Shown here: piece after piece, positions 1 through 41,215 of the stretch
Layout: each line of letters begins with the position of its first letter
How positions within the stretch are numbered: position 1 is the stretch's first letter
Origin: a virus
Taxonomy: Duplodnaviria > Caudoviricetes
Strand: one strand, 5' to 3'
Length of the DNA: 41,215 nt
Virus record (IMG/VR): IMGVR_UViG_3300037047_000153
Location: 1 to 41,215 of that record
Program-made: the position numbers and the translations under genes
The notes under the pieces: generated by a model
The model's input: the letters and a program-made list of their open reading frames with translations, nothing else
The model's database searches: none
Told to the model about the DNA's origin: nothing

Positions 1-216
1 ATCGTCGATGAAGCCGCAGGTGTTCACGATCACGAGATCAGCACCGGCAAAGGTCTTGGAGGTCTGGTAACCCTCGGCGCTGAGCTGCGTGAGGATGAGT
101 TCGGAGTCGGTCAGCGCCTTGGGGCACCCAAGCGATACCATCCCTATACTCGGCACGCGCGCCGGCTTGTCAGCCGCCGGGCCGGTGGGGTCAAGGGAAA
201 CGGGAGCTTCATTCAT
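1..216 (-). CDS. rimO: RimO ribosomal protein S12 methylthiotransferase, 5' part; chimeric, with a phage-supplied N-terminus (gene continues off the left edge)
   Basis: Minus strand reads [72 protein letters not shown], containing the SLGCPK and VNTCGFI motifs of RimO/MiaB methylthiotransferases. In-frame ATGs at 216 and 141. Confidence 0.92.
100..150. other. Left prophage junction (att site); crossover core GCA 124-126, phage arm AGCGATA 131-137 and CTATAC 144-149
   Basis: The phage-side arm is the inverted complement of the arm at the right junction (GTATAG 40938-43, TATCGCT 40950-56). Confidence 0.88.
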
Positions 217-1834
217 GTCGGGTCTGGTCTATTCGTACAGTCGGTTTTCTGATCCCAGCCAGGCCAAGGGCCACAGTCTGGAGCGGCAGGCCGCTTATGC
301 CGCCAAGTGGGCCGCTGAGCACGGCCTGCGGCTGGATGAGGCGCTGTCGCTGCGCGATGAGGGCCTGTCGGCCTACCACCAGCGCCACGTCAAATCGGGC
401 GCGCTGGGCGTGTTTCTGGCCGCCGTGGAGGGCGGCAAGGTGCCGCCGGGCTCGGTGCTGGTGGTCGAGGGGTTGGACCGCCTATCGCGGGCCGAGCCCA
501 TCCAGGCCCAGGCCCAACTGGCCCAGATTGTAAATGCCGGCATCACCGTCGTCACCGCATCGGACGGCAAAGCCTACAGCCGCGAACGGCTCAAGGCGAA
601 CCCGATGGACCTGGTCTATTCGCTGCTGGTCATGATCCGCGCCCACGAAGAGAGCGACACCAAGAGCAAGCGCGTGCGCGCGAGCATCGTGCGCCAGTGC
701 GATGGATGGCTTGCCGGCACCTACCGCGGGCTGATCCGCAACGGCAAAGACCCGGTGTGGCTGCGCCTGGCCGCCGGCCGCTGGGAGCTGATCCCCGAGC
801 GCGCCGAAGCCGTGCGCACCGGCATCGACCTTTACCGCCGCGGCCACAGCGCCACGCGCATCATCAGCGAACTGACCGAGCGCCAGATGTCGCTCACCGG
901 GCGCGGCCCGCAGGCCCTGCAGATCTACCGGCTGATCCACCAGCGCGCGCTGATCGGCGAGAAGGAGATCGCGGTCGACGGCCGCGCCTACCGCCTGCCC
1001 GGCTACTACCCTGCCCTGCTCACCGAAGCCGAGTGGACCGATCTGCAAACCCTCGCCGGCACACGCGGGCGCCGCGCGCCGGCCGGGCCGGTGCCGGGCA
1101 TCCTCACCGGCATGCGCATCACGCGCTGCGGCTACTGCGGCCGCGCCCTGGTGGGCCAGAACATCGGCACCCGCAAGCGGCGCGAAGACGGCGGCATCCA
1201 CGACGGCCACCGCCGCCTGCACTGCACCAGCTACGCCAACGGCGGTTGCCCCGTGCCCGGGTCGTGCTCCGTCGCGCCCATCGAGCGCGCGCTGATGGGC
1301 TACTGCTCCGACATGGTGAACCTGCAGGCGCTCTACGGCGACGACCGCGCGGCCGAACCGCGCGCGCGACTGGCCAGGCTGCGCGCCGAGGCGGCCGAGC
1401 TGGGCACCCTGCTCGAACGCCTGACAGACGCCATGCTGCAGGCCGGCGCTGACGGCGGCACCCCGGCCACCTTCGTGCGCCGCGCGCGCGAACTCGAAGC
1501 CCGCCAGGCCGACAACACGCGCGAGGCCGCCCAGGCCGAGCGCGACCTCTCAGCCGTGGCCCGCACAGACCTGACGGGCGCAGACGAAGCCTGGCGCGCG
1601 CTGGCGGCCGGCGTGGAGGCGCAAGACGATGACGCGCGCATCCAGGCGCGCCAGCTGGTAGCCGACACATTCGAGCGCATCGTGGTCTACCGCCGCGGCG
1701 TGGACCCGGCCGCCACGCCCCCCGGCGTGATGGACGTGATGCTGCTGGCCAAGGGCGGCGCGATGCGACTGCTGCGCATCAACGCGGCTGGCGCCGTGAT
1801 CGCGGCCGATGAGGTGTGGCAGGGCGAGGGGTGA
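215..1834 (+). CDS. Large serine recombinase (phage integrase)
   Basis: Resolvase N-terminus YSYSRFSD (catalytic Ser) and LDRLSR, recombinase domain, zinc ribbon CGYCG...C...C, coiled coil. Start placed at ATG 215 (MSGLVYSY), not 89. Confidence 0.95.
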
Positions 1835-1850
1835 GAGGCACCCACCAACG

Positions 1851-1887
1851 AAAAAAGCCCGCCCACCCGGCAAAGGGTGGGCGGGCT
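1851..1887 (-). terminator. Rho-independent terminator between convergent integrase and lysis operon
   Basis: 13-bp stem AGCCCGCCCACCC/GGGTGGGCGGGCT with an A-run on the left (U-tract on the minus strand). Confidence 0.8.
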
Positions 1888-1934
1888 GAAGGGCTGGCGC
1901 TCTGGAAACCAGCCTGGAGACAACTGCGAAGTTG

Positions 1935-2465
1935 TCAGGGCGGCGCGGTCAGCGCGACGGCGGCGTCGTACCGGGCGCGGCAGTCGGCGAGCTGGATGCG
2001 GAGCCCGTCGGCTCGGTCAGACTCCCCGACAAGAAGCTCTGCATCCTCTCGGTAAAGCTGGGCTCCGGTGCAGGCCACTGGACTGGCGGAACCGCCGGGC
2101 ACTGCACCACCACCGGCGGCGGGGGGGCGCTGGGGGCGGTTGCGCAGCTGGCCACGCAGATCGGCAACAAGAGCAGTAAGGTGGCGTTTTTCATCGGTGG
2201 CTTTCTGGGTGGTTGTCTCTATGGCTTTGGCGTGGTCGCGCTCGCGCGCGCGGTGGCCGGCCTCGGCCTTGCGGGCGGTTTCGGAGCGGGTCTCTTCTTG
2301 GGCTGCTGTGCTAGCCTTGAGTTCGGCGAGCTGCAGGCGGGCGCTGTCGCGCTGGTGGCCGGTGGCGCAACTGGTGGCGATGGCGCCGGCGCAGATGGCG
2401 GCCCAGATCCAGCCGGGCACAATGCCGGCCAGGGCTGCGATGGCCTTGAGCAGGCCGGCGATCAT
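1935..2465 (-). CDS. Rz: i-spanin (Rz-like)
   Basis: MIAGLLKAIAALAGIVPGWIWAAICAG N-terminal TM, long coiled coil, C-terminal ADGLRIQLADC; last gene of the lysis cassette. Confidence 0.8.
   Translation of the reverse strand: MIAGLLKAIAALAGIVPGWIWAAICAGAIATSCATGHQRDSARLQLAELKASTAAQEETRSETARKAEAGHRARERDHAKAIETTTQKATDEKRHLTALVADLRGQLRNRPQRPPAAGGGAVPGGSASPVACTGAQLYREDAELLVGESDRADGLRIQLADCRARYDAAVALTAPP
1949..2194 (-). CDS. Rz1: o-spanin (Rz1-like lipoprotein) embedded in Rz in another frame
   Basis: Signal peptide with lipobox VASC, then Pro-rich segment (APSAPPPPVVVQCPAVPP); fully nested in the i-spanin. Confidence 0.8.
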   Translation of the reverse strand: MKNATLLLLLPICVASCATAPSAPPPPVVVQCPAVPPVQWPAPEPSFTERMQSFLSGSLTEPTGSASSSPTAAPGTTPPSR

Positions 2466-2608
2466 GCGCCACCTCCCCACCACACGGCCGCCGCGCTGAT
2501 GGCGCCCAGGGTGCAGACCAGCGCAACGGCGAGCGCCACGCGCATGGCCAGGCGGGCGCCGCGCTCGACGAGGTCGCGGTCTTCTTCGGGTTCGGTTTGC
2601 CAGCTCAT
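2462..2608 (-). CDS. Small single-TM lysis-region protein (48 aa)
   Basis: MSWQTEPEEDRDL...VALAVALVCTLGAISAAAVWW; ATGA-coupled to both neighbours. Confidence 0.6.
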   Translation of the reverse strand: MSWQTEPEEDRDLVERGARLAMRVALAVALVCTLGAISAAAVWWGGGA

Positions 2609-3141
2609 GTTGCACCTCCGCCCGTGAGGGCCTCGACGATGGCGCTGGCCACCGGCCACTTGCGGGCCTGGTAGACCGCCAGGTCCTGCGGGTTGCTGAG
2701 GAAAAACACTTCGACCACCAGCCCGCCGACGCGCACGAAGCCGAGGCGCCCGCGGGCGCTCTGGCTCTGGTCGATCCAGCCGCCGGCGCCGCGCACGGGC
2801 AGGCCGAGCACATGGGCGATGCGCCGGGCGATGGTGCGGGCCAGGGCCTGCTGGCTGGGCAGGCTGATCACCTCTACGCCGGTGGCGGCGGGGTTGGTGT
2901 GGGCGTTGGTGTGCAGTTCGATGGCGGCGGCTGAGCCTGGCACCAAGGTCATGGCGTAGGGCAGCGGCAGGTTTTGGCGCCAGCCGCCATCGGTGCGCAC
3001 GGTGTGGCCTGCGGCGCGCAGTTTGCTGGCCACGATGTCGCGCAGCTCGGTCATGAGCGCGTTTTCTGTTTCGCCGGTCCGGGCCACGGCGCCGGGGTCT
3101 GCGGCGCCGTGGCCGGCGGTGACGGTGTAGGTTTTGATCAT
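2605..3141 (-). CDS. Endolysin, N-acetylmuramoyl-L-alanine amidase (Amidase_3 type)
   Basis: Zn-ligand motifs TAGHG...E, ELHTNA and VEVFF. Confidence 0.9.
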   Translation of the reverse strand: MIKTYTVTAGHGAADPGAVARTGETENALMTELRDIVASKLRAAGHTVRTDGGWRQNLPLPYAMTLVPGSAAAIELHTNAHTNPAATGVEVISLPSQQALARTIARRIAHVLGLPVRGAGGWIDQSQSARGRLGFVRVGGLVVEVFFLSNPQDLAVYQARKWPVASAIVEALTGGGAT

Positions 3142-3151
3142 GGTGCGGTGG

Positions 3152-3475
3152 TCATCCTTCTTTGACGCGGGTGCGGATCACGAGGGTGGCGAAGCCGGTC
3201 AGCACCAACACCTCGGCGAGGGTCGGTCGCTCCAGGCGGGCGAGCGTTCCGCCGGCATCGGGCGGCACGCCCAGGGCGAGCAGCACGGGCGCGGCCAGCG
3301 AGCCGGCGGCGCCGAGCGCGAGCAGGATCCAGGCGATGGCTTTGAGCGCGTCAACGCAGCACTGGCGCACGGAGCGGCCGGGCAGCAGGATGTCGGTGCG
3401 CTCCAGCTTGTTGAGCGCCTCGGCGACGACGATGAGGCCGGCCAGCGCGTGCAGGATCTGCAAGGTGGTACTCAT
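3152..3475 (-). CDS. Holin-like membrane protein
   Basis: 107 aa, about three hydrophobic segments, directly upstream of the endolysin. Confidence 0.6.
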   Translation of the reverse strand: MSTTLQILHALAGLIVVAEALNKLERTDILLPGRSVRQCCVDALKAIAWILLALGAAGSLAAPVLLALGVPPDAGGTLARLERPTLAEVLVLTGFATLVIRTRVKEG

Positions 3476-3876
3476 GCGGTGGGCCCCCCTTCCGTGCCTT
3501 GGGGCAGCGGTTTTATGCGCTCGATCACGCCGCGCAGGATGCGCTGCGCGCCGGCGCCGACGGCGAAGGCGACGCCCAGCAACAGCGCGTCGGGCAGGTT
3601 GGCCATGAGCAGCGCGAGAGGCGTGGTGTAGCCGGCGGTCAGGCTGCTGGCCAGGGCGACGGCAATGCGCCGGAAGGTGGCGCGAACGAGGTGTTGCCAG
3701 GTGTCACCCTCGCTGGGCACGCTGTGCAGCAGCACGATGGCCACCAGCGCGCCAGCAAACCCGGCTACGAGCACGTCGGGACGCAGGCCCAGGTTGATGC
3801 CCCAGGCGGTGAGCATGGCGACGGCGGGCGGCGCTGCGGCGAGCGTGGCGGCGGCTGGGCTGATGGGCTCGGGCAT
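3472..3876 (-). CDS. Holin/antiholin-like membrane protein
   Basis: 134 aa with several TM segments; first gene of the lysis cassette. Confidence 0.6.
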   Translation of the reverse strand: MPEPISPAAATLAAAPPAVAMLTAWGINLGLRPDVLVAGFAGALVAIVLLHSVPSEGDTWQHLVRATFRRIAVALASSLTAGYTTPLALLMANLPDALLLGVAFAVGAGAQRILRGVIERIKPLPQGTEGGPTA

Positions 3877-3901
3877 GCGCGGGGTCTTTCTGTGGGTGGG
3901 C

Positions 3902-4135
3902 TTACTCTTCGACCGTCACGGGCGTGAGCGCGGGCGCCGGCCCTTCGATCACGCCGGCGCGCACGAACACCTGGTCGCTCACGGCGGCGCTGCCGCGCAC
4001 GCGCTGCGTGCCGCCGCCAGGAAATTCGACGGTGGCGGTGCCGTCGGCGTTGAGGGCGATCACCTCGCCCGCCAGCAGCGGCGCTTCGGGCAGCATCTCG
4101 CGCAGGGCGCGGTAGAGGTTGGTCTGCAGGCTCAT
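3902..4135 (-). CDS. Small tail-tip protein (77 aa)
   Basis: MSLQTNLYRALREMLPEAPLLAGEV...; last gene of the tail module, beta-rich OB-like pattern. Confidence 0.6.
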   Translation of the reverse strand: MSLQTNLYRALREMLPEAPLLAGEVIALNADGTATVEFPGGGTQRVRGSAAVSDQVFVRAGVIEGPAPALTPVTVEE

Positions 4136-4137
4136 GG

Positions 4138-6003
4138 TCAAACGGTCTCCAGGTGGCGTTCGATCTGCACGCTCTGGCGCACCGCTTCGCCGAACTTCGC
4201 GCTCACGCTGACGGAGCGCACGCGGCCGCGCCAGGGCGTGCTGTGGTTGATCTGCACGAGCTGGCCCACGTCCAACACGCCGGGCTGGCTGGCCCCGGTG
4301 AGCACGGGCAGGCTGAGCGTGACGATGTGCTTGGGGCCGGCCGCGCCGACGATGGATCGCCCGCGCCAGCGCACCGCCTCGGGCGCGGTGATCAGCGGGT
4401 CGGTGATCATGGCGGCGAGCTTGTCGCCAGCGGTGCCGGCGCGGCGGTAGAGGCCGCGGTAACCCTGGCTCACCCCGCTGACGTAGACGGCGTTGATGTC
4501 GGGCCCGTCGGCGCGCTCGGTGCCGGCGACCATGAGCGCGTCGGGCGCGAGCTCCACGTCGGGCACCACGCCCGAGGCGTACCAGTTCCACGGGCCGCCG
4601 GTGAGGCCGCCCGTGAGGTCTGGATACGGGTGGCGCGCGAGCAGCGTGGGCAACGTGCGGTGGCTCTGCAAAAAGCCGCCCGCGCCCTCCACGATGGTCT
4701 GCACCGCGGCCAGCGGCGTGCCCACATGGCTCCAGGCGCCGGCGGTAACGAGCCAGTCTGTGATGCCCCAGTCAAGGTCAGCGCCGGTGAACTCCAGCGC
4801 GGCCAGGGCGAGCTGCTGCGCGGTGCGGTCGCTGGTGTTGCCGCGGCTGCTCTCGCGCGCCACCGGGCCGGCCAGCAAGGCCGTGGCGCTGCGCCCGCTG
4901 ATGCGCACGCTGCGCTCGCCAAAGGCCTCCTGGTGCTGCAGGCTGTCCACCACGAACACGAACGGAATGCCGTCGAGCGTGATGCGGATCTGCGCGGGCA
5001 GGCCGGCGCTGGGCGCGAGCTGCTCGAAGGCCTCGGGGAAGGCGGTGGCGCTGAAGGACCGGGCAAAAGATCCGGCGTCGGCGTTGAGCGTCACGTCCTG
5101 GATGTTGATCGGCTCCAGATCGGGCAGGCGCACGGCGGTGAGTGAATGGACGGTCATGAAATACCTCGCGGGGAGGATGTAGAGGGGGGCCAGCGGGCCG
5201 CCAGGCCCGACCGCCCCGCACACCCGGCCAAACACCAGATGCACAGGCCCGCCCGCATAGGCCGGACAGGCGAACACGAGGTGCAGGTCGGGGACGTGGG
5301 GCGTGGTGCCGGGGCCGGTGGGCAGGGGCGGCCAGACTTCTTTGCCGGGCGGGATGGCGCGGGCGGTTTGCCAGGGTTCGTCAAAGTCAAACCCTCGGGC
5401 GCTGGCGATGCCGAACAGGTGTTGCGCCAAGGCCTGCAGCCGGGCGGCGACCTGGTGCGCCTGGGCGCCGCCGGTGTGGGTGAGCCGGGCCACCTGGTGC
5501 GGCTGCGCGGCCAGGGCCTGCAGCGCGGTGGCGACCTGGTGCACCTGGGCCGCCTGGGCGCGCACCTGCAGCGCGGCCTGGTGCACCTGGGCGGCTTGCG
5601 CGGCGCGGGCGGCGGCTTGTTGCCAGGCCTGGGCGCGTTCGCCGGCCACGTGGGCGGCGCTGAGCCAGGGCTGGTTGTTGGCCGCTTCGGCCGGGCGGGC
5701 CTGCTGCAGCGGCTGCTCGTGCCCGCTCAGGCGGCGCGCGGGCAGTTTGAGGCCCTGGTCGATGGCGGCCAGGGCGGCGGCGGCGACCTGGTGCGGCTGG
5801 GTGCGGCTGACGACGACGCGGATCGGGTTGCGGTTGTCGTAGCGGGCCAGGGCGCTGACGGTGATGCCGCCGAGCACGATGGTGGCGTGGGCGGTGACGG
5901 GCAGGATCTCCGGCTCTTCGGGCGCATCGGTGGAGCCGAAGACGAGGTTGAGCGGCCCGCCGGTGTAGCGCGGGCGGCTGAAGACCAGGTTGAGATCGGC
6001 CAT
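4138..6003 (-). CDS. Tail/baseplate hub-like structural protein with 14-aa repeats
   Basis: 621 aa in the tail operon; N-terminal Q/A/H-rich repeats and a C-terminal hub-like region. Confidence 0.7.
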   Translation of the reverse strand: MADLNLVFSRPRYTGGPLNLVFGSTDAPEEPEILPVTAHATIVLGGITVSALARYDNRNPIRVVVSRTQPHQVAAAALAAIDQGLKLPARRLSGHEQPLQQARPAEAANNQPWLSAAHVAGERAQAWQQAAARAAQAAQVHQAALQVRAQAAQVHQVATALQALAAQPHQVARLTHTGGAQAHQVAARLQALAQHLFGIASARGFDFDEPWQTARAIPPGKEVWPPLPTGPGTTPHVPDLHLVFACPAYAGGPVHLVFGRVCGAVGPGGPLAPLYILPARYFMTVHSLTAVRLPDLEPINIQDVTLNADAGSFARSFSATAFPEAFEQLAPSAGLPAQIRITLDGIPFVFVVDSLQHQEAFGERSVRISGRSATALLAGPVARESSRGNTSDRTAQQLALAALEFTGADLDWGITDWLVTAGAWSHVGTPLAAVQTIVEGAGGFLQSHRTLPTLLARHPYPDLTGGLTGGPWNWYASGVVPDVELAPDALMVAGTERADGPDINAVYVSGVSQGYRGLYRRAGTAGDKLAAMITDPLITAPEAVRWRGRSIVGAAGPKHIVTLSLPVLTGASQPGVLDVGQLVQINHSTPWRGRVRSVSVSAKFGEAVRQSVQIERHLETV

Positions 6004-6007
6004 GGGG

Positions 6008-6421
6008 TCAGGCGGGCTCGGTGACGCTGGCGGTCACGGTGACCTGGCCGCCGGTGTAGAGCTGCGCGGTAGGCGGGTCGGCGTCGTCGGTGACGATCAG
6101 CACGGCGCCGCTGCCGGGCGGGCCGGCGGTGCAGATGTACACGCCCGCGCCCGCGCCGTCGACGAAGCGCGCCCACGTGGGCAGGCCGGCGCGGGCGGCG
6201 AAGCCCACTGCGGGCACCAGGTCCATCTGGGCATCGGTTGCGTGCAGATCGAACGACACGGCGGCCAGGGCGATGATGGCCACGGGCGAGACGGTGGCGG
6301 CGGCTTCCGGCGAGTCGGCCATGGCGTCGTCGTACAGCTGCACCGCGCCGCCGTCGCCGGCGTCGATGCGGGCGCGCACGGCGAGCAGGCGGTCGCGGCG
6401 GGTGGCGAGGCTCAGGCTCAT
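6008..6421 (-). CDS. Tail-associated structural protein (137 aa)
   Basis: MSLSLATRRDRL...GLPTWARFVDG; ATGA-coupled to the upstream gene. Confidence 0.65.
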   Translation of the reverse strand: MSLSLATRRDRLLAVRARIDAGDGGAVQLYDDAMADSPEAAATVSPVAIIALAAVSFDLHATDAQMDLVPAVGFAARAGLPTWARFVDGAGAGVYICTAGPPGSGAVLIVTDDADPPTAQLYTGGQVTVTASVTEPA

Positions 6422-6720
6422 GGGGCGGGCACCACGATGTCCGTGACGATTTCGCCGTTTTTCAGGCCCAGAGGGTCGGGTGAGACCACAAAAAACTTGC
6501 CCGGGCGCAAGTTGTGAAACTGCCACTGCCCGGTGGTCGAGTCGCTCCACATCTCGCGGATCGCCAGCATGCGCGACTGGTCAAACAGCACGACGTTGGC
6601 GCGCTGAAACGGGCCGGTGTCTGTGTCGCGGCGGGTGGTGCCGATGGCCGTGCTGTGGACGCCGTAGTCAAATGGCACAAACGCGGTGCGGGCCGGGTTG
6701 GGGGTGACAAGGACGGCCAC
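6418..6720 (-). CDS. Small beta-sandwich tail-fibre accessory protein
   Basis: 100 aa, WSDSTTGQWQFHNLRPGKFFVV motif; follows the fibre gene. Confidence 0.6.
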   Translation of the reverse strand: MAVLVTPNPARTAFVPFDYGVHSTAIGTTRRDTDTGPFQRANVVLFDQSRMLAIREMWSDSTTGQWQFHNLRPGKFFVVSPDPLGLKNGEIVTDIVVPAP

Positions 6721-6723
6721 CGC

Positions 6724-7863
6724 TCACTCCCAGGGCGTTGCCAGGTCGAGCATCATCTGGCCCAGCGTGGTGTTGCCGATGTTGATCGTGATCGCCAGCA
6801 GCTGGCGACCACCGATGGAGTACACCGTGCGGTCGGTGAATGGGGCGTTCGCCTGCGGAAGATACAACTCGGGCAAGCGGGCGCGGATCTCTGTCGGGGT
6901 CTTGAGGTAGTAGTCACCGACCACAGCAACAGGGGTCGATGCGCCCGCCACGGCAAGGCCCTGACCCCAACTGCCGCCGCCGCAGAGCGCCGCTTGCACC
7001 CCAACCGTCAGCCCGTCAAACGTCCTCTGGAATCTCAGGTATGCAACCCCGGCCGATAGGGCGAACGACTGCGGTGCGATATTTCCAAAACCGCCGTTCG
7101 CCGTAACCGAGGTTGAACCGAATGTCGCCAGCAGACAGCGCCCGGCGTCGGCCACATAGAGCGGGCTTGGGTCCCCGTAGAAGTACGGGACTATCGCGGC
7201 ATGAGACGATGAAGATCCCTGCAGAAGAATCCACGCTCGAAGCGAATTTCCCGCGATCACCCACCGCTTTGCGGTCGCATTGTTTTCGCCGCGCATCCAG
7301 ACGCGCTCAGCGGTGACGGTCGAGGCCTCACCCGTCACTGTGTCAGCATCCGTTGCCGTCTCGACCATCGACGCGAGCGCGTAGGTGGTCGCCGCCGGGG
7401 TGGTCATGGTGTCCACTACCCGCAGCATGGAGGCAGACGCCTCGAGCGCGGGGCGCCGGAAAATCGCCGTGGTTCCGGCGCCGTTGATGTGAGCCACCTC
7501 CCAACCCAGCGGTGCCCTCTTGGCGCTGATGGTGCCGGTGTAGGTGCCGTCGGCCACGCCAGTGGCGTCGAAGGTGAAGGTGTTGGTGGTCACGCTCAGC
7601 GGCTGGTGTCGGCCGTTGAGCAGCGCCTCGGGGGCGCCCTCGATCAGGATCAGCTTGCCAAAGGCTGCGCTGTAGCCGTGGCTGGCGGCGGTGGCGGTGG
7701 CCACGCCGCTGGCGACGTCAATGCTGGTAACCGTCCGTGGGTTGAAGCCGTTCACCGCGCAGGCTCGCAGCACCTCGATCACACTGCCGGCCACATTGTT
7801 GAGGGATGGCGCCCCGGTCTCGTTGCCGTCGAAGTAATTGGGATAGGAGGATGACACGGGCAT
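6724..7863 (-). CDS. Putative tail fibre / receptor-binding protein
   Basis: 379 aa, Gly/Ala/Thr-rich; N-terminus GAPSLNNVAGSVIEVLRACAVNGF; C-terminal half has visibly different codon usage. Confidence 0.65.
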   Translation of the reverse strand: MPVSSSYPNYFDGNETGAPSLNNVAGSVIEVLRACAVNGFNPRTVTSIDVASGVATATAASHGYSAAFGKLILIEGAPEALLNGRHQPLSVTTNTFTFDATGVADGTYTGTISAKRAPLGWEVAHINGAGTTAIFRRPALEASASMLRVVDTMTTPAATTYALASMVETATDADTVTGEASTVTAERVWMRGENNATAKRWVIAGNSLRAWILLQGSSSSHAAIVPYFYGDPSPLYVADAGRCLLATFGSTSVTANGGFGNIAPQSFALSAGVAYLRFQRTFDGLTVGVQAALCGGGSWGQGLAVAGASTPVAVVGDYYLKTPTEIRARLPELYLPQANAPFTDRTVYSIGGRQLLAITINIGNTTLGQMMLDLATPWE

Positions 7864-7880
7864 GGGGTGGTGTCCTTGGG

Positions 7881-10800
7881 TTATGCGTCCACGTCGGCGC
7901 GGAAGGCGACGATGGCTTTATCGCTGGCCACGGTGGCCGGGCCTTGCAGCACGGTCAGGGCCTCCCAGCAAGGGGCGGCGCAGGCAGCGGTGTTGAAGCG
8001 GATCACGTTGCCCACGCTCCAGCCGGTGCCGAAGGCGAGCGGGTCGAGCGTGAAATAGGGCGTGGCGGTGTTGGGGTTGAGGGGGCCAATGGCGGCGAGG
8101 ATCGAGGCGCTGTCGAGGATCTGCCCCACGTGTTCCCCGATCACGCGCACGGTGGTGGTGCCGGTGAAGATGAGCGCCCAGCGCTCGGTGATGGCTCCGC
8201 GGTTGGTGACGACCGGCGGAAAGTCGATGTCGTTGAAGTTGGGCGCGATGGCCGAGCCCTCGCGCGCGTCCAGCCAGTTGTTGGACCATGTGGCCTGCTC
8301 GAACTGGCCATAGGACCGGGCGAACAGGTCGCCCACGCGCAGCTTGCTGCTGACGAACGAGGTGTTGGCCGGGTAGGCGTGTGTGATGCCGTTGCCCACC
8401 AGGTCGAGCTTGCCGCTGATGTCGGCGCGCAGCACCATGAGCTCGTCTTCGATGCGGTGGTAAACCGTAAACGGTTGGTCAAGCCCGGTGAGGTCTGACT
8501 CAATCGGAAAGGTGATCTCGCCCGCGCTGAAATCCACGGTGTAGAGCGCACCGGAGACCTTGACGCCCGCCGCGGTGCGCACCACGGCGGCGGCGATGCG
8601 CTCGCGGCCGAGGCTGTAGGCCAGGCCCTTGGTGAGCGGGTTGGGCAGCGTGGTGGTGAGCGTGTTGTGGATCACCACCTGGCCGCCGGTCCGGTAGATG
8701 GGGGCCTTGCCGTCGATGGGCAGGCGCGTGGTGCTGATGCCGAGCAGGGCTTCGTCAAGCGGCACGTATTGCAGAAACACGGCGTTGTAGGTGACTTCGT
8801 CGGCGCGCACAGGGGTTCCGTCATCGTCATCTGGCCCGATGCCGGTGACGGCCCAGGCCACGATGCCGCGGGCGGCGTCGACCAGGCCGGTGAAGTCACC
8901 AGTCAACACACCGCCGCTGTTGGCGTTTGCGATGGCGGCGCCGGCCTGCAGCTGGAAGGCGCCGGCCTTGATGGGCGCGGTGGCGACACGGAACACGCCG
9001 CCGAGAACGTCGAGCGCACCGCGGGCGTCGTGGGCGAGGTTGCTCCATGTGATGGCGTTGCTCGCGCCGCTGGCCACGGTGTTGAGGGTGATGAGGCCGG
9101 CGCTGCTGACGCTGCCGATGGCGGTGGCGGCGCCGTTGGTGGGGTTCCAGCCGCGGAACAGGGCGCCGTCGCGCGAGAAATGCAGATCCCCGGCCCAGAG
9201 GAACACCGCGCCGTTGCTGACCACGGCCAGGCCCTGCGGCGGCGTGGCGACGATGCGCCAGGGCGGCACGATGGCGAGCGACTGCGCGATGGCGCCGGCG
9301 GCTGGCAGGTAGCCGATTTCGAGGATGCCGTCGAGGTCGAACGCGAAGACCTCCGTGGACGATGTTTTTGTGATGTAGTAGCTCGGCCCCTCGTAGACGC
9401 CGGTGCTGCCGATGTGCGTGCTGCGCTCGACACGGGTGCTGGTCCAGGTGGTGACCTCGTGTCCTGAGGTGCCACTGAGCAGCATGGCGCCGGTGGTGTT
9501 GTTGATGGTGCCGATGACGCCGACGCCCGAGGCATACACCAGGGTGCCCGAGCTGTAGCAGCTGTACACGCGGGTCTCGCTGCCGCTGGTGCCGAGCAGC
9601 TGGAAGCGGGCGGAGCCTGGGGCGATGGGTGCGCCGGTGAGTGTGTAGGCGCCGCCACCGTCGTTGGTGAACGCGGCGGTTTCGGGCGCCTCGTCAAACT
9701 CGACCGTGATCGGACCGTCGGGCAGGGTGTCGGGGGAAAACGTGAGCGTGTAGTCAGCGGCGGCGTTGCGCACCACCTGCCCCACCTGGGCCGGACCGGT
9801 GACGACGCCGGCGGCGTCAACCGTGGCAGTGTAGTTGGTGGCGCCGCGGCTCCAGGCGAAGGCGAGCGTGCCAGGCTGCGGCTGTTTGGTGAGGTTTATC
9901 ACGGCCTCGGCCCGGATGGGCATGCCGGTAGCGGTGCGGGCAGAGTCGGCCTCGCCCCAGGTGAAGATCAGCAGGCTGCCCACGTCGGGCAGCGCGCCGA
10001 GGGTCAGCGCGAGGCTGCCGGTGACGAAGCTGAGCGAGCCCGAGCCATACGAGCTGTCTGCGCCAGAAAGCTTGCTGCTGCCGTCTTCTTCAAGCGTGTA
10101 CCAGCGGCCCTGCGCCATGTAGCTGACGCTGAGCGTGGCGGGCGCGGGGGTGGGCTCGAATGCGTAGACCCAGCCCAGGCCCTGGTTGGCGGTGGTGATC
10201 CGGATCGCGTCGCTGTGGGCGGTGGCGCCGGTCACGGTGGCGGGCTTGAGGGTGATGGTGTTGCTGGCGCTGCCGTAGCTGGGCGCGCTGCCGCTCATGG
10301 TGAGCGTGCGGGCGCGGTGGTCAACGGTGCCCACCACGGTGGTGCCCTGGAGCAGTTCGCCGGCGGCGTTGCTCGTGAACGCGGTGGCGCCGTGCGCCAT
10401 GGTCAGCGTGCCCGGCTCCACTGCGGTGGGCAGCTGCAGCACGGTGCCCGCGGTGAGGGTGAGCGTTGTGGCGGGCAGCGTGACCGAGGCGGCGGCGGTG
10501 CGCGAGAGCGAGGGCCGCGTGATCAGGGGGTAGATGTCGGTCAGCGGCTCTTCAATGGTGTTGGCCGGGACGATGGGGGAATAGATGCCATCGACGGTGG
10601 TGACGGACTTGTTGCCCACCTCGGCGGCGATGCCAAGGCGCTTGACGCCGTGAAAAAGCACGCCGGTGGACAACGCGGTGGAGTAGACCGAGGCCACGGT
10701 GCTGCCGGGTTGGTCTTTTTGCACCGGGCCGCCCAGGATGTCGAACTGCAGCACCTGATCCAGCTCGCAGAGGCAGATGTTGAGCATGACCGCTTCGCCG

Positions 10801-11327
10801 AGGATCACCTGCTGCTGGGAGAGCGTGGTCTTGAGCACGCGCACGTATTGCTCGGTGCCCGACGGGTTGCGCAGCACAACGGTTTCGCCTGCCTGCGGGA
10901 AGCCGGTGGCCGGGGCGGCGTTGTAGAGCTGCAGCAGCAGGGCGCCGGCAAAGTGCCGGTCCTGGATGCGGCCGAGCATCTTGGTGCCTTTGACCAGGTA
11001 GGCCTCGATTGCGGTTTTGGCTTCGGTGCGCGTGTCGAACCAGCCGGGGGTTTGCATCAGGGTGAGGTGCACCAAAGGATCTTCTGGCGGTTCCAGCACC
11101 ACGAACGAGGCGCCGAGCAGCAGGTCGTCGTTGTTGGTGTGCGCGGCGCCGAAGACTTTGCGCAACCGGAAACGCCCGGCCGCGCGGTCGTCGGTGGACG
11201 TGTCGGGAAACACGTTGTTGCTCGCGCCGTCGATGATCTCGACCCCGGTGGCGCCGCCGCCGCCCTCGGGCACGTCGGCCATCACGGCGGATTCGAGCAG
11301 CTTGATGTCGTCGGATGCGATGGTCAT
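7881..11327 (-). CDS. Large tail-tip/virion structural protein (1148 aa)
   Basis: MTIASDDIKLLESAVMADVPEGGG...NNVFPD...FRLRKVF N-terminus typical of siphovirus tail-tip proteins; repeated beta-sandwich segments. Confidence 0.8.
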   Translation of the reverse strand: MTIASDDIKLLESAVMADVPEGGGGATGVEIIDGASNNVFPDTSTDDRAAGRFRLRKVFGAAHTNNDDLLLGASFVVLEPPEDPLVHLTLMQTPGWFDTRTEAKTAIEAYLVKGTKMLGRIQDRHFAGALLLQLYNAAPATGFPQAGETVVLRNPSGTEQYVRVLKTTLSQQQVILGEAVMLNICLCELDQVLQFDILGGPVQKDQPGSTVASVYSTALSTGVLFHGVKRLGIAAEVGNKSVTTVDGIYSPIVPANTIEEPLTDIYPLITRPSLSRTAAASVTLPATTLTLTAGTVLQLPTAVEPGTLTMAHGATAFTSNAAGELLQGTTVVGTVDHRARTLTMSGSAPSYGSASNTITLKPATVTGATAHSDAIRITTANQGLGWVYAFEPTPAPATLSVSYMAQGRWYTLEEDGSSKLSGADSSYGSGSLSFVTGSLALTLGALPDVGSLLIFTWGEADSARTATGMPIRAEAVINLTKQPQPGTLAFAWSRGATNYTATVDAAGVVTGPAQVGQVVRNAAADYTLTFSPDTLPDGPITVEFDEAPETAAFTNDGGGAYTLTGAPIAPGSARFQLLGTSGSETRVYSCYSSGTLVYASGVGVIGTINNTTGAMLLSGTSGHEVTTWTSTRVERSTHIGSTGVYEGPSYYITKTSSTEVFAFDLDGILEIGYLPAAGAIAQSLAIVPPWRIVATPPQGLAVVSNGAVFLWAGDLHFSRDGALFRGWNPTNGAATAIGSVSSAGLITLNTVASGASNAITWSNLAHDARGALDVLGGVFRVATAPIKAGAFQLQAGAAIANANSGGVLTGDFTGLVDAARGIVAWAVTGIGPDDDDGTPVRADEVTYNAVFLQYVPLDEALLGISTTRLPIDGKAPIYRTGGQVVIHNTLTTTLPNPLTKGLAYSLGRERIAAAVVRTAAGVKVSGALYTVDFSAGEITFPIESDLTGLDQPFTVYHRIEDELMVLRADISGKLDLVGNGITHAYPANTSFVSSKLRVGDLFARSYGQFEQATWSNNWLDAREGSAIAPNFNDIDFPPVVTNRGAITERWALIFTGTTTVRVIGEHVGQILDSASILAAIGPLNPNTATPYFTLDPLAFGTGWSVGNVIRFNTAACAAPCWEALTVLQGPATVASDKAIVAFRADVDA

Positions 11328-11336
11328 GGCTTGGGC

Positions 11337-11975
11337 TTATTCGGCTGCGGGGGCGGGGGTGTCTGCTGCGGGCTCGGCGGGCGCTGGTGCCACGCCCTGC
11401 GAGCCGGCGGGCAAGCTGAAGAAATACGGCACGCGGCTGTTGAAGTCGTAGCCGGCTTGCTGCGAAATGAGCGACGTGTTGGCTACTGTGTCGAGGGTGT
11501 AGCGCTGCTGGGCGTTGTTTTCCCGGACCTGGAATTTCTGGAAGCTCAGGCCCTTGCTGAAGCTGGCGTAGCGTTCAACGCGGTCGAGCACCTGCAGGCT
11601 GCGGTTGAACCAGCCGTTCTGTGCCTCCAGCTCTTCGCGGCGCAGCGCCGTGTTGTCGGCCTGGGCCTGGGCTTGCATGATGGATTGCGTGGTGTTGCTG
11701 GCGCCGGGGCCGGCGCCGCTGGACTTGGCCATAACGAAGCCCTTGACCATGTCGCTGCCGCTCTCGGCGGCGAACTTGAGCCACGCCATCTGGTTGGTGC
11801 GCTCCAGGTCCAGCTCTTTGCTGCGCACCTCCAGCAGCAGATCGACCGTGGTCTTGGTGGCCACGGGAGGAGCGGCGGCCGGGGCAGCGGGCGCGGTCTG
11901 GCAGGCGGTGAGGCCGAAGGCGGCGGCGGCGAGCGCCAGGGTGGCGATGAGGCGGGCGAACGGGCGGTTGGTCAT
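11337..11975 (-). CDS. Predicted lipoprotein in the tail module
   Basis: Signal peptide with lipobox LTAC (MTNRPFARLIATLALAAAAFGLTAC); helical, coiled-coil body. Confidence 0.75.
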   Translation of the reverse strand: MTNRPFARLIATLALAAAAFGLTACQTAPAAPAAAPPVATKTTVDLLLEVRSKELDLERTNQMAWLKFAAESGSDMVKGFVMAKSSGAGPGASNTTQSIMQAQAQADNTALRREELEAQNGWFNRSLQVLDRVERYASFSKGLSFQKFQVRENNAQQRYTLDTVANTSLISQQAGYDFNSRVPYFFSLPAGSQGVAPAPAEPAADTPAPAAE

Positions 11976-12565
11976 GGGGTGGCTCCGAAGGTGGTTGGGG
12001 GGGTGAAGTCGGCGATGGCGCGGTCGAGGTCTGTGGGTCCCCAGGCGGCGGCTGCGGGCTGCGCGGGCGCGGCGCCCTGCCCGGCTGGCTGGTCACTGGC
12101 GTGGGGCGCTGGGGCGCTGCGCTGGGCGGGGCGGGCGGCGCTGGATGGCTGCGGCAGGGCCTGCAGATCGGCGAGCTGGGATTCAATGGCTTCGATGCGC
12201 GCGACCAGCGGGGCGAGTGGGTTGGTGGCCGGCCCCGCTGCGGCCGACTGCTCGGGCGGCGGAGAGCTTTGCACCGGTGCCAGCCGCGGCCACAGTGCCC
12301 CGGCGGCGAGCAGCAGGGCCAGCAGCACCAGCGCGCCCAGCAACACCGGGTGGCGCAGCAGCCAGGCGCCGGCCCCGCGCAGCCAGGCCCAGGCAGCGGC
12401 CAGCCACGCACGCGCCCGGCCGGCCGCTGCGGGCTGCGGCGCGGGCGCGGCGATGGTGGCCCACCAGGCGGCGAGGCGCTGTCGCAGAGCGGCGGCGCGC
12501 TGCTTGAGGGTCTGCCAGAGGCTGGCGGTGGCGGCGGGGGTCGCCGTTGCGGTGGTGGTGGTCAT
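11972..12565 (-). CDS. Single-TM membrane protein with Pro/Ala-rich linker and short coiled coil
   Basis: TM VLLGALVLLALLLAAGALW; coiled coil LVARIEAIESQLADLQ; ATGA-coupled to the lipoprotein. Confidence 0.65.
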   Translation of the reverse strand: MTTTTATATPAATASLWQTLKQRAAALRQRLAAWWATIAAPAPQPAAAGRARAWLAAAWAWLRGAGAWLLRHPVLLGALVLLALLLAAGALWPRLAPVQSSPPPEQSAAAGPATNPLAPLVARIEAIESQLADLQALPQPSSAARPAQRSAPAPHASDQPAGQGAAPAQPAAAAWGPTDLDRAIADFTPPTTFGATP

Positions 12566-12568
12566 GGA

Positions 12569-13000
12569 TCAGGGGGCGCTGAGCTGCAGGAAGCGCAGCG
12601 TGAGGCTGTAGGGGTCGGTGGGCAGGGGGTCGCTGTAGGGCACGATGGGCTCGGCGGTGATGGCTGAGCCGCTTTCGCGGTTCCAGGCGACGAGGTAGTT
12701 TTCGCCGTTGTGCACGAGCACCATGGCGAGGCCGGCCTGGTTTTCCCAGGCTTTGGCGGTAAGCAGTTCGGCGCGCTGGCACCAGGCGTAGTCAACGCTG
12801 CCTTGGAGCGTCATGGGGCGGCCGGCTTGTTTGGTCCACTCGCCGATGTGCAGCGCGCCGGTGCTGCTGTATTCGCGGGTCTGGAGCACCTGGCTCCAGG
12901 CGAATTCGTCGGTCCAGAGCAGGTCGGGCGGGAGGTCGAGCACGATGGGCGTGCCGCCGGCCCCGGCTGTGGGGTGGCTGAGGGTGATGGTGCTGGGCAT
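12569..13000 (-). CDS. Distal tail protein-like
   Basis: 143 aa immediately after the tape measure; LPPDLLWTDEFAW...GRPMTL motif. Confidence 0.7.
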   Translation of the reverse strand: MPSTITLSHPTAGAGGTPIVLDLPPDLLWTDEFAWSQVLQTREYSSTGALHIGEWTKQAGRPMTLQGSVDYAWCQRAELLTAKAWENQAGLAMVLVHNGENYLVAWNRESGSAITAEPIVPYSDPLPTDPYSLTLRFLQLSAP

Positions 13001-13028
13001 GGCGGGAGGTGGGCGGTCGGGGGGCGGG

Positions 13029-15833
13029 TCAGAGGCCGGCGCTGAGGGCTGCGGACTGGAGGCTGCTGATGAGGGCGGCGGCGCCGTCTTCGTCGGTTTT
13101 GACGAGCCTGGTTTGGCTGCCTTGCTTGAGTTCGACAGTGACCTTGCGGCCGACGCTGGTCTTCTCCAGGATCTGGGCGAGCTGGGTGCGGATGGCAGCC
13201 CATTCGCGGCGGTCGGCCATGCCGGCGGCGCTGAAGCCGCCGGGGTTCATGCGGTCGACGTCGCGGTCGATCTGTGCGTTCTGGTCGATGGCGGCGATGG
13301 CGGCGCGGATGCTGTCGCTGTCGGCGCTGGTGAGGGTGCCGGCGCGCAGCTTGTCGCGGAGTTCAAAAAGGAGGCTGTTGTCGACGGCGTTCTGCCCGGC
13401 GAGGCGTTCTTCGCGGGTGTTGCCGGTGGTGCTGCCGCCCTTGGGGGCGCTGTATTTGTCGGCGCCGAGCGGGCTGCTGTATTTGGCGTTGGCGAGTTCG
13501 GCCTGGCGCTCCAGGGCGGCGTTGGCCTCGTTGGTGGCGCCGGCGAAGCTGCGCTGCTTGCCAGTGAGGTTGTCGAGCGTGTTGCCGAAGCGTTGGCCGG
13601 CGCTGGAGCCGGCTTTGAAGAGCTCGAGCTGCTTACGCAGGATATCGGCGCTTTTGCCGGTGGCGTCAGCTTCTGCGATTTTTGCCTGGGCGAGCTTGAT
13701 GCTGTTTTCGATCTCGGCCTGCTTGACGAGGTTGACTTCTCCGCTGGCCTTCATTTCGGCGAGCTTGGCCTGGGCGACGGCGATGGAGCCTTCGGCTTCG
13801 ACGCGGGCGACGTTGGCGCGCGCAAGCACGAGCTGGATCTCGATCTCCATCTGGGCGATGCGGGCCTTGCGCACGCCGATCTCGTTGCCCATGAGGCCGG
13901 CCATGGCTTCGCTCTGTTTGGCCAGGTCGAGCTGCACGCGCAGGTTGGCTTCGCTGGCCTGGGCGTCGCCGCGCTTGGAGATGGCTGAGGCTTCCCAGGC
14001 TTCGACGATGTCGGCGGCGGAAACAACGGTTTTCTTGGCAGCTTCGACGGCTGCGTCGCCCACGGATTTGGTGGCTTCGGCCGCTTTCTTGGCGGCTGCT
14101 TCGATGGCGGCGGGGGACTGCTCGGCGTCTTTCCACATCTGCTCGAGCACGGCCTTGAGCTCTACGTTGCGCAGCTGGTAGCGGGCGAACGCGGCTTCGA
14201 CGGTGTCGTCTGTGAAGATGGCGGCGGCGGCCTCTTTCAGGCCCCGAAGGGCATTGATGTTGCCTTCCAGGAAGCCAACGACAGCGACGCCAAGCTTGCG
14301 GGCGTATTCGCTGTTTTCGCGCAGCATTTCGCCGATCTGGTAGCCGACTTCGAAGCCGACGGCGGCGATGGTGATCTTGAGCGCGGTTGGCACCTTGCTC
14401 ATGCTGAGAGTGAGCAGGTTGGTGGCGGTGGTGGCGGCGGCGACCTGGACGATGTAGGCGCGCACGGCGCCGGCCGCTTGCACGGCCATGGCGGCGACGA
14501 GCACGGCGCCGGCTCTGGTGGCGATGGCGGCGATTTCGTCGAGGTTCTGGGCGACGCCGTTGATGGCGGCGGCGGCGGCGGAGCTGGCGCCGGTGGCTTT
14601 GTCGACTTCGCCGACGTAGATGGTCCAGCTGGTGCTGAGGTTCTGGATGGCCCGGCCCACAGTGGGAGGTAGCTTGTCAAACTCGGCGGCGACGGCGTCG
14701 GTCTGGCCCTGCAGGGCGCGGATGACGACTTCGCTGGTGAGCCGGCCTTCTTTGGCCATGGCGCGGAGTTCGCCGGTGGTCTTGCCCAGGCCGTCGGCCA
14801 GGGCCTTGGCCAGGCGCGGGCTCTGCTCCATGACGGAGTTGAATTCATCGCCGCGCAGCACGCCGCTCTGCAGGCCCTGAACGAGCTGGATGATGGCGGC
14901 CTTGGCGCTGTCTGCTGAACCGCCCGAGAGCTGGATGCTCTGGTTGATGGTCTCGGTGAGGCTGAGCGCTTCTTTCTGGGTGACGCCGATCTCTTTGCCA
15001 GCCTGGACGATGCGGGTGAACAGGGTGCCGGTAGCTTCGAGCTCGCTGTTGGTGGCGAGCGCGATGTCTTGCACACCCTGGAAGGCGCTCTCGAAGGCGG
15101 CGCCCTCGCCTGTTACCAGGCGGATGCGGGCGGCAAGGTTGCTGTATTCGTCGGCGACTTTGGCGACGTCGCCGGCGAGAGAGCCCACGAAGCTGCCGCC
15201 CAGGGCGGTGAGCGCGATATTCTGGATGGTGCGCAGCTGGTCGCCTAGGCCGCGCAAGCCTGCGCCGGCGGTGGCGGCTGACTGAGCCTGTTTGCGGCCG
15301 GCTTCGGCGGCGGCATTGCCGGCGGCGGTGTAGGCGGGGGCGAGCTGCTGGACTTCGACGCGGGCGGCGGCGATGGCGGCGCGCACGTTGCGCTCGCTGG
15401 CGGCGAGGGTGTCGGTGGTGACGCCGGCGGCGCGCAGGCTGGTGCGGCTCTGGTCGAGGGCGACGTTTTGTTTGATCAGTTCTTCTTTGGCTGCGCGCAC
15501 GTTGTCGCGCAGCTTCTGCATCTGGCCGGCCTGGGCGCGCGTGGGGGCGCCGCTGGCGGCGAGCTTGGCCCCGAGCTGCTGGGCGGCGCCCTGGGCTTGC
15601 TGCAGGCGCTCGGCGGCGCTCTGGGCCTCGGTCTTGAGGAGGCGGAAGTTTTCGATGGCGCCTTGTTTGGCGCCGAGTTCGCGCAGGGCGGCGGCGCTGG
15701 CTTCTGCCTGGACTTTGAGGTCGCCCTCCAGGGTGTTGGCGAGGCCTTCGAGCTGGGTGGCCAGGGCGTTGACGTCGCTCCCGCCGGATACGGCGGCTTC
15801 GATGTCGTACCGGATCTTTGGGTTGGTGGCCAT
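13029..15833 (-). CDS. Tail tape measure protein
   Basis: 934 aa, Ala-rich helical; tape-measure domain QLVQGLQSGVLRGDEFNSVMEQSPRLAKALADGLG. Confidence 0.93.
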   Translation of the reverse strand: MATNPKIRYDIEAAVSGGSDVNALATQLEGLANTLEGDLKVQAEASAAALRELGAKQGAIENFRLLKTEAQSAAERLQQAQGAAQQLGAKLAASGAPTRAQAGQMQKLRDNVRAAKEELIKQNVALDQSRTSLRAAGVTTDTLAASERNVRAAIAAARVEVQQLAPAYTAAGNAAAEAGRKQAQSAATAGAGLRGLGDQLRTIQNIALTALGGSFVGSLAGDVAKVADEYSNLAARIRLVTGEGAAFESAFQGVQDIALATNSELEATGTLFTRIVQAGKEIGVTQKEALSLTETINQSIQLSGGSADSAKAAIIQLVQGLQSGVLRGDEFNSVMEQSPRLAKALADGLGKTTGELRAMAKEGRLTSEVVIRALQGQTDAVAAEFDKLPPTVGRAIQNLSTSWTIYVGEVDKATGASSAAAAAINGVAQNLDEIAAIATRAGAVLVAAMAVQAAGAVRAYIVQVAAATTATNLLTLSMSKVPTALKITIAAVGFEVGYQIGEMLRENSEYARKLGVAVVGFLEGNINALRGLKEAAAAIFTDDTVEAAFARYQLRNVELKAVLEQMWKDAEQSPAAIEAAAKKAAEATKSVGDAAVEAAKKTVVSAADIVEAWEASAISKRGDAQASEANLRVQLDLAKQSEAMAGLMGNEIGVRKARIAQMEIEIQLVLARANVARVEAEGSIAVAQAKLAEMKASGEVNLVKQAEIENSIKLAQAKIAEADATGKSADILRKQLELFKAGSSAGQRFGNTLDNLTGKQRSFAGATNEANAALERQAELANAKYSSPLGADKYSAPKGGSTTGNTREERLAGQNAVDNSLLFELRDKLRAGTLTSADSDSIRAAIAAIDQNAQIDRDVDRMNPGGFSAAGMADRREWAAIRTQLAQILEKTSVGRKVTVELKQGSQTRLVKTDEDGAAALISSLQSAALSAGL

Positions 15834-15924
15834 GGCGGAGGGGGTGGGCGGTGCGGTGAGGCTGGTTGGGGCGGGCGCTGTGGGCTTTTTTCGTGGGCGG
15901 CTGGGGGTTGGCTAGCCGGCCATG

Positions 15925-15953
15925 AAAAAAGCCCGCTGGGGGGCGGGCTTTTT
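15925..15953. terminator. Bidirectional intrinsic terminator after the major tail gene
   Basis: AAAAAAGCCCGC-TGGGGG-GCGGGCTTTTT. Confidence 0.8.
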
Positions 15954-15973
15954 CTGGGCTGGGCGCTGGGCGC

Positions 15974-16756
15974 TCAGGTGTTGGCGGTCTGGGGGAAGCG
16001 GACTTCGTAGCCTTCGGTCTTGCCGGCGGGGGTGACGATCTTGCCGGTGAGGGTGATGTTCACGTACTCGCTGTTGAGGAAGTCGAAGCCGTTGTTGGCG
16101 CCGAGCACGCATTCGTGCACGTCGACTTCGAGCGCTTCGCTGTTGACGAGGTTCTGTCCGTCGAAGCGGGCCTGGGCGCGCACCTGGGTGACGCGGCCGC
16201 CGAGGATCTTGGTGCCGTCGACGGCGCCATAGGTGCCGGTGACTTTGAGCACGTCGGAGGCGGCGGGGATGCCGGCGGCGCCGGGGATGATGCGGATTTC
16301 GCCGCGCAGCCAGTTGACTTCGTAGTGGGTGCCGAGCACGTAGGTGACGGTGTCGCCTGCGTTGGTGACTTCGAAGCCGGCTTCGGCGATGTTGCGCTTG
16401 CCCAGGGGGAGCCAGACGCCGACGGCGGCGACGGTGACGTCGACCGCGGCGAGGGAGCCGCTGGACTGGGTGAGGCTTTGCACCAGGCCCTGGAACTGCA
16501 TGGCCAGCGCTTTGGAGCTGGAGGCGGAGAGTTCGATGGTGAGTTCGGTGGGCTGCGGGATGATGACGCTGGCGCGGGCCTGGCCGTAGTCGAGGTGGGA
16601 GCGGCTGGTGCTGGTCTTTTCTTCGAAGTTGGGTTTGATCTCGAACTTGTCGGCGTCGAGGTTTTCACCGAAGCCGTCGTAGGCCTGGGTGACGGAGTTG
16701 AAGAGGTTGAGCGAGACGAGGCCGCCTGCGAGGACGGCACGTGCGGTGCTGGACAT
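15974..16756 (-). CDS. Major tail tube protein
   Basis: 260 aa between the tail terminator and tape measure; YVLGTHYEVNWLRGEIRI motif. Confidence 0.8.
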   Translation of the reverse strand: MSSTARAVLAGGLVSLNLFNSVTQAYDGFGENLDADKFEIKPNFEEKTSTSRSHLDYGQARASVIIPQPTELTIELSASSSKALAMQFQGLVQSLTQSSGSLAAVDVTVAAVGVWLPLGKRNIAEAGFEVTNAGDTVTYVLGTHYEVNWLRGEIRIIPGAAGIPAASDVLKVTGTYGAVDGTKILGGRVTQVRAQARFDGQNLVNSEALEVDVHECVLGANNGFDFLNSEYVNITLTGKIVTPAGKTEGYEVRFPQTANT

Positions 16757-16785
16757 GGTGGGTTTCCTTCGGGTGGATGGTGGGG

Positions 16786-17247
16786 TCAGGCGCGCGGGCG
16801 GTTGAAGCTCGGTTGCCGGTAGGTGACGGTGTAGGCGCTGAGGACCATGGCGCCCTCGATCAGGGGTTTCTCTAGCTCGGGGGACACTTCGTCTTCTTTG
16901 ATGAGCACTTCGCGCGCGCCTTCCAGGCTGTTGAGGCCTGGCATGGCTCGGCTGAGCACTTCGGTTGCCACCAGGTGCATGGCGTCGGCGTCGCGGTCGC
17001 TCGCGTCGGTGCTGACCATGCTGCCCACGATGATCTGGAAGCTGCGCTGGTCGTCGTTGCCCTTGCGGGCAACGAAGGCATCGCGGCCCCAGAACACGGC
17101 CACGACGTAGTCACCCTTTTTGAGGGGGATGGCCACGGGCGGGTTGCGCCGGACGGGCACACCCTGCAGGTCGGGCGCTGTTTCGAGCGCAGTGGCCAGG
17201 GTGTTGAAGATGGCCCAGCGCGGGCTGTTGCCGGTGAAGGTGGGCAT
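16786..17247 (-). CDS. Tail terminator (gpU-like)
   Basis: 153 aa; position and C-terminal YTVTYR strand. Confidence 0.6.
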   Translation of the reverse strand: MPTFTGNSPRWAIFNTLATALETAPDLQGVPVRRNPPVAIPLKKGDYVVAVFWGRDAFVARKGNDDQRSFQIIVGSMVSTDASDRDADAMHLVATEVLSRAMPGLNSLEGAREVLIKEDEVSPELEKPLIEGAMVLSAYTVTYRQPSFNRPRA

Positions 17248-17273
17248 GGTGGTGGTTACGCTGAAGCGGCTGC

Positions 17274-17570
17274 TCAGGCGGGGACGAGGTAGGCCTGGCT
17301 CTCTGCGCCGTCGTTGATGCGTCGGCCGTCGCGCAGCACGCGCCAGGTGTCGGTTCCGTCGCTCAGGAGGTCGTTCTCCAGCAGCGCGGCGGCTGCGGTG
17401 GGGTACTGGATCTCGCGAACGGTGGCCACGGCGTTGTCTTGCAGCAGCTCCTGGTCAACCTCGGAGAGGATGGCCGGGAACTTTTTAACCGGCGAGCTGC
17501 CCACGAGCGTGAACTCGTGGGCGAATTCGTCGGTGCTGTAGAACACCGTGGTCAGGTCGTCACCGAACAT
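17274..17570 (-). CDS. Head-closure / head-tail joining protein (gpFII-like)
   Basis: 98 aa; MFGDDLTTVFYSTDEFA N-terminus; position. Confidence 0.65.
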   Translation of the reverse strand: MFGDDLTTVFYSTDEFAHEFTLVGSSPVKKFPAILSEVDQELLQDNAVATVREIQYPTAAAALLENDLLSDGTDTWRVLRDGRRINDGAESQAYLVPA

Positions 17571-17587
17571 GGCGGGTGGCTACGCGG

Positions 17588-17833
17588 TTAAGCGCCGCTT
17601 CCGACACCCGCAGACACGGCGGTGTCGATGGGGTCAGTGGCGGGCGCAGATGCGGGCTCGGGCGCTGGAGCCGGGGCCGGAGCTGCGGGGGTCTTTTCGA
17701 CCTTGTGCGGCTCGATGGCTCCGGCCGCCAGCAGCGGGGCGGCGGCTTTGGTGCTGAGTTCCAGCACCTCGCCCGCCATCACCCGGCGCCTGGCGTCGAG
17801 CTTGACGCGCATGGTGGTGATGTAGCTGGGCAT
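17588..17833 (-). CDS. Small protein after the capsid gene (gpFI-like position)
   Basis: 81 aa; AGEVLELSTKAAAPLLAAGAIEP plus Pro/Ala tail. Confidence 0.55.
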   Translation of the reverse strand: MPSYITTMRVKLDARRRVMAGEVLELSTKAAAPLLAAGAIEPHKVEKTPAAPAPAPAPEPASAPATDPIDTAVSAGVGSGA

Positions 17834-17835
17834 GA

Positions 17836-18774
17836 TCAGGCGGCGGCGGCTTTGAAGATGAAGCCAGCCGAGGCGCCGACGAGCGCGGGGGCGCGGGCGT
17901 CGTTGACCGGGTTGACCCAGCTGTTGGCGTTGCGGTCTTCGTAGCCCTCTTCCACCGCCGGGCGGCCCTGCAGCTGGTAGGTGTAGCCGTAGTTCGGGCT
18001 GCCCATTTCGGCCAGGCTGGCGGGGGTGGCGTAGGCGAGGATGGCGTCTTTGCCCCAGACGTCCTGGAACTGGGTGCCGTCGTGGTAGACGGCTTCGCCT
18101 TCGACGATCTGCGCGATCTCGAACAGCGCAGCGAGTTGGGCCAAGCTGGCGGGCGGGCGGTCTTCGGTGTTGCTCAGGCGGTCGAGGATCTTGGGGTGGT
18201 TGCGCAGCGCGGTCAGCACCTTGGGGCCCAGGGTCAGCACGTTGGGGCGCTCGCCGATCTGCTGGCGAATCACTTCCTTCGCGTCGAACACATCACCGAT
18301 CGGGTCGCTTGTGGGGTCGGACCACTGGCCGGTGCCGGACAGGGTTTCTTTGTTGGTGCTGGCGTATTTGTCGGCATCTCTGGCGAGGTCGGCGGCTTGC
18401 TTCTCGCGCTCCAGGGCCATGACGTTTTGCACCTTGCGGATGCTCATGGCCACCAGGTCGATGCCGGGAACGGCGCCGGCCTCTTCCTGGATCTCCCAGG
18501 GGGTGATGGCTTCGAGGCGGTAGTCCACCAGCGAGTAGTTGCCGCTGGCGTAGCCGAACTGCACGCGCTTGGTGTTGCTGCCGGGGGCGCGCACGGTGCT
18601 GACGAGCTTGAAGTCATCGGGGCCGAAGCTGATGATCTTGCCGGCGCGCTGCGCAACGGTGACGAGCGGGAACAGGATGTTGGCGATGGCGGCTTTCGGG
18701 CTGCGGAAGCCGCGGGCGATTTCGGTGAGGATCGGGTCGATGACGCGGGCCTGGCCGGGGGTCATTTGGTTCAT
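17836..18774 (-). CDS. Major capsid protein
   Basis: 312 aa; ARVIDPILTEIARGF and PNVLTLG...ALRNHPKI motifs; follows the decoration protein. Confidence 0.88.
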   Translation of the reverse strand: MNQMTPGQARVIDPILTEIARGFRSPKAAIANILFPLVTVAQRAGKIISFGPDDFKLVSTVRAPGSNTKRVQFGYASGNYSLVDYRLEAITPWEIQEEAGAVPGIDLVAMSIRKVQNVMALEREKQAADLARDADKYASTNKETLSGTGQWSDPTSDPIGDVFDAKEVIRQQIGERPNVLTLGPKVLTALRNHPKILDRLSNTEDRPPASLAQLAALFEIAQIVEGEAVYHDGTQFQDVWGKDAILAYATPASLAEMGSPNYGYTYQLQGRPAVEEGYEDRNANSWVNPVNDARAPALVGASAGFIFKAAAA

Positions 18775-18808
18775 GTCGGGTTCTCCGTTTCAGGTGTTGG
18801 GGGTGGGG

Positions 18809-19177
18809 TCAGGCGGCGGTGACGAGCACGCCGGACGAAGGCACGAGCAGCACTTCGACGAGCTGGCCGTCGGCGGCGGCGGCTTCCATGGAGCGGGCGA
18901 CGGCGTGTTTGTCGCCGTCGGCGTCGTGGGCGATGAGCTTGCCGTCGGTGCCGACCATGAGGGCGACGTCTTTGCTGAAGGCGGCGCCGGCGGTGGCGGT
19001 GGCGGTGCCCTGCACGTCGACGGGGGTCGGGTCGCCGATGGCGGCGTCACTGCGGGTGATGCCGAAGGCGAGGCCGCCGGCCGCGGGGTAGGCACCGGCC
19101 TGGTTGACAGCTCGGCCGTTTTCCAGCGCGGCCGTGGCGATGACGGTGAGGCACAGGATGGAGAGAGAGGGGTTCAT
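18809..19177 (-). CDS. Head decoration / capsid cement protein (DUF2190-like)
   Basis: 122 aa Ala/Gly-rich; EAAAADGQLVEVLL motif; sits between protease and capsid. Confidence 0.75.
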   Translation of the reverse strand: MNPSLSILCLTVIATAALENGRAVNQAGAYPAAGGLAFGITRSDAAIGDPTPVDVQGTATATAGAAFSKDVALMVGTDGKLIAHDADGDKHAVARSMEAAAADGQLVEVLLVPSSGVLVTAA

Positions 19178-19211
19178 GTCTGGGACTCCTGGGAGTGATG
19201 GTGTGGGTGGA

Positions 19212-20612
19212 TCAGGCGGCGAAGCCCAGCTTCTTCATCGCGGCGATGAAGTCGACCTTGTGCTCGGCGGCGTAGGCCTTGGCCTGGGCGACCTGCTCGG
19301 TCTTGGTTGGGGCCTTGTCGCTCGGGGCGGCGGCGGTCTTGGCGGGCTGGGGCGCGTCGTCTTCGACGAAGGCTTTGCCGCGGGCTTCGACGGCGGCGCG
19401 CTCGGCGGCGAGCACGGCCATGGCGGCTTCGGGGCCGGTGGTCTTGCCGTCGGTGGCGAGTTTGTCGATGAGGGCTTCGTGGCCTTTCATCGACTGGGCG
19501 CGCACGCTGGCGACGCGGGCGGTTTCGGCCTGGGCGCCGGCGGCGCGGGCTTCGGCCTGGATTTGGGCGAGCAGTTCGGGGTGCTGCTCCGCCAGGGTCT
19601 TGATGTCCATGGGGGTTCCTTTGGGGGTTTCGGTTTCAGGGGTTTCGAGCAGCACCGGCTCGGGTTGCGTGTTGCCTTGGGACTGCACACCGGCAGACTC
19701 CACGGCGGGGTTTCCATCGGACGGCACACCGGCCGTCGCGTTGGAGAGGGCGCCCAGCGCGAACACGGCTTTGCTGCGCGTGGCGAACTGGGCGGGGTTG
19801 GTGGCCATTCGTTCGACGACGTCGTCGAGCGAGGCGAAGCCGTCGGCGAGCCCGGCGTCAATGGCTTGCTGGCCGATGAAGACGCGGCCGTCGGCCATGC
19901 GCTCCAGCACGGTCTCGGGCTTGGTGCCGCGGTATTGGGCGACGGCGTCGACGAAGGTGGTGTAGTGGTGGTCGAGCTGGGCTTCGAGGTAGGCCATGTA
20001 TTCGGCGCTGGGGGCCTGGCCGTTGAGCGATGGCCGCTTGTATTTGCCGCGGGCGAACTCCATGACGCCGGGCTCTGTCTGCTCCATCGACATGCGGGAA
20101 TAGATGCCGATGCTGCCGGCGTTGACGGCGGGTCCGGTGAGGAAGATGGTATTGGTGGCGGCGGCGGCGAGGTAGCCGGCGGAGGCGACGTTGCCGTCGC
20201 TGACGGTGACGATGGGCTTGACCTTGCCGGCTTCGTGAAGCAGGGCTGCGTATTCGTACATGCCGAAGACGCTGCCGCCGGGGGTGTCTGCGTATTGCAC
20301 GATGGACTTGACGCGGCTGTCTGCCAGGGCGCCCTGCACTTGCTGGGCGAGCATCTGGTAGCTCGCGCCGCCAGAGATGGCGGTGAAGAGGTTGGCCTTG
20401 GGGGCGAGCACGCCTTCGACGGGCAGAACGGCGACACCGTTGCGCACTTCGTAGCGCACGGCTTCGCTGTTGAGCGGGCGGCCGAGGCGGGCTTCGACGG
20501 CGGCGAGGTCGATCTTTTCGCCTTTGAGGTGGGTGGCATAGATGGCCTGAATCTCGCGCAGGCTGGCGGGCAGGATGGCCCAGGGCGAGGTGAGCAGTTC
20601 GGTGAGTTTCAT
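19212..20612 (-). CDS. Prohead protease (S49 family) fused to C-terminal scaffold
   Basis: DTPGGSV, VASAGYLAA and AGSIGIY S49 motifs; start MKLTELLTSPW is ATGA-coupled to the portal. Confidence 0.9.
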   Translation of the reverse strand: MKLTELLTSPWAILPASLREIQAIYATHLKGEKIDLAAVEARLGRPLNSEAVRYEVRNGVAVLPVEGVLAPKANLFTAISGGASYQMLAQQVQGALADSRVKSIVQYADTPGGSVFGMYEYAALLHEAGKVKPIVTVSDGNVASAGYLAAAATNTIFLTGPAVNAGSIGIYSRMSMEQTEPGVMEFARGKYKRPSLNGQAPSAEYMAYLEAQLDHHYTTFVDAVAQYRGTKPETVLERMADGRVFIGQQAIDAGLADGFASLDDVVERMATNPAQFATRSKAVFALGALSNATAGVPSDGNPAVESAGVQSQGNTQPEPVLLETPETETPKGTPMDIKTLAEQHPELLAQIQAEARAAGAQAETARVASVRAQSMKGHEALIDKLATDGKTTGPEAAMAVLAAERAAVEARGKAFVEDDAPQPAKTAAAPSDKAPTKTEQVAQAKAYAAEHKVDFIAAMKKLGFAA

Positions 20613-22246
20613 GCGGGGGTGTCCTCGGGTTCGCGCGTCTGCGGCGGCTGCGCACCGGCCTGCGGCGCGGCGGCGGCGCCGGCCTTGGGAACGGGCAGCA
20701 GGCCGGCTTTGCTCAGGCGCTGGTGTTCGGCGAGCTTCTGGTCGAAGGTGGCGTTCCAGTCGGTGCCGCCGAGTTCCCACTCGGCGCGCTCGCGGGTCAT
20801 GAGGCGGGCGTCGATGGCCGAGGTGTAGGCCGCGACCTCGTCTTTGGGGTTGATGCTGCCCATGCTGTCGCCAGGCCAGGCGCTGCGGGTGTAGGCCCAG
20901 CGCATGAGGGGGTCGGAGAAAAAGCCGGGGGCGCTGATGCGGCCGAGGTAGACGGCTTCGGCCATCCAGGTCTCGACGATGGGCTGGCAGAAGCTGAGGC
21001 CGGCCCAGAAGCGTTCGCTGCGGAAGTGGACCCAGGCGTCGAGCAGGGCGGCTTTGCTGGCGCTGTAGCTGCTGTTGAATTGCTTGAGCAGGACTTCGCG
21101 CGGGATGCCGAGGCCCATGCCCATCAAGCCGACGAGCATGTGGATGAAGCCTTCGGCGTTGGGGTTGGGGCGCTTGGGGTCGGCGAAGGTGGCTTTTTCG
21201 CCTTTGGCGAGGCCGAGCACGGCGCCCATGCCGAGGCCGATTTCGTCGCTGGCGGCGGAGCCGGTGCCTGCGCCGCCACCGTCAGCGCCGAAGACGGGGG
21301 CGGTGTTGCCGCTTTCGGTTTCGATCAGGACGGTGAAGAAGGCGTTGAGCACGGCGGCGTTGACTTCGGCTTCGGTGAAGCGGCCGCACTGCTTGATGAG
21401 GTCAACGATGGGCGCCAGGTAGGGCACGCCGCGCGGCTGGCCGGGGCGGTTTTTCTTGTAGTGGTGCAGCAGGCGGCGGCGGCCGCTGTCGCCCTGGAAG
21501 TTGACCCATTCGCCGGCGTACATGCTGCCGGCCTTGGGGGCGTAGCCGCCGCCGGGGTGGCGGTCGTAGATGTGGGCGGCAAGGGGGCGGCCACCGGGGC
21601 CGAACTGGATGCCGCCGGCGATGGCGTCGGTGTCCATCTGGCCGAGGGGGTTACCCACGCGGTCCGCTTCGATGAGCTGGAAGCGCAGGCCGTAGGGCTG
21701 CATGCGGGTGCGCGGGGCGGTGGGCAGCAGGGTGAAGATGTCGCCGCTTTCTTTGGCGCCGCGCACGGCGGTGCCTTGCGCCTGGTAGAAGTTTTGTTCG
21801 CCGGTGAGGTCGCAGGCCTGGGGGTCGTCGGCCCAGAGGCTGAACTCGGCCTGGACGTGGGATTTCCACTCTGCGGCCTGGTCGGCGGACCAGCCGAGCA
21901 CGCGGCGGTCGGGCGTGGCGACGTAGGCGAGGCCTGTTCCGATGATGCGGTCGACCGACGTGTTGATGGCGCCGGCGGCGATGGGGTTGGTGCGGGTGAG
22001 TTCGCGCGAGGCGCCGCGCTGGGTGCCGAGCTGGGGCAGGGTGTCGCGGGCAGCGCTGCGGGCGAAGGGGTTCCACCAGCGGGTGCCGGCGCCGCTGCCG
22101 CTGGTGCCGCCGCCGGGGCCGGGGGTGCCGGTGGAGGCTTCGATGGCCATGGCTTCGAAGGCGTCGACCTGGGCGCGGGCTTTGACGCGCGAGGCGACGG
22201 CCTGCGGCGCGAAGGGCAGCAGAGCTTTGTCGATGAGGTTCATCAT
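20609..22246 (-). CDS. Portal protein, lambda family
   Basis: RPGQPRGVPYLAP, NSSYSASKAALL and INPKDEV motifs. Confidence 0.93.
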   Translation of the reverse strand: MMNLIDKALLPFAPQAVASRVKARAQVDAFEAMAIEASTGTPGPGGGTSGSGAGTRWWNPFARSAARDTLPQLGTQRGASRELTRTNPIAAGAINTSVDRIIGTGLAYVATPDRRVLGWSADQAAEWKSHVQAEFSLWADDPQACDLTGEQNFYQAQGTAVRGAKESGDIFTLLPTAPRTRMQPYGLRFQLIEADRVGNPLGQMDTDAIAGGIQFGPGGRPLAAHIYDRHPGGGYAPKAGSMYAGEWVNFQGDSGRRRLLHHYKKNRPGQPRGVPYLAPIVDLIKQCGRFTEAEVNAAVLNAFFTVLIETESGNTAPVFGADGGGAGTGSAASDEIGLGMGAVLGLAKGEKATFADPKRPNPNAEGFIHMLVGLMGMGLGIPREVLLKQFNSSYSASKAALLDAWVHFRSERFWAGLSFCQPIVETWMAEAVYLGRISAPGFFSDPLMRWAYTRSAWPGDSMGSINPKDEVAAYTSAIDARLMTRERAEWELGGTDWNATFDQKLAEHQRLSKAGLLPVPKAGAAAAPQAGAQPPQTREPEDTPA

Positions 22247-22266
22247 GAGCGGGTGAGCCTCGGTGA

Positions 22267-22503
22267 TCAGCCCATGGGCCGCAGGTAGCGAAGGCGGCGG
22301 GCGCCGGTGTTCGCTGGGTTGTCGGGGGCGGCGGCGATCAGGGCGTTGATCTTGGTGATTTCGTCGCGCACGTCGGCGAGGTCGGCGCGGCGGTTTTTGC
22401 GGGCGTTGCCGCCCTGCCCTACGGTGTATTCCTGGCTCTGCAGGATCTTGCTTTCAGCGGCGAGGTATTCGCCCAGGCGCTGGATGAGTTGGGCGTAGGT
22501 CAT
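22267..22503 (-). CDS. Head-tail adaptor (gpW-like)
   Basis: 78 aa; YLAAESKILQSQEYTVG...RRADLADVR; directly before the portal. Confidence 0.75.
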   Translation of the reverse strand: MTYAQLIQRLGEYLAAESKILQSQEYTVGQGGNARKNRRADLADVRDEITKINALIAAAPDNPANTGARRLRYLRPMG

Positions 22504-23276
22504 GCGCGGCGGCTCGCGATCTCGGCCGCTGCGCGGCTGAATTCAATGGGGAACTGGGCGCGGGTGAAGCGCTCGGAGACGCCGGTGAAGTCGAGGCGCT
22601 GGCGGTAGACGGGCTGTTTGGCGGTGAAGATGAGCACGGGTTTGATGCCGCGGCCTTCACGGCGGTAGATGCCGGGGGTGAGGCGGCTTTTTTCGACTTT
22701 GTTGACGCCGCCGACGATGCGCTGGGTGAAGGAGGTGACGGCGAAGTACGGCGCGTTTTTGGCGTTGCGGCGGCTGCGGGCGCTGGTGGTCTTGCGCTGG
22801 GCGGGGTCGAAGGCGCTGCGGGTGGCGGTGAGGATGCGCTGCATCTCGCCGCGTTTGAAGTTGCCGTCAGCGTCGAGCGCGGCGCCCTGGCCGGGCATGG
22901 CGCGCCAGCCGGCGGGCAGGATGCCGGCGTAGCGCAGGGAGCGCTCGAAGCGTTTCTCTTTGCGCGGGCCGCCTTCGACTTCGGGCAGCAGGTAATCCTC
23001 TGGCCGGGTGCCGTTGTTGGGGGCGTCGTCTTTGACCCAGACGCGGGCGGAGAGCGTGTCTTTGGTGGCGGGGAGCACGCGCAGGCTGTTGAGCGTCCAG
23101 CGGGTGGGGCCGCTGAAGACGCGGCGCATTTCGTCGGGCAGTTCTTTGGTGGCGAGGGCGCGGGCGGTGCGGGTGAGCGCGGTGGATGCGGCGTAGGGCA
23201 GCACGCGCTCGGGAATGTCTCGCATGCTCGCCGCGGCCAGGGTGAGATCGCCCTTGGATTTGGTGATGTTGAGCAT
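22500..23276 (-). CDS. Minor tail / virion morphogenesis protein (gpZ-like)
   Basis: YAASTALTRTA...FSGPTRWTLNS...YLLPEVEGGPR...PVYRQRLDF; basic protein; first gene after the late-control region. Confidence 0.65.
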   Translation of the reverse strand: MLNITKSKGDLTLAAASMRDIPERVLPYAASTALTRTARALATKELPDEMRRVFSGPTRWTLNSLRVLPATKDTLSARVWVKDDAPNNGTRPEDYLLPEVEGGPRKEKRFERSLRYAGILPAGWRAMPGQGAALDADGNFKRGEMQRILTATRSAFDPAQRKTTSARSRRNAKNAPYFAVTSFTQRIVGGVNKVEKSRLTPGIYRREGRGIKPVLIFTAKQPVYRQRLDFTGVSERFTRAQFPIEFSRAAAEIASRRA

Positions 23277-23310
23277 GGGGTGGGGTACGCTGCTGCCGCT
23301 GCGAGCCGCC

Positions 23311-23351
23311 AAAACAAAGGCCCCAGAACCTTGCGGAACTGGGGCCTTTTT
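23311..23351 (-). terminator. Intrinsic terminator in the late-operon leader
   Basis: Stem AAAGGCCCCAG/CTGGGGCCTTT with T-rich tails in both directions. Confidence 0.75.
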
Positions 23352-23414
23352 GCCCTTCGTGGGCTTCGCGGCTGGGCTGCGGTTTATGCGTTACATGGTG
23401 TTGGCGGACTTGGT

Positions 23415-23500
23415 AGACGTATAGGAAAGTGGGGGTATTTTGGGGTGTTGTGTCACCTGTTGTCGACCGGTTTGTTGTCACCTCTGGAGGTGACATCTTT
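23415..23500 (-). promoter_or_regulatory. Putative late promoter with three TGTCACCT boxes
   Basis: TGTCACCT at 23451-58 and 23476-83, inverted AGGTGACA at 23488-95; AT-richer non-coding DNA upstream of the head genes. Confidence 0.55.
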
Positions 23501-23544
23501 TGGGTTGACGGGGTTTGAGTGGAGGTGTATTTGAGAGCCGTGCC

Positions 23545-23742
23545 TTACCGAGTCCACCACTTGGCAATCTTGCGCTTCCCTTTGAAACGGCGGCGCCTCA
23601 CCACATCAACAACAGACACCGCACAAACGGAAAAATGCATTCCAGGCGGCGGCGTTTCGGTAAAGGTGATCGTCCCTTTTTTGAAATCGACAACGTGTGG
23701 AATGTTTGGCGTTACCACCACGCCTTGATTGATGGTCGACAT
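23545..23742 (-). CDS. Small basic protein (65 aa)
   Basis: GGAGGA RBS 8 nt before ATG; MSTINQGVVVTPNIPHVVDFKKGTITFTETPPPG...RRRRFKGKRKIAKWWTR. Confidence 0.5.
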   Translation of the reverse strand: MSTINQGVVVTPNIPHVVDFKKGTITFTETPPPGMHFSVCAVSVVDVVRRRRFKGKRKIAKWWTR

Positions 23743-23746
23743 GTTG

Positions 23747-24229
23747 CTATTCCTCCGCCCGGTGCGGAAGTGCATCACCCGCCCCCACGTTCTCGGCTTC
23801 GATGTGCCTGGCGGCGATGACGACGCGCTGGCCGAAGGCGCGCAGGAGACGGTAGAAGTGCTGGCGGCTGATGCCGAGCACTGCGGAGGTGGCTTTGATG
23901 TGGGTGACGCGGTGGCCGTAGTAGGCCATGAAGACCTGGTAATCGAGGGCGTCGCGCGGCTGGCCCTGGATGGCGAGGTGCAGCGCGGGCATGAAGGTGT
24001 TGCACTTGGCGTCTGGCGGGGAGCGCATGGGGCGGCTGCTGCCGCGCATCTTGCCGAGGATGTTGCCGCCGCTCTGGGGCGGAGCGAAGAAGCGGCGGGT
24101 GCGACTCCAGGTGCTCCAGGCTTCGAAGAGTTCGTGCAGGTCGTCGTCGCCGCCATCGATGTCGAGGCGGTCGTCGTCGGTTTCCGCGGGGGCGGCGGCG
24201 GCGAGGCGGGTGGCGTTGTCGTTGGTCAT
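23747..24229 (-). CDS. Late transcription regulator (Q-like / sigma region 4-type HTH)
   Basis: ELFEAWSTWS N-terminal motif and C-terminal HTH IKATSAVLGISRQHFYRLL; ATGA-coupled to terL. Confidence 0.65.
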   Translation of the reverse strand: MTNDNATRLAAAAPAETDDDRLDIDGGDDDLHELFEAWSTWSRTRRFFAPPQSGGNILGKMRGSSRPMRSPPDAKCNTFMPALHLAIQGQPRDALDYQVFMAYYGHRVTHIKATSAVLGISRQHFYRLLRAFGQRVVIAARHIEAENVGAGDALPHRAEE

Positions 24230-26373
24230 TGGATTCCTCGGTTGATGATTCGGCGGCGGCTGGAGGGGGCCTGCAGGAGCGTGGCCATGGGGATGGGTTG
24301 CGGGGTCGGCGGGGTCTTGGCGGCCTGTTGGGCGGGTGGATGTGTATCCACGGGCTTGGCGGCGACCATTTGCCCGGCTTCGGGAAGATGGTCTGGGGCG
24401 GACGGGTAGGCTGGCGCTGGGGCGGGAAATATCTCGCCGGTTTCTGGGTCGATGTGCTCAGCGGGCGGCAGCGCTGGCGGGTCGGCCTGGGGCGCGAAGA
24501 GGTCACCGGTGGGCGGGATGAGCTTGGCGCGCAGGCTGGCCCAGTCGAGGGCGCTCCATTTGTGCAGGCCGAGTTTGTAGGCCATGGCGAGGTTGTAGAC
24601 GGATAGGTCGGTGGCTTCGTTGCGCACGCCGGGGGCGTTGATCCACTTGCGCACGGCGCGGCCGCCGCGGTAGACGGTGACCATGCGTTCGGCGACGAGC
24701 TGGTCGAACCACTGGTCGTCGATGCCCTGGGGGAAGTGCATGGCGCCGGGGCCGTCGGTGAGCTTCATGCGGTCGAGCAGCAGGTAGTCTTTGGCGACGT
24801 CGGTGCCGACTTCCCAGAGTTCGACGCCGCCTGGTGCCTTGGTGCCGGCCCATTCGATGTCGACCTTTTTGGGCATGGTACCGATGATGGGGCGGTTGGG
24901 CCGGGTGGCGCCGTGCAGCACGACGCAGTGCAGGCCTCTGCGTGCGGCGCCGTAGTTGTAGACGTCCTGGGTGTTGGCGCCGCCGGCATCGATGCCGTAT
25001 GCGCTGAGCATGAGGGGCCTGCCGCTGGCGTGCAGCAGGGGTGTGCGGCGGATCTCGTCGATGCGGTTGAACGGGCTGCCCATTGAGCCGGGCGCGATCG
25101 ATGGCGAGCCGTGCACTTTGTCGTAGTCGAGGACCCAGTGTTCCATGCCGGGGCCCCAGGCTTCGATCTGGTACTCGAGGCGGTCGCCCTGGGTGTCGAC
25201 GGCCATGGTGACAACGAGGGCGCGGTCGGGGATGACGCGCATGGGGTATGGCTCGGCGCGGGCGCGCAGCTGGTCGGCGGTGCTGGTGGCTTCGCTGTTG
25301 TCGTAGCTGAGGCCGAGGCGGGTGTTGTAGAACACCTTCATGGCTTCGTGGTCGCCGCGCTGCAGGCGGTCTTTGGCGCGGGCGTACTGGCGGGCGAGGC
25401 TGAGCCAGGTGATGGCGCCGACGGGCATGTAGAAGGCGGAGAGGCTGAACGACACGGTTTCGCCGTCGCCTGGCGCGGTGGCCACCCAGCGGGCGAGGCC
25501 GCCGGCGTCCACGTCGGGGAACATGGATGTCTTGTGGTGCTCTTCGATCACGCACCCTTTTTCAGGGCAGGTGAACCAGGCGCGGTCCATGTAGCCGGTG
25601 TCGGGGTCGCGCTGGTAGTGGAAGTTGTCCAGCGTCAGCTCGTGCAGGTGGCCGCAGTGCGGGCATGGCACGTGGTAGACCTCCTGGGTGCCCATGCTGT
25701 GCAGCTCGTCGATTTTCGAGACGCCTTTGATGGACGGGCTGGAGGTGTAGAAGAACTTGGCGTCGTTTTCGTATTGGGTGGCGCGGGCTTCGGCGATCTC
25801 GACGGGGTCGCCTTCGCCGTCGACGCTGAGTTCGGCCCGGTCGATTTCGTCGAAGTAGATGTAGGGCGCCGAGACTTCGGCCAGGTTGGCCGCCGAGCCG
25901 GCGGTGTTCATGTAGAGGGTGGCGTCGCCTGCGAAGTCTTTGGCCTGGACGGTGTTGCGGCTGTCGCGGCTCTTGGCGGCCGAGACGCGCTCGCGCAGCT
26001 CGGGCACGTTGCGGATCATGGTCGACACGCGGGCACTGAAGCGCTTGACCAGGGTGTCGGTGGGCTCCAGGGCGAGGATGTTGCGCGGCCGGCGGTGGAT
26101 GATGGCGCCGATCCAGTTCAAGGCCGTCTGGGTCTTGAACATCTGCGAGGCAACCCGGGCCACGACGCGCTTGCAGGGGTGCGATGGCGAGAGCACCTGG
26201 TGCACGCGGCGGGCTGGGTAGCTGTGATCGAAGCGGAAGTCGCCCGGCTTGGGGCCTGACTTGGGCAGCTTCATGAACTCTTCAGCCCACTCGTCGACGC
26301 GCAGCTCGGGATCTGGGCGTGCGGCCTCGATCGCGGTGCGAACGACCAGGTCGTAGCCGTCGGCCAGATTCAC
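24226..26373 (-). CDS. terL: Terminase large subunit (lambda GpA family)
   Basis: Variant Walker A ASQMFKT, YFDEID, SSPSIKG, YHVPCPHCG, AVDTQ, RNEATD. GTG start overlaps the terS stop. Confidence 0.95.
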   Translation of the reverse strand: MNLADGYDLVVRTAIEAARPDPELRVDEWAEEFMKLPKSGPKPGDFRFDHSYPARRVHQVLSPSHPCKRVVARVASQMFKTQTALNWIGAIIHRRPRNILALEPTDTLVKRFSARVSTMIRNVPELRERVSAAKSRDSRNTVQAKDFAGDATLYMNTAGSAANLAEVSAPYIYFDEIDRAELSVDGEGDPVEIAEARATQYENDAKFFYTSSPSIKGVSKIDELHSMGTQEVYHVPCPHCGHLHELTLDNFHYQRDPDTGYMDRAWFTCPEKGCVIEEHHKTSMFPDVDAGGLARWVATAPGDGETVSFSLSAFYMPVGAITWLSLARQYARAKDRLQRGDHEAMKVFYNTRLGLSYDNSEATSTADQLRARAEPYPMRVIPDRALVVTMAVDTQGDRLEYQIEAWGPGMEHWVLDYDKVHGSPSIAPGSMGSPFNRIDEIRRTPLLHASGRPLMLSAYGIDAGGANTQDVYNYGAARRGLHCVVLHGATRPNRPIIGTMPKKVDIEWAGTKAPGGVELWEVGTDVAKDYLLLDRMKLTDGPGAMHFPQGIDDQWFDQLVAERMVTVYRGGRAVRKWINAPGVRNEATDLSVYNLAMAYKLGLHKWSALDWASLRAKLIPPTGDLFAPQADPPALPPAEHIDPETGEIFPAPAPAYPSAPDHLPEAGQMVAAKPVDTHPPAQQAAKTPPTPQPIPMATLLQAPSSRRRIINRGIQ

Positions 26374-26963
26374 GGCTGACCCTCCGGCGGCGGCGGCAGG
26401 CGCTGCAGCATCTGCTCTTCCCAGCCTTCGAATGCCTTTCGCAGCTCTTCGCTGATCACGTGCTCGATGTCCCGCGCCTCGGCCAGGCCGATGCACTTCG
26501 GGGCTGCGCGCTGGCCCACGGCCATGGCTTTGTCGCGCAGCGCCCGAAAGGCGTCGAAGACCGCGCGGTCAACCCGCTTGCGCTCGACCAGCAGGCCCTC
26601 GGCCACCATGTTGTCGCGCTGCTTTTTCTTCAGATCCTCTTTGGCTTCCAGGGCACGGTAGTGCGAGTAGCCGGTGTCAGCGGATGCAGCCGACCCGGAT
26701 TCTGGCGCTACGGGCGTTTCTGAGCCGGCGCCAGTACCTGCGCCCTCACCCGTCGCGTTCGTCGCCCCAGCGCGGCCGCTGTCGGCCCGGGCGCGGGTGT
26801 TTTGTGCCCACTGGATGTCGGCGACCGCGGGGTCGATGCGATTGCGGCCGTTCTCGCCCGGGATGGCGGAGATCCGAGATTCTGCAATCGCCTTGCGCAC
26901 GGCCTTCTCGTCGCAACCGCGGTGGCGGGCGTACTGGGCGACGGTCATGAGCTGCACCGCCAT
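26370..26963 (-). CDS. terS: Terminase small subunit
   Basis: N-terminal HTH MTVAQYARHRGCDEKAVRKAI plus coiled coil; directly upstream of terL. Confidence 0.85.
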   Translation of the reverse strand: MAVQLMTVAQYARHRGCDEKAVRKAIAESRISAIPGENGRNRIDPAVADIQWAQNTRARADSGRAGATNATGEGAGTGAGSETPVAPESGSAASADTGYSHYRALEAKEDLKKKQRDNMVAEGLLVERKRVDRAVFDAFRALRDKAMAVGQRAAPKCIGLAEARDIEHVISEELRKAFEGWEEQMLQRLPPPPEGQP

Positions 26964-26966
26964 CGA

Positions 26967-27497
26967 TCAGGCCCCCGCCTGGCGGCCAACGGCTTGTACA
27001 GCACCCGCCAAAGCCGGACAACCAGCAGGCCCCGGACCGATTCCCGGACTTTGCTCCAAGCCAGCCACTGGCGCGCGTGCGGGGGCCGAATTACCCGGGT
27101 GGGTTTGGGCTGGGGGAGTACCTATAGGGGGGGGTGCTACATGCTTTTCGGCTTGTGCCCCATAAGGTTGTGCTGCACAACCCCAGGGCGACGGCAAGCC
27201 GACCGAGCGGCCGGCCTCTTCGGCGTGGAAGGTGCAGCGGTTGGCGTTGCGCACCAGCCAGCGGGCGGCGGCGGCTTCGCCCTGCTCTTCCAGAACCTGA
27301 GCATGTTCGCGTCGAGCCTGTTGAGCCTTCGCCATGGCTGCGTTCACGTCGACAAACTGGCCGTCATAGGCAGCGCGGCACAGATCGATGAAGGCAGCGA
27401 CATCTGGCATGGCCTGCCTGCGTGTGGATACGCCCGCCACGGCCCCGGAATCGGGCGCTGGTGCGCCTTCTGGCTGCTGGGTGGTGGGGTTGCCCAT
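26967..27497 (-). CDS. Hypothetical protein (C-terminus may be read-through into the packaging-site region)
   Basis: AAAGGA RBS; RRQAMPDVAAFIDLCRAAY...FHAEEAGRSVG. Confidence 0.5.
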   Translation of the reverse strand: MGNPTTQQPEGAPAPDSGAVAGVSTRRQAMPDVAAFIDLCRAAYDGQFVDVNAAMAKAQQARREHAQVLEEQGEAAAARWLVRNANRCTFHAEEAGRSVGLPSPWGCAAQPYGAQAEKHVAPPPIGTPPAQTHPGNSAPARAPVAGLEQSPGIGPGPAGCPALAGAVQAVGRQAGA

Positions 27498-27532
27498 CCT
27501 GTTTCCTTTTTTCTTTCGAAGAAGAAGAGAGA

Positions 27533-27765
27533 GAGTTACGCGGTTACGCGCGCGCGTAACCGTGAAACCCGCAGCCTGCCTAGCGAGTTGCACGGTTACG
27601 CGGTTACACCCCCATGCGCACCCACATGTGTGTGCGCAGGCACGCACGCGCCCGCCTGCACGCACACACGCACATGTATAGGGGGTGCGCGTAACCGCGT
27701 AACCGCCTAACTTCCCGCGCCGTTGCTGGGTTTCGGAGTTACACCCCCGCGTAACCGCGTAACTC
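27533..27765. repeat. Putative replication origin: nested inverted GTTAC iteron doublets
   Basis: Perfect 18-bp inverted repeat 27533-50/27748-65 and 15-bp inverted repeat 27593-607/27691-705, directly downstream of the helicase gene. Confidence 0.7.
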
Positions 27766-27772
27766 GTGAATG

Positions 27773-29491
27773 TCATTCGCCCTCTCCTTCGCCGACACTT
27801 GATCCACCCGGGGACGGGGGTTTCCCATCCTTGGACCAACCGAGGTACTTGCGCAGCAGCGGTTCGAACATGTCAACGCACTCGGTGGCCCATGCCCCCT
27901 GCGTCAATGGCAGGCCTGTTTCGTCATATCGCTTGGCAATGGCGTCGTCGGGGTCAAGCACCAGGAACATGCGCTCCACCTTTTTGGCCCCCTCGCTCTC
28001 CAGCTTCATGGGCTTCACGCGGGCCGGCGGCCGTGTGTCTGTGGCCTGGTTCTCGCTGAAGCGGCACACCGTGGGCGTGAACTGCTCTCTCTTGAATGGA
28101 TACCGGTCGCCCGTGCGGGCGCACCACTTGGTGTAGGCCCGGTACACCTGCCCCATGCTGCAGGTGTAGTAGGGCAGATCCAACTCGCCATTGGCCCACT
28201 CCCACCAGAACTGTTCCGGGCTCTTGCGGTTGAGCGTGATGAGGTTAGTTTTGGCCTCGGTGAACGGCGCCGGGCTGTAGGGGTCGAAGTCATCAAGCGG
28301 ATACGCCAGCAGGTAGGCCAAGAAGGCCTCGGTGCCGCCGTTCTTGCGCCACTCCCCCAGCGCCTTATAGAACTCGAATTCCTTCGCCCTGGGCGTGTAC
28401 ACCACCAGGTAGCGCCGGTCGCTGTTGTCCAGCGCCAGCGGCTGCAGCTCGTTGGACAGGAAGACGATGTTGATGTGGTTCGCTTCCTCGCGCCGGGGCA
28501 GGTTCTTCGGGTTGATCTGCACCGTGGGCGATGTGATCAGCGCCTTGAGCCGGTTTTTGTTGTGCACCAGCTCGGCTCGGCTCGACACTTCGTCGCCCAC
28601 CACGAACAGCTTGCACGAGCGCCAGTCGTTGAACTTGTCTTCCAGCTCGTCCTGGCCGACCAGCGCGCCATACTTGCCGTAGATGCTCACCACCGTGTCG
28701 AACAGGAAGTTCTTACCCGCGCCCTCGTCGCCGTGCATGATGACCGAGGTGCGCATCTTGGCGCCCGGGTGCTGCAGCGGGTAGGCCAGCCAGCACAGCA
28801 GCCAGTGCATGATGGCGTCGCAGTCGTCGGCGTTGTCACTGGCCCGGCTCACCAGGAAGCGCACCAGGTCCAGCATCGGCGCCACATCGCCCTCCACCGG
28901 CTCCATGGCCAGGCCGTGGTACAGGTTGACGCAGCGTTCATCACATGTCTCGGTCGGGTCAAACACCACGTCGGTCGGCAGCACCGTGCGCCGGCGCTCG
29001 CTGCCCTTCCACAGCCGCACCATTTCAGACCCATGGGCGTGGCCCATGTTCGCGATCTTCATGATCATGCGCTGCGTGCCGTCCCACACCGTGTCGGTAC
29101 CGTAGATCAGCGCGAAGTGTTCGGCCAGCAAGTTGAACTTGCCCCAGTCCACCGTTTTCTCGGCCTTCCTGGGCTTGCCAGTGGCCTTGCCGTCGGAAGA
29201 TTCGCCACCGGCGCCGGGCTCTCCCCCATCCCCCGATGGTTGCGCAACTGCGCTATTTTGGGGGGAGGGGGGAGGCGTCGATGCAGCCGCGATGCCTTCC
29301 TCAACAGCCTTGCGCCAAGCCGCCGCTTCCGCCAGCGAGACAACGTTATCGTGCGGCGCTGGCGCGCCGTGGGCTGACGACGGCGAAGGCGATGCCGCAC
29401 CTGCGGCATCGAGCGCCTGCGGCGCCTGTTCGCCGCTGGCGTTGGCCGGCTGGGTGGGATCGGGTGGCGGGGGAAGCGTCGGCTCAACCAT
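27773..29491 (-). CDS. SF3/D5-like replicative helicase (DUF5906-type NTPase)
   Basis: Walker A GDEGAGKN, Walker B VVGDE, IVFLSN sensor, DRRYLV. Confidence 0.88.
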   Translation of the reverse strand: MVEPTLPPPPDPTQPANASGEQAPQALDAAGAASPSPSSAHGAPAPHDNVVSLAEAAAWRKAVEEGIAAASTPPPSPQNSAVAQPSGDGGEPGAGGESSDGKATGKPRKAEKTVDWGKFNLLAEHFALIYGTDTVWDGTQRMIMKIANMGHAHGSEMVRLWKGSERRRTVLPTDVVFDPTETCDERCVNLYHGLAMEPVEGDVAPMLDLVRFLVSRASDNADDCDAIMHWLLCWLAYPLQHPGAKMRTSVIMHGDEGAGKNFLFDTVVSIYGKYGALVGQDELEDKFNDWRSCKLFVVGDEVSSRAELVHNKNRLKALITSPTVQINPKNLPRREEANHINIVFLSNELQPLALDNSDRRYLVVYTPRAKEFEFYKALGEWRKNGGTEAFLAYLLAYPLDDFDPYSPAPFTEAKTNLITLNRKSPEQFWWEWANGELDLPYYTCSMGQVYRAYTKWCARTGDRYPFKREQFTPTVCRFSENQATDTRPPARVKPMKLESEGAKKVERMFLVLDPDDAIAKRYDETGLPLTQGAWATECVDMFEPLLRKYLGWSKDGKPPSPGGSSVGEGEGE

Positions 29492-30560
29492 ACACACGCC
29501 CCATCACGTTGATCACGCCGTCGAGCTGGCGCTGCACCACGTCCAGCCCGGCCAGCACATGCAGGTCATTGAAGTCCGTGTCTTTCTCGCCCCGATCGAG
29601 GCCGAACACCGGGTAAACGAAATCGCAGCCCGGCACCAACCGCGCCACCTTCTTGGCGGCCGTGCGGCCCGGGTTCGAGAGCGCGCCCGTGCGCTTGTCC
29701 TTCGTGCGCCAGTCGTCATCGGCGCAGATCAGAATGCGGTGGGTCGAGGGGTACAGGGCATGCAGCAGCGGAACCACGTGCGCCAGGTTGCCCGCGTCAA
29801 ACGCCACGAACACCGGCAGGCGGTGGCCCGTGGCCATGCGGATCGTCAGGCCCGTGGCATACCCCTCGCACACCAGCAGCAGATTCAAGGGCGCGCCCTC
29901 CACCTCACCCAGCCGCACACAGCAGCCCGGCTTGTCGAACCCGCGCAGGTAGATCTTCGCGCCATCGGGGCGAATGAACTGCAGCCCGCGCAAGGCCTGA
30001 TCCTTCGGGTAGTCCAGGCGCACCAGCGGCAGCACCAGCGTGCCCCCCACCAGTCGCACCACCGTGTCGTCATCGCCGGGGCGCTCGGCTGGCCAGCGCA
30101 GCACCAGCTGCTCGCGCAGCCAGCGGCAGGCCTCCGGCTTCACCCGCTTGCGCTCCAGGTACGGCGAGGCCACGCCCTCCTTCACACCCTGGCGCCAGAT
30201 CGTGATCGCCTCAGCCGCAGCGTTGGCTATCTCCGCCTGGCGCTCGGCAGCGGCCCGGGCCTGGGCGACGGCGCGGTCGGCCTGCTGGCGGGCGCGCTCG
30301 GCCTCCCCCATCGGCTTCCAGTCGATCGCCACCTTTTCAAAGCTGCCGCCGCTGCGGTAGGTGCCGAAATAGCCGGTGAGGAACACGCCGCCCGCCGTGG
30401 GGTGGAACTCGTGCAGCTTGTAAAAATCTTTGCCCCCTTGCCCGCAGGTGACCCGCTTGTCCAGCCGCTTGGGGAAAGCGCCCAGGTCCTTGTCCTTGAG
30501 CACGATGCCGAACTGCTCCATCTGAGCCAGCACCTGGTGGAAGTTCTCGTAACCCGACAT
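29484..30560 (-). CDS. TOPRIM-domain DNA primase
   Basis: SPYLERK, VCEGYATG, VAFDAGNL, CADDD and DFNDL motifs. Confidence 0.9.
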   Translation of the reverse strand: MSGYENFHQVLAQMEQFGIVLKDKDLGAFPKRLDKRVTCGQGGKDFYKLHEFHPTAGGVFLTGYFGTYRSGGSFEKVAIDWKPMGEAERARQQADRAVAQARAAAERQAEIANAAAEAITIWRQGVKEGVASPYLERKRVKPEACRWLREQLVLRWPAERPGDDDTVVRLVGGTLVLPLVRLDYPKDQALRGLQFIRPDGAKIYLRGFDKPGCCVRLGEVEGAPLNLLLVCEGYATGLTIRMATGHRLPVFVAFDAGNLAHVVPLLHALYPSTHRILICADDDWRTKDKRTGALSNPGRTAAKKVARLVPGCDFVYPVFGLDRGEKDTDFNDLHVLAGLDVVQRQLDGVINVMGRVYG

Positions 30561-30928
30561 CAGGCAACGCCCCCCGTCAACACCCGGCGCAGCGCCGCGT
30601 TCTCTTCCATCGCCAGGCGCAGGCGGCGCTCTGTCTCGCTCTCCACCCGGCGCATCGCGTGCAAGTCCCAGCCGCGCCGGTGGTTCATCCACAGCACCGG
30701 CGCGTCATTGCCGCAGCGGTCCATCACCGCCTCCAGCTTCGGCCAGTTCACACCCTCCTGCCCGCTCTGCCAGCGGCTGAACTGCGCCTTGTCCAGCTTC
30801 AGATCCGCCTGCACCTGCTTGGGCTCCAGGCCCGCCAGCTCAAGGCACAAATCAATCGACGCGCCCAGACTGGGCTTTCGGATCACCTCGGCGGGCGACA
30901 CATGTACAGGGATGCCGAGCTGGTGCAT
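30560..30928 (-). CDS. CII-like HTH regulator
   Basis: HTH EPKQVQADLKLDKAQFSRWQSG plus C-terminal coiled coil; lies between cro and the replication genes. Confidence 0.7.
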   Translation of the reverse strand: MHQLGIPVHVSPAEVIRKPSLGASIDLCLELAGLEPKQVQADLKLDKAQFSRWQSGQEGVNWPKLEAVMDRCGNDAPVLWMNHRRGWDLHAMRRVESETERRLRLAMEENAALRRVLTGGVA

Positions 30929-31018
30929 TTCAGTGCCTCTCAACTTTGTTGAGTGGTGTTGAGAGGCATGGATCGGCAAAAATTTTTGCCATGGACCAAC
31001 GCCACCAACACCCCCGGA

Positions 31019-31125
31019 ATAGAAAACCCGCCGACCGCGCACAAGGCTCTGGTGGTCAGGGAGGAAAACCCACCCTGTGCGCGGTCACCGCTGGCAGCAG
31101 CGGCACCGTGGCGGAAACTGGCGGG
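31019..31125 (-). ncRNA. Candidate structured RNA element in the cro-cII interval
   Basis: Outer stem CCCGCC/GGCGGG followed by a U-rich tail, enclosing hairpins CCGCTG/CAGCGG and GACCGCGCACA/TGTGCGCGGTC; loop contains UUUUCCUCCCU. Confidence 0.5.
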
Positions 31126-31186
31126 CCTGCCCTGCCCGGTACCATGAGCGCTCTCACACAACCCACAGCACCGAAAGGACAGACCC

Positions 31187-31414
31187 ATGAACGAAAACAC
31201 GACGCCCCAGCCCTTGCCAGCCGACGCGGAAAGCATCAACGCCATCGTCGACGCGCTCGGAGCGCTGGTGATATGCCTGGCCAAACAAATGCCCGCCGAA
31301 GCCAAAGACGCGCTCGCGAGCGACCTGGCCCGGCTGTCGGCGACAGCAACCGCAACCGGCAAAACGGCTGTTGGCAGACTCATGGGCGACCTCAGTCGAG
31401 CGGCTGCGGCGTAA
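31187..31414 (+). CDS. Small helical hypothetical protein antisense to the cro operon
   Basis: GAAAGGA RBS; 75 aa. Confidence 0.6.
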   Translation: MNENTTPQPLPADAESINAIVDALGALVICLAKQMPAEAKDALASDLARLSATATATGKTAVGRLMGDLSRAAAA

Positions 31415-31631
31415 CCACGAACGTCCTGGACTCGTGCCAGGCGTCGAACTTGCTCCAAAGTTCGTTGCGCGGGTCGATCCAGAGCTGCGCAGACAAGCGG
31501 TCAGCACCCACATCAACACCAGCAACGACCACCGAAGGGGTGGCCGAAGCTGCAGCCGCTGCGGTGCCCAACGGCAGCGACAGCAAGCCCAAGAGAACGC
31601 GACGGCGGGAGATTTCTGGCTTATGCAGCAT
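31392..31631 (-). CDS. Small protein with twin-arginine-like N-terminus
   Basis: MLHKPEISRRRVLLGLLSLPLGTAAAAASA; GAGG RBS; overlaps the cro stop. Confidence 0.45.
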   Translation of the reverse strand: MLHKPEISRRRVLLGLLSLPLGTAAAAASATPSVVVAGVDVGADRLSAQLWIDPRNELWSKFDAWHESRTFVVTPQPLD

Positions 31632-31899
31632 GTTGGGCAACCTCTGGGTATTCGGTGGGGGTGGTGGCGGCGTCATTCACGGCCAGCTCGGGCCAGATGC
31701 GGCGCCAGTCGTTGGGAAACAGCTGCTGGCGCGTCAAGGCGCCAGCGCTGAACGCCTCAATGGCAGCGCCGTGCTCAAACGGGATCGGGCGTTCGCCCGT
31801 CGCCATCTTGTTCACGAACGACGGAACCACGTGCAGGTGCTGAGCCAGCCGCAAGGACCGACCGCGCTCTGCCGCCAACCATGATTTGAGAATTTCCAT
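31621..31899 (-). CDS. cro: Cro-like repressor (YdaS family)
   Basis: LRLAQHLHVVPSFVNKMATGERPIP...AIEAFSAGALTRQQLFPNDWRRIWPEL; divergent from the repressor. Confidence 0.85.
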   Translation of the reverse strand: MEILKSWLAAERGRSLRLAQHLHVVPSFVNKMATGERPIPFEHGAAIEAFSAGALTRQQLFPNDWRRIWPELAVNDAATTPTEYPEVAQHAA

Positions 31900-31906
31900 G
31901 ACCGCT

Positions 31907-31987
31907 ATTGTATTCCCCGCCGGGGAAACATTGTCAAGACCCATCGGGGAATTTCTTTTTCCCCGCTATTCGCTTGCAATCCTTGCT
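31907..31987. promoter_or_regulatory. cro/cI divergent control region with operators
   Basis: Minus-strand TTGACA (31932-37) and TACAAT (31907-12), 19-bp spacer holding the palindrome TTCCCCGCCGGGGAA (31913-27); degenerate copies toward cI. Confidence 0.8.
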
Positions 31988-32398
31988 ATGAAAACCGTCG
32001 AGGAAACCCGTCGCGAGCGCCTCAAAATCCTGGTGGAAAGGCACGGGGGAGACAAGGATGGCATGGCGAACCTGTGCGAAGCCCTGGGCTACGCTCGGAA
32101 CAACACCGCCGGTCTCACCCGCATCCTCAACGCCAACATCCGCCACGACCGCGACGGCGAGGCCTACGAAATGGGCAGCAAAAAGGCTCGGGAGATCGAG
32201 AACACCCTCAAACTTCCCCAGGGCTGGATGGACACTCCGCCCACCTATTCCGAGCTGAACGGCTCCACAGACCCGCTCAGCAAGGCGCTAGACATCATGA
32301 CTGCCATGGAGCCGGAGGCGCGCTACCAGGCGCTCCGGTTACTTGATGCGCTTGCACAACCACCACAATCCAACGGCACCCACGGCAACAAACACTGA
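31988..32398 (+). CDS. cI: CI-like immunity repressor without a peptidase domain
   Basis: RRERLKILVE...MGSKKAREIENTLKLPQGWMD, typical of short lambdoid repressors; 136 aa, no S24 domain visible. Confidence 0.82.
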   Translation: MKTVEETRRERLKILVERHGGDKDGMANLCEALGYARNNTAGLTRILNANIRHDRDGEAYEMGSKKAREIENTLKLPQGWMDTPPTYSELNGSTDPLSKALDIMTAMEPEARYQALRLLDALAQPPQSNGTHGNKH

Positions 32399-32470
32399 CA
32401 TCGCGCCGCCGTCAGCCCGAGACAGGGAAGCCGCCAACGCGCCACAATATGGTTCAACAAGGGAGGAACC

Positions 32471-32980
32471 ATGAAATACCTGATCACAGCCGCGCTTCTA
32501 CTCACCAGCCTGCAAGCCGAAGCCATCAACAAATGCACGGGTGCAGATGGTTCAACCGTCTTTCAGGATGCCCCGTGTGTGGGCAAGGGCGGCGCCATCG
32601 ATGTACGCCCAGCTGCCGGCCACGCAAAGCCGAACGCAGCGCCACTAGACGGGGTCCAGACACAAACCGAAGCGCAGCGGATCGAGGCCAATGTGACCGC
32701 CAGCCAGAAAGAGCGCCGCCTACGGGAGTTGACGCTCAGACTGATCCCAGGTGCCGATGCAGCCGTTGAAAGAAACCTCGCCAATTGCAGGATCGAGCAG
32801 GCACGCATTGAGCGCGACCAGTTCGCCTACGTGCAGAACTTGTTCGGCAAAACCCATGCAGCCCAGAAAGCCGCCGAGCTGGCCGCCTCCACCGCCAGGT
32901 GCGACACCCAAGATCGCGATCTGCGCGCCAAAGCCGACCGCCTGAGGGACGAGTGCAAGCAGCTCGGCGGCTGCAAATAA
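32471..32980 (+). CDS. Secreted DUF4124-like protein (probable lysogenic conversion gene)
   Basis: Signal peptide then INKCTGADGSTVFQDAPC; strong AGGGAGG RBS; directly downstream of cI. Confidence 0.8.
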   Translation: MKYLITAALLLTSLQAEAINKCTGADGSTVFQDAPCVGKGGAIDVRPAAGHAKPNAAPLDGVQTQTEAQRIEANVTASQKERRLRELTLRLIPGADAAVERNLANCRIEQARIERDQFAYVQNLFGKTHAAQKAAELAASTARCDTQDRDLRAKADRLRDECKQLGGCK

Positions 32981-32999
32981 CCCCAGCAGCACCTCGCTG

Positions 33000-33022
33000 G
33001 CCGCCATTTGGCGGCTTTTTTT
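33000..33022 (+). terminator. Terminator of the cI-DUF4124 transcript
   Basis: GCCGCCA-TT-TGGCGGC followed by T7. Confidence 0.8.
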
Positions 33023-33043
33023 CGTCCGTAAAAACCGATTCAG

Positions 33044-33118
33044 ATCCCCGACGGGTCGCTTTTTTGCACAAACTTTCCCCGCCGGGTATTGACATGCATT
33101 CCCCGCCGGGGAAATAAT
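33044..33118 (+). promoter_or_regulatory. Early rightward promoter (PL analogue) with three operators
   Basis: TTGACA 33089-94 and AATAAT 33113-18. Operators TTCCCCGCCGGGGAA 33099-113, TTCCCCGCCGGGTAT 33075-89 and ATCCCCGACGGGTCG 33044-58. Confidence 0.85.
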
Positions 33119-33157
33119 CACCTCCACGCCCAACCCCGGGCGGTTCATGGAGGTCAC

Positions 33158-33460
33158 ATGGCAAAGCACCACCCACCGTTCCCGCTGCGGCCGCTCGCCG
33201 GGCAGTACATAAAGTTCATCATCCCCTATCGGCTGCTCGCTGCCGACGCGGCCATGAGCCGCATGGTCTCTCTCACGAATTCCGCTGCGAAGCGCTCCAA
33301 GACCGGCACCAGCGGCACCGAAGACGCCCTCTGGGTTGCAATGTCCGCCCTGCAAGATCGCATCATGCAAGAGGCGGCTTCTGCGCTCCGCGCTGGTGAG
33401 CTGCTGCTCTGCTGGCACGGAACAAAAGCAACCGCCATCGGGCAGGTGCATGCCGCATGA
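33158..33460 (+). CDS. Hypothetical protein, first gene of the early operon
   Basis: GGAGG RBS; MAKHHPPFPLRP..., 100 aa. Confidence 0.65.
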   Translation: MAKHHPPFPLRPLAGQYIKFIIPYRLLAADAAMSRMVSLTNSAAKRSKTGTSGTEDALWVAMSALQDRIMQEAASALRAGELLLCWHGTKATAIGQVHAA

Positions 33461-33609
33461 AGCGCATCACCATCACCGTGCGCCCCGCCGGCCTGCCCGC
33501 TTACCGCATCACCGGCCTCTTCGCCAGCACCACCGACGCCGCCCTCTTCGCTATCGACCAGCTCGGTGACCGCGGCGGCAGCATCAGCGCCAAGGTGACC
33601 AAGCCATGA
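33457..33609 (+). CDS. Hypothetical protein (50 aa, absent from the ORF track)
   Basis: MKRITITVRPAGLPAYRITGLFASTTDAALFAIDQLGDRGGSISAKVTKP; ATGA overlaps at both ends. Confidence 0.65.
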   Translation: MKRITITVRPAGLPAYRITGLFASTTDAALFAIDQLGDRGGSISAKVTKP

Positions 33610-33830
33610 GCGCCAGCGCCCACCGCTACACCTGCGACGAGCTGGGCGCCTGCCAGAGCCGCGTGAACCCCTGCGCGGGCTGCAAGCCCTTCGCCCCCGG
33701 CGCCATCACCCGCCACGTGCACCCCCAGCGCCGCGCCCTCGCGCGCTGGCTCAGGCGCACCGCCCTTCTCATGTCCCTCGCCGCCGCCGCCGTCGCGCTG
33801 GCCGGCATCGTCTACGGAGCCCTTCAATGA
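33606..33830 (+). CDS. Small Cys-motif membrane protein
   Basis: CDELGACQ...CAGC plus C-terminal TM. Confidence 0.65.
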   Translation: MSASAHRYTCDELGACQSRVNPCAGCKPFAPGAITRHVHPQRRALARWLRRTALLMSLAAAAVALAGIVYGALQ

Positions 33831-34132
33831 GCAAGCCCACCCCGGCGACCGCCCGCGCCAAGCCCATGACCACCGACCCCCTTCGCCTGGACGATGGCAT
33901 CCCCGTGCTGCGCCTGGTGCACAGCGCCCACGAGCGCCGCAGCACCGAGCCCGTGCCCTTCCAGGCCGTAGCGCCCAGCGCCACCGCGCCGCGCGCCAAG
34001 GCGCCCCGCCGACCCATGCCGCCACCACCGCCGCAACCCCGGCAGTCCCTCGCCGCGCTGGCCGTCGCCGCCACCTTCATGGCCGCCATCGTCGGCATCA
34101 TCGTCATCATCGGCCTGGCGCGCAGCGCCTGA
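33827..34132 (+). CDS. Small C-terminally anchored membrane protein
   Basis: Pro-rich segment then TM; ATGA-coupled. Confidence 0.6.
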   Translation: MSKPTPATARAKPMTTDPLRLDDGIPVLRLVHSAHERRSTEPVPFQAVAPSATAPRAKAPRRPMPPPPPQPRQSLAALAVAATFMAAIVGIIVIIGLARSA

Positions 34133-34149
34133 GCCCGCAGGAGCCCGCC

Positions 34150-34488
34150 ATGCAAGCCGCCGGCACCCTCTTCCTCAGCAAGACGCCCCCGCAGACCAGC
34201 CGCGCCGCAGACGGCTGCTTCCAGCTCATGCTGTTCGCCGTTGACCGCATCGCCACCCACCAGGTGGAGCGCTGGGTTGTCATCTACCGCGGCCCCGAAG
34301 CCGAAGCCTTCTGGGCCGCCCACAGCGACCAGCTGCAGCCCGGGCGCGGCATCAGCCTCACCAGCAACCGCGTGCGCAGCCACGTGCTGGGCCGCAGCGC
34401 CCCCGAGATCCACGCCCTGGCCAGCCAGCTGCAGCTGCTCAGCCCGCAGCCGGCCCAGCCCACCGCCACCGAGGCCGCCCACGCATGA
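34150..34488 (+). CDS. Hypothetical protein, possible SSB/PriB-like OB fold
   Basis: 112 aa; pattern G.L...P..R...DG...L.V...W.V...G..AE...L.PG..I resembles SSB. Confidence 0.45.
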   Translation: MQAAGTLFLSKTPPQTSRAADGCFQLMLFAVDRIATHQVERWVVIYRGPEAEAFWAAHSDQLQPGRGISLTSNRVRSHVLGRSAPEIHALASQLQLLSPQPAQPTATEAAHA

Positions 34489-35198
34489 GCACCCCCAAAC
34501 AAAACCACCGGCCCTGGACGCCCACCGAAGTCGACATGCTCCAGCGCGCCTACCCCGACCAGTCCACCGCCGTCGTCGCCGCCGCCCTTGGGCGCTGCAT
34601 CAAGGCCGTCTACCAGAAGGCCAAAGCCATCGGGCTGCAGAAGTCCAGCGCCTTCCTGGCCAGCGAACGCAGCGGCCGCATCCAGCGCGGCCAGCAACAC
34701 CCCAGCATGGTCGCCAGCCAGTTCAAGCCCGGGCAACAGCCCTGGAACAAAGGCACCAACTTCATCGCCGGCGGACGCAGCGCAGAAACCCGCTTCCAGA
34801 AAGGCCGCAAGCCCAGCGAAGCCCGCAACTACGCGCCCATCGGCAGCTACCGCCTCAACCACGACGGCCACCTCGAACAAAAGATGACCGACGACCCCAG
34901 CCTCGCCCCCACGCGCCGCTGGACCCCCGTCTACCGACTGGTCTGGGAGCGCGAACGCGGCCCCATTCCAGCGGGCCACATGGTCACCTTCAAGCCCGGC
35001 CAGAAGACCGCCGTGCTCGAACTCATCACCGCCGAGCGCCTGGAGTGCATCAGCCGCGCCGAAAACGCCCGCCGCAACCACCCGGTCACCAAGTCCCCCG
35101 AGCTGTTTCGCCTTTACCAGCTCAAGGGCGCCATCACCCGCCAAGTCAACCGCATCACCCATCAAGCCACCCAGCAAGCCCAGGAGCCACAGGCATGA
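34485..35198 (+). CDS. HNH-family (HNH_3-like) DNA-binding/nuclease protein
   Basis: WTPTEVDML N-terminal helix-turn-helix, FKPGQQPWNKG/RFQKG repeats, VYRLVWERERGPIPAGH...LECISRAENARRN. Confidence 0.75.
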   Translation: MSTPKQNHRPWTPTEVDMLQRAYPDQSTAVVAAALGRCIKAVYQKAKAIGLQKSSAFLASERSGRIQRGQQHPSMVASQFKPGQQPWNKGTNFIAGGRSAETRFQKGRKPSEARNYAPIGSYRLNHDGHLEQKMTDDPSLAPTRRWTPVYRLVWERERGPIPAGHMVTFKPGQKTAVLELITAERLECISRAENARRNHPVTKSPELFRLYQLKGAITRQVNRITHQATQQAQEPQA

Positions 35199-35479
35199 CC
35201 ACCACCGCCACCAACACCCCCCACATTACCCAGCTGCGCGAGCACCTGCTGCAGACCCTCAGCAGCCTGCGCGACCGCAACAACCCCATGGAGCCCGACC
35301 GCGCCCGCGCCGTGGCCCAGGTCGCCAGCGTGCTGGTGGACACCGCCAAGGTCGAGGTGGACTACATCAAGGTCACCGGGGCGCCCAAGTCCGACTTCAT
35401 CGAGCAGCCGGCCAGCCTGCCCGCGCCCAGCGCCAACAACCCCTTTCCGGTCAGCGCCAGCCACCGCCTGGAAGGCTGA
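35195..35479 (+). CDS. Conserved phage protein coupled to the HNH gene
   Basis: LREHLLQTLSSLRD...RARAVAQVASVLVDTAKVEVDY; ATGA overlap. Confidence 0.7.
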   Translation: MTTTATNTPHITQLREHLLQTLSSLRDRNNPMEPDRARAVAQVASVLVDTAKVEVDYIKVTGAPKSDFIEQPASLPAPSANNPFPVSASHRLEG

Positions 35480-35482
35480 GCC

Positions 35483-36163
35483 ATGTCCACCAACCTCACC
35501 CCCGCCACCATCGCCGTCTTGAGCCACCTCAAGGTGCACGGCCTCAGCACCCGCAGCCACATCAAGGCCCACGTGCCCGGTCTGCCCGTCAGCACCCTGA
35601 ACAACCTGCTCACCCTCAAACACATCAGCGTCGACCACACCACCACCAACGAAGCCCGCTACAACATCACCCCGCGCGGCCTCGCCAAGCTCGCAGCGCC
35701 CAACATCCCGCTGCCCAAGCCCAAAACCCAGGCCAAAGCCGAAGCCCAGGCCGCCACCGCGCTCGACTCCAACCAGCAGACCGAGCAAAGCATTCTCGAC
35801 ACCCTGCGCCGCGCCACCACGTCCATCACCCTGCCCGAAGTCGCCAAGCGCATGGGCCGCACGCTCGACATCGTGCGCCCCAGCATGACCACGCTCGTGC
35901 AGGCCGGCAGCGTGATCGGCAGCAACGGCAAGCCCGCGCGCTACCGCCTGCCCGAGCAGCCGGCCAACCAGCGCGCCCGCACGCGCGGCATCCACAACGC
36001 CAGCGCCAGCGGCGACTACCTGGGAGAACAACTGCAGCGCAACCCGGGCATCCGCCCCGAACGCTTCGTCGCCTTCACCCTGCCCAGCCGGGTGGGCAAC
36101 CGCCTGCACTGGCCTGACGGGCGGGTCACACCTTTTGATCAACACCCTGGCCTGCCGGCCTGA
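35483..36163 (+). CDS. Tandem winged-HTH protein
   Basis: Two wHTH-like segments (ARYNITPRGLAKL; ITLPEVAKRMG...LVQAGSV...PARYRL). Confidence 0.6.
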   Translation: MSTNLTPATIAVLSHLKVHGLSTRSHIKAHVPGLPVSTLNNLLTLKHISVDHTTTNEARYNITPRGLAKLAAPNIPLPKPKTQAKAEAQAATALDSNQQTEQSILDTLRRATTSITLPEVAKRMGRTLDIVRPSMTTLVQAGSVIGSNGKPARYRLPEQPANQRARTRGIHNASASGDYLGEQLQRNPGIRPERFVAFTLPSRVGNRLHWPDGRVTPFDQHPGLPA

Positions 36164-36182
36164 TTTTCGAGCGCACCACCAC

Positions 36183-38183
36183 ATGACCACCGAAACCCAA
36201 GACAACCCCATCACCGCCAACGACCCCGAAGCCGGGTCACACGTGCGCCTGCGCGAACACCTGACCATCCCCGCCGGTGGGCCAGACAAACACGCCGGCA
36301 TGTACGGCACCATCGCCGGGCGCGACCCGTTCGGCGGCTACCTCATCAAGGTCGGGGCCAAGACCATGCACTACTCGCGCGAAGACTTCCTGGTCGTCGC
36401 TGAGCCCAGCGCCGACCAGCTGGCCAGCGCCTTGTTGCGAGACGAGATTGCGTCATTTACCACCGCCCCCGGCGCGTTGCCCGCAGCCACGCACCCCCAG
36501 GGCGCCGTGGCCCAGCTGCTCAACGAGCCGCCCCTGGCCGCCATCAACAGCCCGACCAACCCGCGCAAGCGCCGCGGGCTGGACATCGACAGCCTGCGCT
36601 CCATGGCCGACAGCATCAAGGCCCACGGCCTCATGCAGCCCATCGTGGTGCGGCCGCTGCCCTGGGAGCGCCTGGAAGAAACCGCCGGCATGGACCCGCG
36701 CCCGGCCTACGAGGTGATCGCCGGCGAGCGCCGCTGGCGCGCGGCCCAGCTGGCCGAGCTGGCCGACATGCCCATGCTGCTGCGCCACCTGAGCGACGAG
36801 GCCGTGCTGGAGATTCAGCTGGTCGAGAACATCGAGCGCGAAGACCTCGACCCGATGGAAGAGGCCGAAGGCTTCGCCCTGCTGCGCGACAAGCTGGGCT
36901 ACACCGTTGACCAGATCGCCGAGCGCATGGGCAAAGGCCGCGGCCCGAGCTACGTGCGCAAGCGCATGAAGCTGCTCGACCTCACGCCCGCCAGCCGCGA
37001 CGCCATGTTCGAAGGCACACTGCAGCTCAGCACCGGCCTGGTGGTGGCCAAGTACCCGGCCGAGATACAGGCCAAGGCCGTGAAGATCATCAAGGGCATG
37101 GCCTCCAAGGGCGCCGACGGCCAGCCCGTGCCCGCGCCGTTCCGCACCGTGGTGCTGGAGCTGTACCGCAAGCTCAACACCATCCTCAAGACCGCCGCGT
37201 TCGACACGCAAGACCCCGGCCTGGTCATGACGGCCGGCCCCTGCAGCACCTGCCCCAAGCGCACCCGCGCCGACCAGGATCTGTTCGCCGAGTCCACCGA
37301 CGCGGGCGAAGACAGTTGCCTCGACAGCGCCTGCTGGGAAGCCAAGAAGACCGCCCACGTGCAGCGCATCCGCGCCGACGCCCAGGCGCGCGGCCTGCAG
37401 GTGATGGACGAGCACGACGCGGCCAAAGCAGCGCCCAGCCCGTACAGCTCGTTCATCTACGGCTACACCCGCCTGAATGAAACCGCGTACACCGAAACCG
37501 GCAACGACGGCGAGGAACGCCAGGTCACCTACGCCGACGCGCTGCGCGCCCAGGGCCGCAAGGCGCCCAAACCCATCGTGTTCATCAACCCGCACACCAG
37601 CAAGGCCGAAGAGGTGATCCCGGACGATCTGGCCGACAAGCTCAGGCCCGTGGTCGAGCGCGAGGCCACGCCACCACCAGAGCCCACCCCTGTGCCCGAA
37701 GAGCACCGCGCCTTGAAGCACCAAGACGTGCGCCGCGCCCTGTTTTACCGCCTGTTCGACAGCGTTCGCAGCCGCCCGCGCACGGTGGAAGACCTGCGCA
37801 TGGCCGCCATCGCCATCATGTGCCAGACCGACGACGCACACATCCACGTCGAAGCGTTCATGGGCTGGAGTGAGTCCGTGGACGCAGACGACCCCGAGGA
37901 ATACCTGCGCGAAAAGATCGAGTCGCTTGACGCCGACCAGCTCGGCCAGGTGATCACCATGGCCGCCATGGAGCAAGCCCTCGACTGGTACACAGGCCAC
38001 CTGAGAACCGTCGAGCAAGGAGCCGATTTCTTCCAAGCCCAAGGCATCGACATCCTGGCCGTGCGCAACAAGGTGCTGGAAGACCTGGAACGCCAGGCAG
38101 CGCACAGCGCCGACGAGGGTGAAGGCGACCCCGATGAATACGCCGAGGAAGACGGCGACGACGACGAAGGAGAGCCGGCATGA
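36183..38183 (+). CDS. Large ParB/RepB/Spo0J-family protein
   Basis: NPRK, GLMQPIVVRP, YEVIAGERRWRAA, ENIEREDLDPMEEA, HTH, Cys cluster CSTCPKR...CLDSAC, acidic tail. Confidence 0.9.
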   Translation: MTTETQDNPITANDPEAGSHVRLREHLTIPAGGPDKHAGMYGTIAGRDPFGGYLIKVGAKTMHYSREDFLVVAEPSADQLASALLRDEIASFTTAPGALPAATHPQGAVAQLLNEPPLAAINSPTNPRKRRGLDIDSLRSMADSIKAHGLMQPIVVRPLPWERLEETAGMDPRPAYEVIAGERRWRAAQLAELADMPMLLRHLSDEAVLEIQLVENIEREDLDPMEEAEGFALLRDKLGYTVDQIAERMGKGRGPSYVRKRMKLLDLTPASRDAMFEGTLQLSTGLVVAKYPAEIQAKAVKIIKGMASKGADGQPVPAPFRTVVLELYRKLNTILKTAAFDTQDPGLVMTAGPCSTCPKRTRADQDLFAESTDAGEDSCLDSACWEAKKTAHVQRIRADAQARGLQVMDEHDAAKAAPSPYSSFIYGYTRLNETAYTETGNDGEERQVTYADALRAQGRKAPKPIVFINPHTSKAEEVIPDDLADKLRPVVEREATPPPEPTPVPEEHRALKHQDVRRALFYRLFDSVRSRPRTVEDLRMAAIAIMCQTDDAHIHVEAFMGWSESVDADDPEEYLREKIESLDADQLGQVITMAAMEQALDWYTGHLRTVEQGADFFQAQGIDILAVRNKVLEDLERQAAHSADEGEGDPDEYAEEDGDDDEGEPA

Positions 38184-38407
38184 ACACATCCCTGCTCATG
38201 CCTGAAGCCCAAACCGCCGGCCTGCGCGGCCAGCTGCTCGTCATGGCCAGCCTGCTGGAGGAAACCCTACGCGTGGTCAAGAACGTCGAAGCCGAGGGCT
38301 GCGACGAAGGCGAGCTGCTGCAGGCCCTGATCAGCAAAGCCGAAGCCGCGATCGCGGCCGTGTTGACCGAGCAGCATGCTGTGCCAGTGGCGGGGGCGCG
38401 ATCATGA
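38180..38407 (+). CDS. Hypothetical protein (75 aa)
   Basis: ATGA-coupled; helical. Confidence 0.6.
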   Translation: MNTSLLMPEAQTAGLRGQLLVMASLLEETLRVVKNVEAEGCDEGELLQALISKAEAAIAAVLTEQHAVPVAGARS

Positions 38408-38955
38408 ACCAGAAAACCAGCGCCTACGCCCGCAGCCGCGGCCTGACCCGCGTTGCTCCCCAGCTGCGCCGCGTGGCCGTCAAGGCCCTGCAGGGCAACA
38501 ACGGCCTCACCCGGCACAACGAGGTCAACACCCTCTTCACCGAGGCCGAAATCCAGATGCTGCTGCGCGACCCTCGCGCCGCTCACGAAGCCATGCGCAC
38601 CGGGCGCGGCACCTACAACGACCTGGTCAGCATCAGCAGCGCGCTGCACAAAGGCGTAGCCATTGAAGACGCGCGCGTCATCGTGCGCGGCTTCGAGCCC
38701 ATCTACACCGCAGCCGAATCCGCCCTGCGCACCATCGAAGCCCGCGCCACCCGCACCGGCCGCTGGGTGCCCACGGCGCTCTACGCGGCCGAGATCAACG
38801 CCATCGACGACCTGCTGTTCGCCTACGAGCAAGCCCTGCGCGTGTGCACCTACGGCGAGTTCTACCAGCGCCAGGCCGTGGCGCTGGCGCGCACCGCGTC
38901 AAACGGCAAGCCCGTTTTCACGGTGGGCGATGTGGTGGAGTACCCCGGATCATGA
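38404..38955 (+). CDS. Conserved phage hypothetical protein (183 aa)
   Basis: ATGA-coupled; phage-like codon usage. Confidence 0.65.
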   Translation: MNQKTSAYARSRGLTRVAPQLRRVAVKALQGNNGLTRHNEVNTLFTEAEIQMLLRDPRAAHEAMRTGRGTYNDLVSISSALHKGVAIEDARVIVRGFEPIYTAAESALRTIEARATRTGRWVPTALYAAEINAIDDLLFAYEQALRVCTYGEFYQRQAVALARTASNGKPVFTVGDVVEYPGS

Positions 38956-39212
38956 TGACCACCACCCTGTTCCTGGAACTGCTGGCCGCGGCCTGCGGCA
39001 TGGCCGGCGCCCTGGTGCTCGCCCTGAACGGACCGCGCGCCGGGTGGGGGTTCGTGCTCTACCTGGTCAGCAACGCCGCCTGGATCGCAGCGTCGTGGGC
39101 GCAAGGCCAGTGGCCCCTGTTCGTGCAACAGATCGTGTTCGCTGCCGTCAGCGTGCTGGGCATCTGGGTGTGGCTGGTCAGGCCGCTAACCAATGAAAGG
39201 ACCGCATCATGA
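38952..39212 (+). CDS. Small 3-TM membrane protein (PnuC-like half repeat)
   Basis: GWGFVLYLVSNAAWI...WPLFVQQIVF...LGIWVW. Confidence 0.65.
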   Translation: MMTTTLFLELLAAACGMAGALVLALNGPRAGWGFVLYLVSNAAWIAASWAQGQWPLFVQQIVFAAVSVLGIWVWLVRPLTNERTAS

Positions 39213-39463
39213 TCGGCACCCAACCCACCGGCGCCGTGCCCGGCGTCGTGATCTCAGCCGTGGCCCACGAAGGCCTGACCGTGACGGTCGACGGCAAGCC
39301 CGCCCGACTGGCCATCGTGCTCGATGACGGCACCGTCGTGGCCGCCGGCACCGACGTGGCCAGGGAAGCCCAGGCCGTGGCTGTGAACCTCTACCGGGGG
39401 TTCCTCAAGGGGAATGGGCATCTGCGCGTGCTGAGCCCGTCTATTCCGACGGGGAAGCATTGA
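39209..39463 (+). CDS. Hypothetical protein (84 aa); stop codon lies in the integron crossover core
   Basis: GAAAGGA RBS; TGA at 39461-63 within ATTGAAC. Confidence 0.65.
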   Translation: MIGTQPTGAVPGVVISAVAHEGLTVTVDGKPARLAIVLDDGTVVAAGTDVAREAQAVAVNLYRGFLKGNGHLRVLSPSIPTGKH

Positions 39464-39510
39464 ACACCACCGATGAGCCGCCTGCGGTCGGCTCGATTTA
39501 AGAGTTGGGC
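39459..39510 (-). other. attC site (52 bp)
   Basis: Minus strand: R'' GCCCAAC, TCTTA, L'' AATCGAGC, CGACCGCAGGCG, L' GCTCATC, GGTGGT, R' GTTCAAT. Canonical 5/6-nt spacers and two extrahelical bases. Confidence 0.88.
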
Positions 39511-39800
39511 GAAGGCCCGGAGAGGAACACGATGAACATGATTAGCGAGCTACGGCACCGGTTTACAGCGGCATCGACAACGACTGTGATGGTCACGGTC
39601 GATGAATTCAATCAGTTGCAGCGCGAGTGGATCACCCGCACTGGCGCAGAAGACATGGTTGCAGCAGAGCGCGCGCGGTGCGCCGCAGCCCTGCGGACTG
39701 CCAGAGAAGGCTATGCCAGCGAGGAAATCACCGGCCTGCCAGTGCTTCCGCAGTGGCGCGAGCGCACGCTTGCGCTGATTGACGAAGCATTGCAGCCCAA
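39465..39800 (-). mobile_element. Integron gene cassette (336 bp)
   Basis: Starts at G^TTGGGC of attI; its own R'' GCCCAAC is the exact complement, as expected for an integrated circle. Confidence 0.85.
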
Positions 39801-39831
39801 CACAAATTCGGGAACACCATCAGTCGGATAA
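39532..39831 (+). CDS. Cassette-encoded hypothetical protein (99 aa), inverted relative to attC
   Basis: GGAGAGGA RBS; MNMISELRHRF...ALIDEALQPN then TNSGTPSVG from attI; codon usage differs from neighbours. Confidence 0.75.
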   Translation: MNMISELRHRFTAASTTTVMVTVDEFNQLQREWITRTGAEDMVAAERARCAAALRTAREGYASEEITGLPVLPQWRERTLALIDEALQPNTNSGTPSVG

Positions 39832-39835
39832 CACC
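39795..39835 (-). other. attI-like site
   Basis: Minus strand GGTGTTATCCGA-CTGAT-GGTGTTCCCGAA-TTTGT-G^TTGGGC: R box, degenerate L box 5 nt away, two GGTGTT direct repeats, immediately 5' of intI. Confidence 0.8.
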
Positions 39836-39846
39836 TGGAGCCCATC

Positions 39847-40887
39847 ATGCAAGTCGTTGATTCACAAGCCAAGCCAGACGTTACGCACGACGCCACACCG
39901 GCGTTATGCGACAACACTGGCAAGCCCAAGAAGCTGGAGCAGCTGCTCGCCGACGCCATCGCCGTGCGGCACTACAGCAAGCGCACGCGAGAAGCCTACT
40001 GGCATTGGATCAAGCGGTTTGTGCTGTGGTCCGGCAAGCGGCACCCGCGAGACATGGGGCAGACCGAGGTCGGCCAGTTCCTCACCTGGCTGGCCAGCGA
40101 TCAGCAGGTTTCTGCAAGCACCCAGCGCCAGGCGCTGGCCGCGATCCTGTTTTTGTACCAGAAGGTGCTCAACATCGACATCGGCTGGATCGACAACATC
40201 GTGCGCGCCAAGCAGTCGCAGCGCCTGCCCGTCGTCATGACGATGGACGAAACCCGAGCCGTGCTGGCCCACACCAGCGGCACGCCCGGCCTGTTCCTGC
40301 AGCTGCTGTACGGCACCGGCCTGCGCCTCATGGAGGGCCTGAATCTGCGCGTGAAGGATCTGGACCTGGAGCAGCGCCAGATCATCGTCCGCGCCGGCAA
40401 GGGCAACAAGGACCGCGTGACGATGCTTCCCGCGCGCCTGGTGCAGCCACTGCGCGAGCTGCTGAAAGAGCGGCGCCGCTGGCACGACAAAGACCTCGCA
40501 ACCAACCACGCCAGCGTCGATCTGCCGCACGCCCTGGCCCGCAAGTACCCACACGCCGGGCGCGAATGGGCTTGGCAGTATGTGTTCGCCACACCGGACT
40601 ACCACGTCAACACCGAGACCGGTGAACAGCGCCGTCACCACCTGTTCGACTGGACCATCCAGCGCCACATGAAGGCCGCCCTACAGGCCGCCGGCATCAG
40701 CAAGCCCGCCACACCGCACACCCTGCGCCACTGCTTCGCGACCCACCTGCTCCAGGCAGGCACCGACATCCGAACGATTCAGGAACTGCTCGGCCACAGC
40801 GACGTCGAGACGACGATGATCTACACCCACGTGGTCGGCCAGACAGCCGGCCGGGGTGCCGTGAGCCCTCTCGACAGGATGAACTGA
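39847..40887 (+). CDS. intI: Integron integrase
   Basis: RHYSKRTREAY, VSASTQRQALAAILFLY, LLYGTGLRLME, GKGNKDR, the IntI-specific insertion VDLPHALARKYPHAGREWAWQYVF, RRHH, HTLRHCFATHLL, QELLGHSDVETTMIYTHV. GGAG RBS. Confidence 0.96.
   Translation: MQVVDSQAKPDVTHDATPALCDNTGKPKKLEQLLADAIAVRHYSKRTREAYWHWIKRFVLWSGKRHPRDMGQTEVGQFLTWLASDQQVSASTQRQALAAILFLYQKVLNIDIGWIDNIVRAKQSQRLPVVMTMDETRAVLAHTSGTPGLFLQLLYGTGLRLMEGLNLRVKDLDLEQRQIIVRAGKGNKDRVTMLPARLVQPLRELLKERRRWHDKDLATNHASVDLPHALARKYPHAGREWAWQYVFATPDYHVNTETGEQRRHHLFDWTIQRHMKAALQAAGISKPATPHTLRHCFATHLLQAGTDIRTIQELLGHSDVETTMIYTHVVGQTAGRGAVSPLDRMN
39850..39862. promoter_or_regulatory. IHF consensus site
   Basis: CAAGTCGTTGATT matches YAANNNNTTGATW exactly. 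Confidence 0.55.
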
Positions 40888-40894
40888 CCCACCT

Positions 40895-40921
40895 AAAAAG
40901 CCCGCCCAGCGCGGGCTTTTT
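40895..40921. terminator. Bidirectional terminator ending the early operon
   Basis: AAAAAGCCCGC-CCAGC-GCGGGCTTTTT. Confidence 0.85.
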
Positions 40922-41025
40922 CACGCCCGGTGAACCGGTATAGATGCGCTATCGCTCGCGCAGCCCAGGCTCACAAAACCGACCTTGGGCGCCGCGGCGC
41001 CCGGAGTAACAACAGTTTCAGTCAT
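40921..41025 (-). pseudogene. rimO: Displaced native 5' end of rimO (22 codons plus 12 phage codons, then TGA)
   Basis: MTETVVTPGAAAPKVGFVSLGC then ASDSASIPVHRA*; joins in frame to PKALTDSE at 123. Confidence 0.92.
40938..40985. other. Right prophage junction (att site); core GCA 40960-62
   Basis: Phage arm GTATAG...TATCGCT joined to host rimO 5' sequence. Confidence 0.88.
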
Positions 41026-41144
41026 GGCCCGATTGTCTCAGACCCGCCCATCCACGGCGGGGGCAGGGCGAACGTCCAGCATCGGAACGCCCCCCCGCGG
41101 GCGCATCGACCCGTGCAGCAGCGAGGCATGCAGCCCAGGAGATA

Positions 41145-41215
41145 TCAGCGCTTCAACCCCAGGGCCGCCAGCATCTGCTCGCTGTTCTTCTGCATCTGCT
41201 CCTGCATCTGCGTGA
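41145..41215 (-). CDS. phaR: 3' end of host gene, probably PHA synthesis repressor PhaR
   Basis: TQMQEQMQKNSEQMLAALGLKR*; matches the PhaR C-terminal pattern and phaR-rimO synteny in Burkholderiales. Confidence 0.7.
   Translation of the reverse strand, partial: TQMQEQMQKNSEQMLAALGLKR

Follow-up and report, generated by a model that had tools for sequence, protein, structure and literature searches.

Near the right end of a prophage in the 41,215-bp window (a single contig) lies an element that is an integron by all sequence tests applied, and that is neither a canonical Pc-driven integron nor a captured host fragment. In our main reading, to which we assign a probability of roughly 0.85, it is a genuine integron, belongs to a phage-associated lineage and occupies the distal end of the early genes. 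Cassettes bounded by attC likely enter and leave at attI through the action of its integrase, IntI, and the backward genes in them would be read from the phage early transcript, not from an integron promoter. Phage-borne integrons as such were already known; the phage-associated integron lineage with inverted cassette genes is new here.

Profile searches identified terminase, portal, capsid and tape measure genes and a large serine integrase in the prophage (Table 1). The two prophage ends have a GCA core in common, and intI, attI, the 336-bp cassette and attC all lie between them near the right end; the earlier claim that the integron sits inside the att boundaries of a prophage with a separate serine integrase was thus upheld. 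The uninterrupted host allele was found at loose contig ends of the sequencing runs X1 and X2, with the junction exactly at 40960. We take the gene split by the prophage to be rimO, a name chosen from its SLGC motif. Positions 1-216 and 40960-41027 place the integration inside this gene, for which the phage provides a replacement 5' end whose start codon overlaps that of the divergent serine integrase gene (214-217). Homologues of the 84-aa gene at the left of the array adjoin the serine integrase in many of the best 80 loci compared. Judging solely from this linkage, its product is likely the directionality factor of the serine integrase.

Table 1. Features of the prophage and its integron (positions in the window; strand given where assigned).
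Feature	Position	Strand	Remarks
Left prophage end	110-140	.	core GCA 124-126; new 5' end for rimO comes from the phage
Large serine integrase of the prophage	215-1834	+	Pfam Resolvase and Recombinase; phrog_95
Sigma-70-like promoter match	33089-33118	+	sole match in 32400-41215; consensus; 0.7 expected by chance
84-aa gene, left anchor of the array	39209-39463	+	travels with this serine-integrase family
attC, 52 bp	39510 to 39459	-	canonical spacing, detector match, compensatory stem changes
Gene cassette, 336 bp, integron orientation	39465-39800	-	leading GTTGGGC
Cassette gene, 99 aa	39532-39831	+	inverted relative to attC; RBS GGAGAGGA; no family match
attI	39795-39837	-	crossover G^TT at 39801/39800; GTTA repeat 31 nt upstream (39832-39829)
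intI, integron integrase, 346 aa, intact	39847-40887	+	TIGR02249, catalytic residues, dN/dS
Terminator-like hairpin after intI	40893-40921	.	A-run before, T-run after; scan flagged the - strand only
Right prophage end	40945-40975	.	core GCA 40960-40962, within the original rimO start of the host

The preliminary description had reported an intact IntI with the integron-specific insertion and the catalytic residues R-K-H-R-H-Y, and this was borne out. The protein scored 440.4 bits against the integron-integrase model TIGR02249 (cut-off 265). R160, K185, H291, R294, H317 and Y326 were invariant across 22 aligned IntIs including IntI1, and the best PDB match was IntI4 (2a3v, E 5e-78). As a tyrosine recombinase that passes the model and retains the IntI-specific insertion in alignments with IntI1 and IntI4, the latter extending across it, the protein is of the integron type. 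This insertion is used for folded attC. Compared with five relatives, intI had a dN/dS of 0.09-0.17 and is under purifying selection. Truncated or frameshifted intI genes were present in at least six viral loci (L041, L044-L048).

Four scans brought together 266 sequences with an IntI, the window and references among them; 259 were full-length and 236 distinct. In a FastTree tree, one branch (0.98) with 86 unique proteins contained both the window IntI and IntI1, which was taken out by hand. The nesting of IntI1 in the phage clade, seen in one FastTree tree (0.98 with L255), was rejected as a long-branch artefact because IntI1 fell outside in another FastTree tree and in an LG+C20 tree to which IntI3 had been added; the best BLAST matches of IntI1 were mostly chromosomal or metagenomic as well. 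The latter tree, calculated with IQ-TREE from 64 chosen rows, supported the 34 clade rows with 98/89 and left IntI1 and IntI3 outside, and the phage clade that had been considered at the outset was thereby recovered as a phage-associated one. It comprises 100 loci, 85 of them viral including the window. Of the viral IntI loci, 84 of 101 belonged to the clade, whereas for loci from genomes and metagenomes the figures were 6 of 80 and 9 of 80; these shares are biased because the searches were seeded with the window IntI and the best 80 loci were kept.

Within the clade, a phage-type integrase was the long ORF after intI in 47 of the 65 loci scanned (42 tyrosine, 5 serine), a count that leaves out loci with little downstream DNA, with no long ORF or with an identical twin. 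An excisionase lay to the left of the array in L001 and L052. The strict attC detector gave no match in 10 of 46 clade loci with more than 7 kb upstream. A tblastn search of GenBank phages returned no clade member among the best 40 matches listed, the best being IntI1 (54%). The impression that few integrons are phage-borne needs amending, as the lineage is not rare in uncultured phages and published cases exist: according to the available text of Qi et al. (2023; PMC9892861), three complete integrons, one In0 and 17 CALINs occurred in 10,705 genomes, the cases including Vibrio Va_90-11-286_p16, Shewanella M16-3 and a P1 class 1 mosaic.

The attI-like site suspected just 5' of intI was located by its crossover. 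Its motif recurs upstream of intI in 92 of the 100 clade loci when loosened patterns are used, and the clade consensus has GTTA about 31 nt ahead of the crossover; in attI1 of class 1 integrons (L131) this distance is 32 nt, against 31 nt in the window. A G^TT crossover in an attI adjoining intI, as in integrons, is indicated both by the conserved motif and by the divergence past GTT in phages with identical IntI. The complement of the window GTTA repeat contains the stop codon of the cassette ORF. Separately, it was observed that in L001, L002, L046, L050-L052 and the window the crossovers of most attI and attC sites are preceded by GT (GTGTT), possibly a local site preference in that subclade.

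The attC consists of R'' (GCCCAAC), 5 nt, L'' (8 nt), L' (7 nt), 6 nt and R' (GTTCAAT), an anatomy like that of short aadA-type sites, and the 84-aa gene has its stop codon partly within R'. The bottom, recombinogenic strand of this attC is the + strand of the window; a G and a T in it are extrahelical, and its terminal loop is 3 nt long. The folding energy of this strand was -13.2 kcal/mol in the circle form and -11.6 kcal/mol in the textbook form with two extrahelical bases. With our custom detector the site was the sole match in the 41-kb window, compared to 0 in 1.24 Mb of dinucleotide shuffles, and its R''-L''...L'-R' spacing, extrahelical bases and folding bottom strand are those of an integron attC. 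Eight related short attCs showed compensatory changes in 8 cells, a value reached by 0 of 500 shuffles; as the sequences are related, this gives no probability, and the structure was taken from the window's own site. An Rfam search returned two chance-level matches, none relevant. The one 336-bp cassette reported earlier was confirmed, its leading core being the exact complement of its own R'' at 7 of 7 nt, as for a circular intermediate.

Directly past attC lies the RBS of the cassette gene, which is read in the direction of intI, the same as the early genes from ~33.6 kb onward, and has its stop codon inside attI. The protein had no match in NCBIfam, Pfam, PHROG or PADLOC, and the cassette DNA none among 50,697 GenBank phage records. 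The protein is a mosaic whose N-half and C-half each occur separately in other small proteins (P0002-P0019). Several of its 19 homologues have PN- or TN- tails, the kind that arises when reading passes through an inverted attC. In contigs of runs X1 and X3 (window 39799-39833), a hairpin sequence of 28 nt is attached to the phage at 39801. This sequence, which to us resembles a type I-E CRISPR repeat, was rejected as a new cassette for that resemblance and for lack of the core AA. It may reflect a host spacer against attI, in which case the PAM would be the AAC that is invariant in the core site.

The promoter match at 33089-33118 is a candidate start of a rightward operon that would end in the cassette and intI; the latter is preceded by a separate RBS, located 15 nt past the stop codon of the cassette gene, and followed by a hairpin. 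No promoter match was found near attI by the consensus scan, and Pc is not needed since the cassette genes face intI. LexA boxes, for which we assumed the strict pattern CTGT-N8-ACAG, were present near intI in 1 of 88 clade loci compared to 26 of 136 other loci, and the window has none at intI, where a LexA box at the promoter is common, if not universal, in SOS-controlled integrons.

In the window, attC and attI have the normal orientation, the - strand array extending away from intI, and the inversion concerns the gene alone. This inversion relative to attC is the distinctive feature of the element and was absent from the preliminary description. To score orientation, RBS-led ORFs of at least 40 aa beginning after attC were counted on each strand. 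Inverted ORFs followed 78 of 131 clade attC sites and canonical ones 2 of 124, while the chromosomal and metagenomic controls had inverted ORFs at 7 of 111 sites and canonical ones at 25 of 100 (Fisher p 1.5e-19 and 6.6e-8, respectively, for non-independent sites). As the last fraction illustrates, the rule is insensitive even in canonical arrays, so the finding rests on the difference between clade and controls and not on the fractions themselves. When counted per locus, inverted and canonical ORFs stood at 42:0 in the clade (14 ties) versus 3:15 in the controls (30 ties). Cassette genes are inverted relative to attC throughout the clade, and the layout differs from the canonical Pc-driven one, in which genes are read away from intI and attC lies at the 3' end of the gene.

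Viral IntIs outside the clade (L024, L251 and L261) likewise have inverted ORFs after attC, which suggests that they tapped the same cassette pool. There is also a second viral IntI group outside the clade, consisting of L130 (Rctr41k, 4501-9922), L022 (9974-12836), L023 and L027, with long attCs and canonical cassettes downstream of a co-oriented intI, the reverse-integron layout; L025, L026 and L043 share an IntI branch with L022. This group is likely a convergent way to read cassettes from a phage operon. As its layout also makes all genes co-directional, it suggests selection for read-through from the phage operon.

The view of the element as a dedicated cassette-capture platform gained support from comparisons between relatives. 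In 3 of 11 groups of phages with identical IntI, the first cassette differed from GTT onward; the remaining eight had the same first cassette or were too short to tell, and some identical-IntI pairs are probably the same phage filed twice. L221 and L224 have their distal array in common with L222 and differ from it next to attI. Between phages with IntI identities of 53-55%, cassettes align from their first bases. The leading core exactly matched the own inverse core in 58 of 72 short clade cassettes (shuffled mean 13.6, maximum 24), and one cassette end is present twice in L266, whose attC is almost identical to that of the window. In the sister phage L002/L134, whose serine integrase is 98%, 84-aa gene 100% and IntI 86% identical, the same 84-aa-gene stop codon is followed by a 1.7-kb array of several genes. 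The integron is missing from L139, L145, L146 and L149, where just 160-390 bp separate the 84-aa gene from the integrase; as a comparison of relatives was expected to reveal, the site is filled differently or lacks the integron altogether. Arrays were shown in these sequences to change at the crossover between phages with identical IntI, from which we infer IntI-dependent recombination. An excision joint skipping exactly 39465-39800 was not found in the five runs X1-X5, which consist of contigs, so that its absence proves nothing. Two further observations concern L002. GCT replaces GTT at its attI crossover and at one attC end (9935-9960 and 8783-8790), which may freeze those cassettes, and the groundwater run X2 contains the window allele together with an L002-like phage, with a common attC-RBS junction and different sequence beyond it.

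The platform could be real and its cassettes nevertheless be moved mainly by a host IntI, or by homologous recombination between the attC and attI repeats of co-infecting phages, with the phage IntI being dispensable or serving another role such as the resolution of genome multimers. IntI1 acts on phage attC sites, as stated in the available part of PMC9892861. Moreover, inverted arrays without an integrase exist, as in the phage MW202573 with its one inverted attC and in L046 with at least seven attCs beside a truncated intI, and the two-module cassette protein of the window points to recombination inside cassettes as well. The breakpoints, however, lie at the cognate attI GTT, adjoining an intact intI under purifying selection, and IntI retains the insertion for folded attC. 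In addition, attI sites are usually specific to their own IntI. We consider it improbable that these routes account for most of the movement.

The cargo of the clade is phage-like. PHROGs were matched by 29 of 81 inverted cassette ORFs, including six DNA methyltransferases and one DHH phosphoesterase; PADLOC added only methyltransferases, PDC-M41B and a weak DpdH match, and neither search named a resistance gene among the 81 ORFs. Thirteen of 78 phage cassette proteins recurred in other phage arrays, with 18 of 18 matches on the same strand, and five were found in phages without intI. In these small samples, none of the 78 matched 53 chromosomal or metagenomic arrays and none of 25 chromosomal cassette proteins matched phage arrays. 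The DHH phosphoesterase family was also observed bare after the 84-aa gene in L136 (after 2490), where no attC was found, and attC-bounded in L221 (3837-4649) and L222, a candidate before-and-after pair for cassette creation.

The absence of phage cassette proteins from chromosomal and metagenomic arrays, against their recurrence in other phages, speaks against the explanation that the prophage acquired part of a host chromosomal integron passively, as did Vibrio and Shewanella prophages, and that this part plays no role in the phage cycle. Such captures are described in the available text of Qi et al. (2023; PMC9892861). Six members of the clade come from genome contigs, and in the IQ-TREE tree the clade nests among betaproteobacterial and gammaproteobacterial chromosomal IntIs, so its distant origin was probably chromosomal. 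Yet a phage-type integrase directly follows intI in all five of these six contigs that were scanned, and the remaining one, L070, shares its IntI and first cassette with viral L020, where intI is likewise followed by a phage-type integrase. Furthermore, the clade has inverted cassette genes where chromosomal arrays do not, and the place beside int is kept across phages with tyrosine and with serine integrases. Passive pick-up is largely refuted and retains only a very slight probability; the clade, orientation and gene-pool tests set the element apart from the captured-chromosomal type of Qi et al. (2023). Least credible of all is the insertion of ordinary cassettes upside down through top-strand recombination, known at low frequency (PMC5027507, available text), since attC would then be inverted too, whereas its asymmetry is canonical with respect to attI: the detector gave 148 matches on the - strand and 1 on the + strand in 450 kb, a strand count that rules out whole-cassette inversion. 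It is to whole-cassette inversion that the available text of PMC5027507 refers in stating that promoter-facing cassettes were never observed in mobile or chromosomal integrons.

As far as the available text of PMC9892861 shows, the phage integrons described there are like the present one in having intI, attI and attC cassettes in temperate phages and orphan DNA methyltransferases in the cargo. Their complete integrons are described as captured chromosomal or class 1 elements, unlike the phage-associated clade described here with its fixed place beside int, inverted genes and own pool. On re-examination, the Shewanella M16-3 integron and the TJE1 CALIN were canonical in orientation. For the CALIN of L348 (MW202573), in which intI is not annotated, one attC was found (3670-3738), inverted relative to the genes and downstream of an excisionase. 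The main text of PMC9892861 contains no remark on this inversion in the parts available, and its figures and Dryad files could show inverted cassettes. A literature search, covering few subscription papers, found this one primary paper on phage integrons and no description of an inverted phage lineage. The available parts of PMC13366799, PMC13492144, PMC9024848 and bioRxiv 10.64898/2026.09.14.751636 contained nothing on the inverted layout.

Class 1 and class 3 integrons resemble the element in IntI sequence (54% identity to IntI1, 51% to IntI3) and in an intI that adjoins attI and points away from the array. They differ in that they fall outside the clade in the mixture-model tree, and here there is no LexA box and no need for Pc; instead of being nearly identical to IntI1 or IntI3, the window IntI forms part of a separate branch. 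The sedentary chromosomal integrons of Beta- and Gammaproteobacteria are the nearest outgroup (53-60% identity) and have the same attC architecture. They differ in their canonical genes, in their commoner LexA boxes and, in this sample, in having no cassette proteins in common with the clade.

For the phage-associated integron, the following course of events is proposed. On induction or infection, the early operon would transcribe the cassettes and then intI, and IntI would be made while the phage DNA replicates, without a LexA box. Folded attC bottom strands could be supplied by replication or by a co-resident phage. Integron recombination is bottom-strand selective and resolved by replication (PMC5027507, available text), and IntI would join attC with attI via this usual single-exchange route, with each incoming cassette ending up beside intI, at the far end of the transcript. 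The cargo would be phage accessory genes (orphan methyltransferases, the DHH phosphoesterase and many small unknowns) from the integrons' own pool, common to phages. On sequence grounds, the phage likely uses its integron to swap accessory genes.

A wider reading is offered tentatively and with somewhat less than even confidence. Temperate phages may run their own integron economy, with an IntI lineage of their own and a stock of backward cassettes confined to phages, in which attC has been fitted onto ordinary phage early genes. Genes that occur at one locus both bare and as cassettes, such as the DHH phosphoesterase, would in that case represent the states before and after and reveal how integron cassettes arise. 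Another phage lineage would have come to the co-directional layout through canonical cassettes downstream of intI.

Textbooks treat integrons as equipment of bacteria, and the phage cases published so far are pieces taken over from bacteria. A lineage that is widespread in phages, has its own IntI clade and a fixed place beside the phage integrase and carries reversed cassette genes would amount to a site-specific mechanism for the mosaicism of phage accessory genes, including anti-restriction methyltransferases. The one-cassette, 1.4-kb element of the window is a minimal testable system. Such a lineage would also mean that gene orientation with respect to attC depends on the context of expression instead of the chemistry of recombination. 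This limits the models that can be proposed for how cassettes originate, a question that has long been debated.

Follow-up and report, generated by a model that had tools for sequence, protein, structure and literature searches.

The window analysed here, a single contig of 41,215 bp, is a complete temperate siphophage prophage inside the host rimO gene. Profile matches of the PHROG/Pfam type recover a serine integrase, genes for lysis, tail, head, terminase and primase, a cro/cI region and an early operon (Table 1). The left end of the window encodes the N-terminal part of RimO on the minus strand (TIGR01125, E 2e-16), the original rimO start lies at the right end, and the junction core GCA is found at 124-126 on the left and again on the right. 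Contigs of runs X1 and X2 also contain the empty host site, with window positions 97-123 joined to 40960, and cover it roughly ten times as deeply as the prophage. The insertion point is the 5' end of rimO (window 1-216 and 40960-41215), for which the phage side supplies a substitute N-terminus, so that rimO stays open. The right flank is presumably akin to phaR; a 22-aa piece of it gave no family match.

An integron platform stands after the last early gene and ahead of the terminator and att site; it is composed of a single gene cassette with its attC, an attI and the integrase gene with which the early operon ends. The encoded IntI scores 440 bits against TIGR02249 (cut-off 265) and aligns over its full length with IntI4 (PDB 2A3V, E 5e-78), including the catalytic motifs and the IntI insertion. 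Compared with intI of a related locus (L002), the changes at codon positions 1/2/3 number 38/19/94, a purifying pattern in which the third position prevails. Two relatives, L062 and L063, represent the state without an integron: the 84-aa anchor gene directly precedes the terminator and the same rimO att site, a serine integrase is present, and in L063 a hairpin homologous to the terminator of the window stands right after the anchor gene. The integron block of 1.4 kb occupies the spot that is empty in these relatives. The 84-aa gene frequently closes the early region ahead of the terminator and att site (L053, L062, L063, L077), a homologous serine integrase lies inside its flank in 8 of 38 loci, and its product is a candidate recombination directionality factor.

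Table 1. Position, strand and basis of the main features of the prophage
Feature	Position	Strand	Basis
Large serine recombinase, phage's own integrase	215..1834	+	profile matches, relatives
cro (PR-type) promoter, two repressor-operator-like repeats	31913..31951	-	template for PL block
CI-like repressor, 136 aa	31988..32398	+	PHROG repressor match, E 6e-10
PL-type early promoter region, three operator-like repeats	33045..33118	+	just behind terminator
Early operon, 12 co-oriented genes including HNH-type and ParB-like	33158..39212	+	profile matches
84-aa anchor gene	39209..39463	+	stop overlaps distal crossover
attC	39459..39510	- (top strand)	rule-based scan and covariance model
Gene cassette proper, 336 bp	39465..39800		attC, leader, RBS, codons 1-89
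Cassette-gene RBS GGAGAGGA	39519..39526	+	sequence
99-aa helical protein gene	39532..39831	+	ORF, homologues, model
attI	39799..39846	-	crossover 39801/39800, clade motif, second GTT box at 39832
Integron integrase IntI, 346 aa, intact	39847..40887	+	TIGR02249, 2A3V
Bidirectional intrinsic terminator ending operon	40896..40920	+	z -3.35
Right prophage junction, core GCA	40960..40962		empty site in contigs of runs X1 and X2; RimO match

Recombination sites and the cassette gene

A sequence-only reading of this DNA had placed attI and attC on the minus strand with normal geometry, pointing away from intI, and two ways of detecting attC agree with it. A rule-based scanner returns one match in the entire window, running from 39510 to 39459 on the minus strand, and a covariance model made from 38 sites of related loci, with the window's own site excluded, returns the same interval and strand as its sole match in the window (32.8 bits, E ~7e-6). 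The strand call was benchmarked on the assayed sites of phage TJE1, for which the three sites of the model agree with the top strand implied by the primer table of Qi et al. 2023; the re-checked TJE1 array is canonical, with attC and ORFs both on the plus strand. Covariation in the attC alignment was discarded as evidence, the sites having been picked for pairing, which makes the argument circular.

Read on its top strand, the attC consists of R'' (GCCCAAC), a 5-nt spacer and an 8-nt L'' with an extra C, followed by a short VTS with one unpaired A, a 7-nt L', a 6-nt spacer and R' (GTTCAAT), with the distal crossover G^TT at 39465/39464. The stem is very short and weak, and the integrated form reaches its energy minimum in a fold other than the recombinogenic one. 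RNA folding over attC and attI gave z ~0.2, hence no special mRNA structure, and Rfam had no match above the gathering score over 32900-41215. A small hairpin at 39507-39518 (GGGC-GAAG-GCCC) takes the last four bases of R'' just before the RBS; such a hairpin is present at 15 of 112 clade sites (background 2.5%) and could act as a competitor of attC folding or as a gate on translation.

The attI crossover, G^TTGGGC on the minus strand, is the exact complement of R''. The site holds the RBS of intI (39837-39840, plus strand) and carries a motif, AAC-NNN-RATTC in plus reading, that is present in 31/31 loci of the IntI clade described below against 2/56 outside it; as the motif was derived from the clade, only the control is informative. 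IntI, attC boxes with extra-helical bases and an attI with a G^TT matching R'' are thus all in place, whereas the ORF that a canonical integron has ahead of attC on its top strand is missing here. The cassette had been given as 39465..39831; its start stands, and its true end is the attI crossover at 39801/39800, so that the earlier interval overshoots by 31 nt.

The cassette gene and its RBS are on the plus strand and attC sits at the 5' end of the gene, just as the sequence-only reading had proposed, with the ATG 21 nt beyond R''. This spacing recurs in a survey of phage attC sites that took orientation into account: an exact motif taken from the attC of the window recovered 11 viral loci with ten attC sites, at nine of which an RBS and a start, 20-24 nt past the box, lie on the bottom strand. 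Homologues support the start at 39532, 26 of them aligning from residues 1-3. At its other end, the 99-aa ORF takes its last ten codons and its stop, 15 nt before the start of intI, from attI. On the minus strand the cassette contains no ORF of at least 40 aa with a start codon, and its longest frame there, 89 codons from stop to stop, has no good start. Among 12 homologue loci (four near-duplicates of 16 were left out), the differences at codon positions 1/2/3 of the ORF number 153/125/266.

The 99-aa protein has 69 matches, which comprise 26 to its N-module only, 41 to its C-module only, one to itself and one to a repeat protein; judged from these matches, it is a chimera of two modules that occur apart in other phage genes. 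It has no match in Pfam, PHROG or NCBIfam, its AlphaFold model is all helical at low confidence (pTM 0.40), and no fold match emerged (Foldseek best E 0.5; Atlas matches under 0.9). Most likely, the product is a dispensable early accessory protein. The expectation that its homologues be preceded by an inverted attC held in part: 10 of the 16 homologue loci have an attC, with the best match on the minus strand, but it lies directly before the homologue in only three and directly after it in seven, while six have none. Homologues of the N-module also occur in AT-rich contigs (L183, L191, L194, L195), between weak minus-strand attC matches or box-like motifs, and since they are flanked in this way the reversed pool may reach beyond high-G+C hosts.

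Reversed cassette genes across a phage IntI clade

A search with IntI gave 49 viral loci and 581 genome loci, the best 80 of the 581 being retained. In a quick maximum-likelihood tree of 112 distinct proteins, the IntI of the window falls in a clade of 32 rows (SH-aLRT 99), 27 of them viral and five from genome contigs, with nine viral rows outside. Three of the genome rows (L091, L093, L122) are prophage-like and two are too short to judge. L002 was lost in de-duplication and is placed in the clade by 86% identity, and 13 other duplicate or partial loci were placed likewise. The covariance model found 142 attC matches in the viral set and 158 in the genome set, and attC is on the minus strand in all clade arrays. 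Outside the clade, two viral loci (L022 7135-8836 and L027 7149-8740) have attC downstream of intI, on the plus strand in L022, resembling the inverted-integrase arrangement. An IntI-like gene annotated only as xerD occurs in a public phage record, Virus Rctr41k (L088, KX853513, 4680-5678); the model found no attC within the region of that locus examined.

That the window represents a distinct class of reverse cassettes, as the sequence-only reading suggested, is supported by several controlled tests. Orientation was scored as an ATG with RBS at most 45 nt beyond the box, in symmetric windows on both sides of the site. An RBS and ATG past R'' on the bottom strand were found at 67/112 attC sites of the clade versus 7/131 in bacterial loci outside, and past R' on the top strand at 1/112 versus 26/131; the RBS and ATG signal is absent from 45 of the 112 clade sites. 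By longest ORF, 71 clade cassettes are reversed, seven canonical and 35 tied, against 11 reversed, 103 canonical and 14 tied outside. Furthermore, PHROG families match 29/113 plus-strand ORFs of clade cassettes versus 1/112 minus-strand ORFs. A codon-usage score was dropped as an orientation test since it failed the controls, calling 77/142 cassettes of bacterial loci reversed. Reversed genes predominate in the phage IntI clade, whereas in bacterial loci outside it they are exceptional.

The sole top-strand family match in the clade is an HTH regulator (L013 2942-3379), a cassette of canonical orientation inside a reversed array. The reversed genes that can be named encode DNA methyltransferases (L012 4107-4649 and L013 3638-4324), a PAPS-reductase-like protein (L010 3709-4479) and a DHH phosphoesterase (L016 3508-4320), and they suggest roles in anti-restriction or DNA modification. 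Some long attC sites (L036 1042-1141, L181 2650-2769, L182 2609-2709) carry the RBS and start of their own gene in the variable loop, on the bottom strand.

At 84 cassette junctions of the clade, 47 genes have their stop ahead of or within the R' box, 35 continue across it and two junctions have no gene end nearby; the read-through genes keep AAC in frame at attC in 33 of 35 cases. The attI junctions behave in the same manner, with 15 stops, 14 genes reading through (all 14 in the AAC frame) and two without a gene end nearby. The gene module lies between two R boxes as in the canonical layout, and only the polarity of the hairpin relative to the gene differs.

The arrays of relatives vary at the expected places. 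L002 carries the identical 84-aa anchor gene, diverges 2 nt beyond the crossover, continues with at least four other cassettes and ends in an intI that is 86% identical; in 68 of 71 pairwise platform alignments, similarity begins no more than 15 nt from the attI crossover. In L006, one two-gene cassette is present twice (3263-3914 and 4338-4989) with another cassette between, as expected from replicative excision and re-insertion. These variable arrays point indirectly to a cassette system that is probably in use. The contigs of runs X1-X5, a type of data that drops rare forms, contain no cassette-excised junction, and the lack of cover at 39578-39793 in the X1 contigs is not taken as evidence of excision.

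A second, L002-like phage co-occurs in run X2; it has in common with the window the 84-aa gene as far as 39467 and the attC arm and leader as far as 39526, and L002 itself has the same attC-leader frame and the same 3' end around a different 76-aa gene (4770-5050). In runs X1 and X3, a contig begins with 28 foreign letters that contain an inverted repeat and then matches the window from 39801 (39801-39833). Reading this loose end as another cassette at attI was rejected, for the AAC triplet is not kept. The 28 letters resemble the repeat of a type I-E CRISPR array, in which case the stretch behind them would be a spacer targeting attI and the crossover AAC would be its PAM; the adjoining 32 nt had no exact match in metagenome contigs.

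Predicted transcription of the cassette and intI

In phage lambda, the promoter behind the repressor gene has operators in common with the cro promoter. The same arrangement is found here, where a promoter behind the repressor gene (TTGACA-18-AATAAT, 33089-33118) overlaps a 39-nt inverted copy, 79% complementary and located at 33075-33113, of the cro promoter/operator block, with operator-like repeats in both. It is the sole sigma70 match in 32000-41215 (11/12), and since it copies this block, control by the repressor is likely. Between 33158 and intI, neighbouring genes share a 4-nt overlap at 9 of 14 junctions, and no gap is larger than the one made up by attC. In the 21 loci with upstream genes, the genes left of the array are on the plus strand in 90/91 calls.

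The earlier statement that no terminator lies between 33158 and 40895 holds for clear terminators, the clear one being at 40896-40920, but not for weak candidates. A strict scan found one weak plus-strand site within intI (40555), and a relaxed scan found five weak hairpin-and-T candidates inside genes (33267, 36133, 37452, 38915, 40150). Transcription from the promoter would have to cover 6.4 kb to reach the cassette and pass the five weak candidates on the way, and no antiterminator was identified.

The LexA box has the consensus CTGT-N8-ACAG. It is absent from the window, and hence from the vicinity of intI, a looser pattern occurring only at 21878 and 36734; LexA-like boxes were found in 2/31 clade loci versus 13/63 outside. 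The window has one weak Pc-like match (8/12 at 39872, minus strand), which is not conserved in L001 or L002. Near the start of intI, Pc-like scores of at least 8 occur in 2/32 clade loci (control region 2/32) versus 57/74 outside (control 31/74), a comparison to be read with the G+C of 0.66 in the clade versus 0.60 outside, as higher G+C depresses promoter scores. A Pfam search of the repressor gave no match to the peptidase domain (S24), and because of this and the missing LexA box near intI, SOS induction should not be assumed. Taken together, the operator-block copy, the 4-nt overlaps and the lack of enrichment for Pc-like sites in the clade lend sequence support to the early promoter, as had been proposed, and to a single, probably repressor-controlled transcript through cassette and intI.

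A probable phage-resident integron with mirror-image cassettes

We consider it quite probable, judging from the sequence comparisons, that the locus is a phage-resident integron with mirror-image cassettes, in which attC polarity is normal, the gene lies on the attC bottom strand and is likely read from PL together with intI, and the cassettes are likely inserted by IntI. Once the repressor is off, one transcript of ~7.8 kb would run from 33118 to 40920, and IntI would insert mirror-image cassettes by its normal bottom-strand reaction. With attI at the 5' end of intI, inserts would lie upstream of intI on this transcript, so that only bottom-strand genes would be expressed. Selection may then have driven reversed cassettes to fixation in the pool while control by Pc and LexA eroded. 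New cassettes would enter beside intI, farthest from the promoter, reversing the bacterial gradient, and genes without their own stop would borrow a short C-terminal tail from the next att site. Single-stranded attC could be supplied by phage replication; an origin close to the primase genes (27.8-30.7 kb) would make the bottom strand of attC the template for lagging-strand synthesis, a position that, as far as the accessible text of PMC8946536 goes, favours attC folding.

Rather unlikely, in our estimate, is that the architecture is real but that expression comes not from PL but from an internal non-sigma70 promoter, or that a residual Pc yields antisense RNA, possibly also in the lysogen. 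The distance to the promoter with its weak terminator candidates, the minus-strand site at 39872 and the restriction of the scans to sigma70 would agree with such expression; however, the gaps of 68 nt (mostly attC) and 15 nt leave no room for a promoter, 39200-39860 contains no plus-strand sigma70 match of at least 7/12, the 39872 site is unconserved and the upstream genes share the plus strand. It is very improbable that the locus is a fossil or hitch-hiker from a host chromosome, a one-off inverted cassette that IntI no longer shuffles. A single cassette and the missing excised form are what a fossil would show, captured chromosomal integron fragments are described for Vibrio prophages in the accessible part of Qi et al. 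2023 (PMC9892861), and inverted ORFs occur at a low rate in bacterial arrays (11/128 by ORF length). However, IntI belongs to a phage-type clade with its own attI motif, intI shows the purifying pattern, the arrays of close relatives differ at the crossovers, and the cassette proteins of the clade have no BLASTP match among 127 chromosomal top-strand ORFs.

The remaining two explanations are barely credible. Top-strand recombination, by which an ordinary cassette would have been put in backwards, is a low-frequency event that gives inverted cassettes, according to the accessible text of Nivina et al. 2016 (PMC5027507), but it would flip gene and attC together, whereas the extra-helical polarity of attC is normal here and only the gene is opposite, and attC is on the minus strand in all clade arrays; this largely refutes it. 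That IntI is the phage's own integrase with attP-like sites is suggested by the location of intI beside the prophage end, where lambdoid int genes lie, and contradicted by the rimO junctions: these belong to a separate serine integrase, their empty host site is seen in contigs, and relatives without an integron use the same att site.

On the mirror-image reading, the system both resembles and departs from those known. The canonical integron (class 1 IntI1/attI1/Pc; Vibrio cholerae IntIA/IntI4) has an IntI of the same TIGR02249 family, attI at the 5' end of intI and an attC with R''/L''/L'/R' pointing away from intI. Here, in contrast, the genes are on the attC bottom strand, attC forms a 5' leader and not the 3' end, Pc and LexA box are not enriched, intI closes a phage operon and the newest cassette would be farthest from the promoter. 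Chromosomal arrays have occasional inverted-ORF cassettes with their own promoter, for example some toxin-antitoxin cassettes. These likewise have the ORF opposite to attC, but in the phages reversal extends to almost every cassette of the array, and the cassette has no space for a promoter. Wrong-orientation cassettes, which Nivina et al. 2016 (PMC5027507, accessible text) state were never observed in mobile or chromosomal integrons, are similar in that the gene faces the integrase and is unreadable from Pc; with the normal attC polarity found here, however, the normal reaction would give the same orientation. The inverted integron-integrase group of Treponema and others, defined in Cury et al. 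2016 (PMC4889954, accessible text), shares the transcription of intI and cassette genes in the same direction. Unlike in that group, the attC top strand here is minus and intI is plus, the opposition usual for integrons, and it is the genes alone that are turned round.

Phage-borne integrons and CALINs are already on record (Qi et al. 2023, PMC9892861). As far as the accessible text of that work goes, its phages likewise carry integron parts in their genomes, with DNA methyltransferase cassettes in both (here L012 and L013), but its complete integrons consist of chromosomal or class 1 material that the phages captured, unlike here, and that text describes neither a reversed class nor a phage IntI clade. 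Our literature search, whose coverage left out most subscription papers, found no description of reversed phage cassettes, and the accessible text of PMC13492144, PMC9024848, PMC11551772 and PMC13366799 has nothing on them; the reversed class is the part for which no earlier description was found.

A broader reading, which we put at somewhat short of an even chance, is that temperate phages of Betaproteobacteria and their relatives run an integron system of their own, with a separate, mirror-image pool drawn from phage early genes and with cassettes built and remodelled inside phages. If true, such a phage-built pool would explain that the same attC-leader frame holds different genes, that genes are module chimeras and that the next att site gives C-termini.

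Integron textbooks link cassette orientation to Pc. A whole phage clade breaks this rule yet retains normal attC polarity. In practice, cassette-PCR and capture screens designed for a top-strand ORF will misread reversed genes or leave them silent. The integron platform can apparently be rewired to the lysis-lysogeny switch of a phage, and phages would gain a site-specific means of varying their early accessory genes. The origin of cassettes, an old open question, becomes testable: mirror-image cassettes count against models in which the transcript of the gene must end with attC, and sister cassettes with the same att frame and different or chimeric genes look like intermediates. Should the pool indeed be phage-built, cassette genesis would be independent of gene polarity and observable in the phage population.
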